Made by a program: the position numbers and the translations under genes
In this document: piece after piece, positions 1 to 32,000 of the stretch
How positions within the stretch are numbered: the first letter of the stretch is position 1
Layout of the letters: every line of letters begins with the position of its first letter
NCBI RefSeq assembly: GCF_900103715.1
Contig: NZ_FNHL01000001.1
Coordinates: forward strand, 445,295 to 477,294
From: Halogranum gelatinilyticum
Lineage (GTDB): Archaea; Halobacteriota; Halobacteria; Halobacteriales; Haloferacaceae
DNA length: 32,000 nucleotides
Direction: 5' to 3'
Notes under the pieces: model-generated
Databases searched by the model: none
What the model saw: the letters and a program-made list of their open reading frames with translations, nothing else
What the model was told of the DNA's origin: nothing

Positions 1-54
1 TGCCGTTACGTCGTCGTACTGCTTCGTTACGTGTTCGAGTTTAACATTTCCCAT
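1..54 (-). CDS. ABC transporter ATP-binding protein, first 18 codons only (the gene runs off the left edge)
   Basis: The reverse complement of 1-54 translates to MGNVKLEHVTKQYDDVTA, a typical MalK/UgpC-type ATPase start. It lies directly downstream of two permease genes on the same strand. Confidence 0.55.
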   Translation of the reverse strand, partial: MGNVKLEHVTKQYDDVTA

Positions 55-60
55 AGTGAA

Positions 61-990
61 TCACTCCTTGACTGCTCCGGCGGTGAGACCGCTGACAATT
101 TTCTCCTGTGCAACAACCACGATGAGCGCGACCGGGAGAATCCCGATGAGGCTCGCAGCCGCCATGTAGTTGTACAGACTAGTATACTGGCTCTGGAAGG
201 CCAGAATGCCCCATACGAGTGGGGCACCGTTCTCGGGCTGACCTGTCGTCATCAGGAACGAGAAGAAGAACTCGTTGTAGACGGCGATGAACGTCAGAAT
301 TCCGGCGGTTGACAAACCGGGTGCCGAGAGCGGCATGATGACTCTGAACAGTGCACCGATTCGAGTCGTCCCTTCTACCCGTGCTGCGTCCTCGAGTCCG
401 TCCGGAATCTGGCTGTAGAACGTCGTCAGGATGAACACTGACAACGGCAGGAAGAGTCCGCTGAACGGAACGATAATCGCCCCCACCGTATTGAACAGGT
501 CCGGGCTGTGAAGCCCGAAGAGTACCACGTTCCCGGTGAACAGCTTGAACAACGGGAGAATGAACGCTGCTGGTGGGAAGAACGAGATTATCAACAGCAA
601 CAGCAGTAGTCCACCCTTCCCACGGAATTCGAGCCGTCCGAACGCGTATCCTGCCAGACTCGAGACGAGCAGGACGTAGACTGTCGTTGCGATGGCGATC
701 ACGAAGCTATTGAACATATACAGGTGGAGCGGAACGGTGTTCCACATCTCGACGAAGACCGAGATGTTGAATCCGCGTGGGATCGGTCCCATGTTCACGA
801 TGAGGTCATTCGGCGTAAGTGCCAGAACCACGAGCCAGTAGATCGGGAAGAGCGTCGTGAACATGAAGAAGATGAGCGCGACGTAGAACATCGCTCTGTG
901 TACCTTCCCCGGATTGTCGATCGCGCTCTTGACCCAGTGGGTGAAGGGCCCACCACCGTCTCCGGCGTCGTTGTCTTGTGCGGTCGTCAT
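61..990 (-). CDS. Carbohydrate ABC transporter permease (MalG/UgpE-like inner membrane component)
   Basis: 309-aa ORF with multiple hydrophobic segments and an EAA-like loop (IPDGLEDAARVEGTTRIGALFRVIMPL). Its ATG abuts the stop of the upstream permease (TAGATG). Confidence 0.9.
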   Translation of the reverse strand: MTTAQDNDAGDGGGPFTHWVKSAIDNPGKVHRAMFYVALIFFMFTTLFPIYWLVVLALTPNDLIVNMGPIPRGFNISVFVEMWNTVPLHLYMFNSFVIAIATTVYVLLVSSLAGYAFGRLEFRGKGGLLLLLLIISFFPPAAFILPLFKLFTGNVVLFGLHSPDLFNTVGAIIVPFSGLFLPLSVFILTTFYSQIPDGLEDAARVEGTTRIGALFRVIMPLSAPGLSTAGILTFIAVYNEFFFSFLMTTGQPENGAPLVWGILAFQSQYTSLYNYMAAASLIGILPVALIVVVAQEKIVSGLTAGAVKE

Positions 991-1953
991 CTATGCACTC
1001 CCCCCGATTCCTCGGAGACTATCCACGAACTTCACCAGATACACGAGAATGAACACGCTGATTATCAGTGCAGTAAGGAAGGCCAGCGTTGCTGACGTCC
1101 CGTAACGGTTCGACCTGAACGCCGAGATGACGAGACAGGTCATCGACGGGACTGTGCGGCATCCCGACAGTACCTCAATGACACCGTATACTTTCAGCGC
1201 GCCCAGCGTGCGGAAGAGCATCCCTACCAGTACTGCAGGCAGAACCAGTGGGAAGGTAATCATCTTGAACCGTTGCCAGGCAGTGGCACCAGCGACTCTA
1301 CTGACGTCGTAGAGACTCCGGTCGATGCTCTGCATCCCTGCGAGGATGATGAGTGCCATGAACGCGGAGGTCTTCCACGCGTCTGTGAGCGTGATTAGAA
1401 TGAGTGAGTCTTGGGTGTTCGACAGCGGCGTCGACGAGAATATCCCGAGTTCCTGCAGCGGTGCGACCAAGAACCCAATACTCGGCTCGAACAGGAGATA
1501 GAACATCATTCCCTGTACGACTACGGGAACAGCCCACGGAAGAATAATCGCCATCCGGACCCATGCACGGCCACGGAATTCTTGATCGAGTATCAGCGCT
1601 TGGGCGAGTCCAACTACCGTTTCGAGAGTGACACTCACAACTGTAAAGACGACAGTGAGTCCCACGGCGTACCAGAAGGAGCCTGGGAGGACCGCGTTGC
1701 GTTGGCCGGTCAGTACGTCCACATAGTTCTGAATCCCGATGAAGTCACCGACAGCAACTCCAGTGAGAGCGTCTGCATGGAGTGACATGGTGAACGTGTC
1801 TACCAGAGGCCAGAGTGCAACCGCTCCCACCATGAAGAACGCTGGCACCAGCAGGAGGTACGCGTACAGCTCTTCGGGGAGCCCTTCGAGTTTGTTGGCG
1901 ATGGCGTAATCCGGGCGTGGAAAGCCGTTTGACTGCTTGTTTTCAGTTGCCAT
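991..1953 (-). CDS. Carbohydrate ABC transporter permease (MalF/UgpA-like)
   Basis: 320-aa membrane ORF with an EAA-type motif (SIDRSLYDVSRVAGATAWQRFKMITFPL). It sits in an operon with the binding protein and the second permease. Confidence 0.9.
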   Translation of the reverse strand: MATENKQSNGFPRPDYAIANKLEGLPEELYAYLLLVPAFFMVGAVALWPLVDTFTMSLHADALTGVAVGDFIGIQNYVDVLTGQRNAVLPGSFWYAVGLTVVFTVVSVTLETVVGLAQALILDQEFRGRAWVRMAIILPWAVPVVVQGMMFYLLFEPSIGFLVAPLQELGIFSSTPLSNTQDSLILITLTDAWKTSAFMALIILAGMQSIDRSLYDVSRVAGATAWQRFKMITFPLVLPAVLVGMLFRTLGALKVYGVIEVLSGCRTVPSMTCLVISAFRSNRYGTSATLAFLTALIISVFILVYLVKFVDSLRGIGGSA

Positions 1954-1962
1954 TGGACTCGG

Positions 1963-3441
1963 TTAGACCGACTGCTCCTCGATCTCTTTCAGCTTGCTCG
2001 CGAGTTTGTCCATCGCTTGCTGTGGTGACTCGCTGCTCCCCTTCTGCAGTGCCTTGTTGACGGCACTGGCAATGGCACCAGACTGGTCTGGCCAGGCAGT
2101 CGTCACCGGTCGTGGGATCGCATTGCTACCCGCAGTTTGCAAGGCGTCCATGTAGCGTCCCATGACGTCAACATTCCGTGCTTCATCGGAGTTGAACACC
2201 TCCGGCTTCGGCGGTAAGAGCCCAAGCGTCTCGAACTGCCATAGGGTGAACTCCTTGGACATCTTCGCCTTCAGAACCTCTACCACAGCGTCTTTCTTCT
2301 GTGAGTTCGGATTCACGACGGAGTTCCACCCACCAAGTGCCGATGCGGTTCCACCAGTGCCGGTGTACTCGGCTTCGCTCTCTTTGACACCGTACGGCAG
2401 TGGCATCACGCCAAGCTTCTCACCGAGCTCTTCCTCTGCCCCGTTTATCGCGATCGAGTAGGGCCAGTTCCGGTGCATAACGGCGTTGCCATTGGTGAAC
2501 GGCTTCCGGGATGTTTCCTCGGTCCAACCCAGTGTCGCGGCTGGAGCGATGTTACCGGGGATGTCCATCCCGTATTTGTCGTCTTCACCGTGGATGAACG
2601 ACCGTACCATCTTGATCGCGTCCACGGCACCACCTTCGTTGACTGTAATCGGGCGTTCGTTTACCGGCCCGAACAGGTTCTCGGTGCCACCGAAGTAGGC
2701 ACCACCCCAGGTCGTCATCCATTCGTTGAAGTCACAGCAGGCCAATCCACCGTAGCTGTCTGCTTGGAACGTGTAGCCGTACTGGATGTCGTTCTGCGCT
2801 TTGACGTCAGCAGTAATCTCGGCAAACCGAGTCCAGCTCATCGGTTCCGTTTGCCATCCTTCGGTGTCGTACCCGGCGTCCTCGACGAGGTCCTTCCGAT
2901 ACTGTATCGTCGGGAAATCCGGGAACTCTGGGACCCCGTACAGGGTTCCGTCGGGAGCACTTGCGGAAGCGACGCTCGCCTCGAAGAAGTCGTTCTTGAC
3001 GGTACTGACCGTGTTGCTGTCCAGTAGCTCTTCTAGACTCTGTACTTGACCCCGCTGTATGAACGGAATTGTCCACCCGGAGTCCATCGTGAAGATGTCC
3101 GGCTCTTCCCGACCTGCGGAGAGCCAAGTGCGGTACTGATTGAGCAACTGGTCTGTCGTTGACGGGCCGTCCACGATTTCAACGTAGATGTCCTCCGACA
3201 GGCCCGCACTCCACAGTGCTTCGCGAAGTTGGTCTTTGATCCCCGGTGATTCGTTGGCTCCCACGCCAGCGTACTGGCGAACGACTGTCTGGTCCGAACT
3301 CGCTTTTTCAGGCTTGTCTCCGCTTCCTCCGCCGATGCAGCCAGCGATTCCAGTGATCCCGCTTGTCACTCCGACCGCTTGGACGAATCGGCGGCGCGAA
3401 ACTGGTGACCGCGTCTTGTTCTCATTGCCATCGTTCCTCAT
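1963..3441 (-). CDS. Sugar ABC transporter substrate-binding lipoprotein with a Tat signal and lipobox
   Basis: The ORF 1963-3489 is trimmed to the internal ATG at 3441 (MRNDGNENKTRSPVSRRRFVQAVGV...IAGC), giving a twin-arginine motif plus a lipobox Cys. The size and sequence fit extracellular solute-binding family 1. Confidence 0.85.
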   Translation of the reverse strand: MRNDGNENKTRSPVSRRRFVQAVGVTSGITGIAGCIGGGSGDKPEKASSDQTVVRQYAGVGANESPGIKDQLREALWSAGLSEDIYVEIVDGPSTTDQLLNQYRTWLSAGREEPDIFTMDSGWTIPFIQRGQVQSLEELLDSNTVSTVKNDFFEASVASASAPDGTLYGVPEFPDFPTIQYRKDLVEDAGYDTEGWQTEPMSWTRFAEITADVKAQNDIQYGYTFQADSYGGLACCDFNEWMTTWGGAYFGGTENLFGPVNERPITVNEGGAVDAIKMVRSFIHGEDDKYGMDIPGNIAPAATLGWTEETSRKPFTNGNAVMHRNWPYSIAINGAEEELGEKLGVMPLPYGVKESEAEYTGTGGTASALGGWNSVVNPNSQKKDAVVEVLKAKMSKEFTLWQFETLGLLPPKPEVFNSDEARNVDVMGRYMDALQTAGSNAIPRPVTTAWPDQSGAIASAVNKALQKGSSESPQQAMDKLASKLKEIEEQSV

Positions 3442-3470
3442 GGTGCATCTACGATTGTGACATACTCCAC

Positions 3471-3507
3471 AATAAAGATTCTGAATCAAGCAGTTGATTA
3501 AGATTCT
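3471..3507. promoter_or_regulatory. Divergent promoter region with a TATA-like box for the ABC operon, a palindrome and a direct repeat (candidate operator)
   Basis: AATAAA at 3471-3476 reads TTTATT on the minus strand, about 30-35 nt upstream of the ATG at 3441. The palindrome AATCAAgcagTTGATT is at 3484-3499. AAGATTCT is repeated at 3475-3482 and 3500-3507. The stretch is a local A+T-rich island. Confidence 0.35.
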
Positions 3508-3706
3508 AGAAACAATTATGTGGACGTCTCTCTTTGGTTTTGGCGAGCAGGAGCAGCTTACGCGATACCTCTCACATCATGAACCCGACACACAGATGCC
3601 GACAATCACAGACAGCACAGGTTTTTCACTCCGCTCGGAGCCTCTCGAGGCCGACTCAGCCTGCCGACTTTGACACTGGAACAGGCACCGAGGCTGGTGA
3701 GAGTCA

Positions 3707-5407
3707 ATGAGTCAGCCTGCACCCCTCGAACAGGTTGATAAGTCGTGGTGGAAAGAAGCGGTCGTCTACCAGATCTATCCACGAAGCTTCAACGACAGTA
3801 ATGGCGACGGAGTCGGTGACATCCCTGGAATCACCGAGAAAGTCGACTACCTCGACGAACTGGGCGTCGATGTCGTCTGGTTGTGCCCGGTGTACGATTC
3901 TCCGAACGCAGACAACGGGTACGACATCCGCGATTACCGCGCCATCATGGACGAGTTCGGCACGATGGCCGACTGGGAAGAGTTACTGGACGCGCTCCAC
4001 GCGCGAGATATGCGGCTGATCATGGACCTCGTGGTCAACCACACCTCCAAGGAACACGAGTGGTTCCAACGCTCACGACAGCGCGATGGCAAATACGAGG
4101 ACTACTACTACTGGCGCGACGGTTCACCGGACGAACCACCGAACAACTGGGAATCGATCTTCGGCGGCCCAGCGTGGTCTTACGACGACGACCGCGAACA
4201 GTGGTATCTTCACCTGTTCGACGAAAACCAGCCTGACCTGAACTGGCGTAACCCCGATGTCCGCAAAGACGTGAAAGAGATGATCACGTGGTGGCTGGAG
4301 AAGGGCATCGATGGCTTCCGTATGGATGCCATCAACTTCATCTCGAAGCCGGAGGGCCTCCCGGACGGTGACCCAGACGCGCAACTCGTCGGTCACGAAC
4401 ACTACGCTCACGGGCCGCACATCCACGAATACCTCCAGGAGGTGTACGACGATACCCTCGCGAACTACGACACCATGACAGTCGGTGAGATGGGTGGGAC
4501 GAGCATCGAACAAACCGCCGAGTACCTCATCGAGGGTAACAGTGGGTTGGACATGATCTTCCAGTTCAACCACTTGGCCGTCGACGATGGGCCGAACGGT
4601 CCGTGGAGTCTCGATGGGTGGGGCGAGTGGAACCTCACCGACCTCAAAGAAATCGTCACTCGGGCACAAGACGAACTCGCTGCCGAGTTCTGGGAGTCGT
4701 TGTTCCTTGGAAACCACGACCTGCCTCGAATCGTCTCTCGCTTTGGCGATGATGAAGTATATCACGAGGAGAGTGCGAAACTCATCGCCACCTTCCTGCT
4801 GACGCTGCGTGGAACGCCATACATCTATCAGGGTGAGGAACTCGGCATGACAAACGTCGAATTCGACACCCTCGACGAACTTGACGACGTGATGACCATC
4901 GGGAAGGTAAAGGAACTCATCGAAGCGGGCGAGATTGACTCATTCGAGGAAGTACGTGACTTGGTCAACTACCTGAGCCGTGACCACGCACGGACACCGA
5001 TGCAGTGGTCCAACGACTTTCACGCTGGGTTCACCGAGGGTGAGCCGTGGTTCGATGTCAACGAGAACTACCGCGACATCAACGTTGAAGCCGCACTCGC
5101 CGACGAGAACTCCATCTGGCGACACTACCAGTCGCTCATTACCCTCAGACACGAGATGGACACGCTCGTTTACGGCGAGTACGAACTCTTGCTCCCCGAC
5201 CACGAGCAACTCTACGCCTACACACGGACACTCGGTGACGAGGAAGTTCTGGTTGTCCTCAACTGGTCCGACGCGCCTACGACGTTCGACGCTGCGGACA
5301 TCGAAACCAGTGAGGCCGAGATACTGCTCAGTAACTACGAGGAATCACCGCAAAACCCACACCAACAGGAGTTCCGGCCGTACGAAGCGGTCCTGTACCG
5401 GCTCTAA
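3707..5407 (+). CDS. GH13 alpha-glucosidase / oligo-1,6-glucosidase family enzyme
   Basis: 566-aa ORF with the four GH13 signature regions (DLVVNHTS, GFRMDAINF, VGEMGG, FLGNHDLPR) and the WWKEAVVYQIYPRSF N-terminus. Confidence 0.9.
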   Translation: MSQPAPLEQVDKSWWKEAVVYQIYPRSFNDSNGDGVGDIPGITEKVDYLDELGVDVVWLCPVYDSPNADNGYDIRDYRAIMDEFGTMADWEELLDALHARDMRLIMDLVVNHTSKEHEWFQRSRQRDGKYEDYYYWRDGSPDEPPNNWESIFGGPAWSYDDDREQWYLHLFDENQPDLNWRNPDVRKDVKEMITWWLEKGIDGFRMDAINFISKPEGLPDGDPDAQLVGHEHYAHGPHIHEYLQEVYDDTLANYDTMTVGEMGGTSIEQTAEYLIEGNSGLDMIFQFNHLAVDDGPNGPWSLDGWGEWNLTDLKEIVTRAQDELAAEFWESLFLGNHDLPRIVSRFGDDEVYHEESAKLIATFLLTLRGTPYIYQGEELGMTNVEFDTLDELDDVMTIGKVKELIEAGEIDSFEEVRDLVNYLSRDHARTPMQWSNDFHAGFTEGEPWFDVNENYRDINVEAALADENSIWRHYQSLITLRHEMDTLVYGEYELLLPDHEQLYAYTRTLGDEEVLVVLNWSDAPTTFDAADIETSEAEILLSNYEESPQNPHQQEFRPYEAVLYRL

Positions 5408-5447
5408 GCGAATCTCGTGGAAGCACTCGGAAACGAGCCGTGAAGAG

Positions 5448-5481
5448 GACCACTCGGCTTCGTGCCTTGTGGTCTGTTTTT
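5448..5481 (+). terminator. Hairpin plus T5 downstream of the alpha-glucosidase gene
   Basis: GACCAC (5448-5453) pairs with GTGGTC (5469-5474). It is followed by TGTTTTT, with the T-run at 5477-5481. Confidence 0.4.
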
Positions 5482-5553
5482 AAACGATGAGACGACGCGC
5501 AGACAACTCGGCTGTCAGCGTTTCAGAATAAATACTGCCGAAATCGGCCGTCA

Positions 5554-5628
5554 TGGGCCCTATCGGATTCGAACCAATGACCACTCGGTTATGAGCCGAG
5601 CGCTCTAACCAGACTGAGCTAAGGGCCC
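5554..5628 (-). tRNA. tRNA with CAT anticodon (elongator Met, or Ile2 if C34 is modified)
   Basis: A hand-folded 75-nt cloverleaf: acceptor GGGCCCT/AGGGCCC, anticodon arm CTCGG-CTCATAA-CCGAG, T arm ATTGG-TTCGAAT-CCGAT, discriminator A. No encoded CCA. Confidence 0.9.
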
Positions 5629-5795
5629 GTACGCCGTCTTTCCCGTGGCCGCTTCTTTAGCGTTACCTTGTCGTTTCACGTCCGCACAGTGACCTCACTC
5701 TCGTCTCCCGTTCCCTGCGCCTTGCCGTGTGTCATACACCGAACTTTCGGCCGAAGACGAGACTCATCGCTTGTGAGGTAGGTTCGGGAAAATCA

Positions 5796-5868
5796 CGCCG
5801 TCGCCAGGACTCGAACCTGGGACCACCTCGTTAACAGCGAGGTGCTCTACCATCTGAGCTACGACGGC
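5796..5868 (-). tRNA. tRNA-Asn (GTT)
   Basis: A hand-folded 73-nt cloverleaf: acceptor GCCGTCG/CGACGGC, anticodon arm CCTCG-CTGTTAA-CGAGG, T arm CCAGG-TTCGAGT-CCTGG. Confidence 0.9.
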
Positions 5869-5993
5869 TCTTCGCGTCTCTTCATATTCGAGGTTATTTG
5901 AAAGCGTTTTCGCTTTCACCTCCCGTAGAAGGGTTTCGATTCCCCACGGCCGACACCGACATCCTTTCGCCGTCGCCGAGGAAACCCGCGGGT

Positions 5994-7379
5994 ATGACTA
6001 CCGAGGAGGACGCCGACCTCGACGCCGTCGTCGCGGGCGTCCGAGAGCGGGTCGACCCCGCACCGGAGGAGCGCGAACGGCTGACCGAGGCTGTCGACGC
6101 GCTCACCGAGCGCGTGCAGGAGGCATTGGCCGACCACGACGTGACGGCCGACGTCGTCCAGGTCGGCAGCACCGCCCGTGGCACGTGGCTCGCTGGCGAC
6201 CGCGACATCGACCTGTTCGTCCGGTTCCCCGACGAGCTCCCGCGCGAAGACCTCGAACGGCTCGGGCTCGTGGTCGGCCGTCAGGTCCTGCCCGACGGCC
6301 ACGAGGAGTTCGCCGAACACCCCTACGTCAAAGGTGAGTTCGAAGGCTTCGACGTCGACCTCGTGCCCTGCTACGACGTGCCCGCCGCGACCGACATCCG
6401 CTCGGCCGTCGACCGGACACCCTTCCACAACGCCTACCTCCTCGACCGGCTCGACGACGACCTTGCGGGCGACGTCCGGGTATTCAAACGCTTCCTGAAG
6501 GGCATCGGCGTCTACGGGAGCGACCTCCGAACCAAGGGCTTCTCGGGCTACCTCTCGGAACTCCTCGTTCTCGAATACGGCGGCTTCGAGCCGCTGCTTC
6601 GAGCCGCCGCCGACTGGCAGCCGCCGGTCGAACACGACCCCGAAGACCACGGGACGCGGACGTTCGACGACCCGCTCGTCGTCGTCGACCCGACCGACCC
6701 CGAGCGCAACGTCGCCGCGGTCCTCTCGGCCGACAACGTCGCGCGGCTCCAGCACTACGCCCGTGACCTCCTCGCCGACCCACGCGAGGAGCTGTTCTTC
6801 CCGCCCGAGCGCGACCGCCTCTCGGCCGAAGAACTCGAGGGTCATCTCGACCGCCGCGGCACGCTCCCGCTCGCCGTCGCCTTCGACGCGCCCGACGTCG
6901 TGGAGGACCAGCTCTATCCACAGCTCGAAAAGTCACTCCACGGCGTCGTCGCCGAGTTGGACCGCCGCGGGTTCGAGCCGCTCCGCGCTGCCTCCTTCGC
7001 CAGCGAGGGTGAAGACCAGCCGTTCGACCGGGCAGTCCTCTTCGTCGAGGTCGCTATCGCCGAGTTACCGAAGATACAGCGTCACAACGGGCCGCCCGTC
7101 CACGTCCGGCAGCACGCGACGGGCTTCTACGAGACGTACGCCGACAGCGACGTCTACGGCCCGTTCGTCGACGGCGACCGCTACGTCGTCGAGCGCGACC
7201 GGGAGTTCACGACGCCCGAGTCGCTCTTGGAGAGCGACGCACTGTTCGACGTCGCACTCGGTGCACAGGTGAAACAGCAGTTGAAGGCTGAGTACGAGGT
7301 GCTCGTCGGCGACGACGTCGTCGCGTTGACCGAGCGGTTCGGCGTGGAGTTGCGAGACTACTTCGATCCGACTCCCTAA
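5994..7379 (+). CDS. cca: Archaeal class I CCA-adding tRNA nucleotidyltransferase
   Basis: The ORF 5898-7379 is trimmed to the ATG at 5994 (MTTEEDADLDAV...). It has the class I nucleotidyltransferase motif VGSTARGTWLAGDRDIDLFV, a typical length of about 460 aa, and sits next to tRNA genes. Confidence 0.9.
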   Translation: MTTEEDADLDAVVAGVRERVDPAPEERERLTEAVDALTERVQEALADHDVTADVVQVGSTARGTWLAGDRDIDLFVRFPDELPREDLERLGLVVGRQVLPDGHEEFAEHPYVKGEFEGFDVDLVPCYDVPAATDIRSAVDRTPFHNAYLLDRLDDDLAGDVRVFKRFLKGIGVYGSDLRTKGFSGYLSELLVLEYGGFEPLLRAAADWQPPVEHDPEDHGTRTFDDPLVVVDPTDPERNVAAVLSADNVARLQHYARDLLADPREELFFPPERDRLSAEELEGHLDRRGTLPLAVAFDAPDVVEDQLYPQLEKSLHGVVAELDRRGFEPLRAASFASEGEDQPFDRAVLFVEVAIAELPKIQRHNGPPVHVRQHATGFYETYADSDVYGPFVDGDRYVVERDREFTTPESLLESDALFDVALGAQVKQQLKAEYEVLVGDDVVALTERFGVELRDYFDPTP

Positions 7380-7468
7380 TCGAGTGGCACCTACCGTCTA
7401 CGCGGTCGCCACGACGAGACGGCAGTGTGACACGAAAGCGTAATCATCCGGCCGCGAGGGCGAGGCAT

Positions 7469-7741
7469 ATGGACTCCACGACGCTCGATAGCTGGCTCCG
7501 TCGGTATGGTGACGCGCTCGTCGCCGTCGGAACGGCGGCCGTCGGTCTCTGGATGCTATTCCGAGGCCACGTGCTGACGGCAGTCTCGTTGGTCGCCATC
7601 GGCTCGTTCGGGGTTGCGAGACTGTCGTTCGACTCCGTCCGCCGCTGGACCGACGACCACCGATACGCCTTCCTCGTCGTCCTCCTCGTTCTCCTGGTGC
7701 TCGGGGTTGGCGGCGTCTTTCCGACGGCTGGTCTCGACTGA
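7469..7741 (+). CDS. Small hypothetical membrane protein (about 3 predicted TM segments)
   Basis: The ORF 7427-7741 is trimmed to the ATG at 7469 (MDSTTLDSWLRRYG...). It has hydrophobic stretches and G/C-ending codon usage. No family is recognised. Confidence 0.45.
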   Translation: MDSTTLDSWLRRYGDALVAVGTAAVGLWMLFRGHVLTAVSLVAIGSFGVARLSFDSVRRWTDDHRYAFLVVLLVLLVLGVGGVFPTAGLD

Positions 7742-7770
7742 ATTCGACTGAATTCGACTGAGCTCGACTG
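7731..7770. repeat. 10-bp tandem repeat, 4 units (NNTCGACTG)
   Basis: The units are gtctcgactg, aattcgactg, aattcgactg and agctcgactg. The first unit contains the stop codon of the 7469-7741 ORF. Confidence 0.9.
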
Positions 7771-7796
7771 GACACGCTGAGGAGACGGCCGTCACC

Positions 7797-7820
7797 GCCA
7801 GTTGCCAGTTGCCAGTTGCG
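7797..7820. repeat. 7-bp tandem repeat GCCAGTT, about 3.4 units
   Basis: The sequence is gccagtt gccagtt gccagtt gcg. It lies immediately before the stop codon of the hdaI-like gene (7821-7823, minus strand). Confidence 0.9.
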
Positions 7821-8828
7821 TCAGTCCAGTCCGTGAATCTCGCGTAACTCGGCGATGAGTTCTTCAGTGTCCTCGTCGGCCTCCTCGTCGGGGTCCATCG
7901 GTTCACGGCCGTCGAAGGTCTCGTGGACCGTGGCGACGCCCTCGGAGAGCGTATCCAGCCCGTAGCCGCCTTCGAGGACGAAACAGAGTGCCGCGTCGAC
8001 TCGTTCGCAGATGCTGCGGACGCGGTCGGTCATCAGCGCGTAGCCCTCCGTCGAGACGCGCATCCGCGAGATGGGGTCGTGACGGTGGGCGTCGAAGCCC
8101 GCCGAGACGATGAGCAGGTCGGGGTCGAACCGGTCGAGCGCGGGGGCCAACAGGTCGTCGATGGCGAGCAGGAAGTCGGCGTCGCCCGTGCCAGCGGGCA
8201 GCGGGATGTTCAGCGTCGTCCCCTCCCCGTCGCCTTCGCCGGTCTCATCGGCGTCGCCCGTGCCGGGGTAGAGACCGTCCTCGTGGATTGAGGCGTAGAA
8301 GACGTCACCCGTGTCGTAGAAGATGTCCTGCGTGCCGTTGCCGTGGTGGACGTCCCAGTCGAAGATCGCGACGCGCTCGGCCTCGCCGTTGTCGATGACG
8401 TCGCGGGCGGCGACGGCGGCGTTGTTGAAGAAACAGAAGCCCATGGCGTCGTCCTCGACGGCGTGGTGACCCGGCGGACGGCCGAGCGCGAAAGGGGTCT
8501 GGCGGCCGTCACGGCCGTCGAGTGCCTCGTGGGCGGCCCACTGCGAGAGCCCGGCACTCGTGAGCGCGGCGTCCCACGTCGCCTCGGCAGCGACGGTGTC
8601 GGGGTCCCAGTTCCCCCCGCCGCTGGCGCAGAACTCCTTGACCTCTTGGACGTAGTCCGCGTCGTGGACAGCGGTGACGGCAGCCTCCGTCGCGGGATCC
8701 GGGTCGACGTACTCGACGCCGTGGCGTTTCGCCAGCCCGCGCTTGATGGCGCGCAGCCGGTCGGCCGTCTCCGGATGCCGCGCGCCGGTGTCGTGGTCGA
8801 GACAGGTGTCGCTGTAGCCGAAGCGCAT
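7821..8828 (-). CDS. hdaI: Histone deacetylase-family (HDAC class II/AcuC-like) protein deacetylase
   Basis: 335-aa ORF with the HDAC motifs RPPGHHA and DWDVHHGNGTQ and the GGY-type C-terminal motif (LEGGYGLD). Its ATG overlaps the upstream histone stop (TAATG). Confidence 0.9.
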   Translation of the reverse strand: MRFGYSDTCLDHDTGARHPETADRLRAIKRGLAKRHGVEYVDPDPATEAAVTAVHDADYVQEVKEFCASGGGNWDPDTVAAEATWDAALTSAGLSQWAAHEALDGRDGRQTPFALGRPPGHHAVEDDAMGFCFFNNAAVAARDVIDNGEAERVAIFDWDVHHGNGTQDIFYDTGDVFYASIHEDGLYPGTGDADETGEGDGEGTTLNIPLPAGTGDADFLLAIDDLLAPALDRFDPDLLIVSAGFDAHRHDPISRMRVSTEGYALMTDRVRSICERVDAALCFVLEGGYGLDTLSEGVATVHETFDGREPMDPDEEADEDTEELIAELREIHGLD

Positions 8829-9259
8829 TATTCGAAGAGGGAGAAGTACGTCTGGATGTCTTCGGCTTGGATGGTCCTGCGGTCGGCGTGGTGGGCCAGT
8901 TTGGCGGCGGCGGCGGCGACGTTGTCGGCGTAGTCCTCCAAGATGTCCGCCAGCGCGATGCGGGCACTCATCGAGACCCGGTAGCGGTCGTCGATGTCGA
9001 GGCGGGCGATACGGTCGACGGGGGCGACCGGCAGTTCCAAGTCCGCGCGGTCGACGACCTGTTCGACCCCGAAGTCCTCGGCCATCAGGGTCTTGCGACC
9101 GTCGACGGTCGCGTTCTCGGCGGCGTCCTTCGCGAGGGTCGCGCCGTGCGACTGGATCCGTCGCGCGAGCTCCTCGGCGGCGTCCGCACTCACCCGGAGG
9201 TTTCCGGCGTTGCGCCGGATGATGGTGTCTACCGGGGCGAACGGCAGCTCAACACTCAT
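8828..9259 (-). CDS. hstA: Archaeal histone, tandem (doublet) histone-fold protein
   Basis: The start is taken at the ATG at 9259 (MSVELPFAPVDTIIRR...); the track ORF begins at a GTG two codons upstream. There are two histone folds, each opening with LP(F/V)APVD(T/R)I. Confidence 0.85.
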   Translation of the reverse strand: MSVELPFAPVDTIIRRNAGNLRVSADAAEELARRIQSHGATLAKDAAENATVDGRKTLMAEDFGVEQVVDRADLELPVAPVDRIARLDIDDRYRVSMSARIALADILEDYADNVAAAAAKLAHHADRRTIQAEDIQTYFSLFE

Positions 9260-9283
9260 ACCCACATACCGGTCCGTGCGCTG

Positions 9284-9297
9284 TATAATCCTTTCCG
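9284..9297 (-). promoter_or_regulatory. Candidate BRE/TATA for a leaderless histone-hdaI transcript
   Basis: The minus strand reads CGGAAAGGATTATA, with the TATA-like ATTATA 25-30 nt upstream of the ATG at 9259. Confidence 0.45.
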
Positions 9298-9390
9298 TTA
9301 AGGCCCTTTCCGCAGCCGAGAGCGATGCTACTCAGGCCTCGTGCGTCCTCGCGGAAAACACGGCTGTACGACAACCCGGTTCGGGGGACA

Positions 9391-9418
9391 GCTCGGGGCT
9401 GGCTCGGGGCTGGCTCAG
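9391..9418. repeat. 11-bp tandem repeat GCTCGGGGCTG, about 2.5 units, at the 3' end of rpa2
   Basis: The sequence is gctcggggctg gctcggggctg gctcag. It overlaps the rpa2 stop codon (9415-9417, minus strand). Confidence 0.8.
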
Positions 9419-10857
9419 AACACGTCGTCGGCGTCGATGGTGCCGTCACGGAGCGTCCCGCGGACGGTCACCTCCTCGCCGAGTCGCAGTTTGGCGTCGG
9501 TCTTGACGCTCCGGGTCTTGGTTCCGTTGTCGAGGACGACCGGGTTCCCGGCCTGGACGACCGTCCCGGTGAACTCGACGTCCTCGCCGTCGGCGTCGGC
9601 CGTCTTCGTCGCGACCGCCGCTCCGCCAGCACCGCCTGCCGCGCTCTCGGCCTCGCTGTCGGCTCCGCCGTCGCTGCTGGAGTCACTCCCGAACGCGTCC
9701 AGCCCGCCCTGTCCGTTGCTCGCCGCGCCCGACGAGTCGTCGTTGAGACTGTCGCGCGTGACGCTCACGGTCGAACGCCAGCCCGCGGAGGCCTCCAGAT
9801 CCTCCTGCCAGCCGTCCTTGATCTCGACGTCCGTCAGCACGACGTGGTCCGCGAGGTCGACGTCGGTGTCGGCCTTCTCGCCCCACATCGCGACGCGGAT
9901 CTCGCCCGTCTCGTCTTTGACGCGGATATTGCGGACCTGTCCCTGCGAGCCGTCGTCGCGGTCGAAGGTGCGCTTGGGGTCCGTCTCGATGACACCGCCC
10001 GCGATGTCGACCGTCTGGCCGATCTCCAAGTCGCCGATGTCGGCGGTGTCGGGGACGTACTGGACCTCCTCGTCGAGTTCCTCGACCGCGCCGCGCGAGC
10101 CGACGTGGAGTTCCAGCGAGCCGTCGCGCTCGCGGACGTAGCCGTCGACGACCTCGACGGTGACGCCCGTGTCGAGTTCGTCGGCGCGGTCGGCCTGCTC
10201 GTCCCACAGCGTGACGCGGACGCGACCCGTCTCGTCGCCGACGGTCAGGTTGGCGACGCGGCCCTCGCTCCCGTCGTCGCGGTCGAACGTCCGGATTTCG
10301 GAGGTGTCGAGCACCTTCCCTTTGAGGTTGACGTCCGAGAGGCCGAGCGAGAGGTCCTCGACCTGGTAGGTGTCGAGCACTTGGACGTCCACCTCCTCGT
10401 CGGGAGCGGGCTCGGCCTTGTCGATGCTGACCTCGACGCCGTTGAAACCGTCCTTCGGGCGGCCCGCGATGCGGAGCACCTCGCCGACTTCGAGGCTGTC
10501 GACGACGTCGACGGCCATCCCGTCCCAGAAGGAGACGCGGACGCGACCCGTCTCGTCGGCGACCTCGACGTTGACGACGCGGCCGTCCTCGTCCTCGCCG
10601 TCGCGCTCGAAGGTGCGCAACTCGCCGACGCTGACGACCTTCGCGAGGAACTTCACCTCGTCCATGCCGGGTTCGATGTCGGCGATGCCGCTCACCTCGC
10701 CGCCCTGGTCTGTTAGCTCGTGGGCGATGAGCATCGCCGCCGTCTCGTCGTCCGCGAGCCCCCCCATCTGTTCGACTTTGTCCTGGACTGCAGCCTCGAA
10801 TTCCTCGAAAGAAACCTCCGTGTCGAGGTCTTCGTAGACGTCCTCTATCGCGCCCAT
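9415..10857 (-). CDS. rpa2: Replication protein A (single-stranded DNA-binding protein with multiple OB folds)
   Basis: About 480 aa with four internally repeated OB-fold units (recurring ...RTFDRDDGS.G.V.N..V.DETG.IRV..W...A). The start is taken at the ATG at 10857 (MGAIEDVYEDL). Synteny with the histone and hdaI genes is as remembered for Haloferax rpa2. Confidence 0.85.
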   Translation of the reverse strand: MGAIEDVYEDLDTEVSFEEFEAAVQDKVEQMGGLADDETAAMLIAHELTDQGGEVSGIADIEPGMDEVKFLAKVVSVGELRTFERDGEDEDGRVVNVEVADETGRVRVSFWDGMAVDVVDSLEVGEVLRIAGRPKDGFNGVEVSIDKAEPAPDEEVDVQVLDTYQVEDLSLGLSDVNLKGKVLDTSEIRTFDRDDGSEGRVANLTVGDETGRVRVTLWDEQADRADELDTGVTVEVVDGYVRERDGSLELHVGSRGAVEELDEEVQYVPDTADIGDLEIGQTVDIAGGVIETDPKRTFDRDDGSQGQVRNIRVKDETGEIRVAMWGEKADTDVDLADHVVLTDVEIKDGWQEDLEASAGWRSTVSVTRDSLNDDSSGAASNGQGGLDAFGSDSSSDGGADSEAESAAGGAGGAAVATKTADADGEDVEFTGTVVQAGNPVVLDNGTKTRSVKTDAKLRLGEEVTVRGTLRDGTIDADDVF

Positions 10858-11031
10858 AATCGTGTAGCCAAGCAAGGTGAGTGCGCGCTTAAGCGTTGTC
10901 CTTGCCGGGGTGGGTCCGCGCTGTCTGGTGGTTTTGAAGCCACGAATCGGCCTGTCGTACGCATAGACTGTCTAGCTTCGGTATGATTCAAAAAGGTTCG
11001 GCCGTCAGCGTCCGCGCCCGGCCCGCTCTCG

Positions 11032-11484
11032 TCACCGCTCGGCGGTCGCGACCGTCTCGCGCGAACCCATGCTGTCGTGGACGACGGTGACCGTCGCGGG
11101 GCGGTCGCCGTCGAACGTCACCGTCGCCTCGTACCCGCGCTGGACGAGTGCCTGCGTGCAGCCGTCGCCGCCCCGCGCTTCGGTGGTCACGACGACTTCC
11201 AGCGTCTCGCCATCCACCGTCACGTCGGCGAGGACGGGCTGGTGGCAGCCGTTCGGTCCCTGGATACAGCCGGTGACGACGACGGCGGCGTCGACGGCGA
11301 CGCTCGCTGTATTGGGAACCGAGCAGTCGCCGGTTGCGTCGAGTGTCGACGAGTCGACCGTCGGTGCCGACCCCGGCGACGGCGACCCGCCCGCCGTTCC
11401 GTCTCCCCCGCCACCTGCAGTACAGCCGCTCAGCCCGGTCGTCGTCGCCGTTGCGACTGCCGCGAGCACCGTTCGGCGGTTCAT
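11032..11484 (-). CDS. Hypothetical secreted lipoprotein (Tat-like signal, lipobox)
   Basis: The ORF 11032-11607 is trimmed to the ATG at 11484 (MNRRTVLAAVATATTTGLSGC). A Gly/Ser/Pro linker is followed by a Cys-containing beta-rich domain. No family is recognised. Confidence 0.6.
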   Translation of the reverse strand: MNRRTVLAAVATATTTGLSGCTAGGGGDGTAGGSPSPGSAPTVDSSTLDATGDCSVPNTASVAVDAAVVVTGCIQGPNGCHQPVLADVTVDGETLEVVVTTEARGGDGCTQALVQRGYEATVTFDGDRPATVTVVHDSMGSRETVATAER

Positions 11485-11722
11485 ATCCAGAGTTCGTCCG
11501 ATGATTGTAAACCGCTTGTGGCTGGTCAAAAGCAGCGTCGGGTGGGCGCGCACCCGCTCACCGAGCAGACTCGGACCCGGCTGACCGCGTCGATATCCCG
11601 CCGCCATCGTGCGGTTCCGTACCGTGTGTCCACTGTCTCATACGGCGTCTATACCGGGGCGTTTAAGTAAATGGGTGGGGTTGAATGAAATGGAAGCGCG
11701 GTGCGCCGCGTGGACGCACAAA

Positions 11723-11795
11723 GTCCTGGTAGGGTAGTGGACTATCCTCTTGGCTTGCGGAGCCAGGGACCGGAGTTCAAATCTCCGTCAGGACG
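11723..11795 (+). tRNA. tRNA-Arg (GCG)
   Basis: A hand-folded 73-nt cloverleaf: acceptor GTCCTGG/TCAGGAC, anticodon arm TTGGC-TTGCGGA-GCCAG, 4-nt variable loop, T arm CGGAG-TTCAAAT-CTCCG, discriminator G, followed by TTTT. Confidence 0.85.
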
Positions 11796-11891
11796 TTTTC
11801 GAGGGCACTAACACGACGAGCGAAGCGAGTCGTCAGTGCCCGTTTCGAGTCAAACACGGAGATTTGAGCAGGGAGCGGCTTCGCCGCGACC

Positions 11892-11916
11892 GAGTTCAAA
11901 TCTCCGTCAGGACGTT
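11892..11916 (+). repeat. Exact 25-nt copy of the tRNA-Arg 3' end (T-loop to discriminator plus TT)
   Basis: GAGTTCAAATCTCCGTCAGGACGTT is identical to 11773-11797 inside and just past the tRNA. Confidence 0.95.
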
Positions 11917-11968
11917 CACTTTCGTTCGCGACCTGACTTGCCCCACGCTCGCGTCCGCTCGCGTGAGA

Positions 11969-11984
11969 CTCCGTCAGGACGTTT
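11969..11984 (+). repeat. Exact 16-nt copy of the tRNA-Arg 3' end
   Basis: CTCCGTCAGGACGTTT is identical to 11783-11798. Confidence 0.9.
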
Positions 11985-12154
11985 CTCTCGGAAAACTACG
12001 CCCGCGAGAGACCTCTGTATCTCCCGATTCGCTGCTCACCGACATAGAGACCCATCGCTCGTTGGTGTCACCAACCCTGCGTCGGCAACGGGGCAAACTC
12101 GTGGGTCACGGATCAGCGAACTGTGCTGGGGGGACCCGATTCGGGGCGTCCGTG

Positions 12155-12409
12155 TCACTTCTCGCGACCGTGGCGTCGTCGCGAGGTCGACTGTTCGGGA
12201 GTCCTGCGGGTGATGCTCGGCCGCGTGGGACGCGTGGGACGCGTCGAGCGCGTGGGGGACGGCGAGAACCGGAGTCGTCGGCTCCGCTTCGGGGCGGGCT
12301 GTTGTTTCCCTTGCCACGCGCCGTGGCACTCGGGGCAGTAGTAGCCGTGGTAGCCGTTGCGGCTCAGATAGGTGTCGCCGCAGTCGATGCAGGTGGGATG
12401 GGTGGTCAT
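12155..12409 (-). CDS. Small zinc-finger protein (CxxC...CxxC) with a basic, repeat-containing tail
   Basis: From the ATG at 12409 it reads MTTHPTCIDCGDTYLSRNGYHGYYCPECHGAWQ..., with two Cys pairs as in haloarchaeal small CPxCG-type zinc-finger proteins. Codon bias is good over the finger. The tail (TRSTRPTRPTRP) is encoded by a 9-bp tandem repeat. Confidence 0.5.
   Translation of the reverse strand: MTTHPTCIDCGDTYLSRNGYHGYYCPECHGAWQGKQQPAPKRSRRLRFSPSPTRSTRPTRPTRPSITRRTPEQSTSRRRHGREK
12222..12257. repeat. 9-bp tandem repeat CGCGTGGGA, 4 units (2 exact, 2 degenerate)
   Basis: The units are cgcgtggga, cgcgtggga, cgcgtcgag and cgcgtgggg. The repeat lies inside the tail-coding part of the zinc-finger ORF. 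Confidence 0.85.
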
Positions 12410-12574
12410 CGACGAACACCCGAACGAGTCGTTCGAAGGGCTGTGCTTGCCATGTGTTATCACACAGGTAACTGTCGGTCACGCAGCTATATATGTATTC
12501 TCGTCATGTGCGTCGGGTACGGCCGTCCTACCGCCCGACGAGCGTATCACGGGGGTTTTGCCGACCGGTCCTCA

Positions 12575-13198
12575 ATGACCCGTATGGACGACGCACTCCG
12601 GGCTGGCGTCGCCGTCTACAACGTCGGCGAGTACCACGCGGCCCACGACGCCTGGGAAGACGAGTGGCTCGGGTTGGCCGACGGCACCGACGACGAGCGT
12701 CTCCTCCACGGACTGATTCAGTTCACCGCAGCCGTCTACCACGCCCGTCGGGGGAACTGGTCGGGGGCGACGGGGCTGGCCGAGAGTGCGGGCGAGTATC
12801 TCTCGGGGCTCCCGGCGACGTCCCACGGCGTCGACCTCGACGTCGTCCGCGACTATCTCGCTGCCCTCGAAGCCGACCCGGAACGTGTCGAGCGCGCTGC
12901 CCCGCCGAAACTGACCGTCGAGGGCGACGCCGTGACGCCGCGGGATCTCGACTTCGCGGCCGCCGCGTTGGCTGCCGAAATCGTCGCCGAAGAGTACGAC
13001 CGCTACGACGAATCAGTCGTCGCCGCCGGTATCGACTACGCTCGCGAAGAACTGGGAAGCGCGCAGACGCGCTTTATCACCTTCGTGATGGATTTCGCGG
13101 CCGACGTGGAGCACCGCGACATCATCTACCAGCGGCTCTCCGAACACGTCGAGCGACGGCAACACAAGAAACGCGACGTCGAAGGGCTGTTCGACTGA
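12575..13198 (+). CDS. DUF309 domain protein
   Basis: Only the C-terminal 207 codons of the 482-aa track ORF look coding. From the ATG at 12575 it reads MTRMDDALRAGVAVYNVGEYHAAHDAWEDEWL...LLHGLIQFTAAVYHARRGN, which is the DUF309 signature. Confidence 0.75.
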   Translation: MTRMDDALRAGVAVYNVGEYHAAHDAWEDEWLGLADGTDDERLLHGLIQFTAAVYHARRGNWSGATGLAESAGEYLSGLPATSHGVDLDVVRDYLAALEADPERVERAAPPKLTVEGDAVTPRDLDFAAAALAAEIVAEEYDRYDESVVAAGIDYAREELGSAQTRFITFVMDFAADVEHRDIIYQRLSEHVERRQHKKRDVEGLFD

Positions 13199-13207
13199 CT
13201 CACTAAC

Positions 13208-13987
13208 TCACTGATTCTTCGGGTGGTCCTCGAACTCTTTCGAGTTGTCGACCGGTTCGTAACCAAGGACCTCGCGAGCGCGGGAGATGTCGTAGTATTT
13301 CCGTTCGTTGTCGCTGATACCGTAGACGATCTCGTAGCCGTAGTCGGCGGTGAGACAGCAGTCGAAGAGTCGCGCACAGTCGCGGTAGGAGAGCCACATC
13401 GCCTGGCCGCGCTCGTAGTTCCACGGCGGATGGCCGCGCGTGAGGTTGCCGATACGGACGCAGACGACCGAGAGGTCGTAGTGGTCGTGGTAGTAGCGGC
13501 CGAGCGTCTCGCCGGTGGCCTTGCTGACGCCGTAGAGGTTGCTCGGACGGGGGAGTTCCGTCCCGTCGAGGCGGTAGTCGTCGTGTGGGCGGTACATGTC
13601 GGGGGTGCGCTCGTCGGTCTCGAAGGCGCCGACCGCGTGGTTCGAGGAGGCGAAGGCGACCTTGTCGACGTCGGCCTCGACGGCCGCCTCGAAGACGGTC
13701 TGTGTACCGTCGATGTTGTTGCGGAGCACGCTGTCCCACGGTGCTTCGGGCCGGGGGTCGCCCGCGAGGTGGATGATCGCACCGACGCCGTCGACGGCCT
13801 CGGCGACCGCCTCGTCGTCGGTCACGTCGGCGACGTAGACGGCGTCTGCGTCGACGCTCTCGGGGATCTTCTCTCGTGGGAGCGGTTCACGGTCGAGTAG
13901 TCGCCAGTCGTAGTCGTCGGCGAGGTCGCGTAGGATGGCCTGTCCAACGCGGCCGCCGGCACCCGTGAGGAGAACCGGGTCGTCCAT
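13208..13987 (-). CDS. NAD-dependent epimerase/dehydratase family protein
   Basis: The ORF is trimmed to the ATG at 13987 (MDDPVLLTGAGGRVGQ..., a Rossmann GxxGxxG). It has the YxxxK active-site region (LYGVSKATGE). Confidence 0.85.
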   Translation of the reverse strand: MDDPVLLTGAGGRVGQAILRDLADDYDWRLLDREPLPREKIPESVDADAVYVADVTDDEAVAEAVDGVGAIIHLAGDPRPEAPWDSVLRNNIDGTQTVFEAAVEADVDKVAFASSNHAVGAFETDERTPDMYRPHDDYRLDGTELPRPSNLYGVSKATGETLGRYYHDHYDLSVVCVRIGNLTRGHPPWNYERGQAMWLSYRDCARLFDCCLTADYGYEIVYGISDNERKYYDISRAREVLGYEPVDNSKEFEDHPKNQ

Positions 13988-14079
13988 TCGATTGCACATA
14001 CGACAGTGAGAGGGTAAGTAACGTCCGGTTCGCGCCAGCACTCGACAGAATTTAGCACGCCCCGTCCGACGGGACGGCC

Positions 14080-14436
14080 ATGCCGACAGACGCAGAGACC
14101 GCGTGTTTCGAGGCGGGCATCAAGTTCGGGACGCTCTATCACCAGTTCGCTGGCACGCCGGTCAGTCCGGCGTCGTCGCGGAGTCTGGAGACCGCGATGG
14201 CCGAGGCCATCGAGAACCAGCCGCACTGCGAAGCCGTCACGGTCGACATTCTCGATGATGCCCTCGAAGCCGAGCTGGCGGGCCAGTCGGCGGACTACAC
14301 CGAGCTCACGGGCCGGTTCATGGAGGTCGAGATGCGCATCGCCTACGAGGGTGTCACGGTCAACACCCGGATGGAGATGGAGGGCGACTATCCGCTGATG
14401 AAGCTCGTCTCCGTCGAGGACGCTCCAGACAACTGA
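14080..14436 (+). CDS. mptD: Archaeal dihydroneopterin aldolase-like protein (MptD family)
   Basis: 118-aa ORF. The N-terminal FEAGIKFGTLYHQFAGTPV matches my memory of the archaeal DHNA/MptD family signature. This has not been verified by search. Confidence 0.5.
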   Translation: MPTDAETACFEAGIKFGTLYHQFAGTPVSPASSRSLETAMAEAIENQPHCEAVTVDILDDALEAELAGQSADYTELTGRFMEVEMRIAYEGVTVNTRMEMEGDYPLMKLVSVEDAPDN

Positions 14437-14458
14437 TTTCACTTTCACTTTCGGGCGT

Positions 14459-14468
14459 GTTTTTAAAT
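14459..14468 (+). promoter_or_regulatory. TATA box for a leaderless transcript of the 14492 gene
   Basis: In GTTTTTAAAT, the TTTAAA at 14462-14467 lies 25-30 nt upstream of the ATG at 14492. Confidence 0.5.
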
Positions 14469-14491
14469 GCGGACCGGACGAACAGCGTGCC

Positions 14492-14971
14492 ATGAGTAGT
14501 CAGTCGACACTCGAGGACGACGACCTGTTCGGCGAAGCGGCGGCCGAGATGCGCGCGGACGTCGAAGAGCATCTCCAGCAGGCGTGGGACGAACTGCCGG
14601 ACAGCGACGACGTCTGGGATACCGAGGCTGACAACGTCCTCGGCGTACTCAACGGGCTTCGCTCGGCGTTGGACGCCGGTGACGCCGAGGACCATCTCCG
14701 ACAGGCGAAGAAGTGGTACACGATGGGCCAGCGCGCCGACGCCTTCGAGGACGCCGACGACCTCGCCGAGGAGATCGAGGCCGTCGAGGAGGTCATCGAG
14801 ATGCTCGCCGACGCCCGCGAACAGGTGGGCGGACTGACGAGCACGATGCCGCAGCTCCGCGGCGCGCTCGACGAGGCGATGGAGCGTGACGACGACGACG
14901 AAGAGGAGGAGGAAGAAGAGGTCGACGCGGACGAAGAAGACGAGGAAGACGAGGAAGACGAAGAAGAGTAA
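14492..14971 (+). CDS. Hypothetical highly acidic protein with a poly-Asp/Glu C-terminus
   Basis: 159-aa ORF with strong halophile codon and amino-acid bias. The tail is DDDDEEEEEEEVDADEEDEEDEEDEEE. No family is recognised. Confidence 0.65.
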   Translation: MSSQSTLEDDDLFGEAAAEMRADVEEHLQQAWDELPDSDDVWDTEADNVLGVLNGLRSALDAGDAEDHLRQAKKWYTMGQRADAFEDADDLAEEIEAVEEVIEMLADAREQVGGLTSTMPQLRGALDEAMERDDDDEEEEEEEVDADEEDEEDEEDEEE

Positions 14972-14972
14972 C

Positions 14973-15710
14973 TCAGCGGTGGTCCGGTCGGCGGACGTCT
15001 CTTTTCGCGACGGCATCGAGCAGTTTCACGAGCGACGCCGTCGCCAGCGTCAGCAGCTCCTCGCCACGCTCGGTGTCGCCCTCGGCCGGGTCGCCGACGA
15101 CGCCGTTCTCGGAGAACTCCGCGGAGTCGTGGGCGAGGTTGACCCGCGAGACCCACTCGCCCCAGCCGTCAGCCGCGCCCTCGCGGGCTTCGTCGAGACG
15201 GTCCTCCTGGACCAACTCGGGCGCGAGATGTCGGAGCATCGCCGTCTCCAGCGGGCCGCCGTGACCCATGTCCGAGGAGTGCTCGCCGACCGACTCGAAC
15301 CAGGTGAAGGCGACGGCGTAGGCGTCGTCGTGACGGCTGATGGTCCCCGTGACCTCGCGGAGCGCGTCGACGTTGCCGCCGTGGCCGTTGACGACGACGA
15401 CCCGGTCGAAACCGTGGTGGGCGAGGCTCTGGACCGTCTCGCGCACGTAGTCGCGGAAGGTCTCGGGTGAGACCCAGAGCGTCCCGGTGAACTGGCGATG
15501 TTCCTCGGCGACGCCGACAGGGATGGCGGGAGCGACGACGACCTCTTCGTCGTACGCCTCGGCGGCCGCGTCGGCGACGGCAGTGGCAGTGAGAGTGTCC
15601 GTGCCGAGCGGGGCGTGTGGCCCGTGCTGTTCGGTGCTGCCGACGGGGAGAAGCGCGAGGTCCGTGTCGCAGTCGTCGACGTCGGTCCACGTGGCGTCCG
15701 CGAGATGCAT
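14973..15710 (-). CDS. Creatininase-family amidohydrolase (ArfB-like)
   Basis: 245-aa ORF. The N-terminus LALLPVGSTEQHGPHAPLGTD and the internal VVVNGHGGN are creatininase-family motifs. Confidence 0.8.
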   Translation of the reverse strand: MHLADATWTDVDDCDTDLALLPVGSTEQHGPHAPLGTDTLTATAVADAAAEAYDEEVVVAPAIPVGVAEEHRQFTGTLWVSPETFRDYVRETVQSLAHHGFDRVVVVNGHGGNVDALREVTGTISRHDDAYAVAFTWFESVGEHSSDMGHGGPLETAMLRHLAPELVQEDRLDEAREGAADGWGEWVSRVNLAHDSAEFSENGVVGDPAEGDTERGEELLTLATASLVKLLDAVAKRDVRRPDHR

Positions 15711-15775
15711 ACCGGCGGAAGGTGGGCGACGGGTTTGTAACCCGCGGTCGTCGTCGGGAGACGGGAGATGTCGGG

Positions 15776-17722
15776 TTAGTCGTCCTGTGCCTCGGTCCGG
15801 GCCTGCCGCCGACTCGCCCGCTCGATGAACTCCTCGGGGAGTTCGTCGATTTCGCCGGCCTGCACGCCCCAGAGATGTGCGTAGAGACCGTCCTCGGCGA
15901 GCAGGTCGTCGTGGCCGCCGCGTTCGACGATGCGGCCGTCTTCGAGGACGACGATCTGGTCGGCGTCCTTGATTGTCGAGAGGCGGTGGGCGATGGAGAA
16001 GGTCGTCCGGTTTTTGGTCAGGCGGTCCAGCGACCGCTGGATGAGCATCTCCGTCTCGGTGTCGACGTCGGAGGTGGCCTCGTCGAGCACGAGGATCTCG
16101 GGGTCCTTGAGGATGGCGCGGGCGATGGAGAGCCGTTGACGCTGGCCGCCCGAGAGTTTCACGCCGCGTTCGCCGATTTCGGTGTCGTAGCCCTCGGGGA
16201 GGTTTTGGATGAACTCGTGGGCCTCGGCGGCCTTCGCGGCCTCGACGATGTCGTCGTCGCTGGCGTCGAAGGTCCCGTAAGCGATGTTCTCCTTGACCGT
16301 CCCGTAGAACATGAACGTCTCCTGGCTGACGTAGCCGATGGCCTGTCGGAGGCTGGGGATGGTCACGTCTCGCAGGTCCTGGCCGTCGACGCTGATGGCT
16401 CCCTCGTCGACGTCGTACATCCGCAAGAGGAGTTTGAGTACGGTCGACTTACCCGCTCCCGTCGGGCCGACGAGCGCGAGCGTGTCGCCGCCGTCGACGG
16501 TGAAGGAGATGTCCTCGATAATGGGGTCCGCGTCGTCGTCGCCGTAGGCGAACGAGACGTCGTCGTACTCGACGCGGCCGCGGGAGACGACGAGGTCCTC
16601 AGCGTTGGGGTCCTCGGCGATGCGCGACGGTTCGTCCATCAGGCCGAAGATGCGGGCACTGGAGGCACGGGCACGCTGGTACATGTTGATGATCTGCCCG
16701 AACTGCGCCATCGGCCAGATGAACTGCTGGGTGAGCAGGATGAACGTGACGAACTGCCCCTCCGAGAGGTCGCCGGTGAGCGGGCCGGGGCCGGTACCGT
16801 TGATGACCCACAGGCCGCCGACGAAGAAGGTCACGGCGAAGCCGATTCCCGCGATGATGCGGAGGGCAGGGAAGAACTTGATGCGGGTGTTGATGGCGTC
16901 CCAGTTGGCGTCGAAGTAGCCCATCGAGGAGTCGTCGACGCGGTCGGACTCGAAGTCCTCCGTGTTGGAGGTCTTGATGACCTGGATGCCGCCGAGGTTG
17001 TTTTCCAATCTCGAGTTGAGCTGTCCCACGGAGGAGCGAACTTCGCCGTACTTCGGCTGGATAATCTGGACGAACTTCCAGGTGAACAGTGCGATGAGCG
17101 GGACGGGCACGAGCGCGATGAGCGCGAGTTGCCAGTTGTAGGAGAAGAGGATGGCCGCGATGGCGAGCACCATCACCGACAGGCGGAAGAAGGAGTTCAT
17201 CCCGTCGTTGAGGAACCGCTCCAGGCGGTTGACGTCGTTCGAGAGGATAGACATCATCTCGCCGGTCTGCTTGTCGGCGAAGAAGTCCATGTTCAGCCGC
17301 TGCATCTTGTCGTACGTGTCGGTCCGGATGGCGTGCTGGATGTTCTGCGCGAAGGAGTTCCAGCCCCAGTTGCGGATCCAGTGGAAGGCCGCGCCGCCGA
17401 AGAAGCCGACCACGATGAGACCGATGGCGAAGTAGAACTGGCCGATCTCCGTCGCGGGGACGAACGGTTCGACCCACGCGGTCGGCAGGACGGGCAGTGC
17501 CTCGGCGAAGGACTTCTCGTCGCGGAAGACGGCGTCGACGGCGACGCCGAGGATGACCGGCGGGATGAGGTCGAGGACACGGGCGGCGACGCTCGCGAGG
17601 AACCCGACCACGAACTGGAAGACGTTGTCGCCCCCGTACTCCGAGAAGAGTCGGCGCATGGGGTTTTCGGCCCGTTCGCGTTGGGCTTCGAACGGGTCGT
17701 CTTCGTCGGTGGAGAGACTCAT
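15776..17722 (-). CDS. ABC exporter with fused permease and ATPase (MsbA/MDR type)
   Basis: 648-aa ORF. A six-TM N-terminal domain is followed by Walker A GPTGAGKST, the signature LSGGQRQR and Walker B ILVLDEATS. Confidence 0.9.
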   Translation of the reverse strand: MSLSTDEDDPFEAQRERAENPMRRLFSEYGGDNVFQFVVGFLASVAARVLDLIPPVILGVAVDAVFRDEKSFAEALPVLPTAWVEPFVPATEIGQFYFAIGLIVVGFFGGAAFHWIRNWGWNSFAQNIQHAIRTDTYDKMQRLNMDFFADKQTGEMMSILSNDVNRLERFLNDGMNSFFRLSVMVLAIAAILFSYNWQLALIALVPVPLIALFTWKFVQIIQPKYGEVRSSVGQLNSRLENNLGGIQVIKTSNTEDFESDRVDDSSMGYFDANWDAINTRIKFFPALRIIAGIGFAVTFFVGGLWVINGTGPGPLTGDLSEGQFVTFILLTQQFIWPMAQFGQIINMYQRARASSARIFGLMDEPSRIAEDPNAEDLVVSRGRVEYDDVSFAYGDDDADPIIEDISFTVDGGDTLALVGPTGAGKSTVLKLLLRMYDVDEGAISVDGQDLRDVTIPSLRQAIGYVSQETFMFYGTVKENIAYGTFDASDDDIVEAAKAAEAHEFIQNLPEGYDTEIGERGVKLSGGQRQRLSIARAILKDPEILVLDEATSDVDTETEMLIQRSLDRLTKNRTTFSIAHRLSTIKDADQIVVLEDGRIVERGGHDDLLAEDGLYAHLWGVQAGEIDELPEEFIERASRRQARTEAQDD

Positions 17723-17824
17723 TACACACTCGCCGAGGCGAGCGGGGAAAAGCCATTCCCTACGAACCGAAACAGATCGGTACGGCGTTCGGCAACCGGC
17801 GTCGCTTCGGGTGGACCCAGCGTG

Positions 17825-18091
17825 CTACACTACTCGCGACTCGACCTCGGGGTCGACTCCGGCTTCGGCCAAGTCCTGGCGAATCCGCGTCCTGAGAGGG
17901 TCGGGAACGGTATCGCGGCCGACTGGCACGGCGGTCTCTCCGTCACCCTTCACCTTCCAGTAGAGGACGCAGTCGCTCGGTTCGTAATACTCGATACTGT
18001 AGTGGTCGTCGGCACCGCGGTAGTGGACGCGCGCGGCGAACCCTTCGGCCTGCCAGCCATCGAGGGCGGCGAGTGCCTCGGCGTTGCTCAT
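17825..18091 (-). CDS. Small hypothetical protein
   Basis: 88-aa ORF with typical codon bias and acidic composition. No family is recognised. Confidence 0.5.
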   Translation of the reverse strand: MSNAEALAALDGWQAEGFAARVHYRGADDHYSIEYYEPSDCVLYWKVKGDGETAVPVGRDTVPDPLRTRIRQDLAEAGVDPEVESRVV

Positions 18092-18128
18092 ACGTCGGCT
18101 CGGTTCGCCAGACAGGAGGGGGTTTCGG

Positions 18129-18647
18129 TCACTCCTCGCTCGTCTCTCGGTCGGCGATTTCGACGGTGTCGCCGACTTCGATGCCGTAGTCGGTCGTGTA
18201 GTCGTACGGGACTTCGAGGACGTACTTCCCAGTGCCGCGGTACCGCGTCAGGTCGTCGTCCTGCTCCTCCAGCGGTGCGTGGTGGATGGCCGTGATGGTG
18301 CCGTTGGCGTCGATGAAGACGATGTCGATGGGGAAGGCCATGTCCCGCATCACGTAGGCGTGGTCGCCTTCGGCGTCGTGGACGAACAGCATCCCCTCGT
18401 CGGTGTCGAGCGATCCGGTGTCGCTCAGGCCCGTATAGCGCTTCTCGAAGGTGTCGGCGATGCGGACGTCGACGGTCGCGAGCGTGTCGCCGTCAGCGTC
18501 GTCGACGACGGTGACCGTGGTTCGATCGTAGTCGCTCCCGGACAGGTAGCCGAGGTCGTACGCGGCGACGCCGCCGACGGCGAGGACGAGGACGACGGCA
18601 AGGGCGAGCGTAGTCCGTGAGGGCATACGAGAAACGACGTGCGACAC
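18129..18647 (-). CDS. DUF192 domain protein with an N-terminal membrane anchor or signal
   Basis: GMLFVHDAEGDHAYVMRDMAFPIDIVFIDANGTITAIH is the DUF192 (COG1430) core. The start could instead be the internal Met at 18626. Confidence 0.75.
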   Translation of the reverse strand: MSHVVSRMPSRTTLALAVVLVLAVGGVAAYDLGYLSGSDYDRTTVTVVDDADGDTLATVDVRIADTFEKRYTGLSDTGSLDTDEGMLFVHDAEGDHAYVMRDMAFPIDIVFIDANGTITAIHHAPLEEQDDDLTRYRGTGKYVLEVPYDYTTDYGIEVGDTVEIADRETSEE

Positions 18648-18710
18648 GGGAGTAAGCGTTCCGGAGCAGAAAGTAACCGTTATGAGTCGCGGCCGGATTT
18701 GTCGTGGTAC

Positions 18711-18784
18711 GGGCTCGTGGTCTAGCTGGTTATGACGCGGCCTTTACAAGGCTGAGATCGGTGGTTCGACTCCGCCCGAGCCCA
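18711..18784 (+). tRNA. tRNA-Val (TAC)
   Basis: A hand-folded 74-nt cloverleaf: acceptor GGGCTCG/CGAGCCC, anticodon arm CGGCC-TTTACAA-GGCTG, T arm GGTGG-TTCGACT-CCGCC, discriminator A. Confidence 0.9.
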
Positions 18785-18885
18785 CTTCTGCCGACACAAT
18801 ACGACGAGCGCAGCGAGGAGTCTGTGTCGGCTGGGTGGGCGACGCGGGGCGAACCCTGCAAGACGAACGTAGTGAGTCTTGCTCC

Positions 18886-18907
18886 GGTTCGACTCCGCCC
18901 GAGCCCA
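18886..18907 (+). repeat. Exact 22-nt copy of the tRNA-Val 3' end (copy 2)
   Basis: GGTTCGACTCCGCCCGAGCCCA is identical to 18763-18784. The 5' half of the T stem is not conserved, so this is not a functional tRNA. Confidence 0.95.
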
Positions 18908-19002
18908 TGATTCTGTGGCGAACAGCGTGAGTCCAGAATCATCTACGTGAGTGGTAGAGTCGAAGCAGGGAACGAAACGAGCGACGCGAGTGGAGTGACC
19001 GC

Positions 19003-19024
19003 GGTTCGACTCCGCCCGAGCCCA
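19003..19024 (+). repeat. Exact 22-nt copy of the tRNA-Val 3' end (copy 3)
   Basis: GGTTCGACTCCGCCCGAGCCCA is identical to 18763-18784 and 18886-18907. The three copies are 123 and 117 bp apart. Confidence 0.95.
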
Positions 19025-19149
19025 TCAGATTTTGTGACGAACCGAACGGTGAGTCACAAATCTGTGCCGAGAGAGCGGTCCAATCCCACAAGACGAACCA
19101 CCGACCGGAGAGAAAACACCTTAGTCCGGTCGCTGTGGCAAGGTAAACG

Positions 19150-20964
19150 ATGACAGACTCCGACCGAGAGGGAGCACACCAGGACGCCGACGCCCACGGG
19201 AGCGACGTCCCCGCCACAGGCGAGGTCGTTCCGGATATGTTCTCCTCGGACCAGGTGTTCCAGCGTATCGTCATGGACGCGGACCACGAAATCACCTCCA
19301 GCGTCCGCGAGCTCTTCTTCGCGGCCGTCGCCGGGGGCTTTGCGATCACCATCACGTATCTGTTGTACGCGTCGATGACCGCCAAGACCGGCGGATCTAT
19401 CGCCGCCGTCTTGCTGTATCCCCTCGGTTTCATCTACATCATCATCGGCGGCTACCAGCTCTACACCGAGAACACGCTCCCGCCGGTGGCGTTGACACTG
19501 GAGCGTCTCGCCAGCGTCCCGAGACTGCTCCGACATTGGCTGGTCGTGCTCGCGGGCAACTTCACCGGCGGGGCAATCGGTGCCGTCGTGCTCGCCTACG
19601 GCGAAGTGTTCAGCCCCGAAGCCGCGGCGGTCGCCGCCGACCTGGCACAGAAGGGCATCGCGACGTCGCCGACGGCACTCTTCTTCAAAGGTGCCTTCGC
19701 CGGGCTGATCGTCGCCGGTGTCGTCTGGATGAACTTCGCGGCCCGCGACACCGTCTCGCGGGTGCTCATCGTCTATCTCGCGTTCCTGGCGATCCCGCTC
19801 GGAAATCTCTTTCACGTCGTCGTCTCCTTCACCGAGTCGGTTTATCTGATGCTCGTCGGCGGTCCCGGTCTCTTCGTCTCGATGACTGAGTTCGTCATCC
19901 CCGTCTTGCTCGGTAACACCATCGGCGGCGTCCTGTTGGTCACCGTCGTCAACTACTACCAGACCAGCGAACGCCGTCTCGACGTCGAGCACTTCGAGAA
20001 CGTCCGTCGGCTCTCGACCAGAGAGTGGCTGCTCGGGAACCTCGCGGGCCGGTCGTACGTCCCCGTCGTCGACACGCTCGGCGATTTCGTCCGTGACCCC
20101 GACTCCTTCCGTATCCTGGTCCCGGTCGCGAACCCCCGGACAGAGGGCCCCATCGTGGAGTTCGCCTGCGCGCTTGCGAGCGTCCACGAGAAGAGTACCG
20201 TCCACGCCGTCCACATCGTCCAGACGCCCTCTCGGGTCTCACCCAAGGCAGACGGTCACCACCGTCGCATCCTCCGGGAGTCCGCCGACCTCATGGACGA
20301 CGTCGAACGGCGCGTCGAGGGCTACGACGTCAACTTCGAGACCTCGACCATCGTCTCCTCGCGCTCGTTCGAGGAGGTCTTCGACCGCGCGCGTCGGACG
20401 CGTCCCGACCTCGTCGTCATCGGCTGGGGCGACGACCGCCTGTGGAACGCCGCCCGCGCGGAACGGCCGCTCGACGAGCTGACCAACCGGCTGCCCTCGG
20501 ACTTCCTCGTGGTCAAAGACCGCGGACTGGACACCTCGCGCGTGCTCCTGCCGACGGCCGGTGGACCGGACTCCGGTCTCAGTGCCGACGTCGCTCGGGC
20601 GCTTCAGTCGTCCGTCGGAGCCGAGGTGTCGCTGCTCCACGTCGTCGGCCGCGGCGAGCGCGAGGCGGGCGAGGCGTTCCTCGCCGACTGGGCGGCCGAA
20701 CAGGGTCTCGACGACGCGACGCAGTTCGTCGACGACTCCGGCGACGTCGAAGCGGCGATCAAGCGCGCGGCCGACGACCACTCGCTGGTGCTCATCGGCG
20801 CGACCGAGCGCGGACTCCTCTCGCGACTCGTCACGGACTCGCTCCATCTCGACGTCGTCAACGAGGTCGACGCCTCGGTCTTGCTGGCCGAACGCCCCTC
20901 CAGTCGGCCGCTGACCGAGCGGCTGTTCGGCCGCGGCCGCCGCGAGAAACGGAAACGGCCGTGA
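19150..20964 (+). CDS. Formate/nitrite transporter (FNT) family channel fused to two universal stress protein (UspA) domains
   Basis: 604-aa ORF. The N-terminal roughly 280 aa is a polytopic FNT-like domain (GGFAITITYLL..., LAGNFTGGAIG, LGNTIGGVLLV). The C-terminal half holds two USP-like units (FRILVPVANP...VHIVQ and RVLLPTAGGPDS...LLHVV). Confidence 0.75.
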   Translation: MTDSDREGAHQDADAHGSDVPATGEVVPDMFSSDQVFQRIVMDADHEITSSVRELFFAAVAGGFAITITYLLYASMTAKTGGSIAAVLLYPLGFIYIIIGGYQLYTENTLPPVALTLERLASVPRLLRHWLVVLAGNFTGGAIGAVVLAYGEVFSPEAAAVAADLAQKGIATSPTALFFKGAFAGLIVAGVVWMNFAARDTVSRVLIVYLAFLAIPLGNLFHVVVSFTESVYLMLVGGPGLFVSMTEFVIPVLLGNTIGGVLLVTVVNYYQTSERRLDVEHFENVRRLSTREWLLGNLAGRSYVPVVDTLGDFVRDPDSFRILVPVANPRTEGPIVEFACALASVHEKSTVHAVHIVQTPSRVSPKADGHHRRILRESADLMDDVERRVEGYDVNFETSTIVSSRSFEEVFDRARRTRPDLVVIGWGDDRLWNAARAERPLDELTNRLPSDFLVVKDRGLDTSRVLLPTAGGPDSGLSADVARALQSSVGAEVSLLHVVGRGEREAGEAFLADWAAEQGLDDATQFVDDSGDVEAAIKRAADDHSLVLIGATERGLLSRLVTDSLHLDVVNEVDASVLLAERPSSRPLTERLFGRGRREKRKRP

Positions 20965-21054
20965 CCGGCGCGACTCCCCCAGCTGTGCGGTCTGCGGCTG
21001 CCGTAACCGCGCAGGATGGCGTTGTGCCTCTCCGCCGATGTGCGGGGCCGTAGC

Positions 21055-21097
21055 GGCCATCGAGGCCATCAGGGCCATCCGGACTCTCGTGGCCATC
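21055..21097. repeat. Short GGCCATC repeat, 3 tandem 9-bp units plus 1 spaced copy
   Basis: The sequence is ggccatc ga ggccatc ag ggccatc cggactctcgt ggccatc, in the intergenic region after the FNT-USP gene. Confidence 0.7.
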
Positions 21098-21173
21098 AGA
21101 CATTTACTCCGACAGACCCGAATCCGGGTATGGATAGTTGGGAGAGGCATCTTCGGGCAACGGAAGGAGACAG

Positions 21174-21749
21174 ATGACGAGCAAGACAGCCGTCTTCGGT
21201 GTCGTCTTGCTCGTCGTCACCGGCGGGCTCGCGGGCGCGTTCGCCCTCGGCGTCAACCCGATCGACATCATCTCTAGTCCGACTTCCAACGGCAGTGTCG
21301 GCGGCGATACCGGCGGCACCAGTGACACCGGCGACACGGCTTCGGACGGCAGCTCCACGGGTGACACGGGGTCCAGCAGCGAGACGGACAACAGTACAGC
21401 CGACAGCGGGAGCGACACGCCGAGCTTCTCCTTCGTCGTCCAGAACATCGAAGAGTGCGGGACGACCTGCCGTGACGTGACCGTGGCGGCGACGAACCAG
21501 ATGGACGACACGGCGACGAACGTCGAGGTCGAGACGGTCATCTCCGCCGACGGCGACCAGCTCTGGACGGGAACGGAGTCCTTCACGGAAGTCGACGCTG
21601 GCGAGAGCAAGACCCGGACGAAGCGTGTCAAACTGGGGTATCTCGAAGCCGCGAAGGTACAGAACAACGACGGCTACATCACCGTCACGACCACCATCAC
21701 GTGGGACGGCGGCGAACAGACGTTCAGCGAACGCCGAAAAGTCGCATAA
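21174..21749 (+). CDS. Hypothetical membrane-anchored extracellular protein with a Ser/Thr/Gly/Asp-rich linker
   Basis: The ORF is trimmed to the ATG at 21174 (MTSKTAVFGVVLLVVTGGLAGAFALG), which is preceded by GGAAGGAGA. A low-complexity TGDTxS linker is followed by a beta-rich domain. Confidence 0.6.
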   Translation: MTSKTAVFGVVLLVVTGGLAGAFALGVNPIDIISSPTSNGSVGGDTGGTSDTGDTASDGSSTGDTGSSSETDNSTADSGSDTPSFSFVVQNIEECGTTCRDVTVAATNQMDDTATNVEVETVISADGDQLWTGTESFTEVDAGESKTRTKRVKLGYLEAAKVQNNDGYITVTTTITWDGGEQTFSERRKVA

Positions 21750-21808
21750 GGCGCGGCGGTTCAATTCCGAAATCCTTTTCCAACAGTCCGGCATCGGTTT
21801 GGGTGTAA

Positions 21809-21882
21809 GCCGCCTTAGCTCAGACTGGGAGAGCACTCGACTGAAGATCGAGCTGTCCCCGGTTCAAATCCGGGAGGCGGCA
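21809..21882 (+). tRNA. tRNA-Phe (GAA)
   Basis: A hand-folded 74-nt cloverleaf: acceptor GCCGCCT/AGGCGGC, anticodon arm CTCGA-CTGAAGA-TCGAG, T arm CCCGG-TTCAAAT-CCGGG, discriminator A. Confidence 0.9.
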
Positions 21883-22018
21883 TCATTCTACGGCCGACTA
21901 CGTGAACGAGCGGAGCGAGTGAGCCGCCGGCCGGGACGATACGACGAGAGCGGATTTGAATCAGACGAGTCGCAGTGCCGAGCGAAGCGAGGCGACCGTC
22001 TCGGCGATGTTCACAATT

Positions 22019-22032
22019 CGGGAGGCGGCATC
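22019..22032 (+). repeat. 14-nt exact copy of the tRNA-Phe 3' end, followed by T5
   Basis: CGGGAGGCGGCATC is identical to 21871-21884. With one mismatch the match extends to AAT(C/T)CGGGAGGCGGCATC. TTTTT lies at 22036-22040. Confidence 0.8.
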
Positions 22033-22145
22033 CCTTTTTGCCCTGAACCTCGCTCGAGGGAAGACACCGCATTACAGCGATTTGGCCCCCCTTCGGCCGA
22101 TTAGCTTTCATCCCTAATTCACTCGCGTTAGTTCCGAATCAACGC

Positions 22146-22769
22146 TTAGTCGTCGGTCACCAACACTGCTCCGCGCATCCCAAGGAGGTTGTAATCGAAC
22201 CCACTCTCATCGCGGAACGGGTAGCCGTGCGGGGAGCAGTAGTAGAGGTTCGTTCCCACCTCTTCGAAGGTAAATTCGTACGATTTGTCATCGCCTGCCA
22301 GGAACATCTCGCTGGCGAACTTGTGGGTACCTCCATCTTTTTCGAGGGATGCGACATCGTGCGGCCATGGCGCGTCCACGGGGAATCCAAACGGATTGGA
22401 TGGCCACGGTTCACCAGTCCAGACCCATTTCACCTTCGTCCCAGGTGAGACCTTGACTACACGAGGGGAGAACGCAAAGGGCCCCACCTGACCCGGAGGT
22501 GCTCCCGGAAGATCGATCGAGGTGATCGTGCCGACTTCCACCTCGACTGTTCCCTTCCCCGTCTGGTCAGAGATACCGCCACTCCAGATTGGGGGTTTCT
22601 TGAATTGGGCTTTGTCGTTCAAGAACGCCCCGATGCCGTTGCCATTCCCGAACCCTCGGCCTCGGCCTCGGCCCGCGCTTGCAGCACCACTGAAGAGGAC
22701 GGCTCCTGCGACACCTGTTCCGAGGGTTTTCAATACGTTTCGCCGATTTACTCGTGGTACTTTTTCCAT
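22146..22769 (-). CDS. Halocyanin-like type-1 copper (cupredoxin) protein with a Tat signal
   Basis: The ORF is trimmed to the ATG at 22769 (MEKVPRVNRRNVLKTLGTGVAGAVLFSGAASA). The cupredoxin pattern is FSPRVVKVSPGTKVKWVW...PHDV...YYCSPH...GMRGAVLV. G+C is visibly lower than in neighbouring genes. Confidence 0.7.
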   Translation of the reverse strand: MEKVPRVNRRNVLKTLGTGVAGAVLFSGAASAGRGRGRGFGNGNGIGAFLNDKAQFKKPPIWSGGISDQTGKGTVEVEVGTITSIDLPGAPPGQVGPFAFSPRVVKVSPGTKVKWVWTGEPWPSNPFGFPVDAPWPHDVASLEKDGGTHKFASEMFLAGDDKSYEFTFEEVGTNLYYCSPHGYPFRDESGFDYNLLGMRGAVLVTDD

Positions 22770-22866
22770 GGTCTTGTACTGGTTCGTCAGCCATCGAGGT
22801 CTGCCACAAACGCCCTCTCCAGGAGGTATGGCCATCACAAACCTAATGATTAATTGCTATAGAAGT

Positions 22867-23148
22867 ATATAAACACAATCTGCGATTTGGCAGAATGAGC
22901 CATCTTCAGTCAACGCACCATTCTCGAACGGCCTGAGACGGTAGTGATAGCCCTGTAGCGTTGTTTCTGCATCCTCGTCACGCCGTTGTGCGAGGAACAT
23001 CTCTTTCGCGTCTGCGGGAGCGATGGGTTCGAGAGAGCGCGGCTCTCTCGTGATACCAAAAATCGGAGGTTTTCGAGCACGACCGAACTGTGTGCAGTGT
23101 CTCGATTCTCGAACCGCCAGAACGACGGAAATCGTCTGCTAAGCAGAG
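22867..23148 (-). pseudogene. Truncated N-terminal fragment of a tyrosine recombinase (phage-integrase family)
   Basis: A minus-strand frame not in the ORF track (it has no usable start codon) is open from 23148 to the stop at 22867-22869. It reads ...REPRSLEPIAPADAKEMFLAQRRDEDAETTLQGYHYRLRPFENGALTEDGSFCQ.... This resembles the LEPxxPxxAxExYLxxRxxExxxxTLxxYxYRLxxF N-terminus I recall from haloarchaeal integrases. No catalytic domain follows. Confidence 0.5.
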
Positions 23149-23390
23149 TCTGTTGGGGTCTGCAACCGCGCGATAGATTGCCACGGGACGACTCCAAATC
23201 GTGGCGCAGACGGTCGAAACAGCCGCCTGTGAACAGTTGAACTGTGCTGAACGGACCGATGTCTCCGTTCTTATCTCAGTCGATCCGTCGTTACCGTTTG
23301 AACTGTCCTGTCGGTACATTTCACAGGTAGATTACCACGGTTGTAACTAACCACAATCATGGCGCAAGTAGCAGGTGGAGCAACTCAACA

Positions 23391-23732
23391 ATGAATCTGC
23401 GCCGACTGTTCACGTTCGCTGTCGTGGCAACCCTCCTGTTCGCCAGTCTCGGTGGCGTCGGAGTCGTCGCCGCCCACGAGAACGACAACCCGGACCACCC
23501 GGCCTGTGAGGGCGACAAGTACAAAATCAGTTCCGAAGGCTCGAACAAGGCCGGTGACAAGACCAGTTCGAAGTGGTGGGTCAAACCGCCATGCACCGAC
23601 GAGCCGAGACATCTGCACAACCACATCCCGGACCTCAAGATCAGTATTCCAGAGAGTGCAGACAAGGGGTACAACTGTGTCGGCCGCATCAACGCGCCGC
23701 ACTTCGTGGACAACGACCCTGAGTGCAGATAA
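23391..23732 (+). CDS. Small secreted hypothetical protein with four cysteines
   Basis: 113-aa ORF. It has a signal peptide with an RR motif (MNLRRLFTFAVVATLLFASLGGVGVVAA). The mature part is Lys/His/Pro-rich with 4 Cys, which is atypical (non-acidic) for a haloarchaeon. G+C is lower. Confidence 0.55.
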   Translation: MNLRRLFTFAVVATLLFASLGGVGVVAAHENDNPDHPACEGDKYKISSEGSNKAGDKTSSKWWVKPPCTDEPRHLHNHIPDLKISIPESADKGYNCVGRINAPHFVDNDPECR

Positions 23733-23828
23733 TCCCGACAGCGACTCATCTGCCAGTACCCCGGCCCCCGTCCCGGTACGGAACCAGCGGTGAACCACCC
23801 TCTGAATATCCGGTTTTTAGGTGAATTA

Positions 23829-23908
23829 CGACGCAAGACGACGCGAGACGACACAACGACACGAGACGACGCGAGACGACACAACGACACGAGACGATAC
23901 GACACGAG
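23829..23908. repeat. 28-bp tandem repeat, about 2.8 units
   Basis: ACGACGCGAGACGACACAACGACACGAG occurs at 23838-23865 and 23866-23893, with partial units on both sides. It lies between convergent genes, and the period is not a multiple of 3. Confidence 0.9.
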
Positions 23909-23984
23909 TACGCACCGTCGTGCTGGTGGCCGAACGCCAGTCGATTCGATTTCGAGAAAATCCAGGGACTGAGTAGTCGACTGC

Positions 23985-24809
23985 TTACGCCGTCGCTTCG
24001 TCCAGCCAGTCGGGGTCGTCGACGGTCGTCGAGCCGACGGCCGTCAGCGAGTATTCCCACGACCCCTGCACTTCGGTGCCGTCGTCCATCCGTCCGGCGA
24101 ACGACCACGATTCGTAGCGCGAGAGTCCGTCCTCGTCGACGAGGACGGCGTACTCGAAGTTCGTCACGTCCAGTTCGCCGGGCGAGTTCGGGGCAGCGGC
24201 CGACCCGGCCAGGATCAACGCCTCGTTCGCGGCCGACAATTCGTACCGGTCGACGGAGGTGCCGTCGAAGGTTTCGCTTCCGACGAAGGTCAGATCGTCG
24301 TCGGCTCCGTACGCACGGGCCTGTGAGAACGCGATGGCCGTGGCGAGCACCCCGACCGACCCCTCGTACGAGGTGTACGACGCCGACTCGTCGGTGCCCG
24401 ACCGGATGTACGTGACGCCGTCGGCGACGAACTGCTCGACGGTGCCGCCGTCCGGTTGGCCGTCGGTCGTCGACGTGATGCGGCTGTAGGACCGCTCGGC
24501 ATCCAAGTCGGCGTAGAAGGTCTGCGTGACCTGCGTCTCGACGCCGTCCGCGTCGACGCCGGTGTAGGACCACGTGACGGTGAAACTGCCTGCCTCCCGG
24601 AGCAACGCCTCGGGGTCGTTCAACTCGAACTCGTCGTCGGTGCTCGCGGCACTCCCTCCGCCACCCGCAGCCGAGCCACCGCTCGCACCGTCTCCGTCGG
24701 CTGTGGTGCCCTCGCTCTCGGCTTCCGGGGCGACGTCTCCGCCACCGGCACAGCCAGCGAGGAGGACGAGACTCACCACGAACAGGGTCAGGAAACGGTT
24801 GGAATACAC
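23985..24809 (-). CDS. Hypothetical lipoprotein
   Basis: 274-aa ORF with a signal and lipobox (MYSNRFLTLFVVSLVLLAGC), a Gly/Asp/Ser linker and then an acidic beta-rich domain. Confidence 0.7.
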   Translation of the reverse strand: MYSNRFLTLFVVSLVLLAGCAGGGDVAPEAESEGTTADGDGASGGSAAGGGGSAASTDDEFELNDPEALLREAGSFTVTWSYTGVDADGVETQVTQTFYADLDAERSYSRITSTTDGQPDGGTVEQFVADGVTYIRSGTDESASYTSYEGSVGVLATAIAFSQARAYGADDDLTFVGSETFDGTSVDRYELSAANEALILAGSAAAPNSPGELDVTNFEYAVLVDEDGLSRYESWSFAGRMDDGTEVQGSWEYSLTAVGSTTVDDPDWLDEATA

Positions 24810-24886
24810 GACAGTCGTACGACGAGGAGAGGCTTAAGTGAGCGCGTCGAACCGGCTCCGGTCCGGACGGCCGGAGTCGCCGACGA

Positions 24887-25255
24887 CTACAGGCAGTGCT
24901 CGTGGACGGTGCGGTTCTCGGCGTTCGGACGCCGGGACTGCCCGACGACGATGGGTTCACTACAGGCCGCACAGCTCGTCTCTCCGGCGGTCGCCGCGCG
25001 GGCGTCAGCCGTCGGCTGGCTCGTCTCTGTCGTCTCCGACTCATCCGGCTCACCTGCTTCGGTCGGCTCAGTCGTTTCACTCGCCTCTGTTGAGGTGGCC
25101 ACTGCACCGTAGCCGACGCCGACCGCACCGACGGCGGCGACCGTGCCGACGAGTCGCCGCCCCGTCCGGAACGAGGCGAGGGCGACGAGCGCGAGTGTGG
25201 CAGCGGCGACGAGGCGGGCGAGTCGGTCGGGCTTGTCGACAGTATCAGACTCCAT
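24887..25255 (-). CDS. Hypothetical membrane protein with a C-terminal CxxC...HxxC motif
   Basis: The 336-aa track ORF is trimmed to the ATG at 25255 (MESDTVDKPDRLARLVAAATLALVALASF...), because its upstream part overlaps the plus-strand gene at 25454-25879. There are two TM segments, an acidic Thr/Glu linker, and then SCAACSEP...HEHC. Confidence 0.5.
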   Translation of the reverse strand: MESDTVDKPDRLARLVAAATLALVALASFRTGRRLVGTVAAVGAVGVGYGAVATSTEASETTEPTEAGEPDESETTETSQPTADARAATAGETSCAACSEPIVVGQSRRPNAENRTVHEHCL

Positions 25256-25301
25256 GAGGGAAGATAGTTCTCTACAGGCTTGTAGTTCCCTACCCATTCG
25301 G

Positions 25302-25391
25302 CTCGTCGCGTCCGTCGCGTCCGTCGCGCCCGTCGCGTCCGTCGCGCCCGTCGCATTCATCGCGCCTGTCGCGCTCGTCACACCTGTCGTG
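25302..25391. repeat. 9-bp tandem repeat (YCCGTCGCG), 10 units
   Basis: The units are ctcgtcgcg, tccgtcgcg, tccgtcgcg, cccgtcgcg, tccgtcgcg, cccgtcgca, ttcatcgcg, cctgtcgcg, ctcgtcaca and cctgtcgtg. The array lies between divergent genes. Confidence 0.9.
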
Positions 25392-25453
25392 TTTTTCCCA
25401 CCCCGCCTCGCCAGCACCAACGCTCTTGACGTCACGGTCCGACTGCATACGGG

Positions 25454-25879
25454 ATGACCGATACCGACGGCACACTCGCCACCCTCAAAGGCCCGCTGTG
25501 TTATCTGATGGGACTCGTCTACGTCGTCGCTGGCGTGGCGCACTTCCTTGCGCCGACGCTGTTCGAACGGATCGTCCCCCCGCAACTCCCGCGGCCACGC
25601 GAACTCGTCTATCTCTCCGGAATTGCCGAGATCGTCCTCGGTGTCGGCGTGTGGTTCCGGCGGACACGTCGGCCGTCCGCATGGGGACTGATCGCCCTGC
25701 TTCTGGCCGTCTTTCCGGCGAACGTCTACATGGCGGTCGGTGAACCCGGAGCGGGCAGGCTCCCGAAAGCGGTCGACGACATCCCCGACGTGGCACTGTG
25801 GGCGCGGCTCCCGCTGCAGGCGGTCTTGATCCTCTGGGCGTGGTGGTACACGCAGCCAGCGGGTGACGAAATAGAGTGA
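25454..25879 (+). CDS. DoxX-like family membrane protein
   Basis: 141-aa ORF with 4 TM segments. The pattern GVAHFLAPTLFERIVPPQLP...YLSGIAEIVLGVGV...LLLAVFPANVYMA fits DoxX-like/COG4270 proteins. Confidence 0.7.
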   Translation: MTDTDGTLATLKGPLCYLMGLVYVVAGVAHFLAPTLFERIVPPQLPRPRELVYLSGIAEIVLGVGVWFRRTRRPSAWGLIALLLAVFPANVYMAVGEPGAGRLPKAVDDIPDVALWARLPLQAVLILWAWWYTQPAGDEIE

Positions 25880-25909
25880 CTGTGCTGGGAGTCGCAAGCG
25901 GCGTCGCCG

Positions 25910-26665
25910 CTACAGCCCCTCGCAGACCTGTTCAGCACTGACGACTTCGGGAACGATGACCTCGTCGGCACCGACACGCTTGGCGACCGCTTCGTCCATC
26001 TGGTCGCCCGCGCGGACGACGACGTGGAGCGTCGGTGCGAGTTGGCTCGCGGTGACGGCGATTTTCACGTTCGCGTTCGTGTCGTCGATGGCTCCGACGA
26101 CCGTGGCCGCGCGGTCGATACCCGCTTCCGTGAGCGTCTCTTCGCGTCGCGCGTCGCCCTGGACCGCGAGCAGTCCGTCCTCGGTCGCCCGCTGGTACTG
26201 GGTGTCGCCGTGTTCGATGACGACCACCGGTGTCTCGGTCCGTCGGAGCCGTGCCGCGATCGTCTTGCCGAACGTCCCGTAGCCACAGACGACCACGTGG
26301 TCCTCCTGTTCGTCGATCTGTCGTTTCGTCTGCATTCGAGTGACTTCTTCCATGAGTTTTCCGCCGAACATCGCCGAGAACACCGTCTCGCCGGTCCAGA
26401 GTCCCGCGACGACGAGGCCGGACAATACCACGATGGCGTAGGCCTTGACGAGCCGTGCTGGCCCGGCGTGCTCCTGAAAGTGGAGTTCGATACTCGTCGG
26501 ATCGAGGAGCCAAAACAACGCGTCGACGACGCCGACGCCGCCGAGCAGGCTGAACCCGGCGACGCCAGCGACGACGACGCTGCCGAACGCGAGCAACGGC
26601 CGCAAGAGCCGCCGTAGCAACGATCCGCGTTCGGCCGCGCCGACCAGTCCACTCGACTGGCTCAT
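25910..26665 (-). CDS. TrkA-N (RCK) domain protein with an N-terminal two-TM segment (potassium-channel related)
   Basis: 251-aa ORF. A hydrophobic N-terminus is followed by the Rossmann motif VVVCGYGTFGKTIAARL and an RCK-like fold. Confidence 0.75.
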   Translation of the reverse strand: MSQSSGLVGAAERGSLLRRLLRPLLAFGSVVVAGVAGFSLLGGVGVVDALFWLLDPTSIELHFQEHAGPARLVKAYAIVVLSGLVVAGLWTGETVFSAMFGGKLMEEVTRMQTKRQIDEQEDHVVVCGYGTFGKTIAARLRRTETPVVVIEHGDTQYQRATEDGLLAVQGDARREETLTEAGIDRAATVVGAIDDTNANVKIAVTASQLAPTLHVVVRAGDQMDEAVAKRVGADEVIVPEVVSAEQVCEGL

Positions 26666-26684
26666 CGTCGCACCCCGCGAGTCT

Positions 26685-26759
26685 GTGCCGAACGGAAGCG
26701 TGCCGACCGAAACCGTGCCGAGCAGGAGCGTACCGACCGAAACCGTGCCGAACGGAGCA
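26685..26759. repeat. 15-bp tandem repeat, 5 units (30-bp super-period)
   Basis: The units are gtgccgaacggaagc, gtgccgaccgaaacc, gtgccgagcaggagc, gtaccgaccgaaacc and gtgccgaacggagca. The array starts 20 bp upstream of the TrkA-N gene start. Confidence 0.9.
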
Positions 26760-26983
26760 GTCCTCGGACAGCACGGGACAGGCGTTCGGCGATGTATCTG
26801 TTGTTGTTCATCTGTCTGTAGAATCTTGGAAAGACTATCCGTCTGGTTTGTTTAGTCTGGCATATGGTAACACACTACCACCGAATATATGCTTTCTTAC
26901 CTCCTGTTCAATCGTGACACAGCGGCGGCTGTCGGCCGTCGACTGGCCGAGCCAGCCGGTCGGTTGGGCGGTTCGGCTGTGTG

Positions 26984-27439
26984 CTACGGCGCGTCGTGGC
27001 TCCGTTGGCCCGTCATCTCGTCGACGACGAGCCGCCAGCCGAGGATGTCCTGCATCGGCTGGGTCTCCGAGAAGAGACTCGGGAACCACGCGTTCTCCTC
27101 GATGGCGTCGCGGAGCGCGGGCCAGTCGTCGTCGCCGACGGGTTCCAGACGGCCGGTGACGACGACGCTCTGCCAGTCGTGTTTGTCGCCGACGTCGTAG
27201 ACGAGGAAGCTGGCCGTGTCGGTCTCGCGGACGAACTCCTCTTTCTTACTGCGTGCGCCCGGCCGGAGGAGGACGAAGTAGAGCTGCGTGCCGTCGTAGC
27301 CGAACGAGATGGGGATGCCGTAGGCCTCCCCGTCGCGGGCGAGCGAGAGCACGCCGAACCCCTGACTCCGAAGGAACGCGTCGACCTCGTCGGTATCCAT
27401 CTCGATGCCCTGAATCCCCGCGAAGCTGTCTGCTTCCAT
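26984..27439 (-). CDS. Pyridoxamine 5'-phosphate oxidase family (FMN-binding split-barrel) protein
   Basis: 151-aa ORF. MDTDEVDAFLRSQGFGVLSLARDGEAYGIPISFGYDGTQLYF is the typical PPOX-family N-terminus. Confidence 0.75.
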   Translation of the reverse strand: MEADSFAGIQGIEMDTDEVDAFLRSQGFGVLSLARDGEAYGIPISFGYDGTQLYFVLLRPGARSKKEEFVRETDTASFLVYDVGDKHDWQSVVVTGRLEPVGDDDWPALRDAIEENAWFPSLFSETQPMQDILGWRLVVDEMTGQRSHDAP

Positions 27440-27560
27440 AGCTGATAGTACGCGGGGAGAGAAGATAAATTGCGCAACGCTACCACACCACTTGCGACCC
27501 CATCCCGTCGACGGGGCGCGCGGTTTTTACGACTCCGCACCCAACCGCCAGACAGCACCG

Positions 27561-28397
27561 ATGCATACGACGACCCTCCACCGGCCGACACACCGCGAGA
27601 CGCTCTGGGAGCTGGAGGCGGCCATCGAGCGCGGCGACCTCATCACGGTGTTCGGCCGGTGTACCGTCGACTACGACGGGCGGGCGACGAGCACCCTCGG
27701 CCCGGGCAACCGCCTCGTCATCCTCAAGCCCGACGGGTCGACGCTGGTCCACACCGACGAGAAGCGGACGCCCGTCAACTGGCAGCCGCCGGGCTGTGAG
27801 CACCACGCGAGCGTCCGCGACGGCCGCCTCCGCGTGCGCGGGACACGAACCACGCCCGACGAGACGCTGGACATCCACTTCGAGCAGGTCCACCAGTTCT
27901 CCGCGCTGGACGTGACCGGCGGCCGCGACCTCGACCTCTACGGCAGCGAAGAGGATCTCCGCGAGCACATCCTCGACGACCCCTCGCTCGTCGAGTCGGG
28001 CTTCACGCCGCTGGAGACCGAACGCGAGAGCACGGCCGGGCCGATGGACATCTACGGCGAGGACGCCGAGGGGGTCCCGATGGTCGTCGAGTTGAAACGT
28101 CGCCGGGTCGGCCCGTCGGCGGCGAGTCAGCTCCAACGGTACGTCGAGGCATTGCACCGGGAGTTCGGGGACAGTGTGGCAGTCCGCGGGGTGTTGGTCG
28201 CGCCGTCGGTCACGGACCGCGCGGCCGACCTCCTGAAGGAGAACGGCCTGGAGTTCGTCGCGCTCGACCCCGCGACGGGTGAGCCGCCCGAGGCGACCGA
28301 AGCGAGCGAGGAAGTCGAGCCGCCCGAGGCATCCGAGGACGCCGACGGTGACGAGCCAAAAGAAGCCGATAGCGAGACCGACGGCTCGGACGGCTAA
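27561..28397 (+). CDS. nucS: Endonuclease NucS (EndoMS)
   Basis: The ORF is trimmed to the ATG at 27561 (MHTTTLHRPT...). The N-terminal half-barrel region is LVILKPDGSTLVH. The RecB-like C-terminal nuclease region is GPMDIYGEDAEGVPMVVELKRRR...QLQRYV. The C-terminal tail is acidic. Confidence 0.85.
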   Translation: MHTTTLHRPTHRETLWELEAAIERGDLITVFGRCTVDYDGRATSTLGPGNRLVILKPDGSTLVHTDEKRTPVNWQPPGCEHHASVRDGRLRVRGTRTTPDETLDIHFEQVHQFSALDVTGGRDLDLYGSEEDLREHILDDPSLVESGFTPLETERESTAGPMDIYGEDAEGVPMVVELKRRRVGPSAASQLQRYVEALHREFGDSVAVRGVLVAPSVTDRAADLLKENGLEFVALDPATGEPPEATEASEEVEPPEASEDADGDEPKEADSETDGSDG

Positions 28398-29056
28398 TTC
28401 TTCTCGGCCAACCGTGCGAAGTTCGCGAACGTCCGCTCGACGGAGACGCCGGAGAAGTCCTCGGCCCCCTGCCAGCCGAAGTCGCGAGCGATGTTTGGCA
28501 GGAGACGGTCGGTGAACTCGGGATGGTACTGGACGGTCCAGAGCGGCGCGTCCTCGTGGCGACTCGCGAGGTTGGGGTAGTAGTCGGCCTCAGCGATGGA
28601 CTCCATCCCGTCGCCGAGGGCCGTGACGTGGTCGCCGTGGACCATCGGTATCCGCGACCCGACGCCCGCAAACAGCGGGTCGTCGGCCAGGTCGACGTCG
28701 ACGAGTTCCGCCGTCAGCCCGCGGTGTTCGACCGAGCCGCCGAGCGCGTCGTTGACGAGTTGGTGGCCGAAACAGACACCGAGCGTGGGGATCTCGTGGG
28801 CGACGAGGTCGCGGACCAGTGTTCGAAGCTCGTCCATCCACGGATAGTCCGCGGACTCGTAGACGCCTGCGGTCGATCCGCTGAGAATCACGCCGTCGAC
28901 ATCGCTGTCTCCCCCACCGTCGCCGACGACCCCCTCGATGTCCGGCACGTCACCGTGGGCCACGTCGTGGACGCGGTGCTGGGGCAGGTAGCGGACGATT
29001 TCGGGGACGAAGTACCGCTTGTCGCGGTCGACCTCGTTTTCCAGCACGAGCAGCAT
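28394..29056 (-). CDS. Class I glutamine amidotransferase-like protein
   Basis: 220-aa ORF with the nucleophile elbow GVCFGHQL and a downstream YHPE motif. Its stop codon overlaps the nucS stop on the other strand. Confidence 0.8.
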   Translation of the reverse strand: MLLVLENEVDRDKRYFVPEIVRYLPQHRVHDVAHGDVPDIEGVVGDGGGDSDVDGVILSGSTAGVYESADYPWMDELRTLVRDLVAHEIPTLGVCFGHQLVNDALGGSVEHRGLTAELVDVDLADDPLFAGVGSRIPMVHGDHVTALGDGMESIAEADYYPNLASRHEDAPLWTVQYHPEFTDRLLPNIARDFGWQGAEDFSGVSVERTFANFARLAEKN

Positions 29057-29218
29057 CGGTCGGCTTTGGTGGTCGGGAGTGATAAACGCGGCTGCGACGG
29101 TGCGGAGCGGGTCACCGGAGTGACACGCTCGTCGCTGCCGCCGAGCCGACGGGGCGAATCGGCGCGAAACACGGGTGAGAGGGCGTCACAGGGCACGACG
29201 GCGGGGACTGTATCGAAG

Positions 29219-29226
29219 GCTTTATT
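29219..29226 (+). promoter_or_regulatory. Candidate BRE/TATA for rpl10e
   Basis: CGAAGGCTTTATTCA, with the TTTATT box about 35 nt upstream of the ATG at 29259. Confidence 0.4.
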
Positions 29227-29258
29227 CACGGAGTCGGCGTTTTCCCGAACAAGTAACC

Positions 29259-29789
29259 ATGTCAGACAAACCTGCCTCCATGTACCGGCAGTTCGACAAC
29301 CGTCCGTACACGCGACGGGAGTACATCACGGGCATTCCCGGCTCGAAGATCGCCCAGCACAACATGGGTAACCTGCAGACGGGTCCCGAGGACTACCCGG
29401 TGCAGATCAGCCTGCGCGTCGAGGAAGAAGCGCAGATCCGCCACGGCTCGCTCGAATCGGCACGTCTGTCGGCCAACCGCCTGCTCCTGAAGCACGTCGG
29501 CCAGCCGAACTACAAGATGGTGCTCCGCAAGTTCCCCCACCACGTCCTGCGTGAGAACAAGCAGGCAACCGGTGCGGGTGCGGACCGTGTCTCCGACGGG
29601 ATGCGTCAGGCCTTCGGGAAGCCGGTCGGCACGGCCGCCCGTGTCAACCGCAACGACGCCGTCTTCACGGCCTACTGTAACGTCGAGGACGCCGAAGTCG
29701 TCAAGGACGCCTTCCGCCGCGCCTACAACAAGATGACGCCGCCGTGTCGCATCGTCGTCGAGAAGGGCGAAGAGCTGCTCGTCCGGTAG
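29259..29789 (+). CDS. rpl10e: 50S ribosomal protein L10e (uL16)
   Basis: The ORF is trimmed to the ATG at 29259. [31 protein letters not shown]... is the conserved uL16/L10e N-terminus. Length is 176 aa. Confidence 0.9.
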
Positions 29790-29832
29790 ACGAACCCCTC
29801 GCGTTTTTCACTCTCCACTCCTCTCGTAGCGT

Positions 29833-30723
29833 ATGCTACGCCTCGCGGTTACCACCCGCGCGGAGACGTTCGAGCGGATGGCCGACCCGCTCGCCGACCG
29901 TGACATCGACGTCGTCCACGTCCAGGCCAAAGAGCGAACGCTGTCGCTGACGGGCGACCCCGACCTCCCTGACGTCGACGTCGGCTTCGTCTACCCCTCC
30001 CGACTGATGGAAGGTGGCGTCGTCGACACGCTGCTCGACGTCCCGTGGGTGAACGACCGCGAGGCGATTCTCACTTCCCGCAACAAGGCGGGCGTTCTCG
30101 CCGCTCTGTCGCAGGCCGGGATTCCTGTCCCCGAGACGACGCTGGTCTCGAACCCCGTCGACGAGTCGGAACTGGTCGACGCCGTCGGGCAGTTAACCGA
30201 GCCTGGCGGTCTCGGTGCCGACACCCCTGTCGTCGTCAAACCCAACTCGACGACTCGGGGAACGGGCATCGCGAAGGCGACGGACCTCGACTCGCTTCTC
30301 GGCACTGTCGACTACCTCAACCTCGTCCACGACTACCGGGCGACGGGCGACCGCGCGTATCTCTTACAGGAGTATCTCCCCGACGCTCGCGACTACCGGG
30401 CGATGGTCGTCGACGGCGAGTTCGTCGGCGCGGTCGAACGCCGGTTGCCCGAGAACGCCGTCGCCGAAGGCCGGTGGAAGCACAACGTCCACCGCGGCGC
30501 GGAGGCCGTCGGCGTCGACCTGCCCGACGAGCACCGACGACTCGCCGAGCGCGCGGCGGAAGTCCTCGACATCCCGTATCTCGGTGTCGACCTCCTGGAG
30601 ACCGAAGAGAGGCTGGTGGTCAACGAGACGAACGCCCGGCCGACCATCGACGCGGCGACGAAGTACGAACCCGGCTTCTACGACAAACTGGCCGCGATGG
30701 TTCGGCGGCGGACGGGCGAGTGA
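29833..30723 (+). CDS. RimK-type ATP-grasp ligase (alpha-L-glutamate ligase family)
   Basis: 296-aa ORF with ATP-grasp motifs (SRNKAGV, VVVKPNSTTRGTGI, LLQEYLP, DYRAMVVDG, GVDLLE...VVNETNARP). Confidence 0.8.
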   Translation: MLRLAVTTRAETFERMADPLADRDIDVVHVQAKERTLSLTGDPDLPDVDVGFVYPSRLMEGGVVDTLLDVPWVNDREAILTSRNKAGVLAALSQAGIPVPETTLVSNPVDESELVDAVGQLTEPGGLGADTPVVVKPNSTTRGTGIAKATDLDSLLGTVDYLNLVHDYRATGDRAYLLQEYLPDARDYRAMVVDGEFVGAVERRLPENAVAEGRWKHNVHRGAEAVGVDLPDEHRRLAERAAEVLDIPYLGVDLLETEERLVVNETNARPTIDAATKYEPGFYDKLAAMVRRRTGE

Positions 30724-31532
30724 TGAGCGAGCTCGGTGGCTGGTCCCGCGACGAGTTGGCTCGGCTGGCGAGCGTCGTCGTCGGTGACGAGGGCGAGCCG
30801 GGCTTCTACGCCGTCGCTGGCAGCCATATCTATGGCTTCGCGGCCGACGACAGCGACGTCGACCTCCGTGGCTTTCACGTCGCCGACGCGGCTCGCTACC
30901 TGCTGCTCGACCAACCCGCCGAACAGCTGTCGGCCGACCCCGAGCGAGCGGCGACGTCGACGGCCGCCGCCGACGTCGACGTCGTGAGCTACGAACTCCG
31001 GACGTTCGCGACGCATCTCGCGCGGGCGAACTTCACCACGCTCGAACTCGTCTTCGACGGTCTCGTCGTCGCCGACGAACAGCCCGCTGACCTCGACGCG
31101 CTCCGGTCGCTCGTCGAGGAACGGCTGCCGCTGGACGTGCCGAGTCAATACGTCGGGATGGCTCGCCACCAGTACGAGCGGTCGGTGGCGGCGTCGACCG
31201 TGAGCGAGAGACCGTCGGCGAAAGAGTATCTGTACGGCGTTCGGGGGCTGCTCGCCGCCCACTACGTCGCCGAAGAACGAACCATCGAGTCGGACGTGCG
31301 CGTGCTCTCGGACGCAGTGCTCGGCGACACTGGCGTGGTCGACACACTGGTGGCGGCGAAACGAGGCGAAAGAGAACTCGACGGCGACGTCGCAAGCGAC
31401 GCGGAACGGCTGATGGGCGAGCTGTTGGAGACGGCACCCGTTGACGAAGACGACAGCCGTGTCGACAAAGCGGACTACCGTGCCGCGCTGGACGAGTGGA
31501 TGCTCGGCGTGCGTGGAGTCGAGTGGGGCTGA
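30723..31532 (+). CDS. Predicted nucleotidyltransferase (RlaP/PF10127-like)
   Basis: From the ATG at 30723, which overlaps the RimK-like stop (TGATG), it reads MSELGGWSRDEL...AVAGSHIYGFAADDSDVDLRGFH. This is a GS-x-YG...D-x-D minimal nucleotidyltransferase motif. The upstream 226 codons of the track ORF overlap the RimK-like gene and are not coding. Confidence 0.65.
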   Translation: MSELGGWSRDELARLASVVVGDEGEPGFYAVAGSHIYGFAADDSDVDLRGFHVADAARYLLLDQPAEQLSADPERAATSTAAADVDVVSYELRTFATHLARANFTTLELVFDGLVVADEQPADLDALRSLVEERLPLDVPSQYVGMARHQYERSVAASTVSERPSAKEYLYGVRGLLAAHYVAEERTIESDVRVLSDAVLGDTGVVDTLVAAKRGERELDGDVASDAERLMGELLETAPVDEDDSRVDKADYRAALDEWMLGVRGVEWG

Positions 31533-31579
31533 GTTTGAGCAGTCGCTCGCGGGTGTGAGAACGGATGGAGAACGAGGGA

Positions 31580-31951
31580 TTACTCGACGTCGATGGCGGC
31601 CGAGTCCTCGATGCGGTCGAGTGTCACCTGCAGGACGCCGTTGTTGAACGACGCCTTCGCGGAGTGTTCGTCGACGCGGGCCGGGAGCCGGATGCGTTCG
31701 TCGTACTCGCGGCGGTCGGAGGCCGCGCTGATGGTCAGCACTTCGCCGTCGCACTTCAGTTCGATTGCGTCCTTGTCGACGCCGGGGAGGTCCGCAACGA
31801 GTCGGATGACGTCACCCTCGTCGAAGACGTCGACGTGGGTTTCGGTGGCGAATCCGGTCTGGTCGCGCGTGCCACCGGTCATGCCGCTCATCATCCGTTC
31901 GATCTCGTCGAAGATGTTGTCGAACGGGTCGTCACGGTCGTCTCTATCCAT
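31580..31951 (-). CDS. hsp20: Small heat-shock protein (Hsp20/alpha-crystallin family)
   Basis: The alpha-crystallin domain is VDVFDEGDVIRLVADLPGVDKDAIELKCDGEVLTISA...SFNNGVLQVTL. The start is taken at the ATG at 31951 (MDRDDRDDPFD). Confidence 0.85.
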   Translation of the reverse strand: MDRDDRDDPFDNIFDEIERMMSGMTGGTRDQTGFATETHVDVFDEGDVIRLVADLPGVDKDAIELKCDGEVLTISAASDRREYDERIRLPARVDEHSAKASFNNGVLQVTLDRIEDSAAIDVE

Positions 31952-32000
31952 GCTCCACGGTATGCTACTCGTCCTCAAAAGCCTTCTGAAGCATGAGAAA

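Follow-up and report, generated by a model that had tools for sequence, protein, structure and literature searches.

Hairpin-bearing units bounded by copies of tRNA 3' ends behind haloarchaeal tRNA genes: candidate insertion modules related to integrase attachment-site arms

The hairpins found downstream of the tRNA-Arg, tRNA-Val and tRNA-Phe genes of the window (the whole stretch of 32,000 nt of Halogranum gelatinilyticum DNA that was analysed) are parts of modular units, and they are best explained as the building blocks of a family of gene-less modules specific to haloarchaeal tRNA 3' ends. Each unit comprises, in this order, a hairpin A that begins just past the discriminator base (about 5-20 nt past the tRNA end), an inverted copy of the T arm, a hairpin B and, in direct orientation, a copy of the T arm and 3' acceptor strand of the tRNA. 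In the window, a direct copy of the tRNA 3' end bounds each unit, and the inverted T-arm copy lies 28-40 nt upstream of each direct copy. Units were about 67-166 nt long, most often 105-125 nt (49 of the 77 units fell at 101-125 nt), with no ORF and with target duplications of two lengths, 13 and 22-25 nt. We see about an even chance that these units are ORF-less insertion modules bounded by attachment sites (att) and related to the att arms of tyrosine integrases.

The features of the window are the following.

5629..5795, minus strand: trailer of tRNA-Asn and spacer between tRNA-Asn and tRNA-Met; decayed B-type remnant only.
5709-5718 (minus), 11868-11877 (plus) and 18965-18974 (plus): sites of GCAGGGARCG.
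11723..11795, plus strand: tRNA-Arg(GCG), target gene; the segment from T loop to 3' end (11773-11795) is repeated.
11796-11914, plus strand: Arg unit 1, ending with a copy of the tRNA-Arg 3' end.
11804..11840, plus strand: Arg-unit hairpin A, with apex GAGCGAAGCGA and stem GGCACT..ACGAC / GTCGT..AGTGCC.
11856..11867, plus strand: T loop and 3' T stem of tRNA-Arg in inverted copy (ACGGAGATTTGA).
11856..11907, plus strand: Arg-unit hairpin B, a stem of 12-14 bp between the inverted T-arm copy and the T-arm copy downstream of it.
11892..11914, plus strand: direct copy of the tRNA-Arg 3' end.
11915..11981, plus strand: short-type unit behind tRNA-Arg.
18711..18784, plus strand: tRNA-Val(UAC); repeated segment GGTTCGACTCCGCCCGAGCCCA (18763-18784).
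18785..18907, plus strand: Val unit 1; fold z = -4.25.
18908..19024, plus strand: Val unit 2; hairpin A 18908-18941, inverted T arm 18957-18967.
19026..19064, plus strand: terminal hairpin A of the Val array, CAGATTTTGTGAC-GAACCGAACGGTGA-GTCACAAATCTG; no tRNA-end copy after it.
21809..21882, plus strand: tRNA-Phe(GAA).
21883..22030, plus strand: Phe unit; hairpin A 21892-21932 with apex 21907-21919, inverted T loop 21950-21962.

Behind tRNA-Arg, the 3'-end copy together with the next two bases (11892-11916) was identical to 11773-11797 at 25 of 25 positions, and GCAGGGAGCG (11868-11877) directly follows the inverted T-arm copy. The whole unit (11796-11916) folds at -64.3 kcal/mol, with z = -7.85. 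The short-type unit has its apex motifs (11916-11927 and 11944-11965) in inverse orientation; between them lies the acceptor copy GACCTGAC (11930-11937), also inverted, and at 11969-11981 there is a 13-nt tRNA-end copy, CTCCGTCAGGACG. Three units of this type follow one another in tandem behind tRNA-Arg in the metagenome contig L182.

Behind tRNA-Val, unit 1 has hairpin A at 18790-18831 and hairpin B at 18858-18882; the inverted T arm between them (18846-18855) is degenerate, and the tRNA-end copy spans 18886-18907. In unit 2, the inverted T arm is followed by GCAGGGAACG (18965-18974), apex B (18978-18990) and the tRNA-end copy (19003-19024). Contigs L133 and L147 have the terminal hairpin of the array as their first hairpin A after tRNA-Val, and L174 and L207 share its apex. 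In the Phe unit, hairpin B is long (21963-22001, apex 21979-21991), and the tRNA-end copy (22010-22030), with a T5 run after it, is degenerate; the B core of this unit was identical at 34 of 36 positions to that of a tRNA-Val unit in contig L162. No integrase or other gene was found inside or beside the window units, and none of the 10 window ORFs scanned was a recombinase.

The tRNA-Asn trailer, at which the finding had originally been placed, is the weakest case. The block reported there is present (GCAGGGAACG at 5709-5718, then GGAGACGAGAGTGAGGTCAC), and this block, GCAGGGAACG...GAGTGAGGTCAC, is the sole family feature of a decayed member; positions 5629-5795 contain neither a strict apex motif nor a tRNA-end copy, and their fold z-score of +0.23 was not significant.

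The motif counts given by the sequence-only reading were reproduced. The 13-mer CGAGCGVMGCGAG occurs five times in the 32,000-nt window, at all five positions reported, with 0.08 copies expected and none of 100 shuffles reaching five; GCAGGGARCG occurs at the three reported sites (0.10 expected, 0/100 shuffles reaching three). Every copy of both lies in a tRNA trailer in sense orientation. The six hairpins and the opposite-oriented one at 11944-11965 were all recovered as well. A background rate for the motif was obtained from 807 kb of GC-rich haloarchaeal DNA, the strict apex motif with at least two flanking pairs being required: its density was 1.80/kb on the sense strand of tRNA trailers, 0.17/kb on the antisense strand and 0.031/kb elsewhere, that is, 58-fold higher in trailers. 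With 85 sense versus 8 antisense apices, the claim of a real stem-loop family tied to tRNA trailers in a fixed orientation holds. Chance similarity between short motifs in a genome of 64% G+C has a negligible probability and is deemed already refuted, as the window counts were never matched in shuffles, the trailer density is 58-fold higher and hundreds of independent contigs show the same pattern.

Two other parts of that reading had to be revised. The conserved sequence, taken for a loop, is itself paired: from the outside inwards, each hairpin presents an outer stem, tandem G.A/A.G pairs, a covarying R-Y pair, a C-G pair and a GNA or GNNA loop, with the outer stem abutting the G.A pairs directly in well-paired members. 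The stems, described as unrelated in sequence, fall into recurring subfamilies common to several genomes. In the window the loop is GAA at 11817-11829 and 21979-21991, GCA at 18805-18817, GGA at 21907-21919 and GTA at 18858-18882, and the remaining hairpins listed earlier have a GAC, AGC or longer loop. About half of the 110 distinct hairpins have a G-N(1-2)-A loop closed by C-G, the commonest loops being GGA, GAA, GACA and GTA. The DNA mini-hairpin motif GCG-N(1-2)-AGC with a C-G closing pair is defined in a review (PMC13037366). The exact GCGNAGC or GCGNNAGC of the extraordinarily stable mini-hairpins d(GCGNAGC)/d(GCGNNAGC) lies inside the apex GA-GC-GNA-GC-GA, and the Py-GA-Pu context of tandem sheared G.A pairs (5'-Py-GA-Pu-3') is found on both strands of the apex, which would be a very stable d(GCGNAGC)-type mini-hairpin joined to tandem sheared G.A pairs. 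Mini-hairpins are physico-chemical motifs rather than genetic elements and are silent on whether DNA or RNA folds here. A kink-turn or K-loop RNA was rejected, there being no three-nucleotide bulge 5' of the tandem G.A pairs.

Apex and stem covariation is genuine. In unfiltered trailer matches, the apex pair 12-18 was G-C in 80 cases, A-T in 31, A.C in 19 and G.T in 10; the outer pairs, for which no selection had been made, were 65.8% paired versus 51.4% in shuffles (0/500 reaching 65.8%), and slid controls stayed at or below 37%. Folding of the sense strand is favoured by 7-10 kcal/mol over that of its complement. Stem mismatches comprised 21 G.T versus 11 A.C, an asymmetry that is suggestive and not decisive. 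Comparison with the curated Rfam covariance models returned no matching family: only tRNAs reached the gathering score, and at E <= 1 matches were at chance level. No description of the hairpins or units was found in Rfam or in the literature searched. A covariance model (R1) built from the trailer hairpins recovered them, these being its training data; outside that set it found only a solo hairpin of Haloarcula (L127, L128) and one further match in L127 that reads as coding sequence. Little was gained over the motif scan.

Halobellus has the same architecture after its tRNA-Val and tRNA-Phe, and contig L161 has it after a tRNA with an intron. An unbiased scan of hypersaline metagenomes with the tRNA-Val 3' end gave 120 contigs and, from these, 74 non-redundant GC-rich trailers of tRNA-Val(UAC), 51 of them with one to four downstream tRNA-end copies and 23 without any; many metagenome contigs end at tRNA-Val, where the repeats lie. 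Units were altogether absent behind tRNA-Met, -Asp, -Pro, -Ala and -Val-GAC. No contig (about 100) showed a kb-scale duplication at the tRNA-Val site, and a real kb-scale insertion was present at tRNA-Phe in the same data set (L180). Of the homologues of the transporter gene beside the locus, the nearest (Salinigranum, 82-84%) are not close to any tRNA, and only the Halobellus locus was informative.

Whole modules are present or absent between sequences otherwise identical, one such polymorphism of a whole unit having been seen, and they stack in arrays behind an intact tRNA. Contigs L239 and L247 align over 284 nt, comprising the tRNA and about 210 nt past the array, with 100% identity, and one of them has one 134-nt unit more, adjoining the tRNA and flanked by the copies of a 24-nt repeat. 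Instead of an insertion, the difference could reflect a deletion between these repeats. In all three polymorphic arrays examined, the extra unit adjoins the tRNA. Within arrays, 13 of 18 inner copies were perfect and most last copies had a decayed acceptor part; copies were detected by T-arm similarity, so that the comparison of T-arm and acceptor decay is biased. The A and B halves recombine independently, with the inverted T arm as junction. The same B cores stand behind different tRNAs, the T-arm copies being exchanged to suit the tRNA in question; B cores of this kind were 84% identical over 61 nt with T-loop bases changed on both arms, and one B core was also present in inverted orientation. 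Some arrays (L185, L240, L161, L194) contain identical successive hairpins. Solo hairpins were also located away from tRNAs, in 3' intergenic regions next to T runs, and one of them is kept in two Haloarcula species with compensatory stem changes.

A hairpin with the GA apex was further detected in five proviral loci (L253, L262, L263, L265/266 and L268/269) between the integrase start and a partial tRNA. Its place is directly 5' to the partial tRNA, within the integrase-proximal arm, with the same position and orientation as in the units, and its stems differ (GCGCC/GGCGC, CCTGCC/GGCAGG, GTCGGC/GCCGAC). The integrases of L253, L262 and L263 are 33-43% identical to one another, those of L265/266 and L268/269 are 59% and 65% identical to that of L253, and the hairpin was not a criterion in the searches that yielded L262, L263, L265 and L268. 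No such hairpin lay beside the core in L270/271, with a related integrase, or in L261, with a more distant one, and the proviral arms (L253 and the others) contain neither an inverted T-arm copy nor a hairpin A after the core. The sense strand of the proviral hairpin is antisense to the integrase gene, which in our view favours a role at the DNA level in those elements. A paper on the SNJ2-type integrase contained nothing on hairpins in att arms.

Searches among viruses and plasmids gave no counterpart of the units. None of the IMG/VR viruses or proviruses carried the 3' end of tRNA-Val, tRNA-Phe or tRNA-Arg, the palindrome of inverted T and T arms had zero matches in IMG/VR viral contigs, and BLAST of the Val trailer against plasmid and phage collections returned no match; a mobilising enzyme was therefore not identified. 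A scan of viral contigs with the hairpin pattern, whose fourteen specified bases were too few, gave only unrelated AT-rich matches (L042, which was inspected, contains no tRNA). L254, the second viral match of the combined pattern, is not clearly haloarchaeal. The possibility that the hairpins are simply fragments of one known insertion or provirus family was half borne out: they belong to insertion-like modules and resemble provirus att arms, but no described family was found.

We propose that site-specific recombination of the tyrosine-integrase kind, acting on the T arm and 3' end of the tRNA, gives rise to the modules, and that each event would regenerate an intact tRNA and push the old 3' end downstream. 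The conserved apex may be a strand-specific structural signal of the attachment-site arm. The tRNA end displaced downstream can fold back on the inverted copy, with hairpin B at the tip; more speculatively, this fold-back, the stem of which would reproduce the double-stranded T arm, may be the recombination substrate itself, by analogy with the attC sites of integrons or the attP site of CTX phage, which are folded single strands. An integration origin does not preclude selection on a single-stranded structure, as first suggested. The reading of the hairpins as free-standing trailer structures with arbitrary stems gives way to that of parts of repeated insertion-like units, whose bounding by tRNA 3'-end copies had been overlooked. 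The solo hairpins fit a role at the RNA level at least as well as the module reading, and, also against the proposal, a module moving to a new tRNA would need the correct 3' end of that tRNA.

The units could instead be cis-acting RNA structures of pre-tRNA trailers, co-transcribed with the tRNA and serving as signals for termination, 3'-end protection or processing, a serious rival with a probability well short of even. The inverted T arm would then sequester the duplicated tRNA 3' end, preventing mispairing with the real tRNA, and the units would evolve where they stand, through duplication and unequal crossing-over. The fixed orientation, the strand-specific structure with its better sense-strand folding and excess of G.T, the covariation and the onset of hairpin A close to the tRNA end are all in accordance with this explanation. 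Identical successive hairpins are what tandem duplication would produce, the acceptor part of last copies is far more decayed than the T arm (with the detection bias mentioned above), solo hairpins are maintained beside T runs with compensatory changes, and in Haloferax volcanii transcription can terminate at hairpins upstream of RNA 3' ends (PMC7237163). However, 23 of 74 tRNA-Val genes lack a downstream tRNA-end copy and five other tRNAs have no units, one unit distinguishes sequences that are otherwise identical, B cores are common to different tRNAs in either orientation, and the proviral hairpin is antisense to integrase genes, where a sense transcript is not expected. The loops, GNA or non-GNRA GNNA (GACA, GATA, GTCA), follow the DNA mini-hairpin pattern (PMC13037366). 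They do not match the classical RNA tetraloop pattern.

A bolder form of the insertion reading, which we consider unlikely, is that the units are an unrecognised kind of archaeal mobile DNA, gene-less cassettes of about 100 nt inserting at tRNAs as a folded single strand. The anti-T arm would pair with the T-arm copy and mimic a double-stranded tRNA gene, capped by an ultra-stable GA/GNA mini-hairpin, and the inverted target copy would be a built-in, re-programmable address; in archaea, and with tRNAs as their targets, such cassettes would correspond to integron cassettes or to CTX-phage integration.

That the units are passive relics, immobile and functionless, of integrase-encoding proviruses or plasmids reduced to their two att arms is decidedly improbable. 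Copies of a tRNA 3' end are the classical scar of integration (PMC3119063), the proviral arms share the hairpin, and kb-scale insertions do occur at tRNA-Phe; nevertheless, random deletions would not be expected to leave so tight a size distribution, the inverted T arm and hairpin A of the units are missing from proviral arms, most inner array copies are perfect, and no intact element was seen at tRNA-Val or in IMG/VR, the many tRNA-Val contigs that break at the tRNA making under-sampling possible there. A derivation from single-strand transposons of the IS200/IS605 type, as palindrome-associated transposable elements (PATEs) with hairpins A and B as sub-terminal palindromes, is far less probable still: the two similar hairpins on one strand of each unit, the small size and the lack of an ORF would suit it, and elements down to 52 bp are abundant in haloarchaea (PMC3119063), but these elements duplicate no target and have a 4-6 nt target at their left end, whereas here the target is duplicated over 13-25 nt and insertion is restricted to tRNA ends. 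The published haloarchaeal PATE and IS605 ends (palindromes such as CCTCGGGGCTTGACCCCGAGG, terminal ...TACTTCAC, target TCTAA/TCTAC) are unlike the unit hairpins, and this origin was rejected on target duplication and on sequence (Table S9 of PMC3119063 differs).

If the modules reading is correct and the units are mobile, they are, to our knowledge, much smaller than every site-specific integrative element described so far; they would indicate that a gene-less attachment site alone can spread and stack at tRNA genes, and would be a natural case in which an inverted target copy encodes target recognition. Should they work at the RNA level, they constitute a widespread unannotated 3' module of haloarchaeal tRNA transcripts, and their conserved hairpin would be a new motif that is present in 3' intergenic regions and provirus att arms as well. 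Under either reading, partial tRNA copies are liable to be miscalled as tRNA fragments or prophage borders, and the repeats coincide with the ends of metagenome contigs.

Among the systems compared, bacterial REP/BIME and the PATE/SMR repeats of Haloquadratum (PMC3119063) are likewise small, ORF-less, hairpin-forming and intergenic, some being about 110 bp long with a strong target preference; their sequences differ from those of the units, they duplicate no target and they are not linked to tRNAs. A MITE was rejected: the unit ends are not mutual inverted repeats, the inverted repeat is internal and target-derived, and there are two duplication lengths. Integration of the casposon/CRISPR type is known at tRNA 3' ends, and the units share with it this target, its duplication and arrays polarised beside a 'leader'; they differ in the two duplication lengths (13 and 22-25 nt) and in having no terminal inverted repeats. 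We know of no gene of the Cas1 family (casposase) reported in Halobacteria.

Integron attC and the CTX-phage attP(+) used by XerCD are recombination sites folded from a single strand. Shared with them are an inverted core repeat around a variable spacer of 25-45 nt and a strand-specific structure in which one strand can fold into a target-mimicking duplex; the short-cassette arrays beside a fixed site, here a tRNA, recall integron cassettes. The units have no IntI or Xer context, their core is the tRNA T arm and not GTTRRRY or dif, their paired stem is only 12-16 bp, and any single-stranded intermediate would be hypothetical. The attC core RYYYAAC ... GTTRRRY was absent, the inverted repeat being the T arm (GGGCGGAGTCGAACC ... 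GGTTCGACTCCGCCC) with GTTCGAC not fitting GTTRRRY, and the arrays lie behind tRNA genes instead of beside an integron integrase and attI, with no integrase among the 10 window ORFs scanned.

Described integrative elements differ in that the units, of about 70-165 nt, are far below any of them in size, are gene-less and include the target in inverted copy, no cognate integrase was identified, and no full-length element was seen at the same tRNAs. Bacterial cis-mobilisable elements (CIMEs) are att-bounded elements without an integrase that accrete in tandem. With tyrosine-integrase elements at tRNAs the units share the direct repeat of the 3' part of the tRNA that bounds the insert, with the upstream tRNA left intact; with integrase att sites and CIMEs, the stacking of several inserts at one tRNA; and with the integrase-proximal att arm of several haloarchaeal proviruses, the hairpin itself, though not the inverted T arm.

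The window has a G+C content of 64% and contains five tRNA genes. The neighbouring genes are ordinary chromosomal ones, among them those for an alpha-amylase, a CCA-adding enzyme, a formate/nitrite transporter and a copper protein, and no recombinase was found in the 10 ORFs scanned. The nearest relatives of the transporter are from Salinigranum (82-84% identity); in Halobellus clavatus (contig L126, 9514-12385, compared with window 18711-21882) its gene is inverted relative to the flanking tRNA-Val and tRNA-Phe. Behind tRNA-Arg, tRNA-Val and tRNA-Phe, and overlooked by the sequence-only reading, are direct copies of the tRNA 3' end (T loop through discriminator base), each preceded at a distance of about 28-40 nt by the T-loop region in inverted form. 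The features are:

5554-5628, - strand, tRNA-Met
5796-5868, - strand, tRNA-Asn
11723-11795, + strand, tRNA-Arg(GCG)
11856-11867, inverted T-loop-region copy
11892-11916, + strand, tRNA-Arg end copy, identical to 11773-11797 (25/25)
11969-11981, + strand, short tRNA-Arg end copy of 13 nt
18711-18784, + strand, tRNA-Val(UAC)
18886-18907 and 19003-19024, + strand, tRNA-Val end copies, identical to 18763-18784
18957-18967, inverted T-loop-region copy
21809-21882, + strand, tRNA-Phe
21950-21962, inverted T-loop-region copy
22015-22032, + strand, near-match copy of the tRNA-Phe end (21867-21884)

These copies delimit gene-less units with the order tRNA end, hairpin A, linker, inverted T arm, hairpin B and tRNA-end copy. 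Minimum-free-energy folds gave exactly two hairpins per unit, the second pairing the T-arm copy with the inverted copy. The sense (tRNA) strand of the four window units folded 7-10 kcal/mol better than its complement, with z-scores of -7.9 for the Arg unit, -4.3 and -2.2 for the two Val units and +0.3 for the Phe unit. The block GCAGGGARCG, present at its three claimed positions (0.10 expected), follows the inverted T-loop copy in two cases. The third Arg unit is of a short type, with inverse-oriented motifs of the hairpin apex, an inverted acceptor-strand copy and only the 13-nt tRNA-end copy; contig L182 has three such units in tandem behind tRNA-Arg.

The sequence-only reading had described a stem-loop family in tRNA trailers, with differing stems and a common loop. 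The observation was confirmed and considerably extended, and its interpretation was supported in part. All the listed hairpins were found, and the 13-mer CGAGCGVMGCGAG was present at the five positions claimed, against 0.08 expected and a count reached in no shuffle; the interval assigned to the family, 5629-5795, holds only a decayed remnant. The loop is indeed common to the hairpins, but on close reading it is not a plain loop and is itself structured. Inward from the outer stem, this apex consists of G.A and A.G oppositions, an R-Y pair, a C-G pair and a loop of 3-4 bases (GGA 15, GAA 14, GACA 10 and GTA 9 being the top loops among 110 distinct hairpins). The Py-GA-Pu context, which favours sheared tandem G.A pairs, is present on both strands. 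The apex core GCG-N(1-2)-AGC is the sequence of an "extraordinarily stable" DNA mini-hairpin (PMC13037366).

In line with the structural selection that had been proposed, the R-Y pair covaries (GAGC...GCGA or GAAC...GTGA). In trailer matches to GA-N-C...G-N-GA, with the pair itself unfiltered, it was G-C in 80, A-T in 31, A.C in 19 and G.T in 10 (odds ratio about 13). Among 54 aligned distinct triloop hairpins, whose outer stem was outside the selection except for its first pair, standard pairs occupied 65.8% of outer-stem cells, compared with 51.4% after shuffling (0 of 500 shuffles reached the observed value) and at most 37% with a slid partner; pair 8-22 was G-C in 19, A-U in 14, C-G in 8 and U-A in 3. 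No Rfam family matched the trailer hairpins. Two sub-threshold Rfam matches in the window, both on the + strand and both probably due to chance, were a ZMP/ZTP riboswitch at 15478-15570 (24.8 bits, E = 1) and CRISPR-DR29 at 21972-22017 (22.2 bits, E = 0.61), the latter overlapping hairpin B of the Phe unit.

The apex motif with at least two flanking pairs was scanned in 807 kb of GC-rich haloarchaeal DNA, and the claimed concentration behind tRNA genes was borne out: 1.80 per kb on the trailer sense strand, 0.17 per kb on the antisense strand and 0.031 per kb elsewhere, several of the matches elsewhere being trailers of tRNAs cut at a contig end or overlooked by the tRNA finder. An intron-containing tRNA with the anticodon loop CTTCTAA (by eye) at 11920-12035 of L161 is followed by a full unit and a closing unit resembling the short type; since ARAGORN overlooked it, the non-tRNA matches are partly undercounted trailer matches.

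The same architecture was present behind tRNA-Val and tRNA-Phe in two Halobellus genomes. When metagenomes were scanned with the tRNA-Val 3' end alone, leaving the downstream sequence unconstrained, at least 120 contigs matched; among the matches listed, 29 contigs had two or three exact copies of this end, 85-204 nt apart. Among the matches listed, 74 non-redundant, GC-rich trailers extended far enough downstream to be assessed: 23 had no downstream copy, 37 had one, 11 had two, 2 had three and 1 had four. Unit length was 67-166 nt, mostly 105-125. About half of the tRNA-Phe genes in these contigs also carry the module; none was seen behind tRNA-Met, Asp, Pro, Ala(CGC) or Val(GAC) in the contigs examined, nor in AT-rich, non-halophile contigs with an identical tRNA end. 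Many contigs (L148, L157, L159, L167, L171, L175, L177, L179 and L243) end 0-60 nt past the tRNA-Val 3' end, which suggests that assemblies break at a repeat-rich or strain-variable site.

Several observations point to insertion-like behaviour of the units, which vary between otherwise near-identical sequences. Contigs L239 and L247 show 100% identity across their 284 aligned nt, comprising the tRNA and about 210 nt past the array, and differ by one 134-nt unit that adjoins the tRNA and is flanked by two copies of a 24-nt repeat. The extra unit adjoined the tRNA in all three cases examined, and identical unit types hold different places in different arrays. Inner tRNA-end copies were perfect in 13 of 18 cases and most last copies were decayed, chiefly in the acceptor part, a comparison skewed by the use of the T arm to detect copies. 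The A and B halves recombine independently, with the inverted T arm as junction, and B cores are common to different tRNAs: the window Phe core and the Val core of L162 are identical at 34 of 36 positions, and a Phe unit and a Halobellus Val unit share 84% over 61 nt, with a T-loop substitution on both arms. One B core was also present in inverted orientation.

Other arrangements were observed at tRNA-Phe. Contig L180 (1880-3270, tRNA on the - strand) has a 1.4-kb insert flanked on one side by an intact tRNA-Phe and on the other by a tRNA-Phe 3' end that is displaced and degenerate and retains a mini-unit. The insert contains two opposite-strand ORFs of 179 aa (HTH-like by eye) and 169 aa, without an integrase, and its left junction cagAGTTCAAATGCCTGCGG also begins the tRNA-Phe trailer of L239. 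In L158, L163 and L180 the real tRNA-Phe gene has downstream of it a copy of the middle of tRNA-Phe, GCACTCGACTGAAGATCGAGCTGTCCC, which covers the anticodon arm and variable region and is followed by an apex hairpin or related sequence in the place of the T arm; this copy may be an att remnant of a different kind.

The combined pattern of apex hairpin and T loop matched a 63-kb viral contig, L253, in which 6 nt separate a hairpin with a 7-bp stem and apex GAGCGGAGCGA from the partial tRNA CCCGGGTTCAAATCCCGGCGAGTCCA that follows it. A gene in divergent orientation starts about 115 nt from the hairpin, and the G+C content steps here between about 0.52 and 0.65. This gene encodes a tyrosine recombinase; its Pfam match is weak, and its 206 haloarchaeal homologues include many named integrase and carrying PF00589/PF02899. 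The partial tRNA alone retrieved two further viral contigs, L262 and L263 (33% and 43% identity to the L253 integrase), with GAGCG-type hairpins in the corresponding arm, e.g. CCTGCC-GAGCGTGGCGA-GGCAGG. Among elements reached through integrase homologues, in L265/L266 GTCGGC-GAGCGAAGCGA-GCCGAC precedes the partial tRNA by 8 nt, L268/L269 has GAGCGCC-GTCA-GGCGCGA and L256 has GCGAAGC; no apex hairpin was found in L270/L271 or in the Haloferax profundi element L261. Judged from these sequences, the apex hairpin, with differing stems, therefore appears to recur in the integrase-proximal att arm within one clade of integrative elements from haloarchaea. It lies where hairpin B does in the mini-units; these arms have neither an inverted T arm nor hairpin A after the core. 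Since its sense strand is antisense to the integrase gene, we consider a DNA-level role more likely in these elements.

The units are thus bounded by tRNA-end copies, stack, vary between near-identical sequences and appear to have an arm hairpin in common with some integrase-encoding elements. On the favoured reading, about as likely as not, they are miniature att-bounded modules that have no ORF and carry an inverted copy of their own target. Each would have arisen by site-specific recombination inside the T arm and 3' end, giving the tRNA a new 3' end and pushing the old one downstream. The duplications come in two lengths, 13 nt and 22-25 nt, as would be expected of attachment cores from separate element lineages rather than of staggered cutting by a transposase-type enzyme. 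Because the basal stem of hairpin B reproduces the tRNA T-arm duplex, the folded single strand might itself be the recombination partner, by analogy with integron attC and CTX-phage attP; alternatively, the fold may merely neutralise an orphan tRNA end. A truly new hairpin-based integration mechanism seems unlikely.

A serious rival is that the hairpins are cis-acting RNA of the pre-tRNA trailer. Fixed sense orientation and strand asymmetry suit RNA equally with single-stranded DNA, and solo apex hairpins also occur in 3' intergenic regions. An orthologous one in two Haloarcula species (L127 15320-15338 and L128 15378-15406, - strand; between convergent ORFs in L127) has an unchanged apex GAGCGAAGCGA but a stem of CCGC/GCGG in one species and CCGGT/GCCGG in the other, and is followed by another hairpin and T runs. 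In Haloferax volcanii, a hairpin upstream of RNA 3' ends has been shown to terminate transcription (PMC7237163). Both explanations can hold together, an integration-derived module being kept as harmless or useful in the transcript. That the units are simply the visible ends of ordinary proviruses at these tRNAs is disfavoured, since no kb-scale duplication of the tRNA-Val end was found in contigs among the matches listed and none of the viral contigs scanned carries a Val, Phe or Arg tRNA end, although variable elements may be under-sampled with many contigs ending at tRNA-Val.

Compared with known systems, integron attC was rejected for the units on core sequence and integrase context, PATE/IS605 ends (palindrome-associated elements) on target duplication and sequence, MITEs on the lack of terminal inverted repeats and K-turns on the lack of a bulge in the apex hairpins; no Rfam family fits the units. 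An incomplete literature search gave no account of tRNA-end mini-units or the apex hairpin in haloarchaea, which is absence of evidence only. The closest systems in logic are att-bounded, integrase-less elements accreting at tRNA genes, together with folded attC/attP sites, and the closest in chemistry is the GCGNAGC mini-hairpin.

Follow-up and report, generated by a model that had tools for sequence, protein, structure and literature searches.

Ordered hairpin units closed by copies of the tRNA 3' end lie behind many haloarchaeal tRNA genes

tRNA genes are classic landing sites for mobile DNA, and the DNA just behind them is usually deemed scar tissue. A tandem array in such a place was reportedly described in 1978 by Egan and Landy at E. 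coli tyrT, where a 178-bp unit is said to be repeated 3.14 times, each repeat opening with the last 19 nt of tRNA-Tyr. In the tycheposons of Prochlorococcus, elements accrete in tandem at tRNA genes, where newcomers displace their predecessors distally and partial tRNAs build up (10.1101/2020.12.28.424599; PMC8371274). The haloarchaeal terminator, as defined in H. volcanii, is a T-stretch followed by C (PMC7237163). Here we describe tRNA-tail hairpin arrays that are widespread in salt-loving archaea and apparently new to the literature, in which we found no description of them.

In the window, that is, the whole stretch of 32,000 nucleotides of Halogranum gelatinilyticum DNA that was analysed, the last 22 nt of tRNA-Val(TAC), GGTTCGACTCCGCCCGAGCCCA, occur three times on the forward strand (0 expected; Table 1), and 100 dinucleotide shuffles contained no match even when 3 mismatches were allowed. 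The copies follow one another with a period of 123 and then 117 nt, as an earlier note made from the letters alone had reported, and the hairpins that it listed were recovered where it had placed them, two of them with perfect 9-bp stems and the one at 18858-18882 in the fold. The 8-nt inverted T-loop piece that it described in unit 2 is exact; the inverted piece of unit 1, which pairs with copy 2, had been overlooked. Between the end of copy 3 and the start of the FNT-USP gene we measured 126 nt, close to the 125 bp estimated before. The gene lies outside the array but would be in line for any read-through from the tRNA. An exact look-up returned no record for the FNT-USP protein and only the same strain for the DUF192 protein. 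Between positions 11000 and 22500, Rfam models (E<=1) matched tRNAs only, plus three chance-level matches, and a known structured RNA family was rejected on this ground.

Table 1. Features of the three tRNA-tail arrays in the window and of the genes around the tRNA-Val array
Feature	Position	Strand	Evidence and remarks
DUF192 gene, divergent from tRNA-Val	18129-18626	-	Pfam PF02643
tRNA-Val(TAC) gene	18711-18784	+	ARAGORN (18711-18785); Rfam RF00005 (18711-18784), 62 bits
Repeat copy 1, last 22 nt of tRNA-Val(TAC)	18763-18784	+	22-mer search
Unit 1, 123 nt	18785-18907	+	Repeat search; fold (-62.1 kcal/mol, z = -4.2 vs shuffles); covariance-model match 18843-18899, E = 5e-4
Unit 1, hairpin H1a	18790-18831	+	After T-rich start CTTCT; cap CGAGC-GCA-GCGAG; stem 18790-18798/18823-18831, 9 bp, perfect
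Unit 1, inverted T-arm piece	18844-18855		GCGGGGCGAACC
Unit 1, H2a apex hairpin	18858-18882		Cap CGAAC-GTA-GTGAG; present in predicted fold
Unit 1, closing repeat (copy 2)	18886-18907	+	
Unit 2, 117 nt	18908-19024	+	Repeat search; fold (z = -2.2 vs shuffles); covariance-model match 18954-19016
Unit 2, hairpin H1b	18907-18942		Cap CGAAC-AGC-GTGAG; stem 18907-18915/18934-18942, 9 bp, perfect; linker next
Unit 2, inverted T-loop piece	18957-18964		GAGTCGAA, exact reverse complement of TTCGACTC
Unit 2, H2b interior	18965-19002		G·A zipper; cap CGAGC-GAC-GCGAG
Unit 2, closing repeat (copy 3)	19003-19024	+	
Terminal flank	19025-19149	+	Fold (z = -3.9 vs shuffles); alignment with L069 and L205 flanks
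Terminal flank, H1-type hairpin	19026-19064		After T-run TCAGATTTTG; cap CGAACCGAACGGTGAG; stem 19031-19044/19047-19060 is part of the longer 19026-19064 stem
Terminal flank, degenerate direct T-loop-like piece	19077-19086		GGTCCAATCC
Terminal flank, hairpin	19099-19135		Stem 19099-19109/19125-19135; ATG of next gene after it
FNT-USP gene (formate/nitrite transporter fused to universal stress protein domain)	19150-20964	+	Pfam PF01226 and PF00582
tRNA-Arg(GCG) array, same layout	11723-11981	+	tRNA at 11723-11795; fold z = -7.75; covariance-model match 11857-11906
tRNA-Arg unit 1 (119 nt), H1	11803-11841		Cap CGAGC-GAA-GCGAG
tRNA-Arg unit 1, inverted piece	11856-11867		ACGGAGATTTGA
tRNA-Arg unit 1, copy	11892-11914		
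tRNA-Arg unit 2 (67 nt), inverted acceptor piece	11929-11937		Antisense-oriented cap also in this unit
tRNA-Arg unit 2, 13-nt copy	11969-11981		
tRNA-Phe(GAA) array, same layout	21809-22030	+	tRNA at 21809-21882; covariance-model match 21950-22021 (sequence belonged to the training set)
tRNA-Phe single unit (148 nt), two capped hairpins	Caps 21907-21919, 21979-21991		
tRNA-Phe unit, inverted piece	21951-21960		CGGATTTGAA
tRNA-Phe degenerate copy	22010-22030		TTCACAATTCGGGAGGCGGCA; last 12 nt perfect, 1-nt insertion in T-loop

The same architecture was found across 37 units. A unit starts with a T-rich, terminator-like stretch and continues with a first hairpin (H1), an inverted piece of the cognate T-loop and T-stem, the interior of a second hairpin (H2) and a direct copy running from G52/53 to the discriminator, and each unit closes with a fresh copy of the last 21-25 bases of its tRNA. 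The median unit is 123 nt long, with 110-140 nt as the interquartile range and 67-195 nt as the full span, and the spacers between repeats measure 80-130 nt. In predicted folds the direct copy that comes next is base-paired to the inverted piece, giving a long hairpin that would sequester the pseudo-T-arm. In 31 of the 37 units the inverted match is exact over 7 nt or more; the mean match length was 8.3 nt to the cognate tRNA versus 4.0 nt to non-cognate tRNAs. H2 is an imperfect palindrome with inverted and direct T-loop pieces as its arms, in sequences that are off the integron consensus. RNAalifold recovered a core of only 6 pairs from the H2 alignment, since the basal arms do not line up. 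Conservation among the array hairpins is limited to the caps and to some basal stems.

All trailing copies begin at G52/53. G53 is kept in 35/35 units and positions 49-51 match in 0/35 (all loci), in line with the loss of the 5' half of the T stem that had been noted for the Val copies, and 23 of 37 distinct units are perfect over the 21 nt from G53 to the discriminator. This start, together with the loss of 49-51, gives the identity block that is expected for T-loop integration (Williams 2002, as summarised in PMC8371274). The element side is also conserved, irrespective of the tRNA: GTCT stands at -12 to -9 in ~20 of 35 units, and a short unit class carries GACCGTGG. Among structural candidates, we rejected a T-loop intron with a bulge-helix-bulge motif (unsuited geometry), a kink-turn or K-loop (G·A pairs without a neighbouring 3-nt bulge) and a hairpin or hammerhead ribozyme (core motifs absent, no Rfam match). 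The units also do not have the structure of a tRNA-like substrate of tRNase Z or RNase P, an acceptor-stem helix stacked on a T-arm with a free T-loop: there is no 5' acceptor strand, 49-51 are never kept, and the T-loop is paired with the inverted piece in predicted folds.

The layout was present at 10 of 15 haloarchaeal tRNA genes sampled without bias and at ~27 of 37 tRNA genes in a metagenome sample, which was picked via one hairpin 19-mer and overstates the frequency. The arrays span at least 10 amino-acid classes of tRNA, and the genera that carry them include Halogranum, Haloferax, Halobellus, Natrinema and Natronorubrum. When the covariance model was run on 211 kb of unselected haloarchaeal DNA, 8/8 matches at E<0.05 lay at most 300 nt downstream of a tRNA and on the same strand, that is, the H2 family was restricted to tRNA 3' flanks; in the metagenome loci the model gave 43 matches. 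An origin from a MITE or other IS-derived miniature element was rejected on this confinement (211 kb) and on the flanking repeat, which is 21-25 nt long rather than a 2-10-nt duplication. The same 21-25 nt are too long for a casposon or other target-site duplication, and the units have no terminal inverted repeats at their ends; palindromic elements of the IS200/IS605 type duplicate no target. Both of these readings were likewise rejected.

The hairpin caps consist of tandem G·A pairs and a GNA triloop (28 of 34 caps) and occur almost only on the tRNA-sense strand. The cap motif was counted 34 times in sense versus 3 times in antisense orientation, at 7.3 per kb versus 0.048 per kb in the background; 2x2 internal loops were GA/GA in 55 versus TC/TC in 5 cases, and the inner pair covaries (GC/GC 27, AC/GT 7). 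Fold energy discriminated sense from antisense weakly with RNA parameters (24/37) and not at all with DNA parameters. A test for a hairpin within 12 nt gave 55/70 versus 220/350 in shuffles, that is, no excess in GC-rich DNA. At least 3 T were found in the next 6 nt after 42 of 61 tRNA ends or copies, with TTTTC as the commonest start; these T runs match the haloarchaeal T-stretch motif in sequence and are putative terminators. The same capped hairpins also stand in ordinary mRNA 3' regions, ahead of hairpin and T-run terminators, and are therefore not specific to a mobile element.

Sense-strand-specific hairpins would also be expected if the array were a polycistronic sRNA precursor. Its pseudo-3' ends would then be cut by tRNase Z or another tRNA-processing enzyme, releasing structured RNAs of ~120 nt with an exposed 7-8-nt acceptor-strand segment as the seed. 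In the predicted folds the acceptor 3' strand is indeed the only single-stranded part, between H2 and the next H1, and tRNA-like elements serve as tRNase Z signals in haloarchaea, for example in the processing of H. volcanii 5S rRNA. However, there is no 5' acceptor strand for a minihelix, the T-loop that processing enzymes recognise is predicted to be buried in H2, the Rfam matches are to tRNAs only, and the copies have decayed in some lineages in which the hairpins are still there. Furthermore, a terminator-type T-stretch follows the copies, which means that distal units should be poorly transcribed. We consider this reading very unlikely.

Orthologous tRNA-Val loci were fetched with the upstream DUF192 gene as a synteny anchor; with the downstream FNT-USP gene, the closest matches (Salinigranum) had no tRNA adjoining the gene. 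The number of units with the same tRNA-Val tail was 0 in L205, 1 in L069 and 2 in the window. In L205, a close relative with an identical tRNA-Val, unit 1 is missing as a precise 123-nt block, and the terminal flank of the window can be aligned with both the L069 and the L205 flank. L069 combines window H1a (47/62) with window H2b (30/45). Unit 2 is orthologous to a unit of Halogranum amylolyticum (84%), composed of H1b and H2b, and to the H1b/H2b of H. rubrum, where H1b stands with H2x in the first unit and H2b with H1y in the second; Haloferax has H1z with H2x. Half-units assort independently at orthologous loci, and they exceed the neighbouring coding gene in conservation: for H2x, H. rubrum and Haloferax share 98% identity, against 68% for the adjacent coding gene. 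The same H2 types, including an identical 24-nt interior, stand behind different tRNAs with tRNA-specific arms, and three independent indels have their junction at the short inverted piece, not at the longer perfect 22-mer. The comparison shows that arrays break and rejoin at direct and inverted T-loop pieces. Whole units come and go beside the tRNA in the frame of the 22-mer, and blocks of H2, copy and H1 come and go in that of the inverted piece. Some unit interiors have been flipped, half-modules have been swapped between genera and H2 types between different tRNAs. The arrays have a polarity: in the window the ancient unit 2 is distal and the younger unit 1 tRNA-proximal, and the degenerate copies are the distal ones in 4/4 informative arrays. 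Where the T-loop has changed from TTCGAAT to TTCGACT, both trailing copies have changed in concert, and the inverted piece shows a compensatory change from ATTCGAA to AGTCGAA.

Such a compensatory change, the conservation of the modules beyond the adjacent coding gene, the caps specific to the tRNA-sense strand and shared with mRNA 3' regions, and the T-stretch after most copies all suit a host-encoded tRNA 3'-flank module of T-stretch, capped hairpin and anti-T-arm piece that needs no dedicated recombinase. Arrays would then change by unequal crossing-over, slippage and gene conversion, helped by polyploidy and by the frequent inter-species recombination of haloarchaea, and units would be selected since serial terminators or hairpins block tRNA read-through and hide the decoy 3' end. 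Two RNA 3' ends have been reported downstream of the H. volcanii tRNA-Pro (PMC7237163); H1 and the inverted piece occur without any copy in L205, in L013 and upstream in L120; and L039 has three near-identical 103-nt units. This reading leaves unexplained why the copies of 10 or more tRNA types all start precisely at G52/53 and why a tRNA-independent consensus stands directly 5' of that point. Homologous exchange would have repeats of just 8-25 nt to work on, the three indels used the short inverted piece rather than the 22-mer, H2 types are common to different tRNAs that each have their own arms, and a terminator does not need a tRNA-tail copy. A host module without a recombinase is possible but, in our judgement, rather unlikely.

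Are the units instead scars of kilobase-sized integrated plasmids or proviruses, the repeats being attL and attR and the spacers the element ends left after internal deletion? Direct repeats of the tRNA 3' part are a hallmark of integrated elements (PMC8371274; 10.1101/2020.12.28.424599), and at array-bearing tRNAs in L069 and L120 we found tyrosine integrases within separate kilobase-sized islands. In L120, H1 plus inverted piece on one side and a degenerate copy on the other enclose a low-GC block of 1.37 kb that contains small ORFs, and a further decayed H2 lies 400 nt past this block. However, the identity blocks of the L069 and L120 islands are different and shorter (13-16 nt), and the islands are placed proximal to the units, not inside them. 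The units themselves are non-coding and contain no integrase, and no recombinase was present among the ORFs that flank the window arrays. In 2.9 million viral contigs there was no exact match to the Val 22-mer, the Arg 21-mer, the Phe 20-mer or an H1 19-mer, and the 74 matches to the H2 junction 15-mer were all coding or chance; BLAST against a phage collection and plasmids (partly covered) gave tRNA-level matches only, and neither the viral contigs nor the phage collection held a free or viral attP-like copy. The tight unit length also argues against scars because independent deletions would leave random sizes, and so do the common architecture of the 37 units and the conservation of modules at orthologous loci across genera. 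We regard an origin as plasmid or provirus scars as very unlikely.

The earlier note had considered two origins, att sites duplicated in series or mini-elements of ~120 bp that form a family and target tRNA 3' ends. What it said would speak against the mini-elements did not turn up: comparable units stand at other tRNA genes (Arg and Phe in the window, many elsewhere), their length is conserved, copy number varies between close relatives, and the spacers have no viral match. The proposal is supported in part.

The best explanation, which we hold tentatively and at a little below an even chance, is that the units, as non-coding cassettes, are assembled and reshuffled through recombination at sites derived from the T-loop, and that selection favours their hairpins as terminators of, or insulators against, read-through. 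A unit has two half-modules: a half A, consisting of the copy from G52/53 to the discriminator, the T-stretch and H1, and a half B, consisting of the inverted T-loop and T-stem 3' strand and the H2 interior. Tyrosine integrases do stand at such tRNAs (L069, L120), and in L015 a hairpin with GTTC repeats on either side interrupts a tRNA-Phe pseudogene after GTTC, which speaks for this reading. Crossovers would be made by a tyrosine-type site-specific recombinase that acts in trans on GG|TTCRAAT sites, which would correspond to the classic T-loop sublocation of tRNA integration; the candidate element-side half-site lies just 5' of the T-loop and reads CGTCT[T/C]N5GG or, in the short class, the sequence given above. 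A new unit would provide a working tRNA 3' end and a terminator, and older copies would be shifted distally and then decay. The capped hairpins on the tRNA-sense strand are probably maintained by selection; they would most likely serve to block or insulate transcription running on from a strong tRNA promoter and to prevent misfolding of the pre-tRNA by the decoy 3' end. Several points count against recombining cassettes. No recombinase stands near the window arrays, the islands of L069 and L120 differ in identity block and position, and the viral contigs and phage collection gave no attP-like copy. A double-stranded circle of 100-150 bp would recombine poorly, all the observed rearrangements could have come from homologous or microhomology recombination between repeats, and the L039 units look like plain tandem duplication. 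Moreover, the conservation of H1b/H2b above the neighbouring coding gene is at least as compatible with a selected host function as with a mobile element.

A more far-reaching reading, which we think improbable though worth stating, is that Halobacteria have an integron-like cassette system whose entry site is the universally conserved tRNA T-loop (GG|TTCRAAT). Units would leave and enter arrays in the form of folded single strands, or change places by a double crossover between direct and inverted T-loops, and a dedicated recombinase would recognise the conserved CGTCT/GACCGT half-site. Cargo of kilobase size, as in L120, might occasionally be carried in the H2 apex. If this were true, each tRNA gene would be a potential gene-capture platform.

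Behind most of the sampled tRNA genes, the supposed scars are ordered, conserved beyond the neighbouring protein gene and reshuffled at defined points. If a recombinase drives recombination of the cassettes, they would form a new and very small class of integrative cassettes and provide model haloarchaea with a ready set of natural landing pads. If they are instead maintained by the host, they would add a level of tRNA-gene organisation not described before, one that governs read-through and pre-tRNA folding in organisms that are not known to have an exosome. In both cases public genomes carry no annotation of the units, which will mislead island-finders that use partial tRNAs as att sites and are directly testable in Haloferax.

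Finally, we compared the arrays with the systems that they most resemble. The look of a repeat-spacer array, to which the earlier note had drawn attention, is real in so far as short identical direct repeats (22-25 nt) recur with a regular period and newer units apparently stand at one end, as in CRISPR arrays. A CRISPR-like array was nevertheless ruled out: the spacers are structured, 80-130 nt long and homologous to one another, they are modules conserved in several genera with hairpins like those of haloarchaeal transcript 3' ends, the repeat is a tRNA tail, and there are no cas genes or leader. The single, weak Rfam match to a CRISPR direct repeat (CRISPR-DR, E = 0.66) is a hairpin cap. 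With tRNA-integrated islands and proviruses that use a tyrosine integrase, the arrays share a direct repeat that is the tRNA 3' part from the T-loop on and a regenerated tRNA, and some of the same tRNAs host integrases. They differ from them in units of 100-150 nt that have a fixed two-hairpin architecture but no gene and no integrase, that hold an inverted copy of the target, that are conserved at orthologous loci across genera and that stand behind most tRNA genes instead of a handful of hot spots. Integrons recombine attI with attC sites, imperfect palindromes that act as folded single strands. With them the arrays share a fixed entry point, strand-specific non-Watson-Crick features and units that are gained, lost and reordered. 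The imperfect palindrome at the unit end, with its variable centre, may be comparable to attC: its outer arms are inverted and direct copies of the putative crossover site and carry the triplets AAC and GTT, like R'' and R'. In contrast to integrons, neither an IntI-type integrase nor a Pc promoter adjoins the window arrays, entry would be at the tRNA T-loop of many loci per genome, and the cassettes have no ORF. At E. coli tyrT, too, copies of the tRNA 3' end follow at a fixed period right downstream of the gene, with a terminator in the region; but the tyrT spacers are near-identical tandem duplicates at one locus, whereas ours are diverse and combine conserved hairpins with an inverted T-arm piece across tRNAs and genera. 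REP/BIME elements and the T-stretch or hairpin terminators of haloarchaea are likewise stable, strand-specific hairpins grouped behind the 3' ends of transcription units. REP sequences, however, are dispersed and have stems conserved within a genome, while the H2 family of the arrays is confined to tRNA flanks and tied to the tRNA-tail copies.

In the window the tRNA-Val(TAC) tail is followed by hairpin units, an architecture that is tied to tRNA tails and is conserved, modular and strand-specific. The earlier note had described three perfect 22-mer copies of the tail, and in the window we found GGTTCGACTCCGCCCGAGCCCA only at 18763, 18886 and 19003, with zero matches in shuffles even when 3 mismatches were tolerated. 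Every hairpin that it had named in this array was found, as was the inverted 8-mer, and the gap of about 125 bp between the array and the FNT-USP (formate/nitrite-transporter-USP) gene measured 126 nt. All three segments folded more stably than their shuffles, with z = -4.2 for unit 1, z = -2.2 for unit 2 and z = -3.9 for the terminal flank.

The proposal of a mini-element family implied comparable units at other tRNA genes, and these exist. Behind tRNA-Arg(GCG) in the window lie a perfect 23-nt tail copy 119 nt downstream and then a 13-nt copy, and behind tRNA-Phe(GAA) a degenerate tail copy 148 nt downstream. All three arrays share an inverted copy of the cognate T-loop/T-stem and hairpins with the cap CGA[G/A]C-NNN-G[C/T]GAG; when both strands of the 32-kb window were scanned, 7 of the 8 occurrences of this motif fell within the three arrays, on the tRNA strand. 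Halobellus loci retrieved via the FNT-USP gene have the same layout behind tRNA-Val and tRNA-Phe, and the pattern is present, unannotated, in cultured Natronorubrum and Natrinema genomes. A single hairpin 19-mer, used as query against metagenomes, retrieved 115 loci, in which 1-4 trailing copies followed ∼27 of 37 tRNAs (a sample biased by its 19-mer query); copies also followed tRNAs outside the scan's selection (Glu, Leu). Among 15 tRNAs chosen without hairpin selection, 10 carried at least one recognisable copy.

Features of the window and of the loci compared with it (L-numbers, including metagenome contigs); H1 and H2 are the two halves of a unit, with letters for their types, and u1 and u2 the first and second unit
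Feature	Position	Description
tRNA-Val(TAC), window	18711-18784	3' end is the first copy of GGTTCGACTCCGCCCGAGCCCA
Unit 1, window	18785-18907	H1a + H2a
Unit 2, window	18908-19024	H1b + H2b
L205 tRNA-Val, close relative (DUF192 gene 90% nt identical, tRNA-Val identical)		zero trailing copies; immediately after the tRNA H1b (98% identity with H1 of window unit 2), then inverted piece, flank
L069 tRNA-Val, more distant relative (same 22-mer)		one unit: window H1a (47/62) + H2b (30/45)
Halogranum amylolyticum (tabulated as another genus)		one unit: H1b + H2b, 84% to window unit 2
H. rubrum (tabulated as another genus)		u1 = H1b + H2x; u2 = H1y + H2b
Haloferax sp. (another genus)		one unit: H1z + H2x
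tRNA-Val / FNT-USP / tRNA-Phe neighbourhood	window 18711-21882; L006 (Halobellus clavatus) 9514-12385	shared by the two, but in L006 with the gene inverted relative to both tRNAs
H2-like GCAGGGAACGGGAGACGAGAGTGAGGTCAC, window	5691-5720 (-)	downstream of tRNA-Asn (5796-5868), no recognisable tRNA-Asn tail copy; may be a decayed unit
tRNA-Met, window	5554-5628	no H2-like sequence
Weak Rfam match to CRISPR-DR29 (E = 0.66), window	21972-22017	apex hairpin of the tRNA-Phe unit, not a CRISPR repeat
321-nt repeats, window	9857-10587	three, 70-78% identical, within a long ORF
9-nt tandem repeat GTCCGTCGC, window	25301-25372	6-7 copies, within another ORF
L069 island (same in L065)	7602-13482	GmrSD restriction enzyme, C5 cytosine methylase fragment, two tyrosine integrases (40% mutual identity); defence-type
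L120 segment (= L098)	4961-6335	1.37 kb, low GC, small ORFs (e.g. 92-aa membrane-like protein)
L015 pseudogene	6549-6686	tRNA-Phe-like, anticodon AAA, T-loop split after GTTC; normal unit follows (to 6836)

The unit length proved to be conserved, with a median of 123 nt (interquartile range 110-140), and the order within a unit is T-rich start, H1, linker, inverted T-loop/T-stem piece, H2 interior and direct copy. TTTTC, TTCTG and TTTCT are the most frequent T-rich starts, and at least 3 T occur in the next 6 nt after 42 of 61 tails. The inverted piece lies 25-64 nt ahead of the copy, and in 31 of 37 units it matches exactly over 7 nt or more; its longest match averaged 8.3 nt to the cognate tRNA, 4.0 nt to the T-arms of non-cognate tRNAs and 1.5 nt for the direct orientation. 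Without exception the direct copy starts at G52/53. G53 was retained in 35/35 units and tRNA positions 49-51 in 0/35, which bears out the loss of the T-stem 5' half from the trailing copies; 23 of the 37 copies have no mismatch over 21 nt. The sequence directly 5' of the copy boundary is conserved whatever the tRNA and falls into a long class (...AG[T/A]CGCAG...[A/C]CGTCT[T/C]N5GG|TTC) and a short class (GACCGTGG|TTC), with two covarying stem versions (GAAG/CTTC, n = 8; CGAG/CTCG, n = 8). Several older copies (L026, L052, L073, L015 and window 22010-22030; variants TTCGTAAT, TTCAACAT/TTCAACGT, TTCGACAT and TTCACAAT) have a T-loop lengthened by exactly one base, and their last 12-15 nt are perfect.

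The hairpins are shaped on the tRNA-sense single strand (RNA or ssDNA), as their caps are strongly strand-specific. There were 34 sense versus 3 antisense caps (7.3 per kb versus a background of 0.048 per kb) and 55 GA/GA versus 5 TC/TC tandem mismatches; the inner pairs of the caps covary (GC/GC 27, AC/GT 7), and 28 of 34 triloops are GNA. We trained a covariance model on 16 long-class H2 sequences and applied it to 211 kb of haloarchaeal sequence chosen without hairpin selection; each of the 8 matches with E<0.05 lay on the strand of a tRNA gene, at most 300 nt downstream of it. The model recovered both window Val units and the Arg unit, all outside the training set, and its 43 matches in metagenome loci were in tRNA flanks wherever a tRNA was visible. 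Rfam contains no family for the H2-type unit sequence.

With the divergent upstream DUF192 gene as synteny anchor, orthologous tRNA-Val loci differed in copy number, as the earlier note had anticipated for strains, from zero in L205 through one unit in L069 to two in the window; units thus turn over between relatives. As L205 has an identical tRNA-Val but no trailing copy, window unit 1 is an indel of exactly 123 nt that keeps to the 22-mer frame. Another indel between the two starts at the inverted piece, on which the indel relative to L069 is again framed. Related halves are 81-98% identical, unrelated ones only 59-67%, and this comparison means that half-units assort independently, with the T-loop-derived pieces (direct copy and inverted piece) as breakpoints. 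Between H. rubrum and Haloferax, identity is 98% for H2x and 68% for the adjoining coding gene, so that unit conservation exceeds that of the neighbouring gene; the half-units are under purifying selection or laterally exchanged, probably both. Of the two window units, the distal one (unit 2) is ancient and the tRNA-proximal one (unit 1) is younger, and the degenerate copy was the distal one in 4/4 informative arrays. The tRNA T-loop is TTCGACT in the window versus TTCGAAT in Halogranum; both trailing copies match their own tRNA, and in the orthologous H2b the inverted piece has a compensating change (ATTCGAA to AGTCGAA). Salinigranum has an orthologous FNT-USP gene without a nearby tRNA.

Mobile DNA occurs at tRNAs of this kind, with tyrosine integrases (Pfam PF00589) in L069 and L120 (the latter 55% identical). 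The L069 island is inserted at a short tRNA-Val tail copy upstream of the hairpin unit; both integrase islands have short att copies of 13-16 nt, with the hairpin units on the far side. The 1.37-kb L120 segment, flanked by H1 and the inverted piece on one side and a degenerate tRNA-Phe tail on the other, may represent a cargo-bearing unit; 400 nt past it is a decayed H2, and the stretch from the integrase to the tRNA-Phe gene contains a small ORF for a zinc ribbon and a further copy of a tRNA tail with H1. The insert in the L015 pseudogene is 55 nt long, with two capped hairpins between GTTC direct repeats, and both L015 copies share the 8-nt loop variant TTCACAAT with the window tRNA-Phe copy. 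The possibility that the spacers are provirus remnants had been raised, and no virus or viral contig matched the repeats, the H1 19-mer or the H2 junction; we regard it as improbable that the units are scars of large elements.

The same 19-mer, GACGAGCGAAGCGAGTCGT, also occurs in very GC-rich (0.70-0.76), clearly non-haloarchaeal soil-metagenome contigs (L022:3260-3377, L048, L050, L079, L083, L087, L096, L106), there in a different repeat bounded by GATC (19-mer + GGGGGAGGGGCCCTGCCGG...CCCCCTTTGGATC) and in L022 in a 33-nt tandem array.

Our tentative reading is that a putative recombinase builds and reshuffles the units as cassettes, by site-specific recombination at GG|TTCRAAT, the T-loop sublocation known for tRNA integration (PMC8371274). 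Insertion proximal to the tRNA would drive older units outward, and the hairpins would be retained as terminators or insulators of read-through that also bury the decoy T-arm. A transcription-side (terminator) role is supported by the experimentally verified H. volcanii terminator, a T-stretch followed by C, by two RNA 3' ends mapped downstream of H. volcanii tRNA-Pro (both PMC7237163), and by the same capped hairpins ahead of hairpin + T-run terminators of ordinary genes. The main rival, that the host maintains the same architecture with no dedicated recombinase, is a plausible but less likely alternative. That the array is a precursor of processed small RNAs is improbable.

A full-text literature search of incomplete coverage found no description of such arrays. 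We class them with tRNA-anchored att arrays, and there is a real chance that they are an integron-like system in its own right, or a host tRNA-flank module. The cassettes proposed here would resemble tycheposons in that proximal insertion displaces older units outward.
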